From: Eledone cirrhosa
Taxonomy: Eukaryota
NCBI GenBank assembly: GCA_964016885.1
Contig: OZ024741.1
Span: forward strand, 214,892,001 to 214,956,000
Reading direction: 5' to 3'
DNA: 64,000 nt
Shown: in pieces, positions 1-64,000 of the stretch
Numbering within the stretch: the stretch's first letter is position 1
Layout of the letters: every line of letters starts with the position of its first letter
The notes under the pieces: generated by a model
Database searches by the model: none
The model's input: only the letters and a program-made list of their open reading frames with translations
What the model was told of the DNA's origin: nothing
Position numbers and translations under genes: made by a program

Positions 1-424
1 CCTTCACATAGAAACAATAGATTGGCAGAATCATTCGAGCATCGGACGAAATCCTTTCCAGCATTTAATTACAACATTTTACATTCTGAGTTTAAATCAG
101 TGAAGTCAACTTTCTCTTTCACCCTTCTGGTTAAAGTACCAGTCACATATTCAGATCGTTATAGCCGACATTCAGCCTCCCTACAAATTGTTAGCCTTAT
201 GTCCAAATTAATTATCATTTTCTGTAGGCATTTTTTTGTTTTTTGCATCGATCGACGAGAACTCGGACCTTACCGAGAGCGGTGGAACTCATCAAATAAG
301 ACCAAGGGAATGTTTACCATGTTGTTGTTGTTGTTACAGCTCACACCTATGCAGGTTTAGCTGGCCTCCTCCAAGGTATATCTCGTTGGAAGTCTCTTGG
401 GTGATTTAATGATAGGGACCCCAG

Positions 425-575
425 TCCTATCATCTCATTTCTACAGCTGAGTAAACTGGAGCAACGTGAAATAAAGTGTCTTGCTCAAGGAAACAACACA
501 TCACCCGGTCCGATAATTGAACTCACAACCTTTCGATTGCAAGCCCAATGCTCTAAACACTAAGCCATGCGCCTT
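425..575 (-). mobile_element. tRNA-derived SINE (family 1)
   Basis: Minus strand has a tRNA-like head (GGCGCATGGCTTAGTGTTTAGAGC...GTGAGTTCAATT) followed by a CCTTGAGCAAGACACTT body typical of tRNA SINEs. Confidence 0.7.
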
Positions 576-881
576 CACCATGGTATTTCCATTACTGATA
601 CTATTTACCGGTTGCAATTCCTGGCAGGAAGAGCGACATAAAATAAACTGTCTTTGAATTGAACTCGGATACTCACGATTGCTAATCCAATTCCCTAACG
701 ACTAAGCCCCTCTCTTGAGTTCAAATCCCAGTTAAGTCAACTTTCCTTTCGTGCTTGTTTATAAAGTACCAGCCATATACTGAATTCGATGTAATGACCC
801 CCCCCCCCCCCCCACGCACGCACACACTTACAAATTGTTGGCGTTGTGTCTGAATTAACATATTATATATAGGAACATTAG

Positions 882-1100
882 GGCGGTGGATTGGCAGTAT
901 TGGTAGAGGGTCGAACGCCATGCTTTGCAGCAAAGAGTTACACCGCTTTATGATCTGAGTTCAAATCCCGCCGAGGTTAACTTTGCCTTTCATCCTTACG
1001 GGGTCGATAAAATAAAGTACCAGTCACGTACTGGAGTCGATTTAATTGACTTTCCCCGCCCCAAAATTGCTCGCCTTGTGCCTATATAACAAACCATTTT
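882..1100 (+). mobile_element. tRNA-derived SINE (family 2, octopus-type). Further copies near 15-200, 1340-1490(-), 2535-2690(-), 2750-2880(-), 3815-3915(-), 5030-5155, 26903-27090, 28530-28600(-), 47570-47720(-), 56960-57145(-)
   Basis: A-box-like TGGCAGTATTGG, B-box GAGTTCAAATCC and central GCCTTTCATCCTTACGGGGTCGATAAAATAAAGTACCAGT, repeated many times in the window. Confidence 0.85.
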
Positions 1101-1929
1101 ATATAGGAACATTTATTCTTATATTTTTGGTTCTTTCAGTTTGGTTGCTAATTTATGTCATTTACATGCATGCAGGGTCCCATAAATTCAGAGGGGGTTT
1201 GGGGGGCACCGTATTGACATACAGCATTTCTACGGCTCTTTCAAACCTGTTGGAGCCCATCCCTCTTCAGGTCTAAATGCATAGATTCCTTCCAGAGAAG
1301 GATAGAGAGATTGAAAGAATGGAAGTGAGAAAGCGATATAGAGGAAGAATCGATCCCAGTACTAGACTGATACTTTTTTTTATCGTCCTCGAATAGATGG
1401 AAAGCAAAGTAGACCTCAGAGTGATTTGAACTCAAGAGAGCAGAGAACCGAAACAAATACTGCAAATCATTCTATCCGACGTTCTAACGCCGACTTAATT
1501 AAGCTAATTTAATGTAATATTATATTTGGCACGACGTAGGCGTTTTACTTTTAATATATCTATTTCCCATTTATCACATTACATATGAGGCTAATATGAT
1601 CAACATCCCGAAGTAAGTTCCATACACTGCCTGTTTATTACGACCTGACCTGTGTGTAAATATATTAAATAATATTGTATTACCTAACATACATTTCTAT
1701 ATGACAAAAGCTCCCTTTGATAGCTACAAACATTCTCTAGCTATAACAATAACATAAACTCGTCGTTGATGTATAGTAAACAGACTCACCTTTCTTCTAG
1801 TGGTGAGTTTATTTGAACATAAAGCCACATATGTGGGCTTTGGTATTTCCTTTAATACAAATATACAATGACCACAGCTGAACAAAATTACCTTTAACAT
1901 AGCTGTCATATTAAATACTCTATAGAAAT

Positions 1930-2227
1930 GGATGTTATTGTTTTGGGGACTGCAGTAGTTGTTGGAGTTGTTGTTATTTGTGTTGTTGTTGTTGTTGTTG
2001 CCGCTTATGTTGTTGTTGCTGCTACTCCTGTTGTTGTTATTGTTGTTGATGTTGTTGCTGTTGTTGTTGTTCTTGCTCTTTTTGCCGCTACTGTTGTTGT
2101 TGTTGTTGTTGCTGTTGTTGCTGTTGCTGTCGCTGTTGTTGCTCTTATTTTTGCTGTTGCTGCGGTTGTTGTTATTGCTGTCGTTGCTGCTGTACTTGTT
2201 ATTGTTTTTTTGCGTTGATGATTCTGC

Positions 2228-2261
<34 letters not shown>

Positions 2262-2282
2262 GCCACTGTTGTTGCTGCTGTG
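1930..2282. repeat. Compound (GTT/GCT)n trinucleotide repeat
   Basis: Directly visible; it generates the spurious poly-N/V/L ORFs. Confidence 0.95.
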
Positions 2283-3658
2283 AGATCTGGACAGTGGAAT
2301 TGTTGTTACGGACATTTGCACTAAGTAAATATGTTAAACCAAGTTATTTAAAGATAACAATATGTCTGCCTTATAATACCACAAGGGAGATAAACATGTA
2401 GAATATAGAGCGATGAGATCAGAGAAATGTAATAATTCTGTCTAATTTAGGCACGATGGGGAATAGAAGGTCGATTATACCAGCAGCAGTACTTTATTGA
2501 TACTTTATAGAGTGAGAGAATGGAAGTGAGGAAGAATCGACCCCAGTACTAGACTGATATTTTATTTTATCGACCTATGAAAGATGAAAAGCAAAGCCGA
2601 CTTCGGTGGGATTTGAACTGGGAAAGTAAAGAGCTGGAGCAAATGCTACTAATTATTTGTCCGACACTTGAACGATTCTGCCAATTCACCGGTTTCTGCC
2701 ATAGGTACAAGTTCAGTAATTTAGGAAGAGAGGATAGTCACTTAAATTGAATCAGTATTTGGCTGGTATTTTATTTTATCGAAGGATGTAAAGCAAAGTT
2801 AGCCTCGACTGGATTCAAACTCAGAGAGCAGAGAATAGAAACATATACCGAGGTATTTAATCTGATGTAACAACTCTGGCAATTTCCATCTATACAGATC
2901 TCTCCACTTCACTCACACACACAAATAAAACCCAATACTGCTAACAAATTTCATTTATGTTACAGAAGGCAATGATGCTTTATTCAGAAAGCAACTATAA
3001 CCCTTTTAAATGCTAAAGCACCTGAAAACGTGCATGGTTCTATGAAACAAAGCTGTTTATTTTTAAATGTTTATATTTATCTGAACAACTTCCACCAAAG
3101 CATCATTATTAAATTATGTTACAAACACTAGCATAATATTGAGAACGTTATAGCTATATTATTAAATAGCTTCCAGGTGTTGATTATTTTCAAAACGAGT
3201 TGAAAATGATAGGCAGTATCTTTTATTAGATATACAGTAACGAAAGGGTTAGCGAGAAAAAATTGTTTTTTCAATTCACACTCCCAGTTGAGAGAAGGTC
3301 ATAAACAAATCAGATATGACTCCAAACACATTGACACTTGTTTTCCCAATGGACCTTTTTAAAAAGAATATTGTTTCCTTTAGAGTCTTAAGGGAATTTA
3401 ACTAGCGAAAAAAAAAAATCATATCTGACATATCTAACGTTTCACACAGTACTTAGTAAACTTTCTGATATATTCCCATTACTTCCATAACACACGATAG
3501 TGTTTAGTTTGTAAAGTGAAGTTCTTACTTACTGAACCACACAACCATGCTTGCATGTCTCATATACAATAGGCGAAACTATTATCTCTCTCTATAACCC
3601 CCTTCTCTCCCTACCCCTCTTTCTTTCTACCTGCTCTCTCTCCCCCCTCTCTCTCTCT

Positions 3659-3738
<80 letters not shown>

Positions 3739-3924
3739 AATAAAAAAAGGAAAAGAATGACTTCACTTGTAGTGTTAAAAAATGTTTGATTTAATTTTAT
3801 AATATTATAATATTGTTTCTACTGTTGGCACAAGGCCAGCAATTACCAGTGTATTACTGGTACTTTATTTTATCGACCCCATAAGGATGAAAGGCAAAGT
3901 TAACCTCGGCGGGATTATTATAAT

Positions 3925-4110
3925 ATTATGAGTTGGTAGATCCAGTAGATTGAGACGCTTTCGAAATATATATTTATTTATCTGTTTTGCAAGGTTTTTG
4001 ATATGAAATCGTGTACCGAAACAAATATTGTTATACTTGGGGTGGGTCATATTGTTATAATATTGCCTGGAATAATAACAGAACACACTCACTGTTTGGT
4101 TGGTTTTCGC
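3925..4110 (-). mobile_element. PLE pseudo-LTR tail/ORF-start fragment related to the 13850-22974 element
   Basis: Translates MTHPKYNNICFGTRFHIKNLAKQI versus MTLPKYNNIGFNTRFQIKNLAKQI at 18595. Confidence 0.8.
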
Positions 4111-5272
4111 TTCTGTATCTTTTATATCTCCATAGTTAATCTATCTGGCCATTTATCTCACTCTCTCTAACTGTCTATCTAACGTGTCTGTCTGTGTCTT
4201 TCCCTCTATTTCTCCTCTTCTTTTTTTCTATCTATCTACTCCCCCCCCCTCACTCTATCTAGCTGTCTATCAATCTATCTATCTATTTATCTAACACTCT
4301 TTCGCTTACAAATTGTTATCAAGGTAATACATTTTAACTTATTATCATCCTGTAACACATGAAACTACATCATTGAAAAATAAATAAAAACAAAAACATT
4401 ATGAAGTGCATCACATTCAGAATGTATGATCTCACTGTATTTAATACCTGACATTTCCAAAACAATCAGTCCACTAGTAACAATACTATAAACATTTGAA
4501 GTAACACACCAAACGAAATTACATAAGCTAGACATTCTTACAATAACTTTATGATGGGATCATATTTGCCCACAAATAAAGATACTATAAACATTTGAAT
4601 GAACAAACTTATTTTTAAATATTCTCTGCTAACTCATTACAGGGTGATCAGAATTAATATATGAAAGTTAGACAAAAGCAGAGAAGGAGAGACTAGTAGA
4701 TTTCGGAGTCGGCAATAGTTAATCAATTATATTAGTAAATTTAAATAATTCTGTAAAGAATATAAATATCTTAATATTTCGTGCAACATTTCTTTGTCAT
4801 GGCGACAATTTTTGTTTCACAATTAGGTTTAGGAAGCCGCTGTAATACAGACGGAGCTCTCAAAATCGAAGTTACAATATCAAAACAGGAAAGAAAGAAA
4901 GAAAAAGAAGGAAATCGGAATGCCATCTTCGTGATATAACTTTCCCAAATGGCCCAAAAGTGGTAAAAGTATTATGTTCTTGTGTAAAATACTTACAGAT
5001 TTTATGGCATTATTTGTTTTATTCTAAGAATAGTGGATTAGCAAGATCGGTAGAGCATCGAACAACATACTTTGTGGCATAGAGATACGGCCGTATACGT
5101 TCTGAGTTTAAATCTCGCTGAGGTTAACTTTGCCTTTCATGCTTACGGTGTCAATAAATATATATGCACATATATGTATTTCATTCTATGGTTAACTTAT
5201 TTACATTTTTTTAAACGAAAATCTCATTGCTGAATTCTAGCACGTAGTGAATAGTTGAATTCCACTACTAGA

Positions 5273-5383
5273 TGCTTTCTGATGAAGTGTAATAAATAAT
5301 TAAGTATTGCATATGATTGAACAATATATGTTGTAGTGAACATATGTAGACAATTTATAGACACAGAAACATATGGCAAAGCA
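5273..5383 (+). ncRNA. Degenerate type I hammerhead-like motif
   Basis: TGCTTT-CTGATGA-aGTGT...ACACa-GAAA-CATATG-GC-AAAGCA; stem I 6 bp, palindromic stem III, but UH is replaced by GC. Confidence 0.55.
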
Positions 5384-5466
5384 AATAAATCCTTAATCTC
5401 TTCACGCCGGCGTTTTATTTTTTTTTTCTTGGTGTAATACTTGCTTATATATATATATATATAATC

Positions 5467-5589
<123 letters not shown>

Positions 5590-5591
5590 AT

Positions 5592-5671
<80 letters not shown>

Positions 5672-5675
<4 letters not shown>

Positions 5676-6391
5676 GAGGCTGGACTGGTGTAATTCCTGA
5701 AAATGTTTATTATACTATGATCATTTCAGTGACCGGGTTCAGTATGAATCCGGTGACATCATCAGGTATTCGAAATTTAACAAAGGAATATCATAGACAA
5801 AATACATGAGGCTGATAATCAGAGACATGAGGGCGGCCGAACATTTAGTAGTTTCTGTAAATTGTTTAAGTAAATCTCCCAACTTTAAACCTAGATCTTA
5901 CTTTTCTAATTTCCTCTTAAATGGCATCTTTTAACTCTAAACATAAATTTAACGTTTCTAATTGTTAATCGTAATTTCTGACCCTACAATATACTGTGCA
6001 GACGCCCACTATATATAGCTTTGTTAAAGATATATGTTTTTTGAAAAAATATTTTTCGCGCCACTTTCTAGCACTTCCGACCAGCTTGAATGTAACCTGA
6101 TCTCACCGCTGGACTCTGTCTATGACGGGGTAGTAGTAGTACACTATAAGCCTAAGCCCCTCCACTAGAAGGACATAGGAAGACTTATTAATCATCACTT
6201 GAGGGCGGTTGACCGGGCTAGAAGCTGCTAAATATTCGGCCGACCTCATGTCTCTGATTTTCAGCCGCATGGATTTTGTCTATGATATTCCTTTGTTACA
6301 TTTCGAATACCTGATGATGTCACCGGATTCATACTGAACCTGGTCACTTAAATGATCATAGTACAATAAACCTTTTAAGGAATTACACCAG
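5672..6391. mobile_element. PLE-type insertion with inverted arms (5685-5856 / 6220-6391), each arm carrying an HHR motif (5712-5769 minus; 6307-6364 plus)
   Basis: Arms are reverse complements. ATAC-CTGATGA-stem II-GAAA-TGATCA-TA-GTAT. Starts at the edge of an (AT)n tract; related copy at 46610-46713. Confidence 0.75.
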
Positions 6392-7790
6392 AGATCCGAA
6401 GGAAATCCTGATCAGGTGGCATGACCACTTTGATGAGCTTCTCAACAGACCATCAGAAATTGATGATGAGTTCATCCGGTCGATTCTATCCAGACCTACA
6501 AAGCTGGCAATGCCTGATCCTCCTTCATTTGATGAGGCGGCGAAGGCCATTGCCAAATTAAACAGCGACAAGTCACCTGGAATGGATGGACTGAGTGCTG
6601 AGATTTTCAAGTGTGCTGGTGATAACTTCTTAAACCACCTCACTGATCTCTTTCTGAATGTTGGAATGAAGATGTGCCACAGGATTGGAAAGATGCATTG
6701 ATGGTGGTACTTTACAAAGGAAAGGGAGCCAAAGATGACTGTGGCAACTACAGAGGTATTTCACTGCTATCTGTGGCTGGGAAGATCTTGTACAGGATAT
6801 TGTTGGACAGATTGATACAGCACATTGCTGTTGAGGTACTTCCTGAGTCCCAATGTGGCTTTAGGAATGGCAGAGGCACTGTTGACATGATCTTCTCGGC
6901 CAAACAACTTCAAGAGAAATGCTTTGAGCAGCGCATGGACTTATACCAAGTTTTTGTCGATCTGACCAAGGCATTTGACACCGTTAATCAGAAGGCTTTG
7001 TAGGTTATTTTAGAGAGATTGGGCTGTCCTGAAAAGTTTGTGAACATTCTGAAACTCTTGCACGATAACATGCAGGGTGAATGTTGGAGGTAAACTGTCT
7101 GAGCCAATTTCGGTTGAAAATGGTGTCAAGCAGGGTGATATACCTGCACCAACTTTGTTTGCCTTGTATTTCGCGATGGTGTTCTTCATGGCTTTCAAGG
7201 ATTGTCATTACGGTATCTATCTCAGATATCGCACTTCCGGCAAGCTGTTTAACCTTAGAGAATTTTTATATGCAGATGATTGTGATCTCTTTGCACACTC
7301 CTAGAGTGACATGCAACACCTTATGGATTCTTTTTCCAATACGTGCAGTGCTTTGGAACTGACAATCAGTCTGAAGAAGACTGTCGTCATGTACCAACCT
7401 ACTCCGGATAAAGTTTTCAATGAACCCTAGACGCATAGAGCACGAGAAGATCAAACGGGATGTGCGTAAGAAATGCCCTGGTTTATCTCTTGGAACGATC
7501 GGTGTCTCCATTGAATTGAAGTGCCCTGAGTGTGGAAAAATTTGCTTGAGCAAATCTGGTCTCAGGAGCCACAGTCGCAGCCATGTTCAAAGAGAAGCAG
7601 TGAACTATGATCTCAACGGTGTTGTGAGGGTTCACAGGCAACCTGATGCGGACCTCAAGCCAGGGAGATCCATAGTAGTCGTCAGTGTGTGAAGGAGTGC
7701 AAGTCTCTAGCAGGCTTTAAAAGCCATATCCGAGCGTCACACATCTGAATCTGACAAGCGATTGCAATACTCTTGGCAGAATTTGCAGCC
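6392..7790 (+). mobile_element. Decayed RTE-clade LINE (RT with frameshifts and deletions, 3' C2H2 zinc-finger end)
   Basis: KSPGMDG, NYRGISLLS, QCGFR, FVDLTKAFDTV, GVKQG, LYADD; CPECGKICLSKSGLRSHSRSH. Confidence 0.9.
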
Positions 7791-7869
7791 TCATATATAT
7801 AAATATATATATATGTATTTATATATATATATATATGTGTGTATATATGTATATATATATATCTATATA

Positions 7870-9555
7870 TGTTTGAATGGTTTGTGAGAGCTATACAAGC
7901 CATGTATAAAGAAACAGTTAGCAAGGTTATAATTAACAACGAATATAGTGAAGAGTTTAGCGTAAAAGTTGGTGTTCATCAGGGCTCCGTCCTTAGCCCC
8001 CTACTATTTATTATTGCCCTTCAGGCTATAACAGAGGAGTTCAAGACCGGCTGCCCATGGGAACTCCTATATGCAGATGATCTAACGCTCATAGCTGAAT
8101 CAATGGCTGAACTAGAGAAGAAATTCCAAACATGGAAGCATGGCCTAGAATCAAAAAGCCTTAAAGTTAACTTGTCTAAGACTAAAGTTATAGTTTGTAG
8201 GAAGGAAAATAGGGCATCGGTCCCATCTGCGAAATGGCCATGCTCAGTGTGTAGGAAAGGAGTAGGCAGAAACTCCATTTTATGTCCCAAATGCAAAGTA
8301 TGGGTGCATAAAAGATGTAGTGGGATCACAGGTAAGCTAACTAAGAATATAGATCTTATATGTGGCCGGTGCTCTGGTGCAATAAGTAGCAGCAAGTGCC
8401 CACGAATACTAGCTCATTCCATTGCACAGATGGTTCTATAGAAATAGTGGACACCTTCCGTTAACTGGGTGACAAAATCAGCAGTGGGGGAGGGTGCTCT
8501 GAAAGTACAGTAGCTAGAGTCAGAACGCGATGGAAAAAGTTCAGAGAACTAATACCACTATTGGCCGCTAAAGGGTTCTCTCTAAAAATGAAAGGCAGGC
8601 TGTATGATGCCTGCATACGAACAGCAATGTTACATGGCAGTGAGACCTGTGCATTGTGTACAGAGGATATATGCAGACTGGAGAGAAACGAAGCTTGCAT
8701 GCTCCGCTGGATGTGTAATAGTAATATACGTGAACGGCAAAGCATAAACGAACTAAGGGAGAAATTAGGAATAAGAGGGATCAGATGTTGTTTACTCGAG
8801 AAAAGACTACGTTGGTACGGTCACGTGATGCGCATGAAAGACGGCAGCTGTATAAAAAAGTGCAGGGCGATGAAAATAGACGGTAGCCACGGAGTAGGCA
8901 GACCCAGAAAAACCTGGGACGACTTGATAAATTCCGACCTCACACACTTACACTCTCCAAGACAATGTCACTGGACCGAGAGCTTTGGCGCTACACAGTT
9001 ATACAGAAGACCCGCCTTGCCTAAGTACAAAGCGAAACCTACAGTCAGTAGGCACCTCTAACAAAATACACCCCCGTCCCACTACCCCCAGCCCAACCAA
9101 ACCACCCCTTAAATGTGAAGTTATGTTGGTACCACAACATCCAGTCCGAAAGAAATGAGGTCGTGTAGGTGTCACGACAAAAAAAAAACACACAGTCCAC
9201 GCTGTAATGTGGCCGTGTAGGTAACACGGTAAAAACCTCCCAGTCCACACTGTAAACGTGGTTGGTGTTGGGAAGGTAACCCAGCCGTAGGAAACCCGCC
9301 AGACGTGTAGGTGTCATGACAAAAAAACACACAGTCCACGCTGTAATGTGGCCGTGTAGGTAACACGGTAAAAACCTGCCAGTCCACACGGTAGACGTGG
9401 TTGGTGTTAGGAAGGGCATCCAGCCGTAGAAAACCCGCCAGACAGTCCTATACGAGCAGGACAACAAATCTTGCCTGAAGTGGCAAAACTCCCGTCCAAA
9501 CCCATGCAAGCGTGGAAGATGGACAGTAAACGATGATGATGATGATGATGATGAT
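7870..9555 (+). mobile_element. 5'-truncated RTE-group LINE with a PHD-type Cys-rich insert after RT and a (GAT)n tail
   Basis: GVHQGSVLSP, LYADD, WPCSVCRKGVGRNSILCPKCKVWVHKRC..CGRC, RLRWYGHVMR, GRPRKTW; 3' UTR with duplicated segment and GATGATGAT tail. Confidence 0.9.
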
Positions 9556-9650
9556 ATATAGATATATATAGATATATATGTATATATATGTATATATATG
9601 TATATATATACATATATAGATATATATATACATGTATATATATGTATATA

Positions 9651-9741
<91 letters not shown>

Positions 9742-9894
9742 TCAGACACACATATATATATATATACACATATGCATGCCAATTCTAACACATATATGTC
9801 CTAGAAACGATCGTTAAATAATGAACTTTTTTTGTTTAATATAAGGAACTGTTTCATTGTTTTATTCATTATTTTTTTAATATTTTATATATAT

Positions 9895-9989
<95 letters not shown>

Positions 9990-10539
9990 ATATATAAGAA
10001 CAAAAGATGGTTAAAAGAGTTCCATGTATTTTATTATGTGCATTTCAAAAACAAATATCATCATGCAATAATATTTGTGTTTTCATCAGATAAAACAGGA
10101 AGACATGATATGAAGGTTAAAAAACACTTGTGGATAGTGCAGTTTTAAATCAACATATGAAAAGTAGTTTTAGATTGATGTGTGATATTGGGAAAAAATA
10201 TTTTATTTTGAGGGTGGGGGGTGGAAAGGATGAAAAAGAGGAGGAGATGAGAGTAAAAAGTGGAGAGGGAGGAGTATAATGAGGAAGGATGAGATAGGAG
10301 GAGAGATGGGTGATAGAGAGAGAGAGATAGCTTTTATAACTGAGAGAAATATATTGTTTTACATAGAGAGGTTGAAAACCGTTGGAAGATAATGTATAAA
10401 TTAAAAGAATTTGAAAATTAACGAAGAGAAAAAAATAATGTAAAGTTAAGGTTTGTATATTGAAGGGTTTAATAATATGTGCGATGAAAAGAAAATGTTA
10501 ATATGTATTAAGAATAATATTTAAGGGTTTAATAATAGG

Positions 10540-10998
10540 TCACTCGTTAATAATCTCTCTAATCGCAATTGCAATTGCCCTGTTAAAAATAAATGTCCTC
10601 TCAACAACCATTGTCTTGATAAAAACTTAATTTACGAATGTAAAGTTATAACTGACACCAATTCCTTCACCTATTTTGGCTCCACTTCCACCTCCTTTAA
10701 AGCTCGTCTTTATAACCATCATTCGTCTTTTAAATACAAACTTAAAAGAACCAACACGGCTCTCTCAGAACTCATATGGTCCTTGAAAGACAAAAATATT
10801 AAATATAGCATCTTTTGGAAGAAGCTTTCTTCTGCGTCTTCATACTTGAACAGTTCTCTATCCAAGATTTGCAATCTCTGTCTAAATGAAAAATTTACCA
10901 TTATATCTAATTTAGACTCTATAATAAATAGACGCACTGACTTGTTTTCTATCTGCTTGCATAAATTCCACAAAACATTCCACAAAGTATACAGCTAA
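10540..10998 (+). pseudogene. PLE GIY-YIG endonuclease C-terminal fragment (open frame, no start)
   Basis: CNCPVKNKCPLNNHCL..LIYECKV..TYFGST..FKARLYNH..ALSELIWSLK..CNLCLNEK..INRRTDL..CLH. Confidence 0.85.
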
Positions 10999-11950
10999 TA
11001 TCCAAAACTTTATCAAATTAGAATATTTTTCTCAAAGGCACATATATATATATATACTTCTTTAAAAATATACCCATCTTTCTACCTTATTTCAAAGTTA
11101 TTTATTATACATTATATAATACTTGTTACTCATTCTATATCACTCCTATTTATCACTTCCCTTTCTTCTCTTTTTCTTTTAATGTCTAACCCCTAATCTG
11201 TACCTTTTCTCACTGTTGCCTAACATAGAAACAATTATTACATAATACAATACATTCTTACTCTATATCACCTTGTAAAAATCCTTCGTAAACATAAACA
11301 TTTTTGACGTTAGATTATTCATCCTCAATTCATTATTTTTTTCTCCCTTTCATCTAACTTACTCATGCTCATCTCACAATATATCCTTATTTACATTACT
11401 TGTTGCTCTTTTTAATAATACATATCAACATTTTCTTACCATCGCACATATTATTAAACCCTTAAATATTATTCTTAATACATATTAACTTTTTCTTTCC
11501 ATCGCACATATTATTAAACCCTTAAATATTATTCTTAATACATATTAACATTTTCTTTTCATCGCACATATTATTAAACCCTTCAATATACAAACCTTAA
11601 CTTTACATTATTTTTTTCTCTTCGTTAATTTTCAAATTCTTTTAATTTATACATTATCTTCCAACGGTTTTCAACCTCTCTATGTAAAACAATATATTTC
11701 TCTCAGTTATAAAAGCTATCTCTCTCTCTCTATCACCCATCTCTCCTCCTATCTCATCCTTCCTCATTATACTCCTCCCTCTCCACTTTTTACTCTCATC
11801 TCCTCCTCTTTTTCATCCTTTCCAGCCCCCACCCTCAAAATAAAATATTTTTTCCCAATATCACACATCAATCTAAAACTACTTTTCATATGTTGATTTA
11901 AAACTGCACTATCCACAAGTGTTTTTTAACCTTCATATCATGTCTTCCTG

Positions 11951-12017
11951 TTTTATCTGATGAAAACACAAATATTATTGCATGATGATATTTGTTTTTG
12001 AAATGCGCATAATAAAA
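11951..12017 (+). ncRNA. Type I hammerhead ribozyme (inverted copy at 10029-10095, minus)
   Basis: TTTTAT-CTGATGA-long stem II-GAAA-TGCGCA-TA-ATAAAA; canonical core, palindromic stem III ATGCGCAT. Confidence 0.85.
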
Positions 12018-12490
12018 TACATGGAACTCTTTTAACCATCTTTTGTTCTTATATATTATGTATACTCCAGTCCTACAAACTGTAGAGTGCTTCTTATCCG
12101 ATATCTGCATTGCTTTATTGTACTACAATAAAACTCACCTCCTACATTATATATATATATATATATATTTGGTTATGTCAATATTTATAAAACAGACTTT
12201 GTATTTCATCTAATGAGAGCGTACCAAAGTTCAGGTACCCTTGAAATATATATAATAGAATAAATATGGTTTTATAAATATAGTTTCCACTTATTTAATA
12301 TCATTATATATATATTTATATAGGTATATACACGTATATATATGCTAGCAGAATGGCCCGGCGTTGCTCGGGATTTGCTCTGGGGTTCTTATATAGTTGA
12401 TATATATTTATCCTTATCGAGCCTCGTGAAATAAATACGTTTGTTTATATTTTGTTATTGCGTATGCAAAAATATCTGTACACGAAAATA

Positions 12491-12532
<42 letters not shown>

Positions 12533-12660
12533 GGTATCCACAGTAAGTTGTGGGGTCTATTCTGCATGAAGAACTCGATGTAATCACTATGTTGAAAATG
12601 TTGTAGGTTAAGATAAATCACGGAAAACAATAAAACATTAAAAGGAAAACAGAGCCATGA

Positions 12661-13040
12661 TATAAGTTAAAACAATGAAATAAAAACTCATGTCATTAGA
12701 GATATACTTCACTGTTTTACGATCGTTTCTAGGTGATGATAATACATTGTAGCTATACTCCGTTATTGATATATGTAATGTTAGTGACAAAATATCAGAT
12801 AAAGAGAATATTAACGTACATGCATATGACCCGCTGTTTTCAAAACCAATTTGCATTTGAAAACAGCTGGTGATATGCATGTAAGTAAATATTCTCTTTA
12901 TCTGATATTTTGTAACTAACCTTACATAGATCAATAACGGAGTATAGCTACAATGTATTATCATCACCTAGAAACGATCGTAAAACAGTGAGGTATATCT
13001 CTAATGACTTCATTTTTTATTTCATTGTTTTAAATTATAT
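12661..13040. repeat. About 380-bp near-perfect palindrome (fold-back element) between (AT)n tracts
   Basis: Arms are reverse-complementary about centre ~12852 and carry the HHR 3' half GAAA-CGATCG-TA; related fragment at about 9790-9885. Confidence 0.85.
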
Positions 13041-13124
13041 ATATATATATATAAAAACAAATGACGAAACGAAATTAAATTTCGTTTCGTTTGTAACTCA
13101 CTTTTGTATGACTGACGCTTAAAC

Positions 13125-13479
13125 AATTAAGTTAAAAAAAAATTACATCTACATATGCATACTGAAATACTAGTGTGTATATGAATACACACACGTATAC
13201 ATATGTATATGTAACAAGTCTTTCACTGGTTGCTTTACTGTGAGCACCCAGCTATTCTGTATGTAAACACACAGACAAACCGGTTTTTAGAGTCATACTT
13301 TTTTGTATGACTCTAAAAACCGGTTTGTCTGTGTGTTTACATACAGAATAGCTGGGTGCTCACAGTAAAGCAACCAGTGAAAGACTTGTTTCATATACAT
13401 ATGTATACGTGTGTGTATTCATATACACACTAGTATTTCAGTATGCATATGTAGATGTAATTTTTTTTTTAACTTAATT
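13125..13479. repeat. About 355-bp near-perfect palindrome (fold-back element)
   Basis: Arms pair almost base for base around a T6 loop at ~13301; the right end runs into (AT)n. Confidence 0.9.
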
Positions 13480-13488
13480 ATATATATA

Positions 13489-13622
<134 letters not shown>

Positions 13623-13784
13623 AAGAATTAATAATAACAGGTAGACATCATAAAAAGGTAATTTATTCCGTGTGCTTACAAATGTTTCCACGGTGGTACT
13701 ACAGCCTAGTTATGCTATGTGCAAATTTACAAGTATTTGCAGAACTCAAATATCCAATGCTGTGACCACTGTATCCTCAGAGCA

Positions 13785-13856
<72 letters not shown>

Positions 13857-14356
13857 ATACTTTGGGAGGGTCATGTTGCCAATAAGAAACACACGCACCA
13901 GTTGCTTTCACTTCAATTTAATTTAATATATATTTATAAATTTACAAATTTATAAATTTCTGGTTGGTTGGTTGGTTCCACAACCAGATAGTTGTTTATA
14001 TATATATAGTCATAGTTCTTTCGTCACACACTCTGTGACCTCTTCAGTGACTGGGGATTTCTTTCTTCGTTTCTGTGCCTTTCCTTTCTTCTATCCTACG
14101 CCATTTTGTTTGTGTGTGGGTTGCGTGCTCAGTTTGCGCATGCGCCACATCCGGGTGTCTGTGTGTGTTTGTGTTCATTTTTCTATTTTTATATTTTTAT
14201 ATTTATATTTGTTTGTTTATTTATTTATTTATTGTTGGTTGGTTGTTTGTTCTATGTGTGTGTGTGTTTTCATTTTGTCTTGTGTGTGTTTTCATTTTGT
14301 GTGTGTTTTCAATTGTAAGTTGTTTATATATGTGTGTGTGTGTTTTCATTTTGTCC

Positions 14357-17300
14357 TTAATTGTAAGTTGTGATGTTGCTGTTCCACTCATATTTTCTAT
14401 TTAATTTTGGTTTTAATTCTTTTATGCTTACTGCCTCTGTAATTTGCCTAAACATTGCGTCTTTCTTGTGTGTGGATTCTATTTTTATTTCTATGCTCTC
14501 TAATTTACCCCTGTGTTCTATCTTAGCATGTTGGTAGAGCACAGATGATTCTTTACTATCTTGGAGGTCTCGCCAGTGTTCATTTATTCGTTCCCCTATA
14601 CTACGAGCTGTCTCACCTATGTACACTATATTTTTGTTTCTACATTGTCCCTCAGTACATCTTATGCTATATACTACATTTCTAGTTTTACAGTTAATAT
14701 GGGGGCTTATTTTACAGGTTATACATTTCTTATCTATACATGAGGGTCTTTGGAACGGGTATGTCTTGCTAATAAGTGTTTTTACGGAGGTACCAGGTCT
14801 TTCTACTATCTTAATATTGAGATTATGTTTCTTTAGGGCCCTTCTAAATTTGTAGGCTAGTTCACCTCTAGGGGTTGTATTGATGAACATTACACTCTGG
14901 TATTTATTGCTATCATACCATGAGTTTATTCTATTGGCCTTGTTCTTAGTTCTTTCTATTCTATTCCAAAATTTGCTCCTATACAAGGGGCAGGTCCCAT
15001 TTATGTCATTATTTACCATTTTTTCCCATTTGGTTCTGGCTCCTTTATACACTCTGATTCTATCTCTCTGATTGTAGCCAGAGAACTGCATACGGTGGAT
15101 GAAGTGTTGTATGTGTCTCTCTAGTTCTTCGGGGTTGCACATGCGGGACACATTTCTCATCACCCGTATCAAATCCGCAATCAGTATGTTGATTTTGGTA
15201 TGGTCCGAAATGGCCGAGTTTCGGTGGATCAGATGTTTGGAAGTCATGGGTTTGGCATAATGGGAATGGAGGATTTGTTTTTGGTTGTTAATAGTATCTA
15301 ACCAGAGCTCTGTGTCTAGTACAGGTAATCGATGGTTGGGGTGTCTACTTGGGTAGTCTATAGTAACTCTAATGCTCTGGTGGATGGAGTTTGCTATTTG
15401 CTGGATGCTTTCCATTGTGTTTTTCTCAGGTTCCTGACTGTTCTTTAGTGGGGGTGTCTTAACTACGATGTTTATATCATCTACGTAGCGGGAGTACATT
15501 ATCAGGGTTAATCTGTCTTCTAATTGTTCTTTAAGTTTTTGTTTAAGTCTACTGTCCCACCATACCATGAACAAGTTAGCTATGTCGCCTGCAATGCTAA
15601 CACCAATGGCTGCTCCTTCCTCTTGGGCATATGTTTTACCATTAAATTTGAACATATGTTCCTTAAGGGTTAATTTTATGCTGGCCCCTACCGCATGTGC
15701 AATCATTTTCTTCAGTTCATCGTGGTTTTCGGGTGTCCGTATGGCTCTGGTCCACCCGTTCCATCTATCTGTGTGGGTTTTCTTGGCCATTGAGGTAATG
15801 GTAGGTGGTCTGCCTCTTGCTGGTCTTGTAGGGCACAGGTTGCTAAGGTCATAAGTGTCTAGGTAACTATTACTATGGGTAAGCTTAAGTAGAAGTCCCA
15901 GCTCACTGGTATCAATCCCACGGAACTCAACCTTGCTCTCGCTGATCATTTCGACGCATTTCTCCACAGCAAAATCCACGTCAATAGATGGATACAGGGA
16001 CACAACATCCATACTGCCTATTATGCAGTTTGTTAGGTCCCCAGATCGGTTACCCGCGTCGATTCTGCTGAGGAGGTCCTCCGTGCTGTCACACACATCT
16101 GGGGACATCTCAATGATGGGGCGTATGATCAGGGAGAGGAAGTAGGACAGTCTGTAGTTACTAGCAATGTTAGCCCCACAGACTGGCCGTGTTGGTGGTC
16201 CCGCGACAGGGTCCCAGCCCGTTTTATGGTCTTTTCGAAGCCCATACAACGCCGGCACGTCATTGTTCCAGACCTGGAAGTTGTTGGCAGTCCTTTTGTT
16301 GGGCTGCATTATATTTGTCCACATCACCATATGGGCATTGAGGGTTTTTTCTCTGTCCTCATGCTCCTGTGGTGTTACCTCTCTTGTGTTAGTGATGTGG
16401 GGTTGCATTGCCTGGATGTAGTTTGGCAGGCTGTCAACCGACATTCTGCCAGACTTGTCTGTTGGAAAGCATGCTATCTCTCCATTACGCGAGCGCTGCA
16501 TGAGCTTACGCAAGCCATTTGCAGATTCTTCTCCCAGTTGCTGGGCCTCTATTCTATTATGCTTCTTGCTATACTGTTCTATAATATTTCTAAGTTCGGA
16601 TTTAGCTATACTAAATTGTGCTTCTGTTTGTTCATCGACCTGCGACGGCAACTGCGTGCGTTTGTTAAATGGCAAAGTCGTGGCGTGGACTCGTCGTAGG
16701 TCGAATGATTTATCGGAGTGGTTATAAAACGGAGAGTTCCAGGCTGCTGCTTTATGTGTACTTGCGCTATTGTTAGTTGTGTTGTTTCTATTTCCACCAA
16801 CAGCAGCAGCCTCAGCTTCATGGTTGTTTCTATGTCTCTCATAATTACTCCTGTCTCTTTCCACTGGCTCAATGTTGTTATCTACCCTATTTTGTGTGTC
16901 TGTGTGTTCGTCTTGGTTATTCTCTTTGTCCTTAGTCTCCCTACTCCTTTTAATCCTATTACTTTCTCTTATTTCTCTGATTTCTGTGCTACTGTCATTA
17001 CTTGTTTTCTGTGTCTGTGTGTTTGTTAAGATTGTAGTGGTGGTGAGAGGCATTGAATGTGTGTGTGTTGTTGTTGTTGATGTGTGTTGTTGTTGATGTG
17101 TGTTGTTGTCTCCGTGTGTGTGTGTGTTATCGTTGTTGTGTGTGTTGTTATTGTTGTTTGTGTTTGCGTGTCTGTTGTTGTTGTATCTGGGTATGTTGCT
17201 GTTGTTGTTGTTGTTGATGTGTGTGTTGTTGTTATTGTTGTCTCCGTGTGTGTTGTTATTGTTGTTTGTGTCTGCGTGTCTGTTGTATCTGGGTATGTTG

Positions 17301-17573
17301 CTATTGTTGGTATTGTATCTGGGTATGTTGCTATTGTTGTTGTTATTGTTTGTGTCTGTGTGTCTGTTGTTGTTGGGATGTGTGTTGTATATGTGTGTGC
17401 GTATATTGTTGCTTTTGTTTTTGTTTTTGATGCTCCAGCGTAGTTTCGTAAATGATTTTTCTATTTCTGACAGACAACTAATCATATTTACCTTCTTGAA
17501 TGTCGCAAATTTGGGTGGCAAACGTAACACAGACATTTCATTATTATCTATTTTCGTGTTTCCATAAATGTTG
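14357..17573 (-). pseudogene. 5'-truncated inverted copy of the PLE RT/GIY-YIG ORF
   Basis: Identical to the 19182-22398 protein except NFQV versus NFQA. Confidence 0.95.
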
Positions 17574-18104
17574 TTCATCAATACAACCCCTAGAGGTGAA
17601 CTAGCCTACAAATTTAGAAGGGCCCTAAAGAAACATAATTTCAATATTAAGATAGTAGAAAGACCTGGTACCTCCGTAAAAACACTTATTAGCAAGACAT
17701 ACCCGTTCCAAAGACCCTCATGTATAGATAAGAAATGTATAACCTGTAAAATAAGCCCCCATATTAACTGTAAAACTAGAAATGTAGTATATAGCATAAG
17801 ATGTACTGAGGGACAATGTAGAAACAAAAATATAGTGTACATAGGTGAGACAGCTCGTAGTATAGGGGAACGAATAAATGAACACTGGCGAGACCTCCAA
17901 GATAGTAAAGAATCATCTGTGCTCTACCAACATGCTAAGATAGAACACAGGGGTAAATTAGAGAGCATAGAAATAAAAATAGAATCCACACACAAGAAAG
18001 ACGCAATGTTTAGGCAAATTACAGAGGCAGTAAGCATAAAAGAATTAAAACCAAAATTAAATAGAAAATATGAGTGGAACAGCAACATCACAACTTACAA
18101 TTAA
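17572..18104 (+). pseudogene. GIY-YIG C-terminal duplicate inside the upstream pseudo-LTR
   Basis: Same as the C-terminus of the main ORF except KHNF versus KHNL. Confidence 0.95.
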
Positions 18105-18306
18105 GGACAAAATGAAAACACACACACACATATATAAACAACTTACAATTGAAAACACACACAAAATGAAAACACACACAAGACAAAATGAAAACACACA
18201 CACACATAGAACAAACAACCAACCAACAATAAATAAATAAATAAACAAACAAATATAAATATAAAAATATAAAAATAGAAAAATGAACACAAACACACAC
18301 AGACAC

Positions 18307-18362
18307 CCGGATGTGGCGCATGCGCAAACTGAGCACGCAACCCACACACAAACAAAATGGCG
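18307..18362 (+). promoter_or_regulatory. Candidate pseudo-LTR promoter (ETS-like CCGGATGT, NRF1-like GCGCATGCGC, YY1-like AAAATGGCG)
   Basis: GC-rich island in an otherwise A/C-rich UTR, just upstream of the HHR and ATG; function inferred. Confidence 0.45.
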
Positions 18363-18416
18363 TAGGATAGAAGAAAGGAAAGGCACAGAAACGAAGAAAC
18401 GAAGAAAGAAATCCCC

Positions 18417-18461
18417 AGTCACTGAAGAGGTCACAGAGTGTGTGACGAAAGAACTATGACT
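18417..18461 (+). ncRNA. Minimal type I hammerhead ribozyme in the pseudo-LTR (copies at 22711-22755 plus and 14008-14052 minus)
   Basis: AGTCA-CTGAAGA-g-GTCACA/TGTGAC-GAAA-GAAC-TA-TGACT. Confidence 0.8.
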
Positions 18462-18594
18462 ATATATATATAAACAACTATCTGGTTGTGGAACCAACCA
18501 ACCAACCAGAAATTTATAAATTTGTAAATTTATAAATATATATTAAATTAAATTGAAGTGAAAGCAACTGGTGCGTGTGTTTCTTATTGGCAAC

Positions 18595-21500
18595 ATGACC
18601 CTCCCAAAGTATAACAATATCGGTTTCAACACACGATTTCAGATAAAGAATCTTGCTAAACAAATTCAGAAACGAAATATCGTAAGCCTTAGCCAGGCTA
18701 ACAAGATACTGAAAACCACCATGTTCTGTTGTCTACGAAAAACCATAACATCTCGACAACTACACTTCATAAAACTGTGCACCACTTCTAGAATCTACAC
18801 CAACACCATCAATACCGACGTTAGAAGATTACAACTCACCAAAAAACAAGCAGATAGGCTAAAATGAACTTTAATTCTAAACATAAAAAAGAAGATCTAT
18901 AGAGAATTAAGTCATCAAGAAAAACTAAAGCGTAACCTAATAGATGAAATATCTAAAATCACCACACCAGCAGAAAAACTAACATTTATAAGCCTTATAC
19001 GCCCCGAAGAACAGTACATTACTCAAGAATGTAATAAGCACTTTAACAGAAAATTAAAGTGGCTTAAACAGGCAAAGCTAAATCGGGATACTATAGAGTA
19101 TACCAATAGATATCCCGACAAAATTGACGGTATCAACATGGCCGACACCTCATTATCTGAAGAGTTCAACAATAAAAATACCAACATTTATGGAAACACG
19201 AAAATAGATAATAATGAAATGTCTGTGTTACGTTTGCCACCCAAATTTGCGACATTCAAGAAGGTAAATATGATTAGTTGTCTGTCAGAAATAGAAAAAT
19301 CATTTACGAAACTACGCTGGAGCATCAAAAACAAAAACAAAAGCAACAATATACGCACACACATATACAACACACATCCCAACAACAACAGACACACAGA
19401 CACAAACAATAACAACAACAATAGCAACATACCCAGATACAATACCAACAATAGCAACATACCCAGATACAACAGACACGCAGACACAAACAACAATAAC
19501 AACACACACGGAGACAACAATAACAACAACACACACATCAACAACAACAACAACAGCAACATACCCAGATACAACAACAACAGACACGCAAACACAAACA
19601 ACAATAACAACACACACAACAACGATAACACACACACACACGGAGACAACAACACACATCAACAACAACACACATCAACAACAACAACACACACACATTC
19701 AATGCCTCTCACCACCACTACAATCTTAACAAACACACAGACACAGAAAACAAGTAATGACAGTAGCACAGAAATCAGAGAAATAAGAGAAAGTAATAGG
19801 ATTAAAAGGAGTAGGGAGACTAAGGACAAAGAGAATAACCAAGACGAACACACAGACACACAAAATAGGGTAGATAACAACATTGAGCCAGTGGAAAGAG
19901 ACAGGAGTAATTATGAGAGACATAGAAACAACCATGAAGCTGAGGCTGCTGCTGTTGGTGGAAATAGAAACAACACAACTAACAATAGCGCAAGTACACA
20001 TAAAGCAGCAGCCTGGAACTCTCCGTTTTATAACCACTCCGATAAATCATTCGACCTACGACGAGTCCACGCCACGACTTTGCCATTTAACAAACGCACG
20101 CAGTTGCCGTCGCAGGTCGATGAACAAACAGAAGCACAATTTAGTATAGCTAAATCCGAACTTAGAAATATTATAGAACAGTATAGCAAGAAGCATAATA
20201 GAATAGAGGCCCAGCAACTGGGAGAAGAATCTGCAAATGGCTTGCGTAAGCTCATGCAGCGCTCGCGTAATGGAGAGATAGCATGCTTTCCAACAGACAA
20301 GTCTGGCAGAATGTCGGTTGACAGCCTGCCAAACTACATCCAGGCAATGCAACCCCACATCACTAACACAAGAGAGGTAACACCACAGGAGCATGAGGAC
20401 AGAGAAAAAACCCTCAATGCCCATATGGTGATGTGGACAAATATAATGCAGCCCAACAAAAGGACTGCCAACAACTTCCAGGCCTGGAACAATGACGTGC
20501 CGGCGTTGTATGGGCTTCGAAAAGACCATAAAACGGGCTGGGACCCTGTCGCGGGACCACCAACACGGCCAGTCTGTGGGGCTAACATTGCTAGTAACTA
20601 CAGACTGTCCTACTTCCTCTCCCTGATCATACGCCCCATCATTGAGATGTCCCCAGATGTGTGTGACAGCACGGAGGACCTCCTCAGCAGAATCGACGCG
20701 GGTAACCGATCTGGGGACCTAACAAACTGCATAATAGGCAGTATGGATGTTGTGTCCCTGTATCCATCTATTGACGTGGATTTTGCTGTGGAGAAATGCG
20801 TCGAAATGATCAGCGAGAGCAAGGTTGAGTTCCGTGGGATTGATACCAGTGAGCTGGGACTTCTACTTAAGCTTACCCATAGTAATAGTTACCTAGACAC
20901 TTATGACCTTAGCAACCTGTGCCCTACAAGACCAGCAAGAGGCAGACCACCTACCATTACCTCAATGGCCAAGAAAACCCACACAGATAGATGGAACGGG
21001 TGGACCAGAGCCATACGGACACCCGAAAACCACGATGAACTGAAGAAAATGATTGCACATGCGGTAGGGGCCAGCATAAAATTAACCCTTAAGGAACATA
21101 TGTTCAAATTTAATGGTAAAACATATGCCCAAGAGGAAGGAGCAGCCATTGGTGTTAGCATTGCAGGCGACATAGCTAACTTGTTCATGGTATGGTGGGA
21201 CAGTAGACTTAAACAAAAACTTAAAGAACAATTAGAAGACAGATTAACCCTGATAATGTACTCCCGCTACGTAGATGATATAAACATCGTAGTTAAGACA
21301 CCCCCACTAAAGAACAGTCAGGAACCTGAGAAAAACACAATGGAAAGCATCCAGCAAATAGCAAACTCCATCCACCAGAGCATTAGAGTTACTATAGACT
21401 ACCCAAGTAGACACCCCAACCATCGATTACCTGTACTAGACACAGAGCTCTGGTTAGATACTATTAACAACCAAAAACAAATCCTCCATTCCCATTATGC

Positions 21501-22398
21501 CAAACCCATGACTTCCAAACATCTGATCCACCGAAACTCGGCCATTTCGGACCATACCAAAATCAACATACTGATTGCGGATTTGATACGGGTGATGAGA
21601 AATGTGTCCCGCATGTGCAACCCCGAAGAACTAGAGAGACACATACAACACTTCATCCACCGTATGCAGTTCTCTGGCTACAATCAGAGAGATAGAATCA
21701 GAGTGTATAAAGGAGCCAGAACCAAATGGGAAAAAATGGTAAATAATGACATAAATGGGACCTGCCCCTTGTATAGGAGCAAATTTTGGAATAGAATAGA
21801 AAGAACTAAGAACAAGGCCAATAGAATAAACTCATGGTATGATAGCAATAAATACCAGAGTGTAATGTTCATCAATACAACCCCTAGAGGTGAACTAGCC
21901 TACAAATTTAGAAGGGCCCTAAAGAAACATAATCTCAATATTAAGATAGTAGAAAGACCTGGTACCTCCGTAAAAACACTTATTAGCAAGACATACCCGT
22001 TCCAAAGACCCTCATGTATAGATAAGAAATGTATAACCTGTAAAATAAGCCCCCATATTAACTGTAAAACTAGAAATGTAGTATATAGCATAAGATGTAC
22101 TGAGGGACAATGTAGAAACAAAAATATAGTGTACATAGGTGAGACAGCTCGTAGTATAGGGGAACGAATAAATGAACACTGGCGAGACCTCCAAGATAGT
22201 AAAGAATCATCTGTGCTCTACCAACATGCTAAGATAGAACACAGGGGTAAATTAGAGAGCATAGAAATAAAAATAGAATCCACACACAAGAAAGACGCAA
22301 TGTTTAGGCAAATTACAGAGGCAGTAAGCATAAAAGAATTAAAACCAAAATTAAATAGAAAATATGAGTGGAACAGCAACATCACAACTTACAATTAA
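18595..22398 (+). CDS. PLE polyprotein (reverse transcriptase + Cys linker + GIY-YIG endonuclease); one in-frame TGA at 18865-18867
   Basis: PTDKSG, LYGLRKDHK, RPV, SMDVVSLYPSI, GAAIG, RYVDD, NVVYSIRC..YIGETARS..ERINEH. ORF 18571-18867, segment 18868-19137 and ORF 19138-22398 share one frame with no other stop. Confidence 0.93.
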
Positions 22399-22968
22399 GG
22401 ACAAAATGAAAACACACACACACATATATAAACAACTTACAATTGAAAACACACACAAAATGAAAACACACACAAGACAAAATGAAAACACACACACACA
22501 TAGAACAAACAACCAACCAACAATAAATAAATAAATAAACAAACAAATATAAATATAAAAATATAAAAATAGAAAAATGAACACAAACACACACAGACAC
22601 CCGGATGTGGCGCATGCGCAAACTGAGCACGCAACCCACACACAAACAAAATGGCGTAGGATAGAAGAAAGGAAAGGCACAGAAACGAAGAAACGAAGAA
22701 AGAAATCCCCAGTCACTGAAGAGGTCACAGAGTGTGTGACGAAAGAACTATGACTATATATATATAAACAACTATCTGGTTGTGGAACCAACCAACCAAC
22801 CAGAAATTTATAAATTTGTAAATTTATAAATATATATTAAATTAAATTGAAGTGAAAGCAACTGGTGCGTGTGTTTCTTATTGGCAACATGACCCTCCCA
22901 AAGTATAACAATATCGGTTTCAACACACGATTTCAGATAAAGAATCTTGCTAAACAAATTCAGAAACG

Positions 22969-23010
<42 letters not shown>

Positions 23011-23015
<5 letters not shown>

Positions 23016-23760
23016 CATACATATATATAAAGTCATAGATATATATCTGTTTTGCAATCGGTCACATTGTGGCTCAATCAGAAATTCAGAAATTAATTTA
23101 AATTAAATAATCAGAGCGATATATCATAAATATGTCTTTAGAATCACTAGATATAATATATACCATTTCCTCTCTCAATTAGTATAATTACCGATATAAA
23201 AAATCAATTAGACCAAGCTATAAGTATAAAGGCTGCTATGAAGAAATCTTCGACAAACAACCGAAAGCAGCCCCTTCGCGGTGGCTACAATAGATTATTT
23301 ATCTAACATTTCGATAGCATGTAAAAATCGACCAGATATACAGTCAACTAAACACAATTATGTGTTAAATTGAACTTAGAAGAATTGCGTACATATCAAA
23401 TTACCTCTACCATGGTTTCATCCGTATTTTAAGACATCCTATAATAAGCTATATCCGGAGCTTCGGAATCATCAGGAGCGAGCTCCAAATAAGACATTTA
23501 ATTATCCAAAGTGATCGCGCCAAAAATACATTCAAAAATGGCTAAGAATCATGACGTGGCAGCGGTCAAGTTAGAAAGGATGTGACTAGTTGCTTACGGC
23601 GGGGAGGCTTATTGCTAGAAAGCGCAGCCTAATATCGCCAAATTGTATCACAACCTAACGGGAGATTATTACATATAAAGATTTACATACATATAAAGTC
23701 ATAAATATATATGTGTTTTGCAATCGGTCACGTTGTGGCTCAATGAGAAATTAATAAATT
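23011..23760 (-). mobile_element. About 670-bp non-coding monomer with terminal direct repeats and an HHR (23405-23478); retrozyme-like
   Basis: 23011-23085 is repeated at 23681-23752. Minus strand CTC-CTGATGA-tTCCG...CGGAt-GAAA-CCATGG-TA-GAG. Relatives at 53190-53720 and 60595-60810. Confidence 0.75.
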
Positions 23761-23886
23761 ATAATATATATATATATATGTATATATACGTATAAGCATA
23801 TGTATATATATGTATATATAAATACATGTATGTATCATCATCATCATCCTCACAGTTTTACGTCCGTTCTTCCAAGCTACCATGGG

Positions 23887-23918
<32 letters not shown>

Positions 23919-24109
23919 TGTACAGAAGTCCGAAAAGTCAGGTTATTATACTTATATCTGTGTATGTATGTGTGTGTATGTTTGTGTGTGTGTGTGTGTC
24001 TGTGTGTGTGTGTCTGTGCCTGGGTACCTCTACGCATAATATATATATATATATGTATGTCTCTGTATGTATACACAGACACACAGATATTCACACACAC
24101 GCACACACA

Positions 24110-24142
<33 letters not shown>

Positions 24143-24508
24143 CCACACAAATACATACATATATAATATATATATAATATAACTATTTTGACCTCTGTCG
24201 TTGAGCTCTAACGACCGTGTCAACTCCACCATTTCAACAGAAATCTATTAAAATGTATCTTCAGTTAAATGTCGTCCTCTGTCACAACGGACACCGGGTT
24301 TTCATGTTGCCTCCAACAAATATTCCACATGACCTTTAACCCTTTCACTCCACCATATCGTCATTTTGTTGTCACCGTTGACTTTTACCTTGTTTATACT
24401 ACCATGCCGACCGATAGCTGATACATACAACCGTCCTTCCATTAAGCCTACATACATACATATGTACATACATACATACATACATACATACATACATACA
24501 TACATACA

Positions 24509-24541
<33 letters not shown>

Positions 24542-24704
24542 TTGTGTTCGTGTCTGTATGTAGATATTTATACACATGCACGCACACGAACACACAAACA
24601 CACACATACACATATATAATATACATATTTATATATGTTATATTCATTGAAATAAATACATACATTCCACCACTTGCGTGTATTATATATATATATATAT
24701 ATAC

Positions 24705-24803
<99 letters not shown>

Positions 24804-24807
24804 TGTT

Positions 24808-24859
<52 letters not shown>

Positions 24860-25398
24860 TATGTATAGACATTACATAAAATTGGTTGTTAAAATCTATT
24901 CTATGTCGAAAGATCATCAGGCCGTTGCTTATTCCAAGTTTTTATTGCGTTAAGCGAAAGGGGGTACAACACTCTCCCTGGACAGGACACCAGTCGATTG
25001 CAGAATTGACTTGCTAGCTACTGCTGGTGCTTACTCCTAGCTGCACGAGCTTTTCCAGTCTCCATCTACTGAATTTCACGCTTTATTAATAAGACATTTG
25101 TCAACATGAAACCATAGTCGAAGACATTTGTTCAATGTGCCACTCAGCGGGAATGAACACGAAATAAACTAGATATAAAGTAACTTTCTTCACATCACAG
25201 CTTTGACTGTAATTTCTAGCAGGATCTTCAAGCAGTCAGAGACCCCTCCATACACACCAGATGCAACACATTACAATACACACCATACATATAGAGAGAA
25301 ACATGCCATTACAACCAGACATATTTAGTCTTTAAAAATCAAACAACATATAAAAACGACATTCCTACTCAAACTCAAAACCACTAACCACACACGCC

Positions 25399-25506
<108 letters not shown>

Positions 25507-25672
25507 TACACGCGCAGACATACACACACACACATACATATACACACAATTATATATATATATATATATGTGTGTGTGTGCATATGATTATACATGTATA
25601 CATATATATATACATACCGCATACGGACGCTTTAAGCATCCAATCCCAATTATATACATATGTATATATCTA

Positions 25673-25721
<49 letters not shown>

Positions 25722-25732
25722 CTATGTATGTA

Positions 25733-25814
<82 letters not shown>

Positions 25815-26709
25815 CATATATGTATTCATTCATAAAATTACATATACATTCACACACGCACACACGCACGCACACACACATACCCCCCCCCCCCCACACA
25901 CACACACATATATATATATATATCATATATATACACATCACGACAACCCTGCCCACACCCAAACATTCACCAACCACACAAACAAAACATACAAAACAGA
26001 AAAAAGCAACAATAAAAAGATTGAACTTGTTTGTGTATATTTAACATGAATACATGAATACAACTATTCTATACACACACACAACGTGTGTATAATTTCT
26101 CTATACACACACTACTGTGTGTCTATAGATTTTAAAATAGGACCACCAACAGCTATCCTTTTTAAAAGGGAATCAGGATGGCGTATTCATTAAAGGTGCT
26201 ATTATTCCCCTTACAAAACACGTAATTAAGGGTTTTCAGCTATGCCGATTATGCTATATATTTTCCCAGATTTAAAGCTACCCCTAAAAATAGATACAGA
26301 TCTTTTCATGGAAAAATATAAAAATAAAATTAGAAAAATAACGAAAAATATAGAAATTTATGGATTTGTATTGATCTGAAATGGTATAAAGTAATATAAA
26401 AGAAATGTCATAGTGGTTGAGGATATGGGAGAGGTTTAGCTTTCTTCTTTCTTCTTCTTTTGAAAAGATGCATTTTTGTTTGAAAAGAATCATCATCATC
26501 GCAGTCTTAGCTCTCTTCCGGTCGTCGATGACTCAACTTTGCTTCATTATCAGGGCATTATGGTGGCCAGACACGAGACGACACGAGACGGTACGAGACA
26601 TAAGGCGTTGCGACACGAGACATGACGAGTCGAGACGAGACGAGACGAGACTAGACCATTGATATTTTCGTGAGGAAAAGTAACTTGGAAAACCAGAATA
26701 CCATCTTAA

Positions 26710-27156
26710 CTCTTTAGCATTTAAACCGGCCGTATCCGGCCAGAATTCTCTCTCCTCTTTCTGTTCAAACTATCTATAACTGGCCGCTCATACTGATGTT
26801 AAGATATTGTTAAGATGTGAAGATATTAAAATAAATGATATCAAAATCTCATACATTCGATATTATGTGAGGTAAAACCTCACATAAAAATCTCACATAA
26901 TAGAGCGGTGAATTGGCAGTATCGGTAGAGGGTCGGACGCCATGCTTTCCAGCATAGTTACGTCCCTTTACGGTCTGAGTTCAAATCCCGTCGAGGTTAA
27001 CTTTGCCTTTCATCCTTACAGGGTCGATAAAATAAAGTAACAGTAATGAACTTGTTAATTGCTGGCCTTGTGCCAAAAGTAGAAACAATTATGTGAGATA
27101 AAACCGTTACCATGGAAACATAATAGTAAATATAGAGTAATGGAAATGCTAAAGGG
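26710..27156. mobile_element. piggyBac-type MITE containing a SINE insertion
   Basis: TTAA|CTCTTTAGCATTT ... AAATGCTAAAGGG|TTAA; SINE at 26903-27090 is flanked by near-duplicated ATTATGTGAGRTAAAACC. Confidence 0.7.
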
Positions 27157-27184
27157 TTAACGTTAGGAATGTAATGTAGTAATA

Positions 27185-27379
27185 CAGACCTGCCAACCTC
27201 TAAAATTCCAAACAGGAAGTACTATAAAAAAAAGTGCGCCCAAACTGGGAAAAATGAAGCAAAATGGGGAGATTTTACCTAATGAAAGCTATACCCATTT
27301 TCACTAGAGAAGATATCTCTCACTCACTCTAATGTAGCTGGGAGATTACCCCGTCGGACGGGGAGAGCTGACAGGTCTG
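27185..27379. mobile_element. MITE with imperfect TIRs
   Basis: CAGACCTGCCAAC ... GCTGACAGGTCTG, flanked by ATA on both sides. Confidence 0.6.
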
Positions 27380-27417
27380 ATAATCTGTCTGTAATCCAAC
27401 CAAGGAGGGAGCCTTAT

Positions 27418-27875
27418 ATGAGGGTTTCCCAATATTTTAAAACTTTTCAGGAATGTGGTCTGGAACATAAACAACTGAAGCGTCAGTTACAGAGGGGCTG
27501 TGCTCACAGTTTTCAAGAAGTCGTCGGTAGTTGGACATTCAATTTCTGTCAGCGTGTACTCCTCTCAAAGGCTTGTTATGTTAATCACCTGAAGTCACGT
27601 GAAAAGATAACCACCCGCAACACCACTCAACAAAGACCTAACGAAACAACGTACGTGATATTCAACAAAGTGTGTAGAAAAAGTTCCGGACTAAAAAAAC
27701 TAACACACGACGGTCCTGTGGAAAGCAAAAGTCTCTTCTGTCACCCTTGTTGTAAAGCATGCAGATCTACAGTTGATCTACAAAGTCATCTACAAAGACA
27801 TGGACGCGGATGGGATGACAATAGAGAGTCAATAAGAAATGGCAATCGTCTGTGAAGACGCTGCAATCCTCAAGT
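27418..27875 (+). mobile_element. RTE-type 3' end with several decayed C2H2 fingers and a (TATG)n tail (related copy at 52370-52790, minus)
   Basis: FCQRVLLSKACYVNHLKS, CHPCCKACRSTVDLQSHLQRH; ends GCTGCAATCC followed by TATG repeats. Confidence 0.7.
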
Positions 27876-27914
27876 ATTTATGTAAGGATGTATGTATGTA
27901 TGTATGTACGTATG

Positions 27915-28185
27915 TTCTTCTGGTTTTATCATTTCAGAAATGTTTTCCCAATAAAGAAAGAATCGGTTTCTAACATAGACACAAGAATCTCTCATTGGAA
28001 TTTACACAGCATCAACTAGGTAGATATGTATGCATGTGTAGATATGGATGTTATTGTATGTGTGTATGTGTATGTTTTGAGTTGTATGTGTGTATGTGTG
28101 TATGCTTTGCATCTGTACATGTGTATATACAGTTATTAGATGCAAAATTTTTGGAATGTTTTACATATTTTTACTGCTCCATTAA
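27915..28185 (-). mobile_element. R4/Dong LINE 3' fragment (another at 33771-34016, minus)
   Basis: Reverse complement of about 51310-51601 (VKICKTFQKF + 3' UTR), embedded in (TATG)n. Confidence 0.85.
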
Positions 28186-28879
28186 TGTATGTATGTATGT
28201 ATGTATGTATGTATGTATGTATGTATGTATGTATGTATGTATGTATGTATGTATGTTTGTACGTATGTATGTATGTATGTATGTACGTATGTATGTATGA
28301 CAAAGGGCAGAAGAACTCAAGAGTCAACGGCAATCCAAATATGTGTATGTACATGTGTATGTACGTATGTATGTATGTAAAAAAAAACACCTCAAAATAA
28401 CACAACACACACACACAACAACATCAACTGCCACCACCACCAGCGACCGGGCCTTAAGAAAACAACAATTATTTTTCTGCTTTTGACACGGAGCCAGCGA
28501 CTGTCCCAGCGCATTACTGGTGCTCTCTTTTGTTGACTGAAAGGCAAGGTTGACCTCGGCGGGATTTGAACTCGGAGCGTGGAGAGCCATAGCTCTATGC
28601 TGTAAAGCAATTATAATAATAATAATACTGAACTGTAACACGAACGGCTTCAACTATACCAACACTTGAAAGTCAACAGTTGACATAATCTTGTAATCTT
28701 GTATCAGTAATGACGGTAATATATACATATATATGTGTGTAAGTGAGTAGCGCGTGTGTGTTTGTTTGTATGTATGAGTGTTGGTGTGTACGCGCGTATG
28801 TATGTGTGTGTGTGTGTGCGCGTGTGTGTATGTCGTACGTATAAGTGTCAATAAGTAAGTTTTTTTTTGATGCCGTCTC

Positions 28880-31615
28880 CATCTACGTCCTAGTCAGGAT
28901 GCGTGACAGACAGGATGTGCAGTGTGTTCGTGCTCTTCGTGAAGCTGAGTGATGGACGGACCACCGCCTGGTACACGCAAAAGTGAAACTAATCACTAAA
29001 CGTAAAATCCGGGCTCCTGGTGTTGCCCTGCCCAGAAGATTGAATGCTGCTCGTCTTAAGGATAAAAATATGAAGAGGGCATTGCAAGAAGAGATCCAGG
29101 TTGCAGCTCTTGGTGAGGATTGGCCGACCCTTAAAAAGTCGGTTTATGATGTAGGCAGGCGTGTTCTGGGATTGGTGCAGAGAAAACATCACGATAGGTT
29201 TAATGAGAATGATGAACATATAGAAGACTTGTTGGCTGATAAGAGGCGTGCTCTGTCACGCTACTTGACGGCAAAACCACAGGAGAAGAATACGTTGCAT
29301 AAGGAACTCAAGGATGTGAAATCACGTGTTAGGCGGAGTCTTTCTCAGTGGTTGAGTGAGAAGGCTGATGAGATACAAACTGCGTCAGATTCCAATAACA
29401 CAAAGCTGCTGTACAGTATCTTGCGTGAAGTTTATGGACCGTCTTCTTCTCTGGTGACACCGCTTCGCAGCAAGGATGGCAAAGAACTTCTCCGTGACTC
29501 ACAAGAATTTCTACGAAGGTGGCGAGAGAACTTTGATGATCTTTTGAATCAGCCGTCTGTCGTCAATGAAGATTTCCTCAATCTCATTCCAGAAAGTCCT
29601 GTGAAAGTAGCTCTCGCAGCACTTCCGACGCTTGTGGAGGTTGCAGTGGCTCTCTCGAAGCTGAACAGTGGAAAGTCTCAAGGTATGGATGGCATACATG
29701 CTGAGCTCCTACAATATGGTGGTGAGAGACTCCTGCAACATCTTCACTCTTTGTTTGGCAGAATATGGGCTAATGAATCCGTACATGAGGAGTGGAGAGA
29801 TGCAGTAATGGTCGTCTTGTACAAGGGAAAGGGTAACAGGAATGATTGTGGGAACTACAGAGGTATATCATTACTTTCTGTCGTAGGGAAATATTTATGT
29901 AGGGTGCTTCTGGACCGTATGCTGACACACATTGCAGATTGTGTTCTTCCTGAAAGTCAATCTGGTTTTCGTGCTGGACGCGGCACTACTGATATGATCT
30001 TCTCAGCTAGACAGCTCCAGTAGAAGTGCATGGAACAAGGCTTGGATCTATATCAGGTTTTTGTCGATCTGACAAAAGCTTTCGATACTGTCAACAGAAA
30101 TGCATTATGGAAAGTTCTCCAGAAACCTGGTTGCCCTGATAAGTTCCTTGCTTTAGTTAGGTCTTTCCGTGACGACATGAAGGCTTTGGTTAATGTCGGA
30201 GGTAACATGTCGGAGCCTATCTCAGTAAAAAATGGAGTAAAACAGGGGGATATTCCAGCACCGACCCTGTTTACCATATACTTTGCAATGGTTTTCTGTA
30301 TTGCATTCAAGAATTAGGGGCATGGTGTTTACATCCGATATCGAACATCAGGCAGCATATTTAACATCAGGCGCTTTGCTGCAAAGACAAAAGTATTTAC
30401 ATCAATCATAAGAGACCTCTTGTATGCAGATGATTGCGATCTTGTAGCGCACACACAGAGTGATATGCAGCACATTTTGAATGCATTTTCTGATGCTTGC
30501 TCTGCCCTAGGATTGACTGTCAGTCTCAAGAAAACCCTCGTCATGTACCAACCTGCCCCTGGTGAGCAGTACAGTGAACCAAATATCTATGTGTATGGTA
30601 AACGCGTTCGAGTGGATGATCAGTGTATCTACCCGGGAAGCACTGTCAATCGATACAGCAACCTTGATAGTGAAATCTCACTTAGGATTAGGAAAGCAAG
30701 TGATGCTTTCGGAAAGCTAGACAGGCGACTCTGGGGTCGGCGAGACATATGCAGGAGGACAAAGGTAAAGGTGTACAGGGCATGTGTGCTCTCTTCTCTT
30801 CTTTATGCCTGCGAGACCTGGGTCACATATGGATACCAGCTTAAGCAATTGGAGCGTTTCCATCAGATGTGTCTCAGACGGATCCATGGCGTTCACTGGA
30901 GGGACCACATCAGTGATGTCGAGACGTTGGAAAGCTCTATGTGTGACAGTATAGAAGCTCTTGTGATTAAGCAACGACTCCGTTGGAGTGGTGACCTTGC
31001 CAGGACGAAGGATTCTAGAATACCAAAACAACTCTTTTATGGAGAGTTAGTTAAAGGAAAACGACCGCCACATGAACCAAAAAAGAGGTATAAGGATTCC
31101 TTGAAAGCCTCTTTGAAAGACGCTAACATCTCTGCTGATACATGGGAAAATATTGCTGCTGATCGTAATAAATGGAGAAAGACTGTATATGAGGGGAAAG
31201 TTGTCTTTGAGGCATCTCGAATCGCATACGAGAAAGTAAAGTGGGATGTGTGGAAGGGCATTGCTGTTGCACTTCCAGACGGCGAGGGTTCTCCTATGGT
31301 GCTGATATGCAGCGTCTGTACGAGACTCTGCCTAAGCAAAGCTGGACTCGAAAGTCATCTTCGCAGTCATAAAGTAAGACCAGTGGTTGACTACCAGGCT
31401 GCTGTTGGAGATGCTACTCATCATGCTTGCCAAACATGTGGTAGAGAATGTAAATCAGCAGGAGGGCTCAAACGACATGCAAAAGTACACGAACTCCAAC
31501 CACAGCCGACTATTCCCAGTGAATGTTTTGGTTGACGACTCTGTGCAAGACATTTCAGATCATTGGCTGGACTAAAAAGCCACATTCGATCGCAGCGCTG
31601 TTAGTTGCTATCGCG
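28880..31615 (+). mobile_element. 5'-truncated RTE-clade LINE: end of APE, RT, three C-terminal C2H2 fingers; in-frame stops at 30021 and 30315
   Basis: TDHRLV, NYRGISLLS, QSGFRAGRGT, VDLTKAFDTV, YADD, RLRWSG; CSVCTRLC..H..H, CQTCGREC..H..H. Confidence 0.93.
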
Positions 31616-31869
31616 TGTGTGTGTATAGATATGTTTATGTGTGTGCATGTGTGTGTATATATATATATATATGTATATTATTATTGTTGTTGTTGTCGTA
31701 AACCCTTGTGGTTAATAAAGAAATCATTATTGTTGTTGTTGTCGTTATTATTATTGTTATTATTATTATTATTATTATTATTGTTGTTATATAATTTCTG
31801 GCCTTGTGCCACTAGTAGAAACAATTATTATTATTATTGTTATTAATATATATATATATATTTTTTTAT

Positions 31870-33760
31870 CTCGTGCAATGGCCATACCCGATAACGAGGG
31901 GGCAGTCATCATGTATGTATGTATGTATGTATGTATGTATGTATGTATGTGTATGCACTGCTTTATATCTGGAGATCTCTCTGCACTTGTCGTCACATGG
32001 TGCCATGGGCCCAGCACTATGTGTCAATAATTGCCACAGGTGTAGTGTTTGTACCAGAGTTTTCAAGTCCCTGGCTGGACTAAAAAGTCACACTCGTTCA
32101 GCACATCGGTAGGGGTTCTCCTACATGGATATAAAGTAGCGGCCGTACTCGAAAACGAGTTGGCAGCCACCACCATGTGTATGCATATGCATGTACATGC
32201 GCGGGGACATAGAAATAATCAGGCTAGATACCCTATCGCGCGGTTAAACCACTGGGTGTGAAGGACCCCTAGCCTTTGTCAGGGCATTCTTCTAGGAGAA
32301 GGCAACTCAGGAAACTGGGATAGCTCCGATATAAAACCTGCAGCTCAGTAGTTACCGATGATGTTCTTTTCGGGTTATAGCTACTGTCGCTCAGAGAGTG
32401 GGATTGGCTCAGTGCACAGTCTTTCCTCACTTAAAAAAAAAATCTTCACGCACAGACATTGCACGATATCATTAATTGATAATTATTAATACTGGTATAT
32501 CGTGCAATCGTCATACTCGATAAGGAGGGAGCAGCCATAATCATGTATGTATATATGTATGCATGTCAGAATGCATGTATGTATGAATGTATGTGTATAA
32601 GTATGTATGTATGATTATATGTATGTACATATGTATATATATGTGTATGTATGTATGCATGTATATACATATTTATGTATATATGTGTGTATGTATGTAT
32701 GCATGTATATACATATGTATGTATACATGTGTGTATATATGTATGTTTATTGTATATATGTATGTATGTCAACATCATCGGATGCTTCCGAAACCGCAGA
32801 GTTTTTTTAGAGTTTCCCTCTCCTAGAAAGGTGTCCAAACGATCGGTCTCTTCATTGAATTGGAGTGCCCTGAGTGTGGAAAGTTTGCATGAGCAAATCT
32901 GGTCTCAGGAGCCACAATCGCAGCCATGTTCTAAGAGAAAGAGTGAACTATGATCTCCACAGTCTTGTGAAGGTTCACAGGCAACCTGATGCAAGACACG
33001 AGGCCAGCGAGATCCATTGTTGTCGTCAATATTCGAAGGAGTGCAAGTCACTAGCAGGCTTGAAAAGCCATATAGGAGCGTCACATATCTGAATCTGACA
33101 AGTGATTGCAATACTCTTAGTAGAGTTTGCAGCCATAATGTATGTATGTATGTATGTATGTCATTGGATACAAATCAGGTTTCCAGGTGTTATATCAAAG
33201 TTTTCCTTCTCCTAGAATTCTGCCTTGACAAAGGCTAAGGGGTCATCTCTCCCGGTGATTTTGGATGGACATTGACTCTTAAGAGCTCCTTTGCCCTTTC
33301 ACAGGTTTTGTTTTTAGTCCTGCAGGATGTCCAACGTCACCCTCCCCACCAAGAAACCTTGGTGGGGTTGTCAGTTTAGTCGCCAACGACCCGACCATGA
33401 GACAAGTTGTACTGGGATACATGTTACCAACTGGTGACCTGTCATATGTTCTTCTTTTTGGTAAATATCATCTTGGTTAAGAGAGTGGGACTGGCTTTGT
33501 GCAGTGCCTTTGCTCACTATAAAAACTTCACGGCACGGGCATTGCTTTATATCTGGAGATCTCTCTGCACTTGTCGTCACATGCTACCATGGGCCCAGCA
33601 CTATGTGTCAATAATTGTCACAAGTGTAGTGTTTGTACCAGAGTTTTCAAGTCGCTGGATGGACTAAAAAGTCACACTCGTTCAGCGCGTCGGTAGGCGT
33701 TCTCCTACATGGATATAAAGTAGTGGCCGTACTCGAAAACGAGTTGGCTGCCACGATGTA
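31870..33760 (+). mobile_element. Stack of short RTE derivatives (3' ends and bipartite 5'UTR+3'end elements) separated by (TATG)n
   Basis: C2H2 ends (CSVCTRVFKSLAGLKSH), GCAGCC+(TATG)n tails, CTAGGAGAAGG(C/A)AACTC 5'UTR motif; homologous to 7490-7790, 48372-48845 and 51683-52290. Confidence 0.75.
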
Positions 33761-34969
33761 TGTATGTATGTTCTTCTGGTTTTATAATTTCACAAAGTTT
33801 TACCAATAGAGAGAGAGTCGGTTTCTAACATAGACACCAGACTCTCTCATTGGAATTTACACAACATCAACTAGGTAGATATGTATGTAAGCATGTATGT
33901 GTAGATATGGATGTTATTGTATGTGTGGATGTGTATGTTTTGAGTTGTATGTGTGCATGTGTATATACTTTTATGTGAATATGCAGTTATTAGATGCAAC
34001 ATTTTTGGAATGTTTTGTATGTATGTATGTATGTATGTATGTATGTATGTATGTATGTATGTATGTATGTTTACTTGTCTGTTCACCCACACACTATTAT
34101 CTATGTCTTCCTTTATCTCTTTCTCTCTTATTCTCGACAGATTTCTCTCCTCCCATACTCTACCCTACCTTTATCCAAATTGTTTCTTTCTCAAATAACC
34201 TTTACTACAGTTGAAATGCTTTCCTTATCGTTTTAATTAAAGAGGCACTATGTTTGAGGCACACACAAACACACACAAACCTATATATATATATACAAGC
34301 AAATTATAAACGTAAACATGTAAGTATGTTTTTGAAACAGTGTGGGAGTTTGAAATTAGAAATTAGAAATTATAAGCTTTCACCGTATTTTAGACTAAAG
34401 AAATTTCTAGCCTGATAGTGGGGTTTATAACCCTCGGAGAAATGGAAAAAGATGAGTGTTGCCGTAGCAGTCTCTCTCTCTCTGTTAGCCTCTTCCTCAC
34501 CCTTCACTCACTCATTCTCTGTCACTACCTCTCCTCCTCCTCTTTCTTCCCGTTTGACCTGTGAGTAATTCTTTTCTCTCACATTCTCGGCCAAGCTGGT
34601 CGGAATTTTCTCTCTCTCGTCTACGATTTCACAGAACTTATGTTTACCGAATTTGCAGACCAGACCCCTTCTTCCTCCCGTTAGACCTGTGCGAAATTCC
34701 TTCCTTGCTCACATTTCAACCAGGTTTGATGGTCTTTATTCTCTCGTTCACGATTTCACCGAACTTAAATTCATAGAAATCTGGGACTTGTCTCCTTCTT
34801 CCTCACTTTCTGTTGCTTCAGCATTTTGTTTGTTTACCCTCGTGTCCCCTTTATTTACGTGTCCCAACGACTTTTTTTAGCCGTTGCTCACACCAACCGG
34901 AGGTATATGGTCTTTAAAGCGATGAAATGGCTCTGATAGTTGGAAGATCACTGATGAAGGACAAACTTT

Positions 34970-35007
<38 letters not shown>

Positions 35008-35074
35008 GTATAGACATATATATATATGTATATATATTCTATATATATATATATGTATATATAGAATGTATTTT

Positions 35075-35115
<41 letters not shown>

Positions 35116-35280
35116 TACTAATGTATTTTTCTAATTCATTAATATAATATGTTATAATTTCTTCATTTCTTCATCACCACTACCATCATTTTTACCATCA
35201 TCAGGATCATCATTTATCGTTACTCTCCCCGTCCCATCAAATTGCTGGCCTTGTGCCTAAATCAGAAACTATTATTATTA

Positions 35281-35397
35281 TTACGGCCATATCACGCTGA
35301 AAACATCGGTTCTCGTACGATCACCGAAGTTAAGCAACGTCGAGCCTAGTTAGTACTTAGATGGGTGACCGCTTGGGAAACCTATATGCTGTAAGCA
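35281..35397 (+). rRNA. 5S rRNA copy (probable pseudogene)
   Basis: TTACGGCCATATCACGCTGAAAAC..TCTCGT.CGATCACCGAAGTTAAGC..GTTAGTACTT.GATGGGTGACCGCTTGGGAA..GCTGTAAGCA; first two bases missing, several substitutions, solitary. Confidence 0.88.
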
Positions 35398-35404
35398 TTT
35401 CCTT

Positions 35405-36770
35405 TAAAAGAGTGGTGGATTGGCAGTATCGGGAGATGGTCGGGCGCCATACTTTGCAGCAAATAGTTACGGCCCTTTACGATCTGAGTTCAAATCTCGC
35501 CGAGGTTAACGTTGCCTTTCATCTTTATGGGGTCGATAAAATAAAGTACCAGTAATGTACTGGTTAATTGCTGGCTTTGGGTAGATTTAATCGACTTTCC
35601 CCTCCCCCTAAATTACTGGCTTTGTGCCTATATAAGAAACCACGTATAGAGTTACGGCCCTTGCCATTCTAAGTTCAAATCCCGCCGAGGTTAACTTTGT
35701 CTTTCAACCTTACGGGGTCGATAAAATAAAGTACCAGTAATGCACTAGGTAATTGATGGCCTTGTGCCAAGAGTAGAAACAATTATTATTATTGTTTGTT
35801 ATTAGGGCGGTGGATTGGCAATATCGGTAGAGTTTCGGACACCATGCTTTGAAGCATAGAGTTACATCCCTTTATGATCTGAGTTCAAATTCCGCCGAGG
35901 TTAACTTTGCCTTTCATCCTTGCGGGGTCGATAAAATAAAGTACCAGTAATGTACTGTGTAATTGTGCCAAAAGTAGAAACAATTATTATTGTTATTATT
36001 AGCTTTGCTTTTGATACTTACGAGGTCGGTAAATAAAGTACCAGTTATGTACTGGGGTAAATTTAATCGACTTTCTCACCCCTCAAATTGCTGGCCTTGT
36101 GCCTAAATCTGAAACTATTATTATCATTATTATAAGGGCGGTGGACTTGCAGTATCGGTAGAACGTCGAACAACATGCATTGCGGCATAGAGTTGTGGCC
36201 TTATACCTTCTGAGTTCAAATCCCGCTGAGGTTAGATTTTTTTCTTTCATTCTTTCGGGGTCGATAAAATAAGTACCAGTAATGCACTTTCCCCTCGACT
36301 TTCCCCTCACCATCAAATTGCTGGCCTTTTGCCTAAAGTAGAACCAAGTATCATCAATATTATTATGGGTTAATTGGCACAATCGGTAGAGCATCCGACA
36401 AAATGCTTTGCGGCATATAGTTACGGCCCTTTACGGTCTGAGTTCAAACCCCGCTGAGGTTAGCTTTGCTTCTCATTCTTTCAAAGGTCGATGAAATAAA
36501 GTACCAGTAATGAACTGGAGTCATTTAATTGGCTTTCCCTTCCTCTCAAGTCATTGGCCTTTTGCCGAAATCAAAAACCTTTATCATTGGCGGTATCGGA
36601 CGCCATGCTTTGACGCATAGAGTTACGGCCCTTGTCATTTTGACTTCAAATCCTGCCGAGGTTAACTTTGCCTTTCATCCTTACGGCGTCGATAGAATAA
36701 AGTACCAGTAATGTACTGTTATAATTGCTGGCCTTGTGCCAAAAGTAGAAACAATTATTATTATTGTTAT
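35405..36770 (+). mobile_element. Head-to-tail cluster of about 7 family-2 SINE copies and fragments
   Basis: Repeated GAGTTCAAATCCCGCCGAGGTTAACTTTGCCTTTCATCC units with (ATT)n tails, all in the same orientation. Confidence 0.9.
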
Positions 36771-37100
36771 TGTTGTTTTGTTGTATTCTATGTATTTTTA
36801 TACCCGACAACATTTCTCTCCCTTTATATATATATTAATCACATAGACTAATTTAATTTACCTGTGTAAAGGTTGCCGTCATTATTTGTTTTTGCTATTT
36901 GTATACATGATAGAAAATGGCGTTGCAGGGTACGAGGAATTCTGTTAAATATGTACGTATACATGTACATGTATAGATACATGTACTTGTTATAATATGA
37001 ACACACATATCCTTATATACGTACATACATATATACATAAATATATATGTATATATATTTCCTATACATATATATATACTTTTAGAAATATGTATATATA

Positions 37101-37176
<76 letters not shown>

Positions 37177-37277
37177 TATATATACTATATATACATATAT
37201 ATATATATATAGTTTCAGAAGATCCCGTTAAGGGTAAAAGCAGCGATTCTTTGCTTAAACTTTAATATGTTATTTTA

Positions 37278-37337
<60 letters not shown>

Positions 37338-37441
37338 CTCTCTCTCTCTCTCTATCTCTGTCTCTCTCTCTGTATATATATATATATATATATATGCTTA
37401 TGTGTGTGTGTGTGTGTGTGTGTATGTGTGTGTGTGTATGT

Positions 37442-37474
<33 letters not shown>

Positions 37475-37477
<3 letters not shown>

Positions 37478-38152
37478 GAATGTATATATAGTGTATTTTG
37501 CAATACACTGTATGCTTAATTAAAAGCATTTCGAAGACCTTATGCTATTGTTTTAGAGTAGTGACAGACTCACTTATTTAATTTTCAGCAAGCAGGGGGA
37601 GATAAAGCTGACAAGGCCTTGTTTCGCATTTATTGATGCTTATAAGAGCCAAATACTCCTCCTGTTTGCTGAAATCATGGATGTTTGGTTCTTATAGAAT
37701 TCTTATAGAATTCTACTCTAAAACAATAGCATAAGGTCTTCGAAATTCTTTTAATTAAGCATACAGTGTATTGCAAAATACACTGTATATACATTCATAT
37801 ATATTTAGCTATTTCAGAGCACCAATTCTAATTTTCAATTTCTGCTTGACCGGCAACCGCTCTGTATAATCAGTTCCTGATTATTTACTAGAATCCTATA
37901 AGAACCAAACATCCATGATTTCATCAAACAGGAGTAGTAGTTGGCTTTGATAAGCATTAATAAATGCGAAACAGGGCCTTGTCAGCTTTATCTCCCCCTG
38001 TTTGCTGAAAATTAAAGTAAGTGAGACTGTCACTACTCTAAAACAATAGCATAAGTTCTTCGAAATGCTTTTAATTAAGCATACAGTGTATTGCAAAATA
38101 CACTATATATACATTCATATATATTTAGCTATTTCAGAGCACCAATTCTAAT
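37475..38152 (+). mobile_element. About 320-bp retrozyme-like repeat: inverted arm (37475-37710) + partial tandem (37714-38152); HHRs at 37943-37987 (+) and 37606-37650 (-)
   Basis: TACTCTAAAACAATAGC at 37714 and 38034; GGCT-TTGATAA-GCATT/AATGC-GAAA-CAGGGCCTTG-TC-AGCT. Confidence 0.82.
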
Positions 38153-38230
38153 ATAAATATATACACATTTACATATACTTATATGTATATTCTGTATATA
38201 TGTATGTATATATATTATACAAATATATGT

Positions 38231-38289
<59 letters not shown>

Positions 38290-38291
<2 letters not shown>

Positions 38292-38545
38292 TAAGTTATT
38301 CCGGGTTGAATCGGAGCTAACCACAGTAAGTAAGGTACTCAATACATAGCAGAGTATAAAAGTTTTAATATAGATGAGATTCTACAGGACTATAACTGTT
38401 TCATTCTTTAGGAATCATCAGGAGATGGTATATATACATATATATATATATACATGTTAGTGCAGTCTCAGTTACACATTTTCCTGATGATTTCTAAAGA
38501 ATGAAACAGTTCTAGTCCTGTAGAATCTCATCTATATTAAAATAT
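38290..38545. mobile_element. Fold-back element with HHR motifs (38380-38424 minus, 38481-38525 plus); relative at 40358-40500
   Basis: TTC-CTGATGA-short stem II-GAAA-CAG..CTG-TA-GAA; flanked by (AT)n. Confidence 0.7.
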
Positions 38546-38562
38546 ATATATATATATTTATT

Positions 38563-38604
<42 letters not shown>

Positions 38605-38646
38605 AGTGTGAGTGTGTATGAGTGTGTGTGAGAGAGTGTGTTTGTG

Positions 38647-38775
<129 letters not shown>

Positions 38776-39094
38776 GTGTGTGTGTGTGTAATTCCTCAGT
38801 TAGTAACAGAGTGGTTAGTGTGTTATTATTTCTTTTTTATTTCCACCATCTTGGTTAAAATACTCTCTGGTTGTGTTCTATCTCTCAGAACATCACTACT
38901 ACGAATATATCTAACATTTTTTAGCAAATAACATCTATTATATCCTCAGGGTTTCAAACGAGATAGAGTCTCGTCTAATAAGTTCTAATAAATGAAACTG
39001 CAGGAAATAGGACGCGCCTATATACATACATATATTAATAGTTACATATATGTATATATTTATACATGGGTACATGGGTAAATATATATATATA

Positions 39095-39330
39095 TTATTA
39101 GAAATGTAAGCTATCGCCATATTTTGACTAAAGAAATTAAAGAAATTATTTAGCCTAATAGTGGGGTTAAGAACCCACGCAGAAATGGAAAAAAATGAGT
39201 ATTGACGTACATTGGAGTCAATACTTATCTTTTTCCATTTCTCCGAGGGTTCTTAACCCCACTATTAGGCTAAATAATTTCTTTAATTTCTTTAGTCAAA
39301 ATATGGCGATAGCTTACATTTCTAATAATT
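39095..39330. repeat. About 235-bp palindrome; single-arm relative at 34350-34465
   Basis: Arms are reverse-complementary about ~39212. Confidence 0.85.
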
Positions 39331-39652
39331 TCAAACCCACTCGCTCTTTCGAAAATATTCTTACTTGACATTACATTCGCTAAGTTTATAGCTTCTAATT
39401 TGAATGGAAAAAGACGGGTGATGGTAGCACATGTTGTTCCAATCGGAAACCATGTTTATTCCCTTTCAGAAACTAATTAGTTGGAGTGAAATTTTAGTAA
39501 GTAAGTTAATTTTTATAATTTTCTTATTTTACGTCTTTCATATTATTGTTCTGCATCCCCTTGCATTGAACCACAAAGTTACTAAGACAAAACCTATATA
39601 TTTGCCAGCATAGGTATGCATCTGTATATATATGTTGGTAGATATACTAATT

Positions 39653-39708
<56 letters not shown>

Positions 39709-39714
<6 letters not shown>

Positions 39715-40296
39715 CGTAGTTAAGAAAGCCACAACAATGCAGAGGGGAATCTCGAGGTAGGAAGTGAATGATAGATAGGAGAAACAGGTGAAAGTGAAAA
39801 TTGAGAGAGTCAAAGATGAAAACAAAACAAAGGTAGAAGGGTTACCGTAGTGGAGATTTAATCCCAATATTTCGGGCTCACGCCCATCAACGGGGGAAAA
39901 GTTCCAAAAGGGGGGGAACAGGCCAAGCGGAGAAAGTTGTGATGTCGTTAAGACAGGAATGCCGTTATGAATGTCGTTAAGACAGGAATGCCGTTAACGG
40001 CATTCCTGTCTTAACGACATCACAACTTTCTCCGCTTGGCCTGTTCCCCCCCTTTTGGAACTTTTCCCCCGTTGATGGGCGTGAGCCCGAAATATTGGGA
40101 TTAAATCTCCACTACGGTAACCCTTCTACCTTTGTTTTGTTTTCATCTTTGTCTCTCTCAATTTTCACTTTCACCTGTTTCTCCTATCTATCATTCACTT
40201 CCTACCTCGAGATTCCCCTCTGCATTGTTGTGGCTTTCTTAACTACGTATTTTACACATTTCACAATGCTTCAAGCAAACTTTAACACCCTCTTAT

Positions 40297-40300
<4 letters not shown>
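39709..40300. mobile_element. Fold-back element with variant HHR (40065-40100 plus, 39862-39897 minus)
   Basis: Near-perfect inverted arms with a short tandem duplication at the centre; TCCC-CCGTTGA-t-GGGC GTGA GCCC-GAAA-TA-TT-GGGA. Confidence 0.75.
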
Positions 40301-40361
<61 letters not shown>

Positions 40362-40625
40362 TTATCCTGGGTTCAATCGGGGGTAACCATTGTAAGTAAG
40401 GTGCTCAATACATAAAAGAGTATAAATATTTAATATGGAAATGGCTTCTACAGGACTGGAACTGTTTCATTGGAGAGAAATCACCGGGAAGCCCATAAGA
40501 TATACGTGTATATACACACACATACACACATACGCACACACACAAGCATACATAAATATATACATGCTTACATAAGTACACACACATACATATATATATA
40601 TACATCTCTCTCTATACACACACAC

Positions 40626-40691
<66 letters not shown>

Positions 40692-41074
40692 TTATATATA
40701 TATACATATATATATATATCCATATATATATACATATATATAAACATATATATACATATATCCATATATCCATATATAAACATATATATATACATATATA
40801 TATAATATATATATATATATATGTGTATATTGGTTGTGTATACATATGGTTATTCTTTTAATATCCAATTGAGTTCTTATACACGTGGTTAATACCTAAC
40901 AGGTTTAAATGACCACCGTGTATATTGTTTTATTTTAAGATTACCTCCCTTTACCCTTTTGGGGAAAGCGTGTATTTTATCTTTGGGAGGACTGCAGTCT
41001 CTTCTTAGCGCTGAGGGAGACCATCACCATTCTATTAATGTTGATATAATTCTTATATCGATATTACTTGGGCA

Positions 41075-41199
41075 TCCACTGATGAGTTTATAAGAGCCCG
41101 CTTGTGTATAAAACTATGGATTATAATACAAGTTTCTACATAACCTGGGAATTATTTATCCCAAATTGTAGAAATCTTATAACGAAACGGCCGTCTGGA
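41075..41199 (+). ncRNA. Type I hammerhead ribozyme with branched, extended stem II
   Basis: TCCA-CTGATGA-G.TTATAAGA...TCTTATAA.C-GAAA-CGGCCG-TC-TGGA; fully canonical core, GUC site. Confidence 0.88.
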
Positions 41200-41377
41200 A
41201 GGAAAGAGATATTTATTTAATAATATCTCATATAAAATAATACAACCAGCTATCCACGAAATACTGATTAGTTAGCACCCCAAATGCTAAATTGGGATAA
41301 TACTTAGGTATATCCTAATGTTTGTTGAGTTAGATGGAGTTGGTCGGAGTATCGCTTAAAGCTTTCTCTGTTTATGA

Positions 41378-41412
<35 letters not shown>

Positions 41413-41415
<3 letters not shown>

Positions 41416-41610
41416 TGATTACACAACAGTTAGTTCACCATACGGAGAACAATTGTTTCACCTTAGAGGATCCTCAGCTCGGATCCGCTAAGGTGAAACA
41501 ATTGTTCTCAGTATGGTGAACTAACTGCTGTGTAACCACTTCTACCTAACTCGTCCCATGGACTGAGTGCTCTACCACTACGGATATTACTTTCCAGTGT
41601 TCCACCACTA
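41413..41610. mobile_element. Small fold-back element with HHR (41445-41480, minus); relative at 60995-61175
   Basis: GAG-CTGAGGA-tCCT cta AGGt-GAAA-CAATTG-TT-CTC. Confidence 0.7.
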
Positions 41611-41794
41611 TATATATATATATATTTGAAGAATAATGACTTCACTTGTAGTGTTAAAATATTTTATTTAATTTTATAATATTATAAAATTAAATCAAAG
41701 TTTTAACACTACAAGTGAAATCATTCTTTTCCCTTTTTTCAAATACTGTACCAAGGATCTCACAAATTTTCGAATATATATATATATATATATA

Positions 41795-42419
<625 letters not shown>

Positions 42420-42639
42420 ATATACGCATATGTGTGTGTGTATGTGTCTATACATATACGTATTTATTTGTCATCTTTTTACATTACATTAATCTTATAT
42501 AGAGCTTGTTCTCTTGTTTAATTTGTTTTTCTCACAAATTCTCCTCCTATCCTCGATGTCGCTTCGTTTCGTATATCCTATGTTTCCATTTCTTCTTTTA
42601 CGTGTGTCCTAATTTATTTCCGCCTTTGCTTGTATAAGT

Positions 42640-42701
42640 ATATGTGTATTTGTAGCTCTCTGCGTGTGAGAGTTTATGTGCCTTCGTGGATCTCTGTGCG
42701 T

Positions 42702-42782
<81 letters not shown>

Positions 42783-43232
42783 AGTATATGTGTATTCGTG
42801 GCTCTGTGTGTGTATCAGTATATGTGTACTGGTGGCTCTGTGTTTGTGAGAGAGTATATGTGTACTGGTGGCTCTGTGTGTGTGTGAGAGTATATGTGTA
42901 CTGATGGCTCTGTGTGTGTGTGTGAGTATATGTGTACTGGTGGCTCTGTGTTTGTGTGTGAGTATATGTGTACTGGTGGCTCTGTGTGTGTGTGTGAGAG
43001 TATATGTGTACTGGTGGCTCTGTGTGTGTGTGTGTGTGTGTGTGTGCTTGTGAGAGAGAGAGGGAGTATATGTGACTTAGTGGCTGCGTGTGTGTGTTTG
43101 TGTGTGAGTATATGTGTCGTCTTGGCTCTGTGTGAGAGTGTGATAGTATATGTTTATTCGTGGCTCTGTGTGCGTGTCTATGTGTACGTATGTGTATGTG
43201 TGTATTTTTGTGTGTGTTCGCAACTATATGTA

Positions 43233-43285
<53 letters not shown>

Positions 43286-44620
43286 CGTTTGAAACTGAAT
43301 CCTTGCGTTTTCCTGTGTAATGTATCTGTTTGTGATTCGTGGCTCTGTGTGTGTGTCTATGTGTACGTATGTGTATGTGTCTGCGTTTTTGTGCATGTGT
43401 GTATTTGTGTTTGGGTGTGTGTGTGTGTATTTGTGTGTAATTGTGTGTGTGTATGATTGTATGTGTGTGTGTTTGTGTGTATGTGTCTCTGTTTTGGGGT
43501 ATGTGTGTATTTGTGTGATTACGTGTGTGTATGTCTGTATGTGTGTGTGTGTGTATGTGTGTTTAATTGTGTGTATGTGCTTGTATGTGTGTGTGTTTGT
43601 GTGTATGTGTCTCTATGTTTGTGTATGTGTGTTTTTGTGTGATTACGTGTGTGTATTTGTGTGTGCGTGTTTGGGTGTGTGTGTATGTGTGTGTGTGCGT
43701 GTATGTGTGTGTTCGTAACTATATATGTGATGTATGTCTATGCGTTTCTGACTCTGAATCCTTGAGTTTTCCTCTGCAATTTTATATATATGTGTGTGTG
43801 TGTGTATGTTTATGTGTGTGTATGTTTGTGTGTATGTGTGTATGTGTGTGTGTCCGTAACTATGTGTGATGTGGTGTGTGTCTCTCTGTAGATGCATGTA
43901 AATATATGTATGTATATGTGTCACTGAGTTCTTGTGTTTTCCTGTGTAATTGTGTATGAGTGTGTGTGTGTGTGTGAGTGTATATATATTTGTATGTGTG
44001 TGTGTGTGTGTGTATGTTTGTGTGCGTTTATTTGTTTGTGTCTGTATGTATATTGTGTGCATGTGAAAGTATATGTTTTTATCTCTGAGTCAGCTTGTCT
44101 TCGAATGTGTGTGTATATATGTGTGTTTGTACATATGTACGTGTATGTGTATGTGTGTGTTTGTGTAAGTGTGTGGTTACATATTTATCTTTTGTGTGTG
44201 TATGGTGTATGGGCATGTGTGTATGGGCATGTGTGTGTTTGTGTGTGTAGTTATATATTTTTCTTTTGTTTATGTGTATGTGCGTGTTTGTACAAGTGTG
44301 TGGTTATATATATTTATCTCTTGTATGTATGTGCGTGTATGTGTGTGTTTGTGTGAGTGTGTGGTTATATATTTATCTCTTGTTTGTGTGTGTGCTTATA
44401 TATATTTATCTCTTGTGTGTGTACATGCGTGTAAGTGTATGTGTCTGTTTGTGTAAGTGTGCAGTTATATATTTATCTCTTGAGTGTGTGTACATGCGTG
44501 TATGTGTATGTGTGTGTTTGTGTAAGTGTGTGGTATATATTTATCTCTTGTGTGTGTATATGCGTGTGTCTATGTGCATGTTTGTGTAAGTGTGTGTTTA
44601 TATATTTATCTCTTGTTTTC
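42640..44620. repeat. Degenerate (GT)n-rich tract with embedded short minisatellite units
   Basis: Repeated GAGTATATGTGTACTGGTGGCTCTGTGTG and TATATTTATCTCTTG units. Confidence 0.9.
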
Positions 44621-45606
44621 TGTGAATTCTCCGGGAGATAAGAGAAATTAAATTAAATTAGAACGAAATTAAATTAAATTATTCGCCCCAATATGGCAGA
44701 CACCGTCACCCTTGCTTATTTCAAAGCTCGTTCTCTTTTAAGACTTAATGTCAAACTTGTTAAATTTCTTTGTCCTTAATTTCGGTTTTATTTCCCTTTT
44801 TAATATATTTTATTTCAGTGAACCACGTGGCTTACATTTTGTGTGTGAAATGGGAAGTGGGAGCTGGTGATGGCTCTTAGAATTTTTTTTATTCTTATTT
44901 AATTGGTTGTTTGTATTTTTTTTATTGCTTTTATTTTATTGCTTAGTTAGAGTTGGCAAGTTGTCCCTCCTGACCTTTTAGGAAAAAGAATGTATTGGGA
45001 AAGTGGGAAACTAAGGGTTCATGATCCTTGGTTTTATCCTCTCACGGGAGACTTGGAACAAATGGTTACAACAGAATGTAAGTTTTCTGCTAAAGTCGAT
45101 AGATGGTCAGGTTAGGAGTCAACCAAAGTGCCAGGTCAAATACCGCAAGTCACTCACCAGGGCCCCGACTTAAACTAGTACTTAATTTCACTTGGGAAGG
45201 CAAAATGCAAGGTGTCTTCGGTAAGATTTAAAATCGGGACGTACCGAGCTGGAATAAATATCAAAAGCCATTTTATTGTCGCCTCGTACTTTTCTGATAA
45301 TTGGCTACCAATAACCAATACATCACCCATATTATATGGATATAGAAATCCTCATATCACTTCATATCATATGTCCTTCATATCACTTCATATCATATGT
45401 CCTTCATATCACTTCCTGTGAACTTAAAATATAGAACACTAAATCAGGACGGTTTACCTTCAGGCGTGCTGGACTGTAATACAACTTTATGGCCAGTACA
45501 GTGGTATGCTATGAAACATAAGGTAGCATTAACTATGTCGAGGAAACATCATTAGTATTTTAGTTATTTATTTGTTGATAATATAGTTCTTTCCTTCTTT
45601 GTTTCC

Positions 45607-45665
<59 letters not shown>

Positions 45666-45671
<6 letters not shown>

Positions 45672-45815
45672 ACTAGAAATTGATTAACATATAAATATAC
45701 ATGAATAATCACAGGAGATAATTTTTACAAGCCATGCGTGATTACACGCTTGTAAAAATTATCTCCTGTGATTATTCATGTATATTTATATGTTAATCAA
45801 TTTCTAGTTATTATA
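45666..45815. repeat. About 150-bp palindrome at the edge of an (AT)n tract
   Basis: Arms are reverse-complementary about ~45740; single-arm relative at about 46940-47030. Confidence 0.85.
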
Positions 45816-45926
45816 AAATGCTCGGATATATCTTTGAGCTTATTTCCAGGCGATATGGCGCACGCTGTTATGGCATGACACCCACAATTTCGATTTGGAT
45901 TTAATTCATTTAATTTATCTTAATTT

Positions 45927-45974
<48 letters not shown>

Positions 45975-46007
45975 AAAGAATAGAGGTGTAACACACAAGT
46001 TATTATA

Positions 46008-46478
46008 TATTGGTAAACGGAATAGAAAATGCTGACAAATTGTTCACAGTTGAAAAATGGTTTAATTAGGAATAAAAGAGTATTAGTGATTGTATGGGTT
46101 AGTATTCAGTTGTGGTTTTAAGTTTTTAAGTTTTTACCGGTTGCGCATTTCTAAATGCTTTTCAAAAATAATTTTGAGATAGAGTGTCCGTGTTGTTTGC
46201 TCTGATCCGTGTTGTTTGCTCTGATCTAAATGCTTTTCAAAAATAATTTTGAGATAGAGTGTCCGTGTTGTTTGTTCTGATCAGAGCAAACAACACGGAC
46301 GCTCTATCTCAAAATTATTTTTGAAAAGCATTTAGAAATGCGCAACCGGTAAAAACTTAAAAACTTAAAACCACAACTGAATACTAACCCATACAATCAC
46401 TAATGCTCTTTTATTCCTAATTAAACCATTTTTCAACTGTGAACAATTTGTCAGCATTTTCTATTCCGTTTACCAATA
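46008..46478. repeat. About 470-bp fold-back element with internal tandem duplication
   Basis: Inversion point CTGATCAG at ~46280; 46151-46206 is duplicated at 46226-46282. Confidence 0.85.
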
Positions 46479-46651
46479 AATATATATATATATGTATATA
46501 TATATATGCGTGTGTGTGTGAGTATAAGATAAATAAATACATATATATATATATATATAACGAAGGAAGTGTGGTAAGGAACCAGATGGACCATATATTG
46601 AGTAAAATGACAGGAGGCTGGACTGGTGAGATTCCTTCAAAGATTTATTAC

Positions 46652-46713
46652 AAACACTATGTACATTTCAATGACCAGGTTCTGTAGGATCCTGGTGACA
46701 TCATCAGTTGTTT
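46652..46713 (-). ncRNA. Type I HHR, relative of the 5712-5769 motif
   Basis: AAACAa-CTGATGA-..ACCAGG/CCTGGT..-GAAA-TGTACA-TA-gTGTTT. Confidence 0.72.
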
Positions 46714-47153
46714 ATTGCATAAAAGTTAACTCCGTTCTAGCACCACCAACAAGATTCAACATAAATGAAGATGGATGAGTTGCATAACGTCGCTTTTCCT
46801 AATATTACATCACGGTTGACTATACGGAATAACCAGTTCTATCCAGTGGGCAACCAACAAACCTATATATACATATATAAATATGTGTGTGTGTGTGTGT
46901 ATCATATATATGTATATCTATATGTATATATATATACTTATGTAAGAAATTGATTGACATATATATATATCTAAAATAAACATATGAAGCAATCACAGGG
47001 AATAATTTGTAAAGTGGGTAAGCACACACAGCTAGGTAGGTAACTAATTAAAGTTTAACTAGAACTTCAAAATATAAATACCTTTTAAAATGATTAATCT
47101 TCCTTGTATATATTTCCTCATCAATATATATATATATATGTAGATATATGTAA

Positions 47154-47235
<82 letters not shown>

Positions 47236-48371
47236 GTATGTATTGTATATATATATATATATGTGTGTGTGTATGTTTATGGTTGACTCTGTTTTTCCGT
47301 TGTCTTTGTCTTGTGAGTCCCTTGATTTGATTTCCTATTCGAAAGACTTAGCTATGCAGGTTTGTTTTAGAAACTATATATATGTGTATGGACCTGATAC
47401 TTCTGAAGGTGTCGTAAAGGTACTGCATTGACATATGGCGTTTCTGGGGCATTTTTTAAAACCTGATGATATTAATTTTTCTCCAGGCCTGAACACAGCA
47501 GATATCTTACAGAGAAGGATAGAGATCGAGAGAACCGATGTGAAGAAGAGATATAGAGGAAGGAATGGCCCCAATAGTAGAGGGCTAATTTTTTTAATTG
47601 ACCTCATATGGATGAAAGGTGAAATTGACCTCGGTTGGATTTGAACTCAGAGAGCAGAAAGCCGAAACAAATACCGCAAAGCATTCTATCCGACGTTCTA
47701 ACGCCTCTACCAATTCGCCACCTGAAAATACACACACACACACATGAAAATATATACATGCATACACACACGCATATATAGATGTATGCATATATGCACA
47801 CATACATGCAAACATACATATACGCATATATATATATATACATGCATACGTACATTCATACATACACACACACGTACGTACATCCATACATATACACATA
47901 CACACATACATACATACACACATACATACATGCATGCATACATACATACATATATTCATACATACATATATGTACATATACATATACGTACATACAGATG
48001 TTTGTGTACATATTTATTTACATACTATATATCAGAAGACATCCATTGACTGCAAATAACTTCCGTCTCAATAGTTTAGAGTGATTTAAGAGGAACTTAG
48101 TTCCATAGTTTTTTCTCTGTTTACAGATGTATTTTACTCGAGTTTCTAAGCTATTATTTATATCAATCGTCTGTCGTTACATTACATTTAGCGCTTGAGA
48201 TTTCTACATTTTTTAAGTATACACACTTATATACATACATACATGCTTACATACATAAATAAATAAATACATACATACATTTATACATACATAAATACAT
48301 ACATACATACATACATACATACATACATACATACATACATACATACATACATACATACATACATACATACA

Positions 48372-48845
48372 GGATTGCTGCAAATTCTGATAAGAGTATT
48401 GCAATCGCTTGTAACAGATCCTGAACAAGCAATGCCTGTGTTTTTGAAGGTTTTTTTAAAGTGGTGAAAGGCCTTGCACTCGACCAATCTCACTCTCTGA
48501 GCATCGGAAACACTACCTGAAAAGGAGAACTTGTCAACATCATGGGATGCTTCCGCAGCCGCAGGTTTTTTTTCCGAGTTTCCCTCTCTTAGAAAGGGGT
48601 TGTGACAACACTTGGTGTCCTTTCACTCCCAGGTAAAAAAAAAGTACTATTTGGATGACCGTTGGCTCTGGTGAGTTCCTCCGCACTTCGCTGGGCCTTG
48701 TATTTCATTCCGCAGGGGGTTCCAATATCGGCCTCCTCACCAAGCAAGCTTGGCGGGGTTGTCGGTTTATTCGCCGACGACCCGACCATGACACAGGTTG
48801 TACTGAGTTACATGTTACCAACAGCACTTGAGAGAGACCTGACAT
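48372..48845 (-). mobile_element. Bipartite non-autonomous RTE derivative (5'UTR-like part + 3' end)
   Basis: 3' end ACAAGCGATTGCAATACTCTT..GAATTTGCAGC matches RTE ends at 7755-7790 and 33100-33135; 5' part is homologous to 52000-52290. Confidence 0.7.
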
Positions 48846-48986
48846 AACTATACATACAAACACACATACACACATACATACATACACACATACATACATA
48901 CATACATACATACATACATACATACATACATACATACATACATACATACATACATACATACATACATACATACATACATACATACA

Positions 48987-51601
48987 GTGTGGCTAAAAGA
49001 AATCCGAAAGAACTATTGCTCCTACACTACAACAAAAACATACGAAATAAGTGAGGTTACCCTTGAGACTGTGGTAGGAAAACACCAGGAAGAGACATGA
49101 TTGTCGGCTACTGGTACAAAAAACTGATATTCTATCGGAGGTATCTTACTGACCTCTACCAACAAGTTCTTAAGGGAGATACACTTATACCAGAATGGTT
49201 GACATTAGCACAAACATTACTGGTCCCCAAGAACAAAGACACCCACTTTTCAAAAAACTACCGACACATTGCATGCCAGAACCTGATGTATAAGATGTAT
49301 ACAGCCTGCCTGAACCTATTCTTCCAAGATCACTGTGAAAATAATAACATCATCACAGATGAACAAGCAGCTGGATAGAAAGTGGTTTGGGGATGTGCTG
49401 AACAACTCCTAATCAACAAAACTGCGATGTCGGAGGTGCAAAAACTTAGGAGGAATATAACTACAGTATGGCTGGACTACAGGAAAGCTTTCGATTCTGT
49501 TCCCCCACTCTTGGATGATAGAGGCCCTCCAACTTGCTAAAGTCCCAGACATTATTGTCAGAACCATAGAGAAGCTGTCTTCTTCTTGGGCTACTATCCT
49601 AAGGTAAAAGACAGAGAGGGAGGACTCAATTTTCACTGACAAAATAAAATATCGCAGGGGTATATTTCAGAGAGACAGTCTCTTTGTGATATTATTCATC
49701 CTGTCATTAAACCCCTTGTCCTTACTGCTCAAGAAATGTGAAGGATATATCATTGGCTCACAGGAGGACATAAATGCGAACGTAACTCATAATTTATTTG
49801 TGGATGATCTGAAACTCTATACCAAGATCATGGATGTGATCAAGAAAAATGTTGACCTGGTTACAACGTTTTCAAAGAATATAGGAATGTAGTTTGGCCA
49901 AGATAAATGCTCATATATGACTGTAAAGCGGGGAAAAACAACAACCCAATCGAGCAACATTGTCATCAATGGCCTAACTGTTTCACCGATATCTGATGAG
50001 GACTGCTACAGATACCTGGGGATAGATGAGAATATATCCTATAATGGTATCTGTAATAAGGAACGCGTAACCAGGGAATACTACACCCGATTAAGAAAGA
50101 TTTGGTCTTCGGAACTCTCTGCGCAAAACAAAACAGTGGCTCACAATGTGTTTGCTGTGCCTGTCCTAACACCAGCGTTTGGAATACTCAATTGGACGAT
50201 AGACGAAATCCGAGCAGTTGATGTTGGAACTCGAAAAATACTAAACAACACCAGAAACTTCCACATCAACAGTGACATAGACCGCCTTTACTTGAAAATA
50301 AGCAGAGAGGCAGAGGCCTAACATCAGTCCAAGCAGCATTTGAATGTCGCATCATATCCCTCCGACATCTACGAACCACGAAGTGTAGGATCCCGTCTCT
50401 CGAGCAAGTCTATCTGCATGAAACAGATAAGATCATGAGCGTTGGGAAGGAACTCCTCCAGAGATATTCCCTGTGTGATAATCAAAAACTCACACCCAGG
50501 GAAGTCGCTCAGCAGTATCACAGTGAATCCATGGATGAAAAACTGCATGCTTGTCAGCAAAAAATCATGCATGGATATGTTGCCAGGAAGCTCCAGAGTG
50601 AGATTAATATAGATAAGGAAAGTAGTATATCTTGGACCAACAACCGCTATATTGTCTCCCACTTCGAAGGATACGCTTTTGCAATCCAAGAACAGGAGAT
50701 TAACACGAAATACCTGATTCACAAAAGAGATAGGGATGCAGGCAAAACACCTAGATGTGATAACAAGTGCAGACTCTGCAGAACTAACATCGAGGATATC
50801 ACCCATGTCATCAGCAGCTGTCCAAAGATCACATCGCGGTACTATCTACATATGAGGCACGATGTAGTGGCCAAAACACTGTACGATGCAGTCCGTAAAA
50901 TAGTTAGCCCCGATAATATACACATTAAAAGGTACAGCAATGTGGAAGACATCCACGTACATAATATGAAAGAGTACTGGTGGAATGTTCAAGTAAAAAC
51001 CCCAATAAAATGCAGGCATAACAGACCTGATATTATGATATGGGACAGGGAGAAGAAGGCATGCACAGCAGTGGAAATTAGCTGCCCAGCAGATGACAAT
51101 ATAATATCAAAGATTAGCGAAAAGGAGAATATTTATCCAGAACTGATGAGAAATCTGCAGATACTCCACCCTGATTACATCTTCAGATTTATGCCTGTGA
51201 TTATTGGGGCACTGGGGTATGTTAGTAACTGCCTCAATACAAATCTTGAGAAGCTAGGCTTCACAGGAACAGAAAGAACACAACTAGTTAGGAAATTACA
51301 AGTACAATCCTTTAATGGAACAGTAAAAATATGTAAAACATTCCAAAAAGTTTGCATCTAATAACTGCATATATACATGTACAGATACAAAGCATATACA
51401 CATGCACACATACAACTCAAAACATCCACATCCACACATACAATAACATCCACATCTACACATGCATGCATGCATGCAGACATACATATCTACCTAGTTG
51501 ATGTTGTGTAAATTCCAATGAGAGAGAGTTTTGTGTCTATGTTAGAAACCGATTCTCTGTCTATTGGGAAAAGAATTTGTGAAATTATAAAACCAGAAGA
51601 A
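48987..51601 (+). mobile_element. 5'-truncated, decayed R4/Dong-clade non-LTR retrotransposon (RT, CCHC, restriction-like endonuclease)
   Basis: NYRHIAC, WLDYRKAFDSV, LFVDDLKLY, CRLC..EDITHVISSC, RHD, RPDI..VEISCP..K..Y; flanked by (CATA)n on both sides. Confidence 0.92.
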
Positions 51602-51682
51602 CATACATACATACATACATACATACATACATACATACATACATACATACATACATACATACATACATACATACATACATAC

Positions 51683-52290
51683 ATGGTGGCTGCCAACTCG
51701 TTTTCGAGTACGGCCACTACTTTATATCTATGTAGGAGAACCCCTACCGATGCGCTGAACGAGTGTGACTTTTTAGTCCAGCCAGCGACTTAAAAACTCT
51801 GGTACAAACACTACACTTGTGACAATTATTGACACATAGTGCTGGGCCCATGGTACCATGTGATGACAAGTGCAGAGAGATCTCCAGATATAAAGCAATG
51901 CCTGTGCCGTGAAGCTCTTATAGTGAGCAAAGGCACTGCACAAAGCCAGTCCCACTCTCTTAACTAAGATGATATTTACCAAAAAGAAGAACAAGTCAAC
52001 ATCATTGGATACCATCAGGGTTGCAGGTGTTATATCAGAGTTTTCCTTCTCCTAGAATTCTGCCTTGACAAAGGCTAAGGGGTCATCTCTCCAGGTGATT
52101 TTGGATGGCCATTGACTCTTAAGAGCTCCTTTGACAGGTTTTGTTTTTAGTCCTGCAGGATGTCCAAAGTCACTCTCCTCACCAAAAAACCTTTGTGGGG
52201 TTGCCAGTTTAGACGCCAACGACCGGACCATGGGACAGGTTGTACTGGAATACATGTTACCAGTAACACCAACTGGTGACCTGACATACA
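51683..52290 (-). mobile_element. Bipartite non-autonomous RTE derivative
   Basis: 5'UTR-like part (52290-51995) is joined directly to a C2H2-encoding 3' end; the same two parts occur at 33160-33757 with the 5' part inverted. Confidence 0.75.
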
Positions 52291-52987
52291 CATACATACA
52301 TACATACATACATACATACATACATACATACATACATACATACATACATACATACATACATACATACCTGTGGATTGCAGCGTCTTCACAGACAATTGCC
52401 GTCTCTTATTGATTCTTCGTTATCATCCCATCTGCGTCCCTGACTTCATAGGTGACTTTCTAGGCTAGCTGTAGATCTGCATGGTTTACAACATATGTTA
52501 CAGAATATAGCTGTCCTTTCCACAGGACCGGTGTTGTCACCTTGTGGGACACAATCTTTATGTACCACCATGTGTCTTTTTAGTCCGGAACTGGTTCTAT
52601 ATATTTTGTTGCATATCACGCACGTTGTTTCGCCAGGTCTATGTTGGGTGATGGTGGGGATGGTTATCCTATCATGTGACTTCAGGTGATTAACATAACC
52701 AGCATTTAAGAAGAGTACACGCTGACAGAATGTGCATGTCCAACTACTATGGACTTCACCAGGAGTGTGACCACAACCTCTCCGGAGCTGACGCGTTAGT
52801 TCTTTATGTATGTGTGAGTGTTGGAGCTACATGCTGTCGCAGGTTTATGTCTATCCTTTTGGTTTTATTCCGGCGAATTCGTCTACATATACATATATAC
52901 ATAGAAACATACACTCATACATACGTGCATATCCACATTTTTGTATAAACCCGCTCGTCCCCTCAATCTATCTTATTTCTCATTCTT

Positions 52988-53023
52988 TCTTCCGATGAAG
53001 GACTACCGTCCGAAACGTTAAGA
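52988..53023 (+). ncRNA. Minimal type I HHR, U4C variant
   Basis: TCTT-CCGATGA-a-GGAC tacc GTCC-GAAA-CG-TT-AAGA. Confidence 0.72.
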
Positions 53024-53128
53024 CCCGCTTCCTGCTATTTCAAGCGTTAACCTAATATATCCCTTCCATATATTGTACCGATTGTGTTGTTATTTCTGTT
53101 TATCTTTTACACACACAGACACACACAA

Positions 53129-53189
<61 letters not shown>

Positions 53190-53190
<1 letters not shown>

Positions 53191-53720
53191 TAACTCATGT
53201 CTAAAGAATTAATCAGATATTAAAATATATACTATTTCTTCTTCTAATCAGCATAATTAACCATATACATAATCAAATCTAGCAAGCTTTAAGAATAAAT
53301 TTTCTAACGGGGAAATCTCCGACAAATAACTGATCGCAGCTAGTTCGCGTTAACTCCGTTCACCATTTATCAAACATTTCGGCAGCATGCAGAATCTGAT
53401 CAAATACACCGTCAACCGCACGTAATTAGTAGTAAAATTAAACTTAGAAGAAATGCGCACATACCGTAATTATATCTCTACCATGGTTTCTTCCTAGTTT
53501 AGGACATCCAAATAATATGGATATGCTTTTTTGAGTCAGGAATCTTCAGGAGACAAACTCAGAAATAGACATTTAATTTCTCAGACAGACCGCGCCAAAT
53601 TTAGATTCAAAAATGGCTAAGATCGCTATGTAGCTGTGTACCAGCCAGAGAGAAAGCGTGTGATTGGTCGCTTACGGCGGGTAGGCATGCTGCTAGAAAG
53701 CGCAGCCATATACCGCCAAA
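53190..53720 (-). mobile_element. Diverged copy of the 670-bp family; HHR at 53473-53555
   Basis: TGTCTC-CTGAAGA-TTCCTG...TAGGAA-GAAA-CCATGG-TA-GAGATA; collinear with 23120-23643. Confidence 0.78.
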
Positions 53721-54468
53721 TATATATATATATATATATATACAAAAAGTTATGAAACGAAAGGAGCTGTGTGGTTACTAAAAACAAGGTTTAGGATTGT
53801 GGTAGGACGGAACAGGAGGAGAAAGGAAGAAAGGAGTTTCCATCGTCAGGTGCAAATGTTTCCCGAACCGATGTTTCGGCGCTGAATTGCAGGACATCGG
53901 TGTAGTTCGGGTGCGCCCGAGGCCTTTTATTAATCAAAAGGCCAGGTGGAAAAGGAGAGAGAAAGAGAAAAAAAAGGGGAGAAAAAAAGAGAGAGAAAAG
54001 GAAAGAGAGGGAAAGGAGGAAGACCATGGGGGGGGGGGGGAGAAAAGGAAAGGAATAGGAGAAAAAAAGTGTACAGGTCCCATCGTGGGAAGACACAGGT
54101 GAAAGAAAGATGCAAAAAAGTAACCGTGGAAAAATAGGGAAAGTAAGTTGTGGTCAACCTGGGAGACTTTAGCCTGGTGGTCAGCTACGACGCAGAGCTG
54201 GTATAATCGTGCTGCCTCTCACATAGAGAGGGGAAAGTGAGAGAGAGACACGGGCAACCAAAAGTGAGGAGGAGAAGGGAAAGGGAGATAATCCAGAAGG
54301 GTTTTTTTTTACGACGGTGGTAAAAACGTGCCGCAAAGATTGCGAACAGAGAAGCCACCACGGCACGTGTAAACATGTCAACAATCGTAACCGAACGGAT
54401 GGATAGAGAGAGATTGGGAGATAGAAAAAAACGAGAGTGAGGAGGATATATATATATATATATATACA

Positions 54469-54527
<59 letters not shown>

Positions 54528-54647
54528 GTGTGTGTGTATGTGTGTGTGCGTGTGTGTATTTTTATATATATATATATACAAGTAAAAATTAGCGAGAATC
54601 GAATTTCAGCCCATGAAGTAACGAATATATATATATATATATATATA

Positions 54648-54724
<77 letters not shown>

Positions 54725-54943
54725 ATATATATATATTAATATATTTGTATTCATATGTATTGAAATTTACCGCTCACACATATACAACTTTATCTGGCCT
54801 CCTACGAGGTTGTATCTCATCGATTTCTTGGGTGTTTTAATGATATGGGTAGTACTCATATCATACATATTACACGTATGCATGATAAGTAAGTTGCCTG
54901 GTGTTTATATATCTGCGTGTTCATATGTGAGTGTGTGTACGTG

Positions 54944-54975
<32 letters not shown>

Positions 54976-54984
54976 AGTGTGTGT

Positions 54985-55059
<75 letters not shown>

Positions 55060-55659
55060 GCACCTACTAGCTGAGCGCAGGTAGCAATGGAGCCGTTAAA
55101 ACCTCCATTAAAGAAAGTAGTTTAGCAGATTTAGGAGATCTCGTGAAAAACTACAAATAATTGTAAAAGAGAAGTAAGATAAAATGGGCCGAGTTTGAAT
55201 AGCCACAGTCCATTTGTTTAATGACAGACCAATAGTCACGAGACTATTCCTAACATGATCGATTTGTATGTGATGTACTAGTGAATGATTCATTTTTTTT
55301 TTTTAACCGATGACCTATTTCAAAATGGCTGCTACCAATACTTTTCTTCGATCGGAAATAGTAATTTTATTGCTGATGTTGTCTTGTATGGCATTAGTTG
55401 TTTTGCTAGTGTATGTAATTCACTTTGTCGATATTCCAAGCGATATGAATCAGTTATTTATTGCGTCTCTCAAATATCATTATGTATCGTTTCAAGCAAA
55501 TTTGTTAAAATATAACCAAAGAACTGGGTCAGTAATTATAGTGTCATAGGATGAATAGCCACACTGATCTCTTAAATGTCATTGATTATATATGTGGCGA
55601 TATATCTGAATTCATAGTCGAGAGAACATATCTGACATAGTTGCAACTTTCATAATGCT

Positions 55660-56940
55660 GCCATACATAATGTAACATTTATACTGTTACATATAAAGTG
55701 CTCTCATACAGAGTACTAAATATATATTATTAACATACATAGAACTACATATAAACTGCTATATACACAGTACTACATACATACATAGTGCTACATATAT
55801 AGTACTATATAGACAGTACTACATACATATATAGTGCTACATGCATCGTACTATGATATATATAATATATCATACATAGTACTACATATATATTATTAAC
55901 ATACGTAGAACTACATACATAGTGCTATATACACAGTACTGCATACACAGTAGTGTATATATAGTACTGCATATATATTACAACATATATAGTGCTACAT
56001 ACATCGTACTATGATACATAGTACATCATATTTAGTACTACAGATATAGTGCTCTCATACACATGACTAAATAGACAATAGTACATACATGATAAACAGC
56101 AATACCATACACAGCAGTACATATATAGTACTACATATATAGTACTACATATACAGTACTATAGAAACAATACTATCATACACAATACTACATAAACCGT
56201 ACTGCCATATATAGCCATACGTAACAATGCTACCACACCGAGCTGCACAATATATAACACTATCATACATAGAATTGTATATACATTACTATCATACATA
56301 ATACTACATACATAGCACCATATACATAGTACTGTATATAAAGTACTATAATACATAATACTACCATACATAGTACTGCATATATAGTACTATATATAAA
56401 GTACTATATTACATAATACTACTATAGATAGTACCACATACATAGTACTGTATATAAAGTACTATAATACATAATATTACCATACTTAGTACTACATACA
56501 TAGTACTATATATAAAGCACTATATTACATAATACTACCATAGATAGCACCACATACATAGTACTGTATATAAAGTACTACCATACAGAGTACCACATAC
56601 ATAGTACTGTATATAAAGTACTACCATACAGAGTACCACATACATAGTACTGTATATAAAGTACTACCATACAGAGTACCACATACATAGTACTGTATAT
56701 AAAGTACTACCATACAGAGTACCACATACATAGTACTGTATATAAAGTACTATCATACAAATTACTACCCTAGATAGTACCACATATATAGTACTGTATA
56801 TAAATTACTATCTTACATAATACTACATACAAAGTACTACATACATAGTACTGTGTATAATTACTCTCATATATAATACTACATAGTACTATAGATACAT
56901 TATTATCGTCCATAAATACGACCATACATGCTATCATATA
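55660..56940. repeat. Degenerate CATAGTAC-based minisatellite with a homogeneous 43-bp array at about 56550-56750
   Basis: CCATACAGAGTACCACATACATAGTACTGTATATAAAGTACTA repeated. Confidence 0.9.
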
Positions 56941-57894
56941 TAATTGTTTCTCCTTTATGCTCAAGGGCAACAATTTTGGGGGAAAGGAAAAGTCGATTAA
57001 ATCGATTACAGTGCATTACTGGTACTTTATTTTATCGACCCCGTAAAGATGAAAGGCAAAGTTAACCTCGGCGGGATTTGAACGTAAAGGGACGTAACTA
57101 TGCTGCAAAGCATGGCGTCCGACCCTCTACCGATACGGCCAACCCACGACTATATAATGCAAGATATATAGTTCTAAACAAAGTGATACCCCTCCGACCC
57201 GCAACATACATAGTGTTATCAAAATATAGCTTAGTTCAAACTTTTAATTCACACGATAACGTCGTTGGCAAAACATTTATCATAAAAGAAGGAAAAAGAT
57301 AAAAACAACTACAACAAATAAATAAATAAAAATAGAATAAAAATTAAAATTTAAATAAAACAAGGAAAAAATAAAATAAAAGGAAAATGAAAACATTTAT
57401 TTCAGATGCCAATTTCTGTATAGCAAAAGTGACATGATAAAAATGTTACTGGCTATAAAGGAACAATTTTCTGTGTTGAGCAAAGTGAAACACAAGGATA
57501 ATGTTTCCGCCTCAGATATACAGCCTTCTATACTAGATTTTTTAGTTTTTATTTTAAAATGCTTCTTAGTATAGTTTATCTGAAGTATTGTGAGATGTGT
57601 ATTACATAATAGAGTGTTGGGAAAGCCGGTAGAATTCGGAAAGAACTATGGAAGAAACGAAAAATGAGGAAAGTACAATACGGATGGAATTGAAGTAAAA
57701 AGGAGGACAAAATAAAATAAGATTATATTTTTACCCTATAAATTTGATATTTCAAAGTAAATACCTTTTCAAATGATGGATGATGAACACAGAAAATAAC
57801 CAAACAAAAAATGAAATACTCTCTTGACACAAAATTTTTCTGTGTTACGTGTGTTAGTCAATGACACATACAACACCGCTGATGCTACCGAAGG

Positions 57895-58820
57895 ACCAAA
57901 TTGTTGAGTTAAACAGCACTGCAGGTTAAATCTACGATCAAAGAACAAAGTGCGGGTGTTAAACTGGACAACAAATGAAGTCTACCAACTATGGACCAGG
58001 TGTTAGTGTTAAACTGGACGATAAATGAAGTCTACCAACTAAGGACAATTGGTAATGTTAAACTGGACGACAAATGCGGTCAACCAACTAAGGACAGGTG
58101 GTAGTGTTAAACTGGACGACAGATGAGGTCAACCAACTAAGGACAGGTGGTAGTGTTAAACTGGACGACAGATGAGGTCAACCAACTAAGGACCTGGTAG
58201 TGTTAAACTGGACGACAAATGAGGTCAACCAACTAAGGACAGGTGGTAGTGTTAAACTGGACGACAAATGAGGTCAACCAACTAAGGACCTGGTAGTGAT
58301 GTTGAACTGGGTGACAGATTATGTCTACTACCCAATGAGCAGGTAGTGGTGTTAAACCCTGTGACAGATTAAGTATGACACCCAAAGACCAGGTGGTGGT
58401 GAGAAACTGGGTGACAGATCAAGTCTACTAAATAAAAACCAGATTATGATGTTAAACTGGACGACGGATCAAGTCTACTACACAAGGACCAGGTAGTTGT
58501 GTTAAACTGGGTGACAGATCAAGTATACCACCCAAAATTCTGGTGGTTATGTTAAACTGTGTGACATATTAAGTCTACCACGCAATGACTAGGTGGTGGT
58601 GATAAACCAGGTGACAGATTAAGTATTACACCCAAAGACCAGATAGTTCTGTTATACTGGACGACATATTAAGTCTACATACAATTCAAGAGCCGGGTGG
58701 TGGTGTTAAACTGGGTGATAGATTAAGTATTTCGTCCAAGAGCTTGTTAGTGGTGTTACACTGGAAAAATAGATCAAGTCTAGATCCAGGTGGTGCTATT
58801 AAACTTGAGGACGGATGAAG
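57895..58820. repeat. 46-49-bp minisatellite, about 19 units
   Basis: GTGTTAAACTGGACGACAGATGAGGTCAACCAACTAAGGACAGGTGGTA and variants. Confidence 0.92.
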
Positions 58821-59264
58821 ATTAACACCGAATTTGGATTTGCAGCTCAACTCTATGATATCGGCATCACGTGGACACTGGTAAACCTGAGTGACTAAGA
58901 AGTTTGCTTCGAAATCATGAGGTCTTTGGTTTGATCCCATAGATTGACATGACATCTTGGAAAAGTGCCTGTACCATAGTGTGAATCCTAAGCCACATGA
59001 GCGACGTTCGGGCGACAGAAACTGTGTGGAAACCCATCGGATCAATTGTATTGGTAATTCAAAGAGCCGGTATTGTCATGTTTCGTCACGTAGATTTAAA
59101 CTCGTTTTAGGAATTACATTGAGTATACTTTCTGAGCATCTATACTCAGAATAGAGAAAATATATGAAACTAAAAATCGTCTCACACGCTCACACGTAGA
59201 CACACACACATACATATATATGTATGTGTATGTGCCCGTGAGTGTGTATATATCTGTGTCTCTC

Positions 59265-59310
<46 letters not shown>

Positions 59311-59808
59311 CATGTATGCGAAAGGTAAACGGAAAATCAACATACGAGGATGATACCGTACAATTGAAGTTATATATGTTAGTTTAAAGCTTGATATATT
59401 ACGAAAAGAGTCTTAACGATTCGGACGGTAGTCCTTCATCAGAAGATAGAATAAGAGATAAACAAAGAAATAGAAAGATAGAAGTGAATGAGAAGATGAA
59501 GAAAAAGGAAATGTTGTTTTCGGAGAGAAGCACGAGTACATTTAGTCAGCCGTTTATATACATATATATATGCGCGCGTGTGTGTATGCAGGTATGTATT
59601 TACGTATGCATGTACGTATGTGCGTAGGCATGAACGCTTGTAAGTGCGTACGTATGTATTTAGACATATATGTATGTATTCCTATATACAGAGATATATT
59701 TCTTTTTCAATAAAAAATGAATACCCGTGATTAATATGAAAAAAAAACAAATTGTTATTGGAAGCATAGACAAGAAATTTTAGTTTTACAGAAACAGATA
59801 GCAGTAGT

Positions 59809-59904
<96 letters not shown>

Positions 59905-60324
59905 TATATATATATAGAGAGAGATATATATTTTCTTACGAGTTATGTACAGACTAAGACATACTTTGAGTCGCTCCCATTTTTTATATGTCTGCAATGG
60001 CAAAGAACACGCTTTCACTGGAAATTTTTCACCTGCCGCTTTCACCTGAATATATCAACACATCCTTCAGAACTTTTTCAGGTATGTAGTATATATTTAT
60101 TGGTTTTATTAAACATTAAGATGACTTTGTTGTACATGACATACCTGCCGCAAACTACGAAGATGAAATACATACATATATATATATATATATATCTGTG
60201 TGTGTGTAAAAGGTAAACAGAAATATATTATTTAAACGCTTAAAATTATATATATATATATATATATAAAATAATTAAGTCAAATATGTAAGATTTGGCT
60301 TCGTTTATTATAAATTATAGATAT

Positions 60325-60373
60325 ACTGCTATTTCGGTGACAGCCATCATTGGCTGTGACCTCTTCAGGCAGT
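60325..60373 (-). ncRNA. Ultra-minimal HHR-like motif lacking stem III
   Basis: ACTGC-CTGAAGA-GGTcACAGCCA atga TGGCTGTcACC-GAAA-TA-GCAGT. Confidence 0.7.
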
Positions 60374-60518
60374 CCGAATTGGTGTGGGAAAGACAGGTAC
60401 ACATGTTGTTGAAGTGTATTTTACTCCGTCAATCCATCGATATGTCCAGCTCCTGGTAGTGTTGTTATTTCTCTGAGGAACTGCATACTGAGGTGTCGGT
60501 AAACAACCAACATATACT

Positions 60519-60594
<76 letters not shown>

Positions 60595-60595
<1 letters not shown>

Positions 60596-60810
60596 TTTAC
60601 ATATATATATACATATATATATACATATACGTGTTTTGCAACGGCTCACTTTGTGGCTCAATGAAAATTTAATAAATTAAATAATCAGAGCTATATATTA
60701 TAAAACATGTCTATAGGATCACAAGATAAAATATATACCATTTCCTCTCCCAAGGGAGAGGAAATGGTATATATTTTATCTTGTGATTCTATAGACATGT
60801 TTTATGATAT
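60595..60810. mobile_element. Truncated fold-back copy of the 670-bp family
   Basis: Matches 23011-23175, then inverts at ~60752 (hairpin 60695-60810). Confidence 0.75.
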
Positions 60811-60842
60811 ATATATATATATATATATTGAGTATATGTTGG

Positions 60843-60912
<70 letters not shown>

Positions 60913-60924
60913 CCAACATATACT

Positions 60925-60960
<36 letters not shown>

Positions 60961-61177
60961 CATGATAGTGAGTAAAATATATATATATATATAATAGTAG
61001 AACTCTGGTGGGTTATAACCGTAGCAGTCCATGGGACGAGTTTGGTAGAAGTAGTTCTACAACAGTTAGTTCACTATACCGAGTTGAGGATCTGAATAAG
61101 GTGAAACATTTAAGTAAACGTTAAGTGGACATATCCAAGAATAAAAGCACTCAGTCCATAGGACGAGTTTAGTATTG

Positions 61178-61326
61178 ATAATTACGACAGTGACATAAAC
61201 AGGTAGTCATGTTTCGTTGGGTCCTGGGCTCCAATTCGTTCAGTCTGTCATGACAGACAGACTGAACGTGTTGGAGCCCAGAACCCAGCGAAACTTGAGT
61301 ACCTGTTTATGCCACTGTGCTAATAA
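61178..61326. mobile_element. Small fold-back element with a degenerate HHR-like motif (61257-61306)
   Basis: ACAGa-CTGAACG-tGTTGG..CCAGC-GAAA-CTTGAG-TA-cCTGT. Confidence 0.5.
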
Positions 61327-61354
61327 TTTATATATATATGTATATATATAAAAT

Positions 61355-61616
61355 TAAATTGGTGCTCTGAAATAGCGATATATATATGAATGTATATACA
61401 GTGTATTTTGCAATACACTGTATGCTTAATTAAAAGCATTTTGAAGACTTTACGCTATTGTTTTAAAGTAGCGACAGTGTCACTTACTTCAATTTTCAGC
61501 AAACAAGGGGGGATAAGCTGACAGAGCTCTGTTTCGTTCTTGTTGGTACTTATCAAAGCTCACTACTCCTCCTGTTTACTGAAAATTATGAATGTTGGAT
61601 TCTGATTTGCTGAAAA
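61355..61616 (-). mobile_element. Third copy of the 320-bp retrozyme-like family; HHR at 61514-61562
   Basis: TGAGCT-TTGATAA-stem II-GAAA-CAGAGCTCTG-TC-AGCTTA. Confidence 0.8.
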
Positions 61617-64000
61617 CACCGTGTAACAAAAAAAAAATGTTTTTCTCTGTTCCTGGCTTGTAATCACTTTTTTTGTGTTGCTTAGATCCCAAATAAAAAA
61701 AAAAGTGCTATTAAACAGTTAAAAGTTGGGGTTTGTAAAAATTCTAAGCTATTCATTAGAATTATTTGTATGCTGGATTTTACGTTGTATGTAAGTTTAA
61801 TTTGCTTATGTTAAAGGATTTTTTTTTATATATGTTTCAGGTTAAATTAAAATTATAAAATAAAGAGTACTACCTAAAGAAAATTATAAAAGTGCAATAA
61901 AATATAAAATTGTTAAAAAGTGAATGAAAGAGATTTATTGATACTGGATTTTCGCACCCTGAATAAAGGGTAAGTTGTGTTTTATGCACGAATTTTCATT
62001 AGTATGATTAGTGTTCTTTTATATTATTTAGATATGTATTTCCCTTTCCAATATTTATTTTGTATTGCATATCAAATTTATTTTGCATTTTAGGTTTCGA
62101 TCATGACATTAAACTTGTAATTAAAAATTTCATTCATTGAACTGCACTGCAATTTAGCACTAAATATAAATTTTTGTTTTCAAAATTTGAGACTTTAGCC
62201 TGAATTACCCTACTTATTTTATACATGTATGTTCATTTAACATGTTTTTCTTTATTCTTTCAGATCTATAAGATCTATATTTTCTGACTGCATATATTTC
62301 TATATTTTTAGAATGGCTTCAAGAGGCTGCCGGCACCACCCTGACTCTTTTTGTTTTATATGCGGTGAGTATATAAAGAAGAGAGGCAAAAAATTCTCCT
62401 TGGAAACGTCGGTGAAGGTTTGTGAAGCCTGCCAGAAGTACTTCGGGATGCCAGTTGGGGACCAGGACAAGGCCTGGGCCCCTCACTCCTGTTGTGAGCA
62501 CTGTAAGAAGATGCTGGAAGGGTGGCTGCGAGGTGAGAAAACGTCCCTGAAATTTTCCAACCCACGGGTCTGGTTAGAGCCAATAGACCACGCCACAAAC
62601 TGCTTTTTGTGCATGGTGGATGTTAGCAAGCGGTGGAAAGGAAAGAATGCTGCTGATGTAGATTATCCAGATCTTCCATCATCAATTGCTCCAATTCCTC
62701 ACTGCTCCAAATATCCCGTGCCAGTGCCACCTGCTCCAGATGAAGTCCAAGACAAGTATTCTGATGAAGAAGAGGAGATGGATGCTGAGGACTTGGATTA
62801 CCTGCCTGAGGTACCAGAAAAAGTTCCTCACTTTTCAAACCAAAAAGAAGTCAAAGACTTGTTCAGGGATATGTGTGTCTGACCAAGTCCAATGCAGAGC
62901 TATTCGTCTCCAGTATGAAGCAGTGGAACTTGGTCAAGGAGGAAGTGCAGGTGACAAGTCAGAGAAGTCGACACGAACCTTTCTCAGGCTTTTACACTCT
63001 TAGGAATGGCCCCTGCTTCTACCATGGCGTGCCTGGACTGTTTGACGTTATTGGGGTGCCGTTTGTGCCCAAGCAGTGGCGGCTATTTATAGACAGCTCC
63101 ACCACAAGTTTGAAGGCTGCCTCTAGCTCATTCAGTCTGTCTGAAGGAAGATTACTACAGTGTAAAAGTCCTCTTGGAAGCTCTGCAATACAACCAGTAC
63201 AATTGGGAAATCATTGGCGACTTCAAGATGGTGGCTTTCCTGCTTGGACTCCAAGGAGGCTTTATCAAATTTCAATGCTTCCTCTGCCTTCGGGACAGCA
63301 GAGTCACCTCTGACCACTACAAAAGAAATAACTAGGAGCAGCGAACATAATTTGTAGTTGGGACCCGGAACGTCATGTGGGAGCCATTGGTTGATCCAAG
63401 GATTGTGCTCATGCCGCCACTGCACATTAAGTTGGGGTTGATGAAGCAGTTTGTAAGGGCTCTCAACCAAGAATCAGCCGCTTTTAAGTACCTTCTTGTG
63501 TTCTTCCCCAAGTTATCTGAGGCCAAAATCAAAGGTGGAATTTTTGTTGAACCTCAGATAAAGAAGGTGTTTGAGTCTACCGAGTTCTCCAATAAGCTCA
63601 ATAGGATTGAGAGAACAGCATGGAACTGTTTCAAGGCAGTTGTTAATGGCTTCCTGGGCAACTACAGAGCTGAAAACTACCAGCAACTGGTGCAGGATCT
63701 GATAAAGGCTTTTTGGCGCCATAGGATGCAGGATGTCGCTTAAACTCCAAATGCTGGACGCTCACCCGGAAAAATTCAAGGACAATATGGGCGCCTACTA
63801 AGAAGAACAAGGCGAACGATTTCACCAAGATGTTAAAGAGATAGAGCGGAGGTACCTGGGCCACTACAATGAAAAAATGATGGGGGACTATATCTGGGGG
63901 CTAGTGCGGGAATGCGACCTGGACTGCAACCGCAAATCCAGGAAATCCAGTAATTTCTGACATGTATAAGTTGCTTTATAAGTGTTATTTGTTTTTACTT
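61617..64000 (+). mobile_element. Chapaev3-like DNA transposon (runs off the window)
   Basis: Starts CACCGTGTAACAA (CAC terminus) and contains a transposase pseudogene. Confidence 0.75.
62313..63960 (+). pseudogene. Frameshifted Chapaev3-like transposase
   Basis: MASRGCRHHPDSFCFICGEY..WAPH..C..C, WRLFIDSS, GDFKMV, MPPLHIKLGLMKQFV, QGERFHQD..ERRY..MMGDY.W, spread over several frames. Confidence 0.85.

Follow-up and report, generated by a model that had tools for sequence, protein, structure and literature searches.

The window (the whole 64,000-nt stretch of Eledone cirrhosa contig OZ024741.1 analysed here) is AT-rich animal DNA rich in microsatellites and retroelements, and contains three copies of a non-coding unit of 666–670 nt with a GC content of 34%, each housed in a (TA)n tract as insertion site (Table 1). 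Copy 1 (23013–23765, minus strand), at about 1.12 units the largest, carries a single ribozyme and consists of the unit plus a terminal redundancy of about 80 nt. The earlier note had described end repeats of about 75 bp bounding an ORF-less monomer of about 670 bp, and this was confirmed: 23670–23761 matched 23000–23095 with 86% identity (96 columns with indels, E = 5e-23; 55 of 59 positions identical in the gap-free core), the period was 670 at the left end and 666 beyond a 4-nt indel within a TA run, and the longest stop-free frames spanned 58 codons in copy 1 (22 from an ATG) and 41 in copy 2 (27 from an ATG). Copy 2 aligned to copy 1 over 544 columns (53183–53721 to 23119–23643; 72.4% identity, E = 1e-86). 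The third copy, reported at 60595–60810 as truncated and folded back, was indeed so built, with 60596–60753 matching copy 1 at 80% and an inverted piece at 60750–60802. No tandem with two ribozymes was seen in the 64-kb window, where neither nhmmer nor a covariance model found a fourth copy; the unit lacked terminal inverted repeats, and bacterial and archaeal genomes (searched with one pattern) and phages gave no match to it. In the GC-richer region upstream of the copy 1 ribozyme, which holds words that we take to be E2F-like and YY1-like, the identical runs of 15–18 nt shared with copy 2 equalled chance expectation at that identity, promoter-like blocks were not significantly conserved with two copies, and folding was not significant (z = −1.6 and −1.9).

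Table 1. Features of the three copies of the 670-nt unit and of their flanks (positions in the window).
Feature	Position	Strand	Description
(TA)n target tract	22971..23012		3' end of the young PLE and ribozyme-strand 3' end of copy 1, tail-to-tail
Copy 1, 3' terminal repeat	23013..23095	-	AT-rich; presumed initiation site of reverse transcription, 395 nt beyond the cut site
Copy 1, rod	23154..23398	-	Predicted, +10 to +254; apex loop CGCGAA near 23273-23278; basal pairs p 0.83-0.99
Copy 1, hammerhead	23405..23478	-	Type I, core 23475-23408, U·U helix II base, cut after 23408
Copy 1, GC-richer region	23514..23643	-	Upstream of the ribozyme, small hairpin; possible promoter
Copy 1, 5' terminal repeat	23683..23765	-	Start of a second unit; pseudo-LTR in PLE terms
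Copy 2	53189..53721	-	0.8 unit (-242 to +290 relative to the cut site), flanked by (TA)n at either end
Copy 2, rod	53215..53477	-	Predicted, +2 to +264; helix I 3' strand paired into its basal stem
Copy 2, hammerhead	53473..53555	-	Core 53549-53479, 6-bp helix I, 52-nt domain II; better preserved of the two
Flanks of copy 3	60505..60927		17-nt sequence, direct at 60505-60521 and 60911-60927, inverted at 60828-60844
Copy 3	60593..60815	-	3'-most 160 nt of the unit (terminal repeat, rod end) plus inverted 5' piece 60756-60815, in (TA)n

Copies 1 and 2 each encode a type I hammerhead (23475–23408 and 53549–53479) on the minus strand, a strand missing from the earlier note and opposite to that of the adjacent Penelope-like retroelement (PLE). 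The first box reads CUGAUGA in copy 1 and CUGAAGA in copy 2, free position 7 being the only core difference, and both core boxes are kept; the chance of keeping the 12 fixed core bases at 74% identity was 0.027. As had been claimed for the diverged copy (53190–53720), the hammerhead, the GUA cut site and an invariant stem III are retained. Helix III is the palindrome ACCAUGGU, common to copies 1 and 2, which forms two pairs and a tetraloop in a monomer and 8 bp in a dimer, as has been described for animal hammerheads that act as dimers (PMC4209133). Domain II measures 49 nt in copy 1 and 52 nt in copy 2 and comprises, in order, a basal pair (U·U in copy 1, U-A in copy 2), a stem of four pairs, an internal loop and, distally, a hairpin, so that helix II carries an insert of about 40 nt; the usual G10.1-C11.1 pair is missing. 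A U·U at this base is found in 14 of 25 Hydra-clade families (PMC8557442) and in the axolotl HHR_Amex2 ribozyme, which cleaves, and does so better as a dimer (PMC7229834). Eight of nine Xenopus retrozyme dimers showed no cleavage in vitro (bioRxiv 10.64898/2026.07.22.740005). The stem II covariation proposed earlier is present as UCCG-CGGA in copy 1 against UCCU-AGGA in copy 2, but amounts to one pair in two sequences, next to a 1-nt indel.

The hammerhead descriptor had a background of 0.05 matches per Markov-shuffled window (5 of 100 shuffles with one match), or about 5e-4 per 670 nt, and gave one further, weak match at 38484. Helix I has 3 bp in copy 1 and 6 bp in copy 2, and the active fold lies 10.6 and 3.4 kcal/mol above the predicted minimum, respectively; given its short helix I and the larger energy gap, the copy 1 ribozyme is probably decayed. 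In the ensembles of full-length monomers the ribozyme helices had near-zero probability. No opposite-strand hammerhead was found in the unit in two descriptor scans, and none in the terminal repeats. At the gathering threshold, Rfam recovered only a 5S rRNA from the whole window, and E-value scans of copies 1 and 2 returned no ribozyme family; these scans are uninformative, as the ribozyme of the neighbouring PLE was likewise missed.

About 250 nt behind the cut site are predicted to fold as one long imperfect hairpin, hereafter the rod, on the ribozyme strand only, a feature absent from the earlier note's reading of the unit. On the minus strand the z-scores were −4.58 for copy 1 (0 of 100 shuffles as stable) and −5.50 for copy 2 (0 of 200), against −1.36 and +1.00 on the plus strand; with the whole unit folded as a circle they were −4.2 for the ribozyme strand and −0.5 for the other, with 63% of the bases paired. 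The consensus of copies 1 and 2 holds 73 pairs; in 4 of these both partners have changed, and in 18 a single partner. When the structure was predicted from copy 2 alone, copy 1 retained pairing at 84 of its 100 pairs (null 73.1 ± 3.2, P = 0.0008), and when it was predicted from copy 1 alone, copy 2 retained 70 of 88 (null 62.2, P = 0.011); under a stricter null that keeps the substitution spectrum, the values became P = 0.017 and 0.076, respectively. The rod is kept between the copies mostly via A-U/G·U changes. G·U appositions outnumber A·C in the arms (20 vs 4 in copy 1, 28 vs 9 in copy 2), an excess that was not significant given arm composition (P = 0.08 and 0.25). The rod starts at +2 from the cut site in copy 2 and at +10 in copy 1, and its base is predicted to take the 3' strand of helix I with p of about 0.7 in copy 2 and 0.14–0.16 in copy 1. 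The rod may thus lock the ribozyme, a lead rather than a result that folding predicts in copy 2 only. A scan of the window for folding (188 scan windows past a low-complexity filter, up to 62401, six shuffles each) placed the copy 1 rod third in strand asymmetry, behind scan windows at 47841 and 56421, which lie in or beside simple or tandem repeats, and the copy 2 rod, split by the scan grid, fifth. Unlike the rod, the window's strongest foldbacks are DNA repeats that fold alike on the two strands.

The neighbouring PLE (13853–22970) is of the Neptune/Nematis type, with linker CX4CX2C, and its large protein has its best named relative in Octopus vulgaris (68% identity). Its pseudo-LTRs differ at 1 of 1109 sites, against 4 of 59 for the copy 1 repeats. 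The only copy with an N-terminus has an in-frame TGA at codon 91 (18865–18867), where homologues are open (11 alignments), and this copy, called autonomous in the earlier note, may therefore be dead. Its ribozyme (22712–22750, plus strand) is a minimal hammerhead that has an unpaired G and a G-C at the helix II base; the start ATG lies about 140 nt behind it, no rod follows it (z = −1.8), and the element ends +160 and +220 behind it, at ATAT matches to the target. Words at 22605–22655, 60–100 nt upstream of this ribozyme and presumably NRF1-like and YY1-like, are a possible pseudo-LTR promoter. A diverged fragment of the 5' UTR and ORF start of this PLE was also found at 3980–4118 on the minus strand (E = 3e-9).

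The (AT)n tract that copy 1 was said to share with the end of the PLE is indeed common to both. A special tie between the two was not borne out: they lie on opposite strands, have different ribozyme subtypes and no detectable DNA similarity, and the PLE is much younger. The window moreover contains 37 TA tracts, several of them flanking copies of this family, so that a later landing of the PLE in the tract of copy 1, the probable order of events, is unremarkable, and the adjacency probably reflects only a shared target.

A second PLE in the window, a Hydra-clade-like remnant (9987–12059), retains the end of an endonuclease ORF (10525–10998) and a 3' region of about 1 kb; with the Hydra endonuclease as query, it escaped a word-index search but was located by a full scan. 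Its motif CxCX5C is common to 104 of 150 homologues, DKT occurs in four of five long homologues inspected, and RWK in homologues. The remnant bears a hammerhead at 11957–12011 (plus strand) and an inverted copy at 10089–10035 (minus strand), with a long helix II and an 8-nt palindromic helix III. A further hammerhead family occupies 5685–6391 and 46623–46707. Its motif at 5765–5716 (minus strand) combines a U·U base with a long helix II and a helix III that is an 8-nt palindrome; near 6310–6360 lies an inverted partner whose core is damaged, and around 46.6–46.7 kb there is a decayed relative. The family shows no similarity to the 670-nt unit. A minimal hammerhead at 60368–60330 (minus strand), about 230 nt from copy 3, has its first 15 nt in common with the neighbouring PLE ribozyme and is probably the end of yet another PLE family. 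Compared with the five other hammerhead-bearing regions of the window, the unit showed no homology (12 comparisons, best P = 0.07).

The unit is likely to be a non-autonomous passenger of PLEs that works like an animal non-LTR retrozyme. Transcription would produce the ribozyme strand and probably begin in the GC-richer stretch that precedes the ribozyme; within a tandem transcript, two ribozymes would pair via the 8-nt palindromic helix III and excise monomers, which a host ligase would perhaps circularise, and the rod, once made, would sequester the 3' strand of helix I and so help the RNA to stay uncut. A PLE protein that targets (TA)n, with the Hydra clade as its most likely source, would then nick a TA tract, and reverse transcription would start internally in the AU-rich stretch 290–400 nt behind the cut site, pass the rod and the intact cut site, and stop anywhere. 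A stop short of one unit would give copies 2 and 3, and one just over a unit copy 1 with its terminal repeat. The template would be an uncleaved tandem RNA or a religated circle, the two being about equally likely.

The copy ends bear on this scheme. The 3' ends lie at +395 (copy 1) and +290 (copy 2), with that of copy 3 near that of copy 1, and the corresponding 5' ends at −357 and −242. Like those of the neighbouring PLE, the 3' ends are located in AU-rich stretches that match the target. A microsatellite target, with all three copies in (TA)n, and 3' ends downstream of the ribozyme are features expected of a non-autonomous PLE. Copies 1 and 2 cross the cut site intact, and the template was therefore uncut or religated; since no copy ends at the cut site, a circle and an uncleaved tandem are indistinguishable, and the copy 1 redundancy fits both. 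The circular or tandem template postulated earlier holds in so far as copy 1, the one copy in which the closed unit junction is represented, exceeds one unit and needs such a template or a template jump, but redundancy is no proof of a circle, because in vitro the reverse transcription of PLEs begins at internal positions of uncleaved RNA: a Poseidon PLE protein initiates downstream of its ribozyme and needs neither homology nor cleavage (PMC11167929). Work on retrozymes favours circles. The inverted 5' piece of copy 3, the variable copy ends and the copy 1 redundancy, a partial tandem giving a pseudo-LTR, fit a non-autonomous PLE derivative, 5'-inverted pieces being a PLE hallmark (PMC8557442). 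The copy 3 inversion and its thrice-repeated 17-nt flank match target-primed insertion with template switching, and the flank repeats themselves resemble a target duplication combined with such switching. Ribozyme type is what singles out the Hydra clade as the most likely partner, since the unit has no DNA similarity to the PLE ends of the window and six of its 12–14-nt motifs were absent from the Naiad/Chlamys/Hydra supplement, in a search that motifs split by line ends would escape. A Naiad parent, to which HHR_half_core notes for octopus pointed, was rejected, as the Naiad_Ovul 3' end has its two core halves in reverse order and no likeness by eye.

When compared with known systems, the unit resembles the animal non-LTR retrozymes described in PMC7229834 and bioRxiv 10.64898/2026.07.22.740005 in its type I hammerhead motif (helix II being atypical), short palindromic helix III, lack of protein-coding capacity, GC content below 50%, self-paired RNA, as seen in the circular fold, and co-occurrence with PLEs. 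It differs from them in its domain II of about 50 nt and in consisting of dispersed (TA)n insertions of 0.25–1.1 units, in a window without tandems; most animal retrozyme circles are, moreover, predicted to leave the ribozyme free, while the 250-nt rod of the unit may block it. The unit is larger than typical retrozymes, as the earlier note held, when set against the 170–400 nt of PMC7229834 or the 150–450 bp given in 2020, but falls inside the 51–972 bp of the families in the 2026 preprint, where the mean in ray-finned fish is 650 bp (bioRxiv 10.64898/2026.07.22.740005). The invertebrates sampled in that preprint are three insects and one coral. Earlier reports already connect retrozymes with PLE ends and include units of this size (bioRxiv 10.64898/2026.07.22.740005; PMC8490949; PMC7761336).

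With Hydra-clade PLEs, which are known from octopus (PMC8557442) and occur as the remnant in the window, the unit shares the (TA)n target, the U·U helix II base and a self-complementary AC..GT helix III, ACCA/UGGU in the unit; Hydra-1_oBim has helix III ACCA-A-TGGT and (TA)n targets (PMC8557442). Unlike them it has no ORF, and its insert of about 40 nt contrasts with the 3–10 nt of loop II in the published Hydra-clade table. No sequence match to the Hydra remnant of the window was detected, and none by eye to the Hydra-1_Obim 3' end. Like the neighbouring PLE, the unit has a type I hammerhead near an end, a (TA)n target and an inverted 5' copy; unlike it, the unit lies on the opposite strand, has a rod and more diverged repeats, and shares no DNA with it. 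Plant LTR retrozymes and hammerhead viroids are alike in size (near 600–1000 nt) and in a ribozyme predicted to be blocked by pairing, but their hammerhead is of type III, whereas the unit has one type I ribozyme per copy and an animal host. The plant type carries its hammerhead in both terminal repeats; here a single motif sits mid-unit, and inspection found no primer-binding site behind the repeat. Schistosoma W-elements are likewise non-coding (monomers of 475–1206 bp among the rows listed, at least four hammerhead families; PMC8490949) but form satellite arrays, unlike the dispersed unit. Non-autonomous Chlamys elements such as MRC1 have pseudo-LTRs like the unit (PMC8557442), a likeness by description, Chlamys elements being mostly without hammerheads. 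The unit probably combines the working mode of an animal non-LTR retrozyme with the insertion anatomy of a non-autonomous PLE.

An alternative that we regard as unlikely is that the copies are terminal fragments (a solo pseudo-LTR plus tail) of an unseen autonomous PLE, probably Hydra-like, with the redundancy a one-off template jump. Copies 2 and 3 do resemble ordinary truncated PLE ends, and the layout, ribozyme upstream and tail downstream, agrees with PLEs. In copy 1, however, the repeats of about 80 nt lie 357 nt before and 395 nt after the cut, which leaves no room for an ORF, and the unit lacks the RT and GIY-YIG ORF of autonomous PLEs (Hydra, Neptune). The 250 nt behind the ribozyme, where the neighbouring PLE has its ATG, form a hairpin without codon periodicity. 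Mismatches between copies 1 and 2 were flat across codon positions (14/12/11 and 10/9/12), and a coding reading suggested by some synonymous-looking codons was rejected on this ground. BLASTX of copies 1 and 2 against 88 neighbour-type PLE proteins gave a best E of only 5.2. Profile HMMs, built from 66 of these 88 and from 150 Hydra-type proteins, recovered both control ORFs (E = 1.6e-79 and 9e-57) but matched not one of the 12 frames of the element (best E = 0.49). According to the earlier note, longer copies linked to an RT/GIY-YIG ORF would reduce the unit to a pseudo-LTR; within the window, the search for such a link was negative. Pfam found nothing in the 12 frames but also missed two genuine PLE ORFs (0 of 14), and the one frame of the 12 searched against a protein database had no match. 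A weak 30-residue match of the copy 2 5' end (53711–53622) to the C-terminus of a Hydra-type endonuclease (E = 0.033), bettered by 0 of 200 shuffles and at a plausible distance from the ribozyme, would favour the fragment reading; it lacks the conserved residues of the family, is absent from copy 1, and gave E ≥ 0.49 with the 150-sequence profile. It keeps the idea of a deletion derivative alive but proves nothing. The earlier note's view of the unit as a non-autonomous, non-coding hammerhead family was borne out.

Decidedly doubtful, too, is a fuller version in which the unit is a 670-nt self-cleaving circular cephalopod RNA whose rod locks the ribozyme and is A-to-I edited, the edits being written into the genome at each retrotransposition. 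Among the pair-preserving changes of the rod, 21 of 24 are A-U/G·U, and A/G changes exceed C/T changes by 27 to 12 (P = 0.015), against 13 to 11 upstream; the two regions differ in this bias at P = 0.29 only, and one of eight control repeat pairs shows a ratio of 17 to 6. ADAR prefers a 3' G, and this context was found at 9 of 27 A/G sites against 6 of 49 unchanged A (uncorrected P = 0.037; three contexts were tested). The A/G excess is explained alike by editing and by selection for pairing in an AU-rich RNA. If it were editing, RNA editing would feed germline sequence change in a mobile element.

We consider it very improbable that the unit replicates as a viroid-like RNA circle and now and then is reverse-transcribed by a PLE enzyme into TA tracts. 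A rod-like fold and a ribozyme do occur on one RNA of viroid-satellite size, and the copies are 20–28% apart, mostly by wobble-type changes. Ribozymes in both polarities would be expected of a viroid- or HDV-like circle, however, and hammerhead descriptors (two scans) and Rfam detected none on the opposite strand; the rod covers about 40% of the unit, bacterial genomes and phages held no match, and three DNA copies in 64 kb indicate a genomic family. Equally hard to credit is an old DNA foldback or MITE-like repeat with a chance or dead hammerhead motif, for although DNA foldbacks are common in the window, the ribozyme fold differs from the predicted minimum and Rfam gave no match (as it also gave none for the neighbouring PLE's ribozyme), the low descriptor rate, the cores and palindrome kept at 72% identity, the strand specificity of the rod where DNA foldbacks score alike on both strands, its start within 10 nt of the cut site and the absence of terminal inverted repeats all speak against it.

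Under the reading as a PLE passenger with a retrozyme-like mode, the novelty lies in the joint occurrence of TA targeting, a ribozyme of Hydra type with an insert of about 40 nt, and a long strand-specific rod at the cut site. No description of the unit as a cephalopod retrozyme-like family was found in the literature covered, most subscription papers and Repbase lying outside that scope. It would be such a family, tying these passengers to a PLE clade by ribozyme type and target. Because of its long helix II and non-tandem copies, the unit escapes the published screens, which use a core spacer of 7–17 nt (PMC8557442) or at least two tandem units (bioRxiv 10.64898/2026.07.22.740005), and similar families may therefore be widely missed. 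Being small and non-coding, and having a defined rod, a ribozyme and an AU-rich start zone, the unit would be a convenient template for asking whether the PLE hammerhead serves a circle or an uncleaved tandem.

The window further contains many near-perfect DNA foldbacks, among them those at 12660–13479, 39094–40347, 41410–41728, 45665–46559 and 61178–61327, several of them bounded by (TA)n like the inversion of copy 3, and a 5S rRNA gene (Rfam, 91 bits) with clustered copies of a short interspersed repeat immediately behind it (35279–36770).

Follow-up and report, generated by a model that had tools for sequence, protein, structure and literature searches.

A ~320-bp retrozyme-like repeat family with the anatomy of a non-autonomous Penelope-like element in Eledone cirrhosa

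Three loci of a non-coding repeat and their insertion anatomy

The window analysed here, a 64,000-nucleotide stretch of Eledone cirrhosa DNA, contains three loci of a ~320-bp repeat without an open reading frame (ORF), referred to as A, B and C, and BLASTN of each against the window recovered only these three. Their coordinates and motifs agree with those of the initial annotation, as does the description of A and B as a complete monomer plus a partial repeat (periods of 320 and 318 bp) and an inverted arm. The sense strand is the forward one in locus A and the reverse one in B and C. Locus A comprises a 5'-truncated inverted arm without a tail (37475..37703, reverse strand), whose hammerhead is broken (core CUUAUAA, 37640-37646); a partial upstream unit (37713..37832, forward), which corresponds to the 3' 120 bp of the monomer, lacks a hammerhead and is 97.5% identical to 38033-38152; and a full ORF-less unit of 320 bp with a GC content of 34% (37833..38152, forward). 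Within the full unit lie a type I hammerhead domain (37918..38011, forward), with the core UUGAUAA at 37947-37953 (U3-A8) and C17 at 37983, and a tail of the type found in Penelope-like elements (PLEs) (38120..38152, forward), 28-33 nt long depending on where its TA-blurred boundary is drawn and followed by a TA-rich flank. Locus B has a full unit of 318 bp (41794..42111, reverse), with the core CUGAGGA at 41991-41997 (C3-G8) and C17 at 41962, a partial upstream unit (42112..42168, reverse) with 94.8% identity to 41794-41851, and an inverted arm (42168..42289, forward) that has neither hammerhead nor tail and ends in (TA)n. Locus C is a single 5'-truncated unit (61353..61606, reverse), with the core UUGAUAA at 61550-61556, a perfect helix III palindrome and C17 at 61520. 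The loci thus hold 1.38, 1.18 and 0.79 units, respectively, each with one sense-strand hammerhead. Read as circles, the units have a GC content of 34-35% and longest stop-free frames of 31-68 aa.

All three loci share the same 3' end, 169 nt downstream of the GUC cleavage site. Both inverted arms (A and B) lack the tail, ending at an internal TA-run 28-33 nt short of this point. TA-rich sequence flanks the loci. Both kinds of end appear in the raw reads of sequencing run X12, where loose ends lie at 61358 (459 reads) and 61378 (542 reads, with an (AT)n consensus). Read ends at 61424-61431 were rejected as biological ends; they are loose ends of low agreement that fall on TTAA sites and are probable RAD-enzyme artefacts, as probably is the pile of read ends at 61491. 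The family is present in high copy, with 2674 contigs of run X1 and 4221 reads of run X12 on a 271-bp stretch, and it also occurs with its head-to-tail junction in runs X4 and X6 from two other organisms (18 and 9 contigs). Since this junction is found in A and B and, as loose ends, in X4 and X6, the unit is truly ~320 nt long; the junction also speaks against the monomers being pieces of a longer coding element, an outcome that the initial annotation had considered. Pattern scans for the family found no loci in viral contigs, metagenome contigs or prokaryote genomes; the sole match to a degenerate hammerhead pattern, metagenome locus L001, was rejected, having neither helix II nor palindrome and resembling coding DNA.

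The signature described for PLE insertion consists of a partial tandem, an inverted copy truncated at its 5' end, a tail of 30-40 bp and a microsatellite target (PMC8557442), with the tail described as the distance separating two internal reverse transcription (RT) start sites (PMC11167929). The family displays a pseudo-LTR partial tandem with an adjacent inverted copy in A and B, a tail at one end and TA-rich flanks. The same layout of partial tandem, inverted arm, tail and (TA)n is seen, as had been noted, in a young autonomous PLE of ~9 kb in the window (13853..22970, forward), which encodes a 1176-aa stop-free frame (18868-22398), lacking in our loci. This element, outside the family, has arms that are 99.65% identical, a 60-nt tail and (TA)n flanks, and it carries minimal hammerheads with a CUGAAGA core and one extra G at 22716, 18422 and 14047 (reverse strand). 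The best named protein relative of its ORF is from Octopus vulgaris (70%), a single hit that points to a cephalopod host, and the CxxxxCxxC linker read from the ORF resembles that of Neptune/Nematis; no Pfam family was detected in the ORF. The 9-kb PLE is much younger than loci A-C, and any similarity between its sequence and the unit was undetectable by BLASTN and local alignment. The distance from cut site to 3' end is 220 nt in this PLE versus 169 nt in the unit.

This element also bears on whether the three loci could simply be pseudo-LTR fragments, the 5'-truncated 3' ends of a PLE that is autonomous and carries an ORF. Their architecture is identical to that of autonomous PLEs, and the U3-A8 hammerheads described in Schistosoma are mostly single truncated PLE motifs (PMC4209133). 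However, the sequence directly after the tail in A and B is the 5' end of the unit itself, with a period of 318-320 bp and no ORF, and the same junction recurs in X4 and X6, whereas the tail of the 9-kb PLE continues into the ORF region. This explanation is largely refuted, and we consider it very improbable.

The proposal that the repeat is mobilised by a PLE stands as far as the insertion architecture is concerned, but without a sequence link to the 9-kb PLE. When the unit was aligned locally with the PLE tail of the window and with four 3' ends that bear hammerheads, no similarity beyond TA-runs emerged. As a candidate partner, the 9-kb PLE reached an alignment score of 22, which was equalled or exceeded by 51 of 200 shuffles, and for the elements at 53549 and 60368 the better-scoring matches were TA-runs; these candidates were rejected.

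Several other repeats populate the window. A PLE remnant at 9987-12059, putatively of the Hydra clade, has 554-bp inverted arms (99% identical), a GIY-YIG-like frame (10525-10998) and hammerheads at 11957 (forward) and 10089 (reverse) with a long helix II and a palindromic helix III. Hammerhead-like motifs with CUGAAGA cores lie in other repeats at 53549 and 60368, both on the reverse strand. A relaxed hammerhead search returned 10 motifs in the window against 0-2 per shuffle (20 shuffles), so several hammerhead families coexist within this 64 kb. Small TA-flanked elements with inverted arms occur at 38290-38530, 41416-41600, 61020-61130 and 61200-61320; by eye they hold words resembling hammerhead cores (CTGATGA near 38484) and are possibly mini-PLE families. 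Two segments recur, 38296-38423 at 40362-40489 and 41507-41565 at 61025-61083. A 5S rRNA match at 35279-35397 (91 bits, above the gathering score) adjoins a cluster of a dispersed repeat family (35400-36770); it may represent either a pseudogene or a repeat headed by 5S. At 39703-40259, 46004-46482 and 12660-13040 lie inverted repeats that are nearly perfect, 190-265 bp long and separated by spacers of 1-71 bp; if transcribed, they would give long double-stranded RNA. Fragments of LINE-type reverse transcriptases lie at 7803-9061, 28953-31535 and 50276-51361, one of them with a PHD finger; the Pfam search detected RVT_1 and PHD in 7803-8441 and a weak RVT_1 in 28953-30023.

Conservation of the hammerhead fold and the 3-8 pair

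The consensus NUGANNA...GAAA...UH with helices I-III is present at all three loci, and the cores reported previously (TTGATAA at 37947 and 61550, CTGAGGA at 41991) were recovered. A strict type I hammerhead descriptor, composed after the three motifs were known, matched exactly three sites in the window, at 37947 (forward), 41997 (reverse) and 61556 (reverse), and gave 4 matches in 200 block-shuffled windows. Neither the hammerheads of this family nor the other hammerhead motifs of the window appear among the best 150 of the 164 Rfam matches (E<=1). The ribozyme is of canonical size. Helix I and its 19-bp distal extension, separated by an internal loop, are followed by the core, helix II (4-5 bp with a 5-6-nt loop), GAAA, helix III and GUC. 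Helix III is a 12-nt palindrome or near-palindrome with a GUC site at all loci, as had been reported, although the perfect palindrome ACAAGGCCTTGT sits in the inverted arm of locus A; the sense copy of A reads ACAGGGCCTTGT, which carries a G·U change, and locus B reads ACAGAGATCTGT.

The ribozyme is the least conserved part of the unit, since A and B are 68% identical in the hammerhead domain and 86% and 87% identical in the flanking parts; PLE hammerheads in general are described as highly variable in sequence (PMC4209133). In an alignment of the four copies that bear a core (A, the arm of A, B and C), 91.6% of 131 cells are nevertheless paired, and 8 of 33 pairs show changes on both sides: two in the distal stem, one at the 3-8 pair, three in helix II and two in helix III. 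These figures lie above all 500 shuffles (0/500), and slid controls give 0-1 such pairs, with the caveat that the count draws on four related sequences from three loci and that the structure was drawn from these same sequences, which inflates both controls. The double changes are thus supportive of conservation of the fold, and we do not claim them as statistical proof. Circular folds are also more stable than shuffles (z of -3.4 for unit A and -7.4 for unit B), as are those of the reverse strands (-3.7 and -4.4).

The paired changes suggest long-term selection on the type I hammerhead fold, as the initial annotation proposed. If the hammerhead were instead a fossil, the family would spread without cleavage and the paired changes would derive from an older lineage or from turnover. 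Every locus shows some damage consistent with this. In locus B the 1.1-2.1 pair, beside the cut site, is a U·U mismatch and the palindrome is broken; locus C has a helix II mismatch at 61538; the arm of A has a damaged core, and the sense copy of A has the G·U change in helix III; moreover, the contrast at the 3-8 pair is a single event. Against this, the paired changes separate subfamilies in four elements of the fold (distal helix I, the 3-8 pair, helix II and helix III), and at the one site open to a check, 61538, the lesion is confined to a single copy, ~100% of the records aligned there showing the other letter. A fossil ribozyme appears improbable.

Regarding the core itself, position 3 and position 8 form a Watson-Crick pair in three of the four copies, U-A in A and C and C-G in B, where C3-G8 is accompanied by G7 and by an A-U closing pair in helix II. 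The fourth core, in the arm of A, was overlooked in the initial annotation; its sequence, CUUAUAA (N3 at 37646), combines a C3·A8 mismatch with G5U. Between the arm and the sense copy, 12 of 235 columns differ, and we accordingly read this lesion as probable decay after insertion. The earlier claim of a compensatory U3-A8 core therefore holds for the U-A and C-G alternatives, but amounts to one contrast, and the arm of A breaks the pair. Its presentation as a striking feature was overstated, the variant having been in print since 2011 (PMC3088659) and 2014 (PMC4209133): natural U3-A8 hammerheads were described by Perreault et al. 2011, with reference to activity observed previously in vitro (PMC3088659), and ~1,300 U3-A8 PLE hammerheads were reported from Schistosoma, first in the Cercyon PLE, by Cervera & de la Peña 2014 (PMC4209133).

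When the records of four runs were aligned on locus C, none of the 40 variant sites listed, out of 139, lay in the core. All 40 reach at least 47% in some run or read direction, from which we infer, on the assumption that the listing is ranked by share, that C3 and G8 are in the minority in all four runs. Run X1 has no A>C site, so that the G7 of locus B would be found in less than 3% of the records aligned there; alignment of reads and contigs to locus C required 80% likeness, and records resembling locus B, which is 79% alike, may be under-represented. U3-A8, a known functional variant, is thus the probable majority core of the family and C3-G8 probably a minority lineage, represented by locus B.

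A circular intermediate or an uncleaved template

Considering the insertion anatomy together with the ribozyme, we regard the family as probably a high-copy, non-autonomous, retrozyme-like retroelement that uses the reverse transcriptase and GIY-YIG endonuclease of a PLE. In the proposed life cycle, source copies with at least two units elsewhere in the genome would be transcribed, and the type I hammerhead would cut at GUC, probably aided by pairing of the palindromic helix III between units. The resulting monomers would then be ligated into a ~320-nt circle, as in other animal retrozymes. A PLE protein, presumably, would nick (TA)n DNA and prime RT at two fixed internal sites ~30 nt apart, ~140 and 169 nt 3' of the cut site, which would produce the tail, the inverted arm and the shared 3' end; the insertion architecture itself is directly seen at the loci. 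RT proceeds past the cut site and the unit junction, as the observed insertions of 0.8-1.4 units show. Insertions with one hammerhead are dead ends, as is the case for A, B and C, all of which are decaying.

The formation of a ~320-nt circle by cleavage and ligation is, on balance, the reading we favour, by a slight degree, since a ribozyme that seems to be compensatorily maintained, in copies that all cross the cut site, is most simply accounted for by cleavage followed by ligation. Circularisation is reported for the retrozymes of coral, mussel and axolotl (PMC7229834). None of the three loci could itself yield a circle by double cleavage because none has two same-strand hammerheads, and no array of the family with at least two same-strand hammerheads was found in the 64-kb window. 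In the predicted transcript of locus A, 90 of the 94 ribozyme bases are paired with the arm. In run X12, depth across 61505-61534 is ~1010, 1310 and 1290, with no fall upstream of the cut site, and none of the loose ends listed (those above the listing threshold) pile up at GUC. Such continuous reads over GUC imply a template that is either a re-ligated circle or uncleaved RNA.

The second of these templates would make the family the same non-autonomous PLE family without a circle, with RT copying uncleaved multimeric RNA and the hammerhead trimming only the 5' end of the precursor or acting late with protein help. PLE insertion in vitro is described as independent of hammerhead cleavage, and an anole PLE as using unprocessed RNA (PMC11167929); among Xenopus retrozyme dimers, 8 of 9 tested are reported to lack cleavage (preprint 10.64898/2026.07.22.740005). 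Neither the insertion at A (440 bp) nor that at B (375 bp) reaches 489 bp, the maximum length of a copy made from a once-trimmed dimer (169 + 320). However, the unit size, the GC content and the canonical-sized hammerhead with a long closing stem bring the family nearer to the circularising retrozymes (PMC7229834), and the minimal PLE hammerheads match it less well than do the coral, mussel and axolotl retrozymes. We regard the route without a circle as unlikely, while giving it some weight.

The circular route raises the question of re-cleavage, and here folding models offer a lead rather than a result. As long as the RNA is a monomer or a circle, helix III is predicted to pair through its 5' strand with the 5' strand of helix I and with N3-U4-G5, hiding the core; where two units meet, a 12-bp palindrome duplex would free both cores. 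By nearest-neighbour folding, the active monomer fold lies 5-9 kcal/mol above the core-blocking fold, in a model that ignores tertiary contacts. The predicted off-helix is longest in C (8 bp), followed by A (7 bp) and B (5 bp); off-pair probabilities are 0.77-1.0 in A and C, and a random palindrome reaches an off-helix of at least 7 bp in 1.5-3% of draws. The pair at 2.4, G-C in A and A-U in C, looks compensatory, and a C3-G8 swap stabilises the off-fold by ~2.6 kcal/mol. The unconstrained homodimer fold is an active double hammerhead in three of five domains (A, the arm of A and C with the read-majority letters); it was not obtained for B or for unmodified C. For A, the tandem dimer at full length remains in the off state (P 0.95-0.97), with the helix III between units at 0.02-0.04, and a perfect palindrome does not change this. 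Random palindromes gave an energy gap at least as large in 1.2% of draws for A (n=85), 20% for its arm (n=61), 34% for B (n=79), 21% for C (n=72) and 12% for C with the majority letters (n=78), so that the gap beat these controls in only one of the five domains. A built-in ribozyme switch, off in the monomer and on in the dimer, is therefore put forward as a tentative and rather doubtful possibility.

Relation to known elements and significance

In its workings the family resembles an animal non-LTR retrozyme, and its anatomy is that of a non-autonomous PLE. As described in PMC7229834 and preprint 10.64898/2026.07.22.740005, animal non-LTR retrozymes likewise have a non-coding unit of 150-450 bp with a GC content below 50%, a type I hammerhead with a canonical-sized helix II, a head-to-tail junction and co-occurrence with PLEs; the preprint (Li, Clavereau & Pollet 2026) describes dispersed retrozyme monomers like those at the present loci. 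The family differs from them in its U3-A8 core and 12-nt palindromic helix III, where the published helix III is described as 1-2 bp with a short palindromic loop, in holding only 0.8-1.4 units at loci A-C, and in its explicit PLE tail and inverted arm; in the available text of the preprint the word 'tail' does not occur and 'inverted' occurs once, in a reference. The self-blocked core predicted for it contrasts with the free ribozyme described as predicted for most circles of metazoan retrozymes. Loci A-C fit the 'monomer' class of the preprint and not its 'active' class, for which two hammerheads are needed; they are not classed as active retrozymes because no locus in the window has two and because the circle is a prediction.

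With PLE pseudo-LTR hammerheads, including the U3-A8 variant of the Schistosoma Cercyon PLE, the family shares, as far as these are described (PMC4209133), the U3-A8 core, a palindromic helix III and high motif variability, and these hammerheads likewise lie on opposite strands a few hundred bp apart. Unlike them, the family has a unit without an ORF and a ribozyme that is not minimal, with a 4-bp helix II, a 5-6-nt loop, no extra base after A9, a full helix III and a long distal stem. Non-autonomous PLEs such as Chlamys MRC1 share with the family, according to PMC8557442 and PMC11167929, the partial tandem, the inverted copy truncated at its 5' end, a tail of 30-40 bp confined to one end, insertion into microsatellites and RT that starts internally. 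The Chlamys elements are described there as mostly without hammerheads and as having a 3' end like that of their partner, whereas for our family no such similarity to a partner was found within the window.

The family is newly described; retrozyme-like non-autonomous PLEs and the U3-A8 core are already published. Our additions are the tail and inverted-arm signature, a ribozyme of canonical size that combines a U3-A8 core with a long palindrome, and probably a new host group. None of the papers listed by our literature searches described a cephalopod retrozyme; the giant squid genome paper gives 235 Rfam hammerhead-1 loci. The PLE origin or mobilisation of animal retrozymes is put forward as a hypothesis in PMC7229834 and argued in the 2026 preprint (10.64898/2026.07.22.740005). 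To this idea the present loci add an anatomical link, namely an ORF-less unit of retrozyme size with a fixed 3' end, a tail, an inverted arm and TA targets, which gives it structural support beyond co-occurrence. Insertion lengths provide a test from the genome alone between a circle and a trimmed multimer. The switch, if true, would answer for one family how the circles of animal retrozymes escape re-cleavage, a question left open in PMC7229834, and would reveal a retrozyme circle that PLE enzymes copy from the internal start sites of the PLE. The self-blocking helix, if real, would be a simple natural off-switch for ribozymes in circular RNA.
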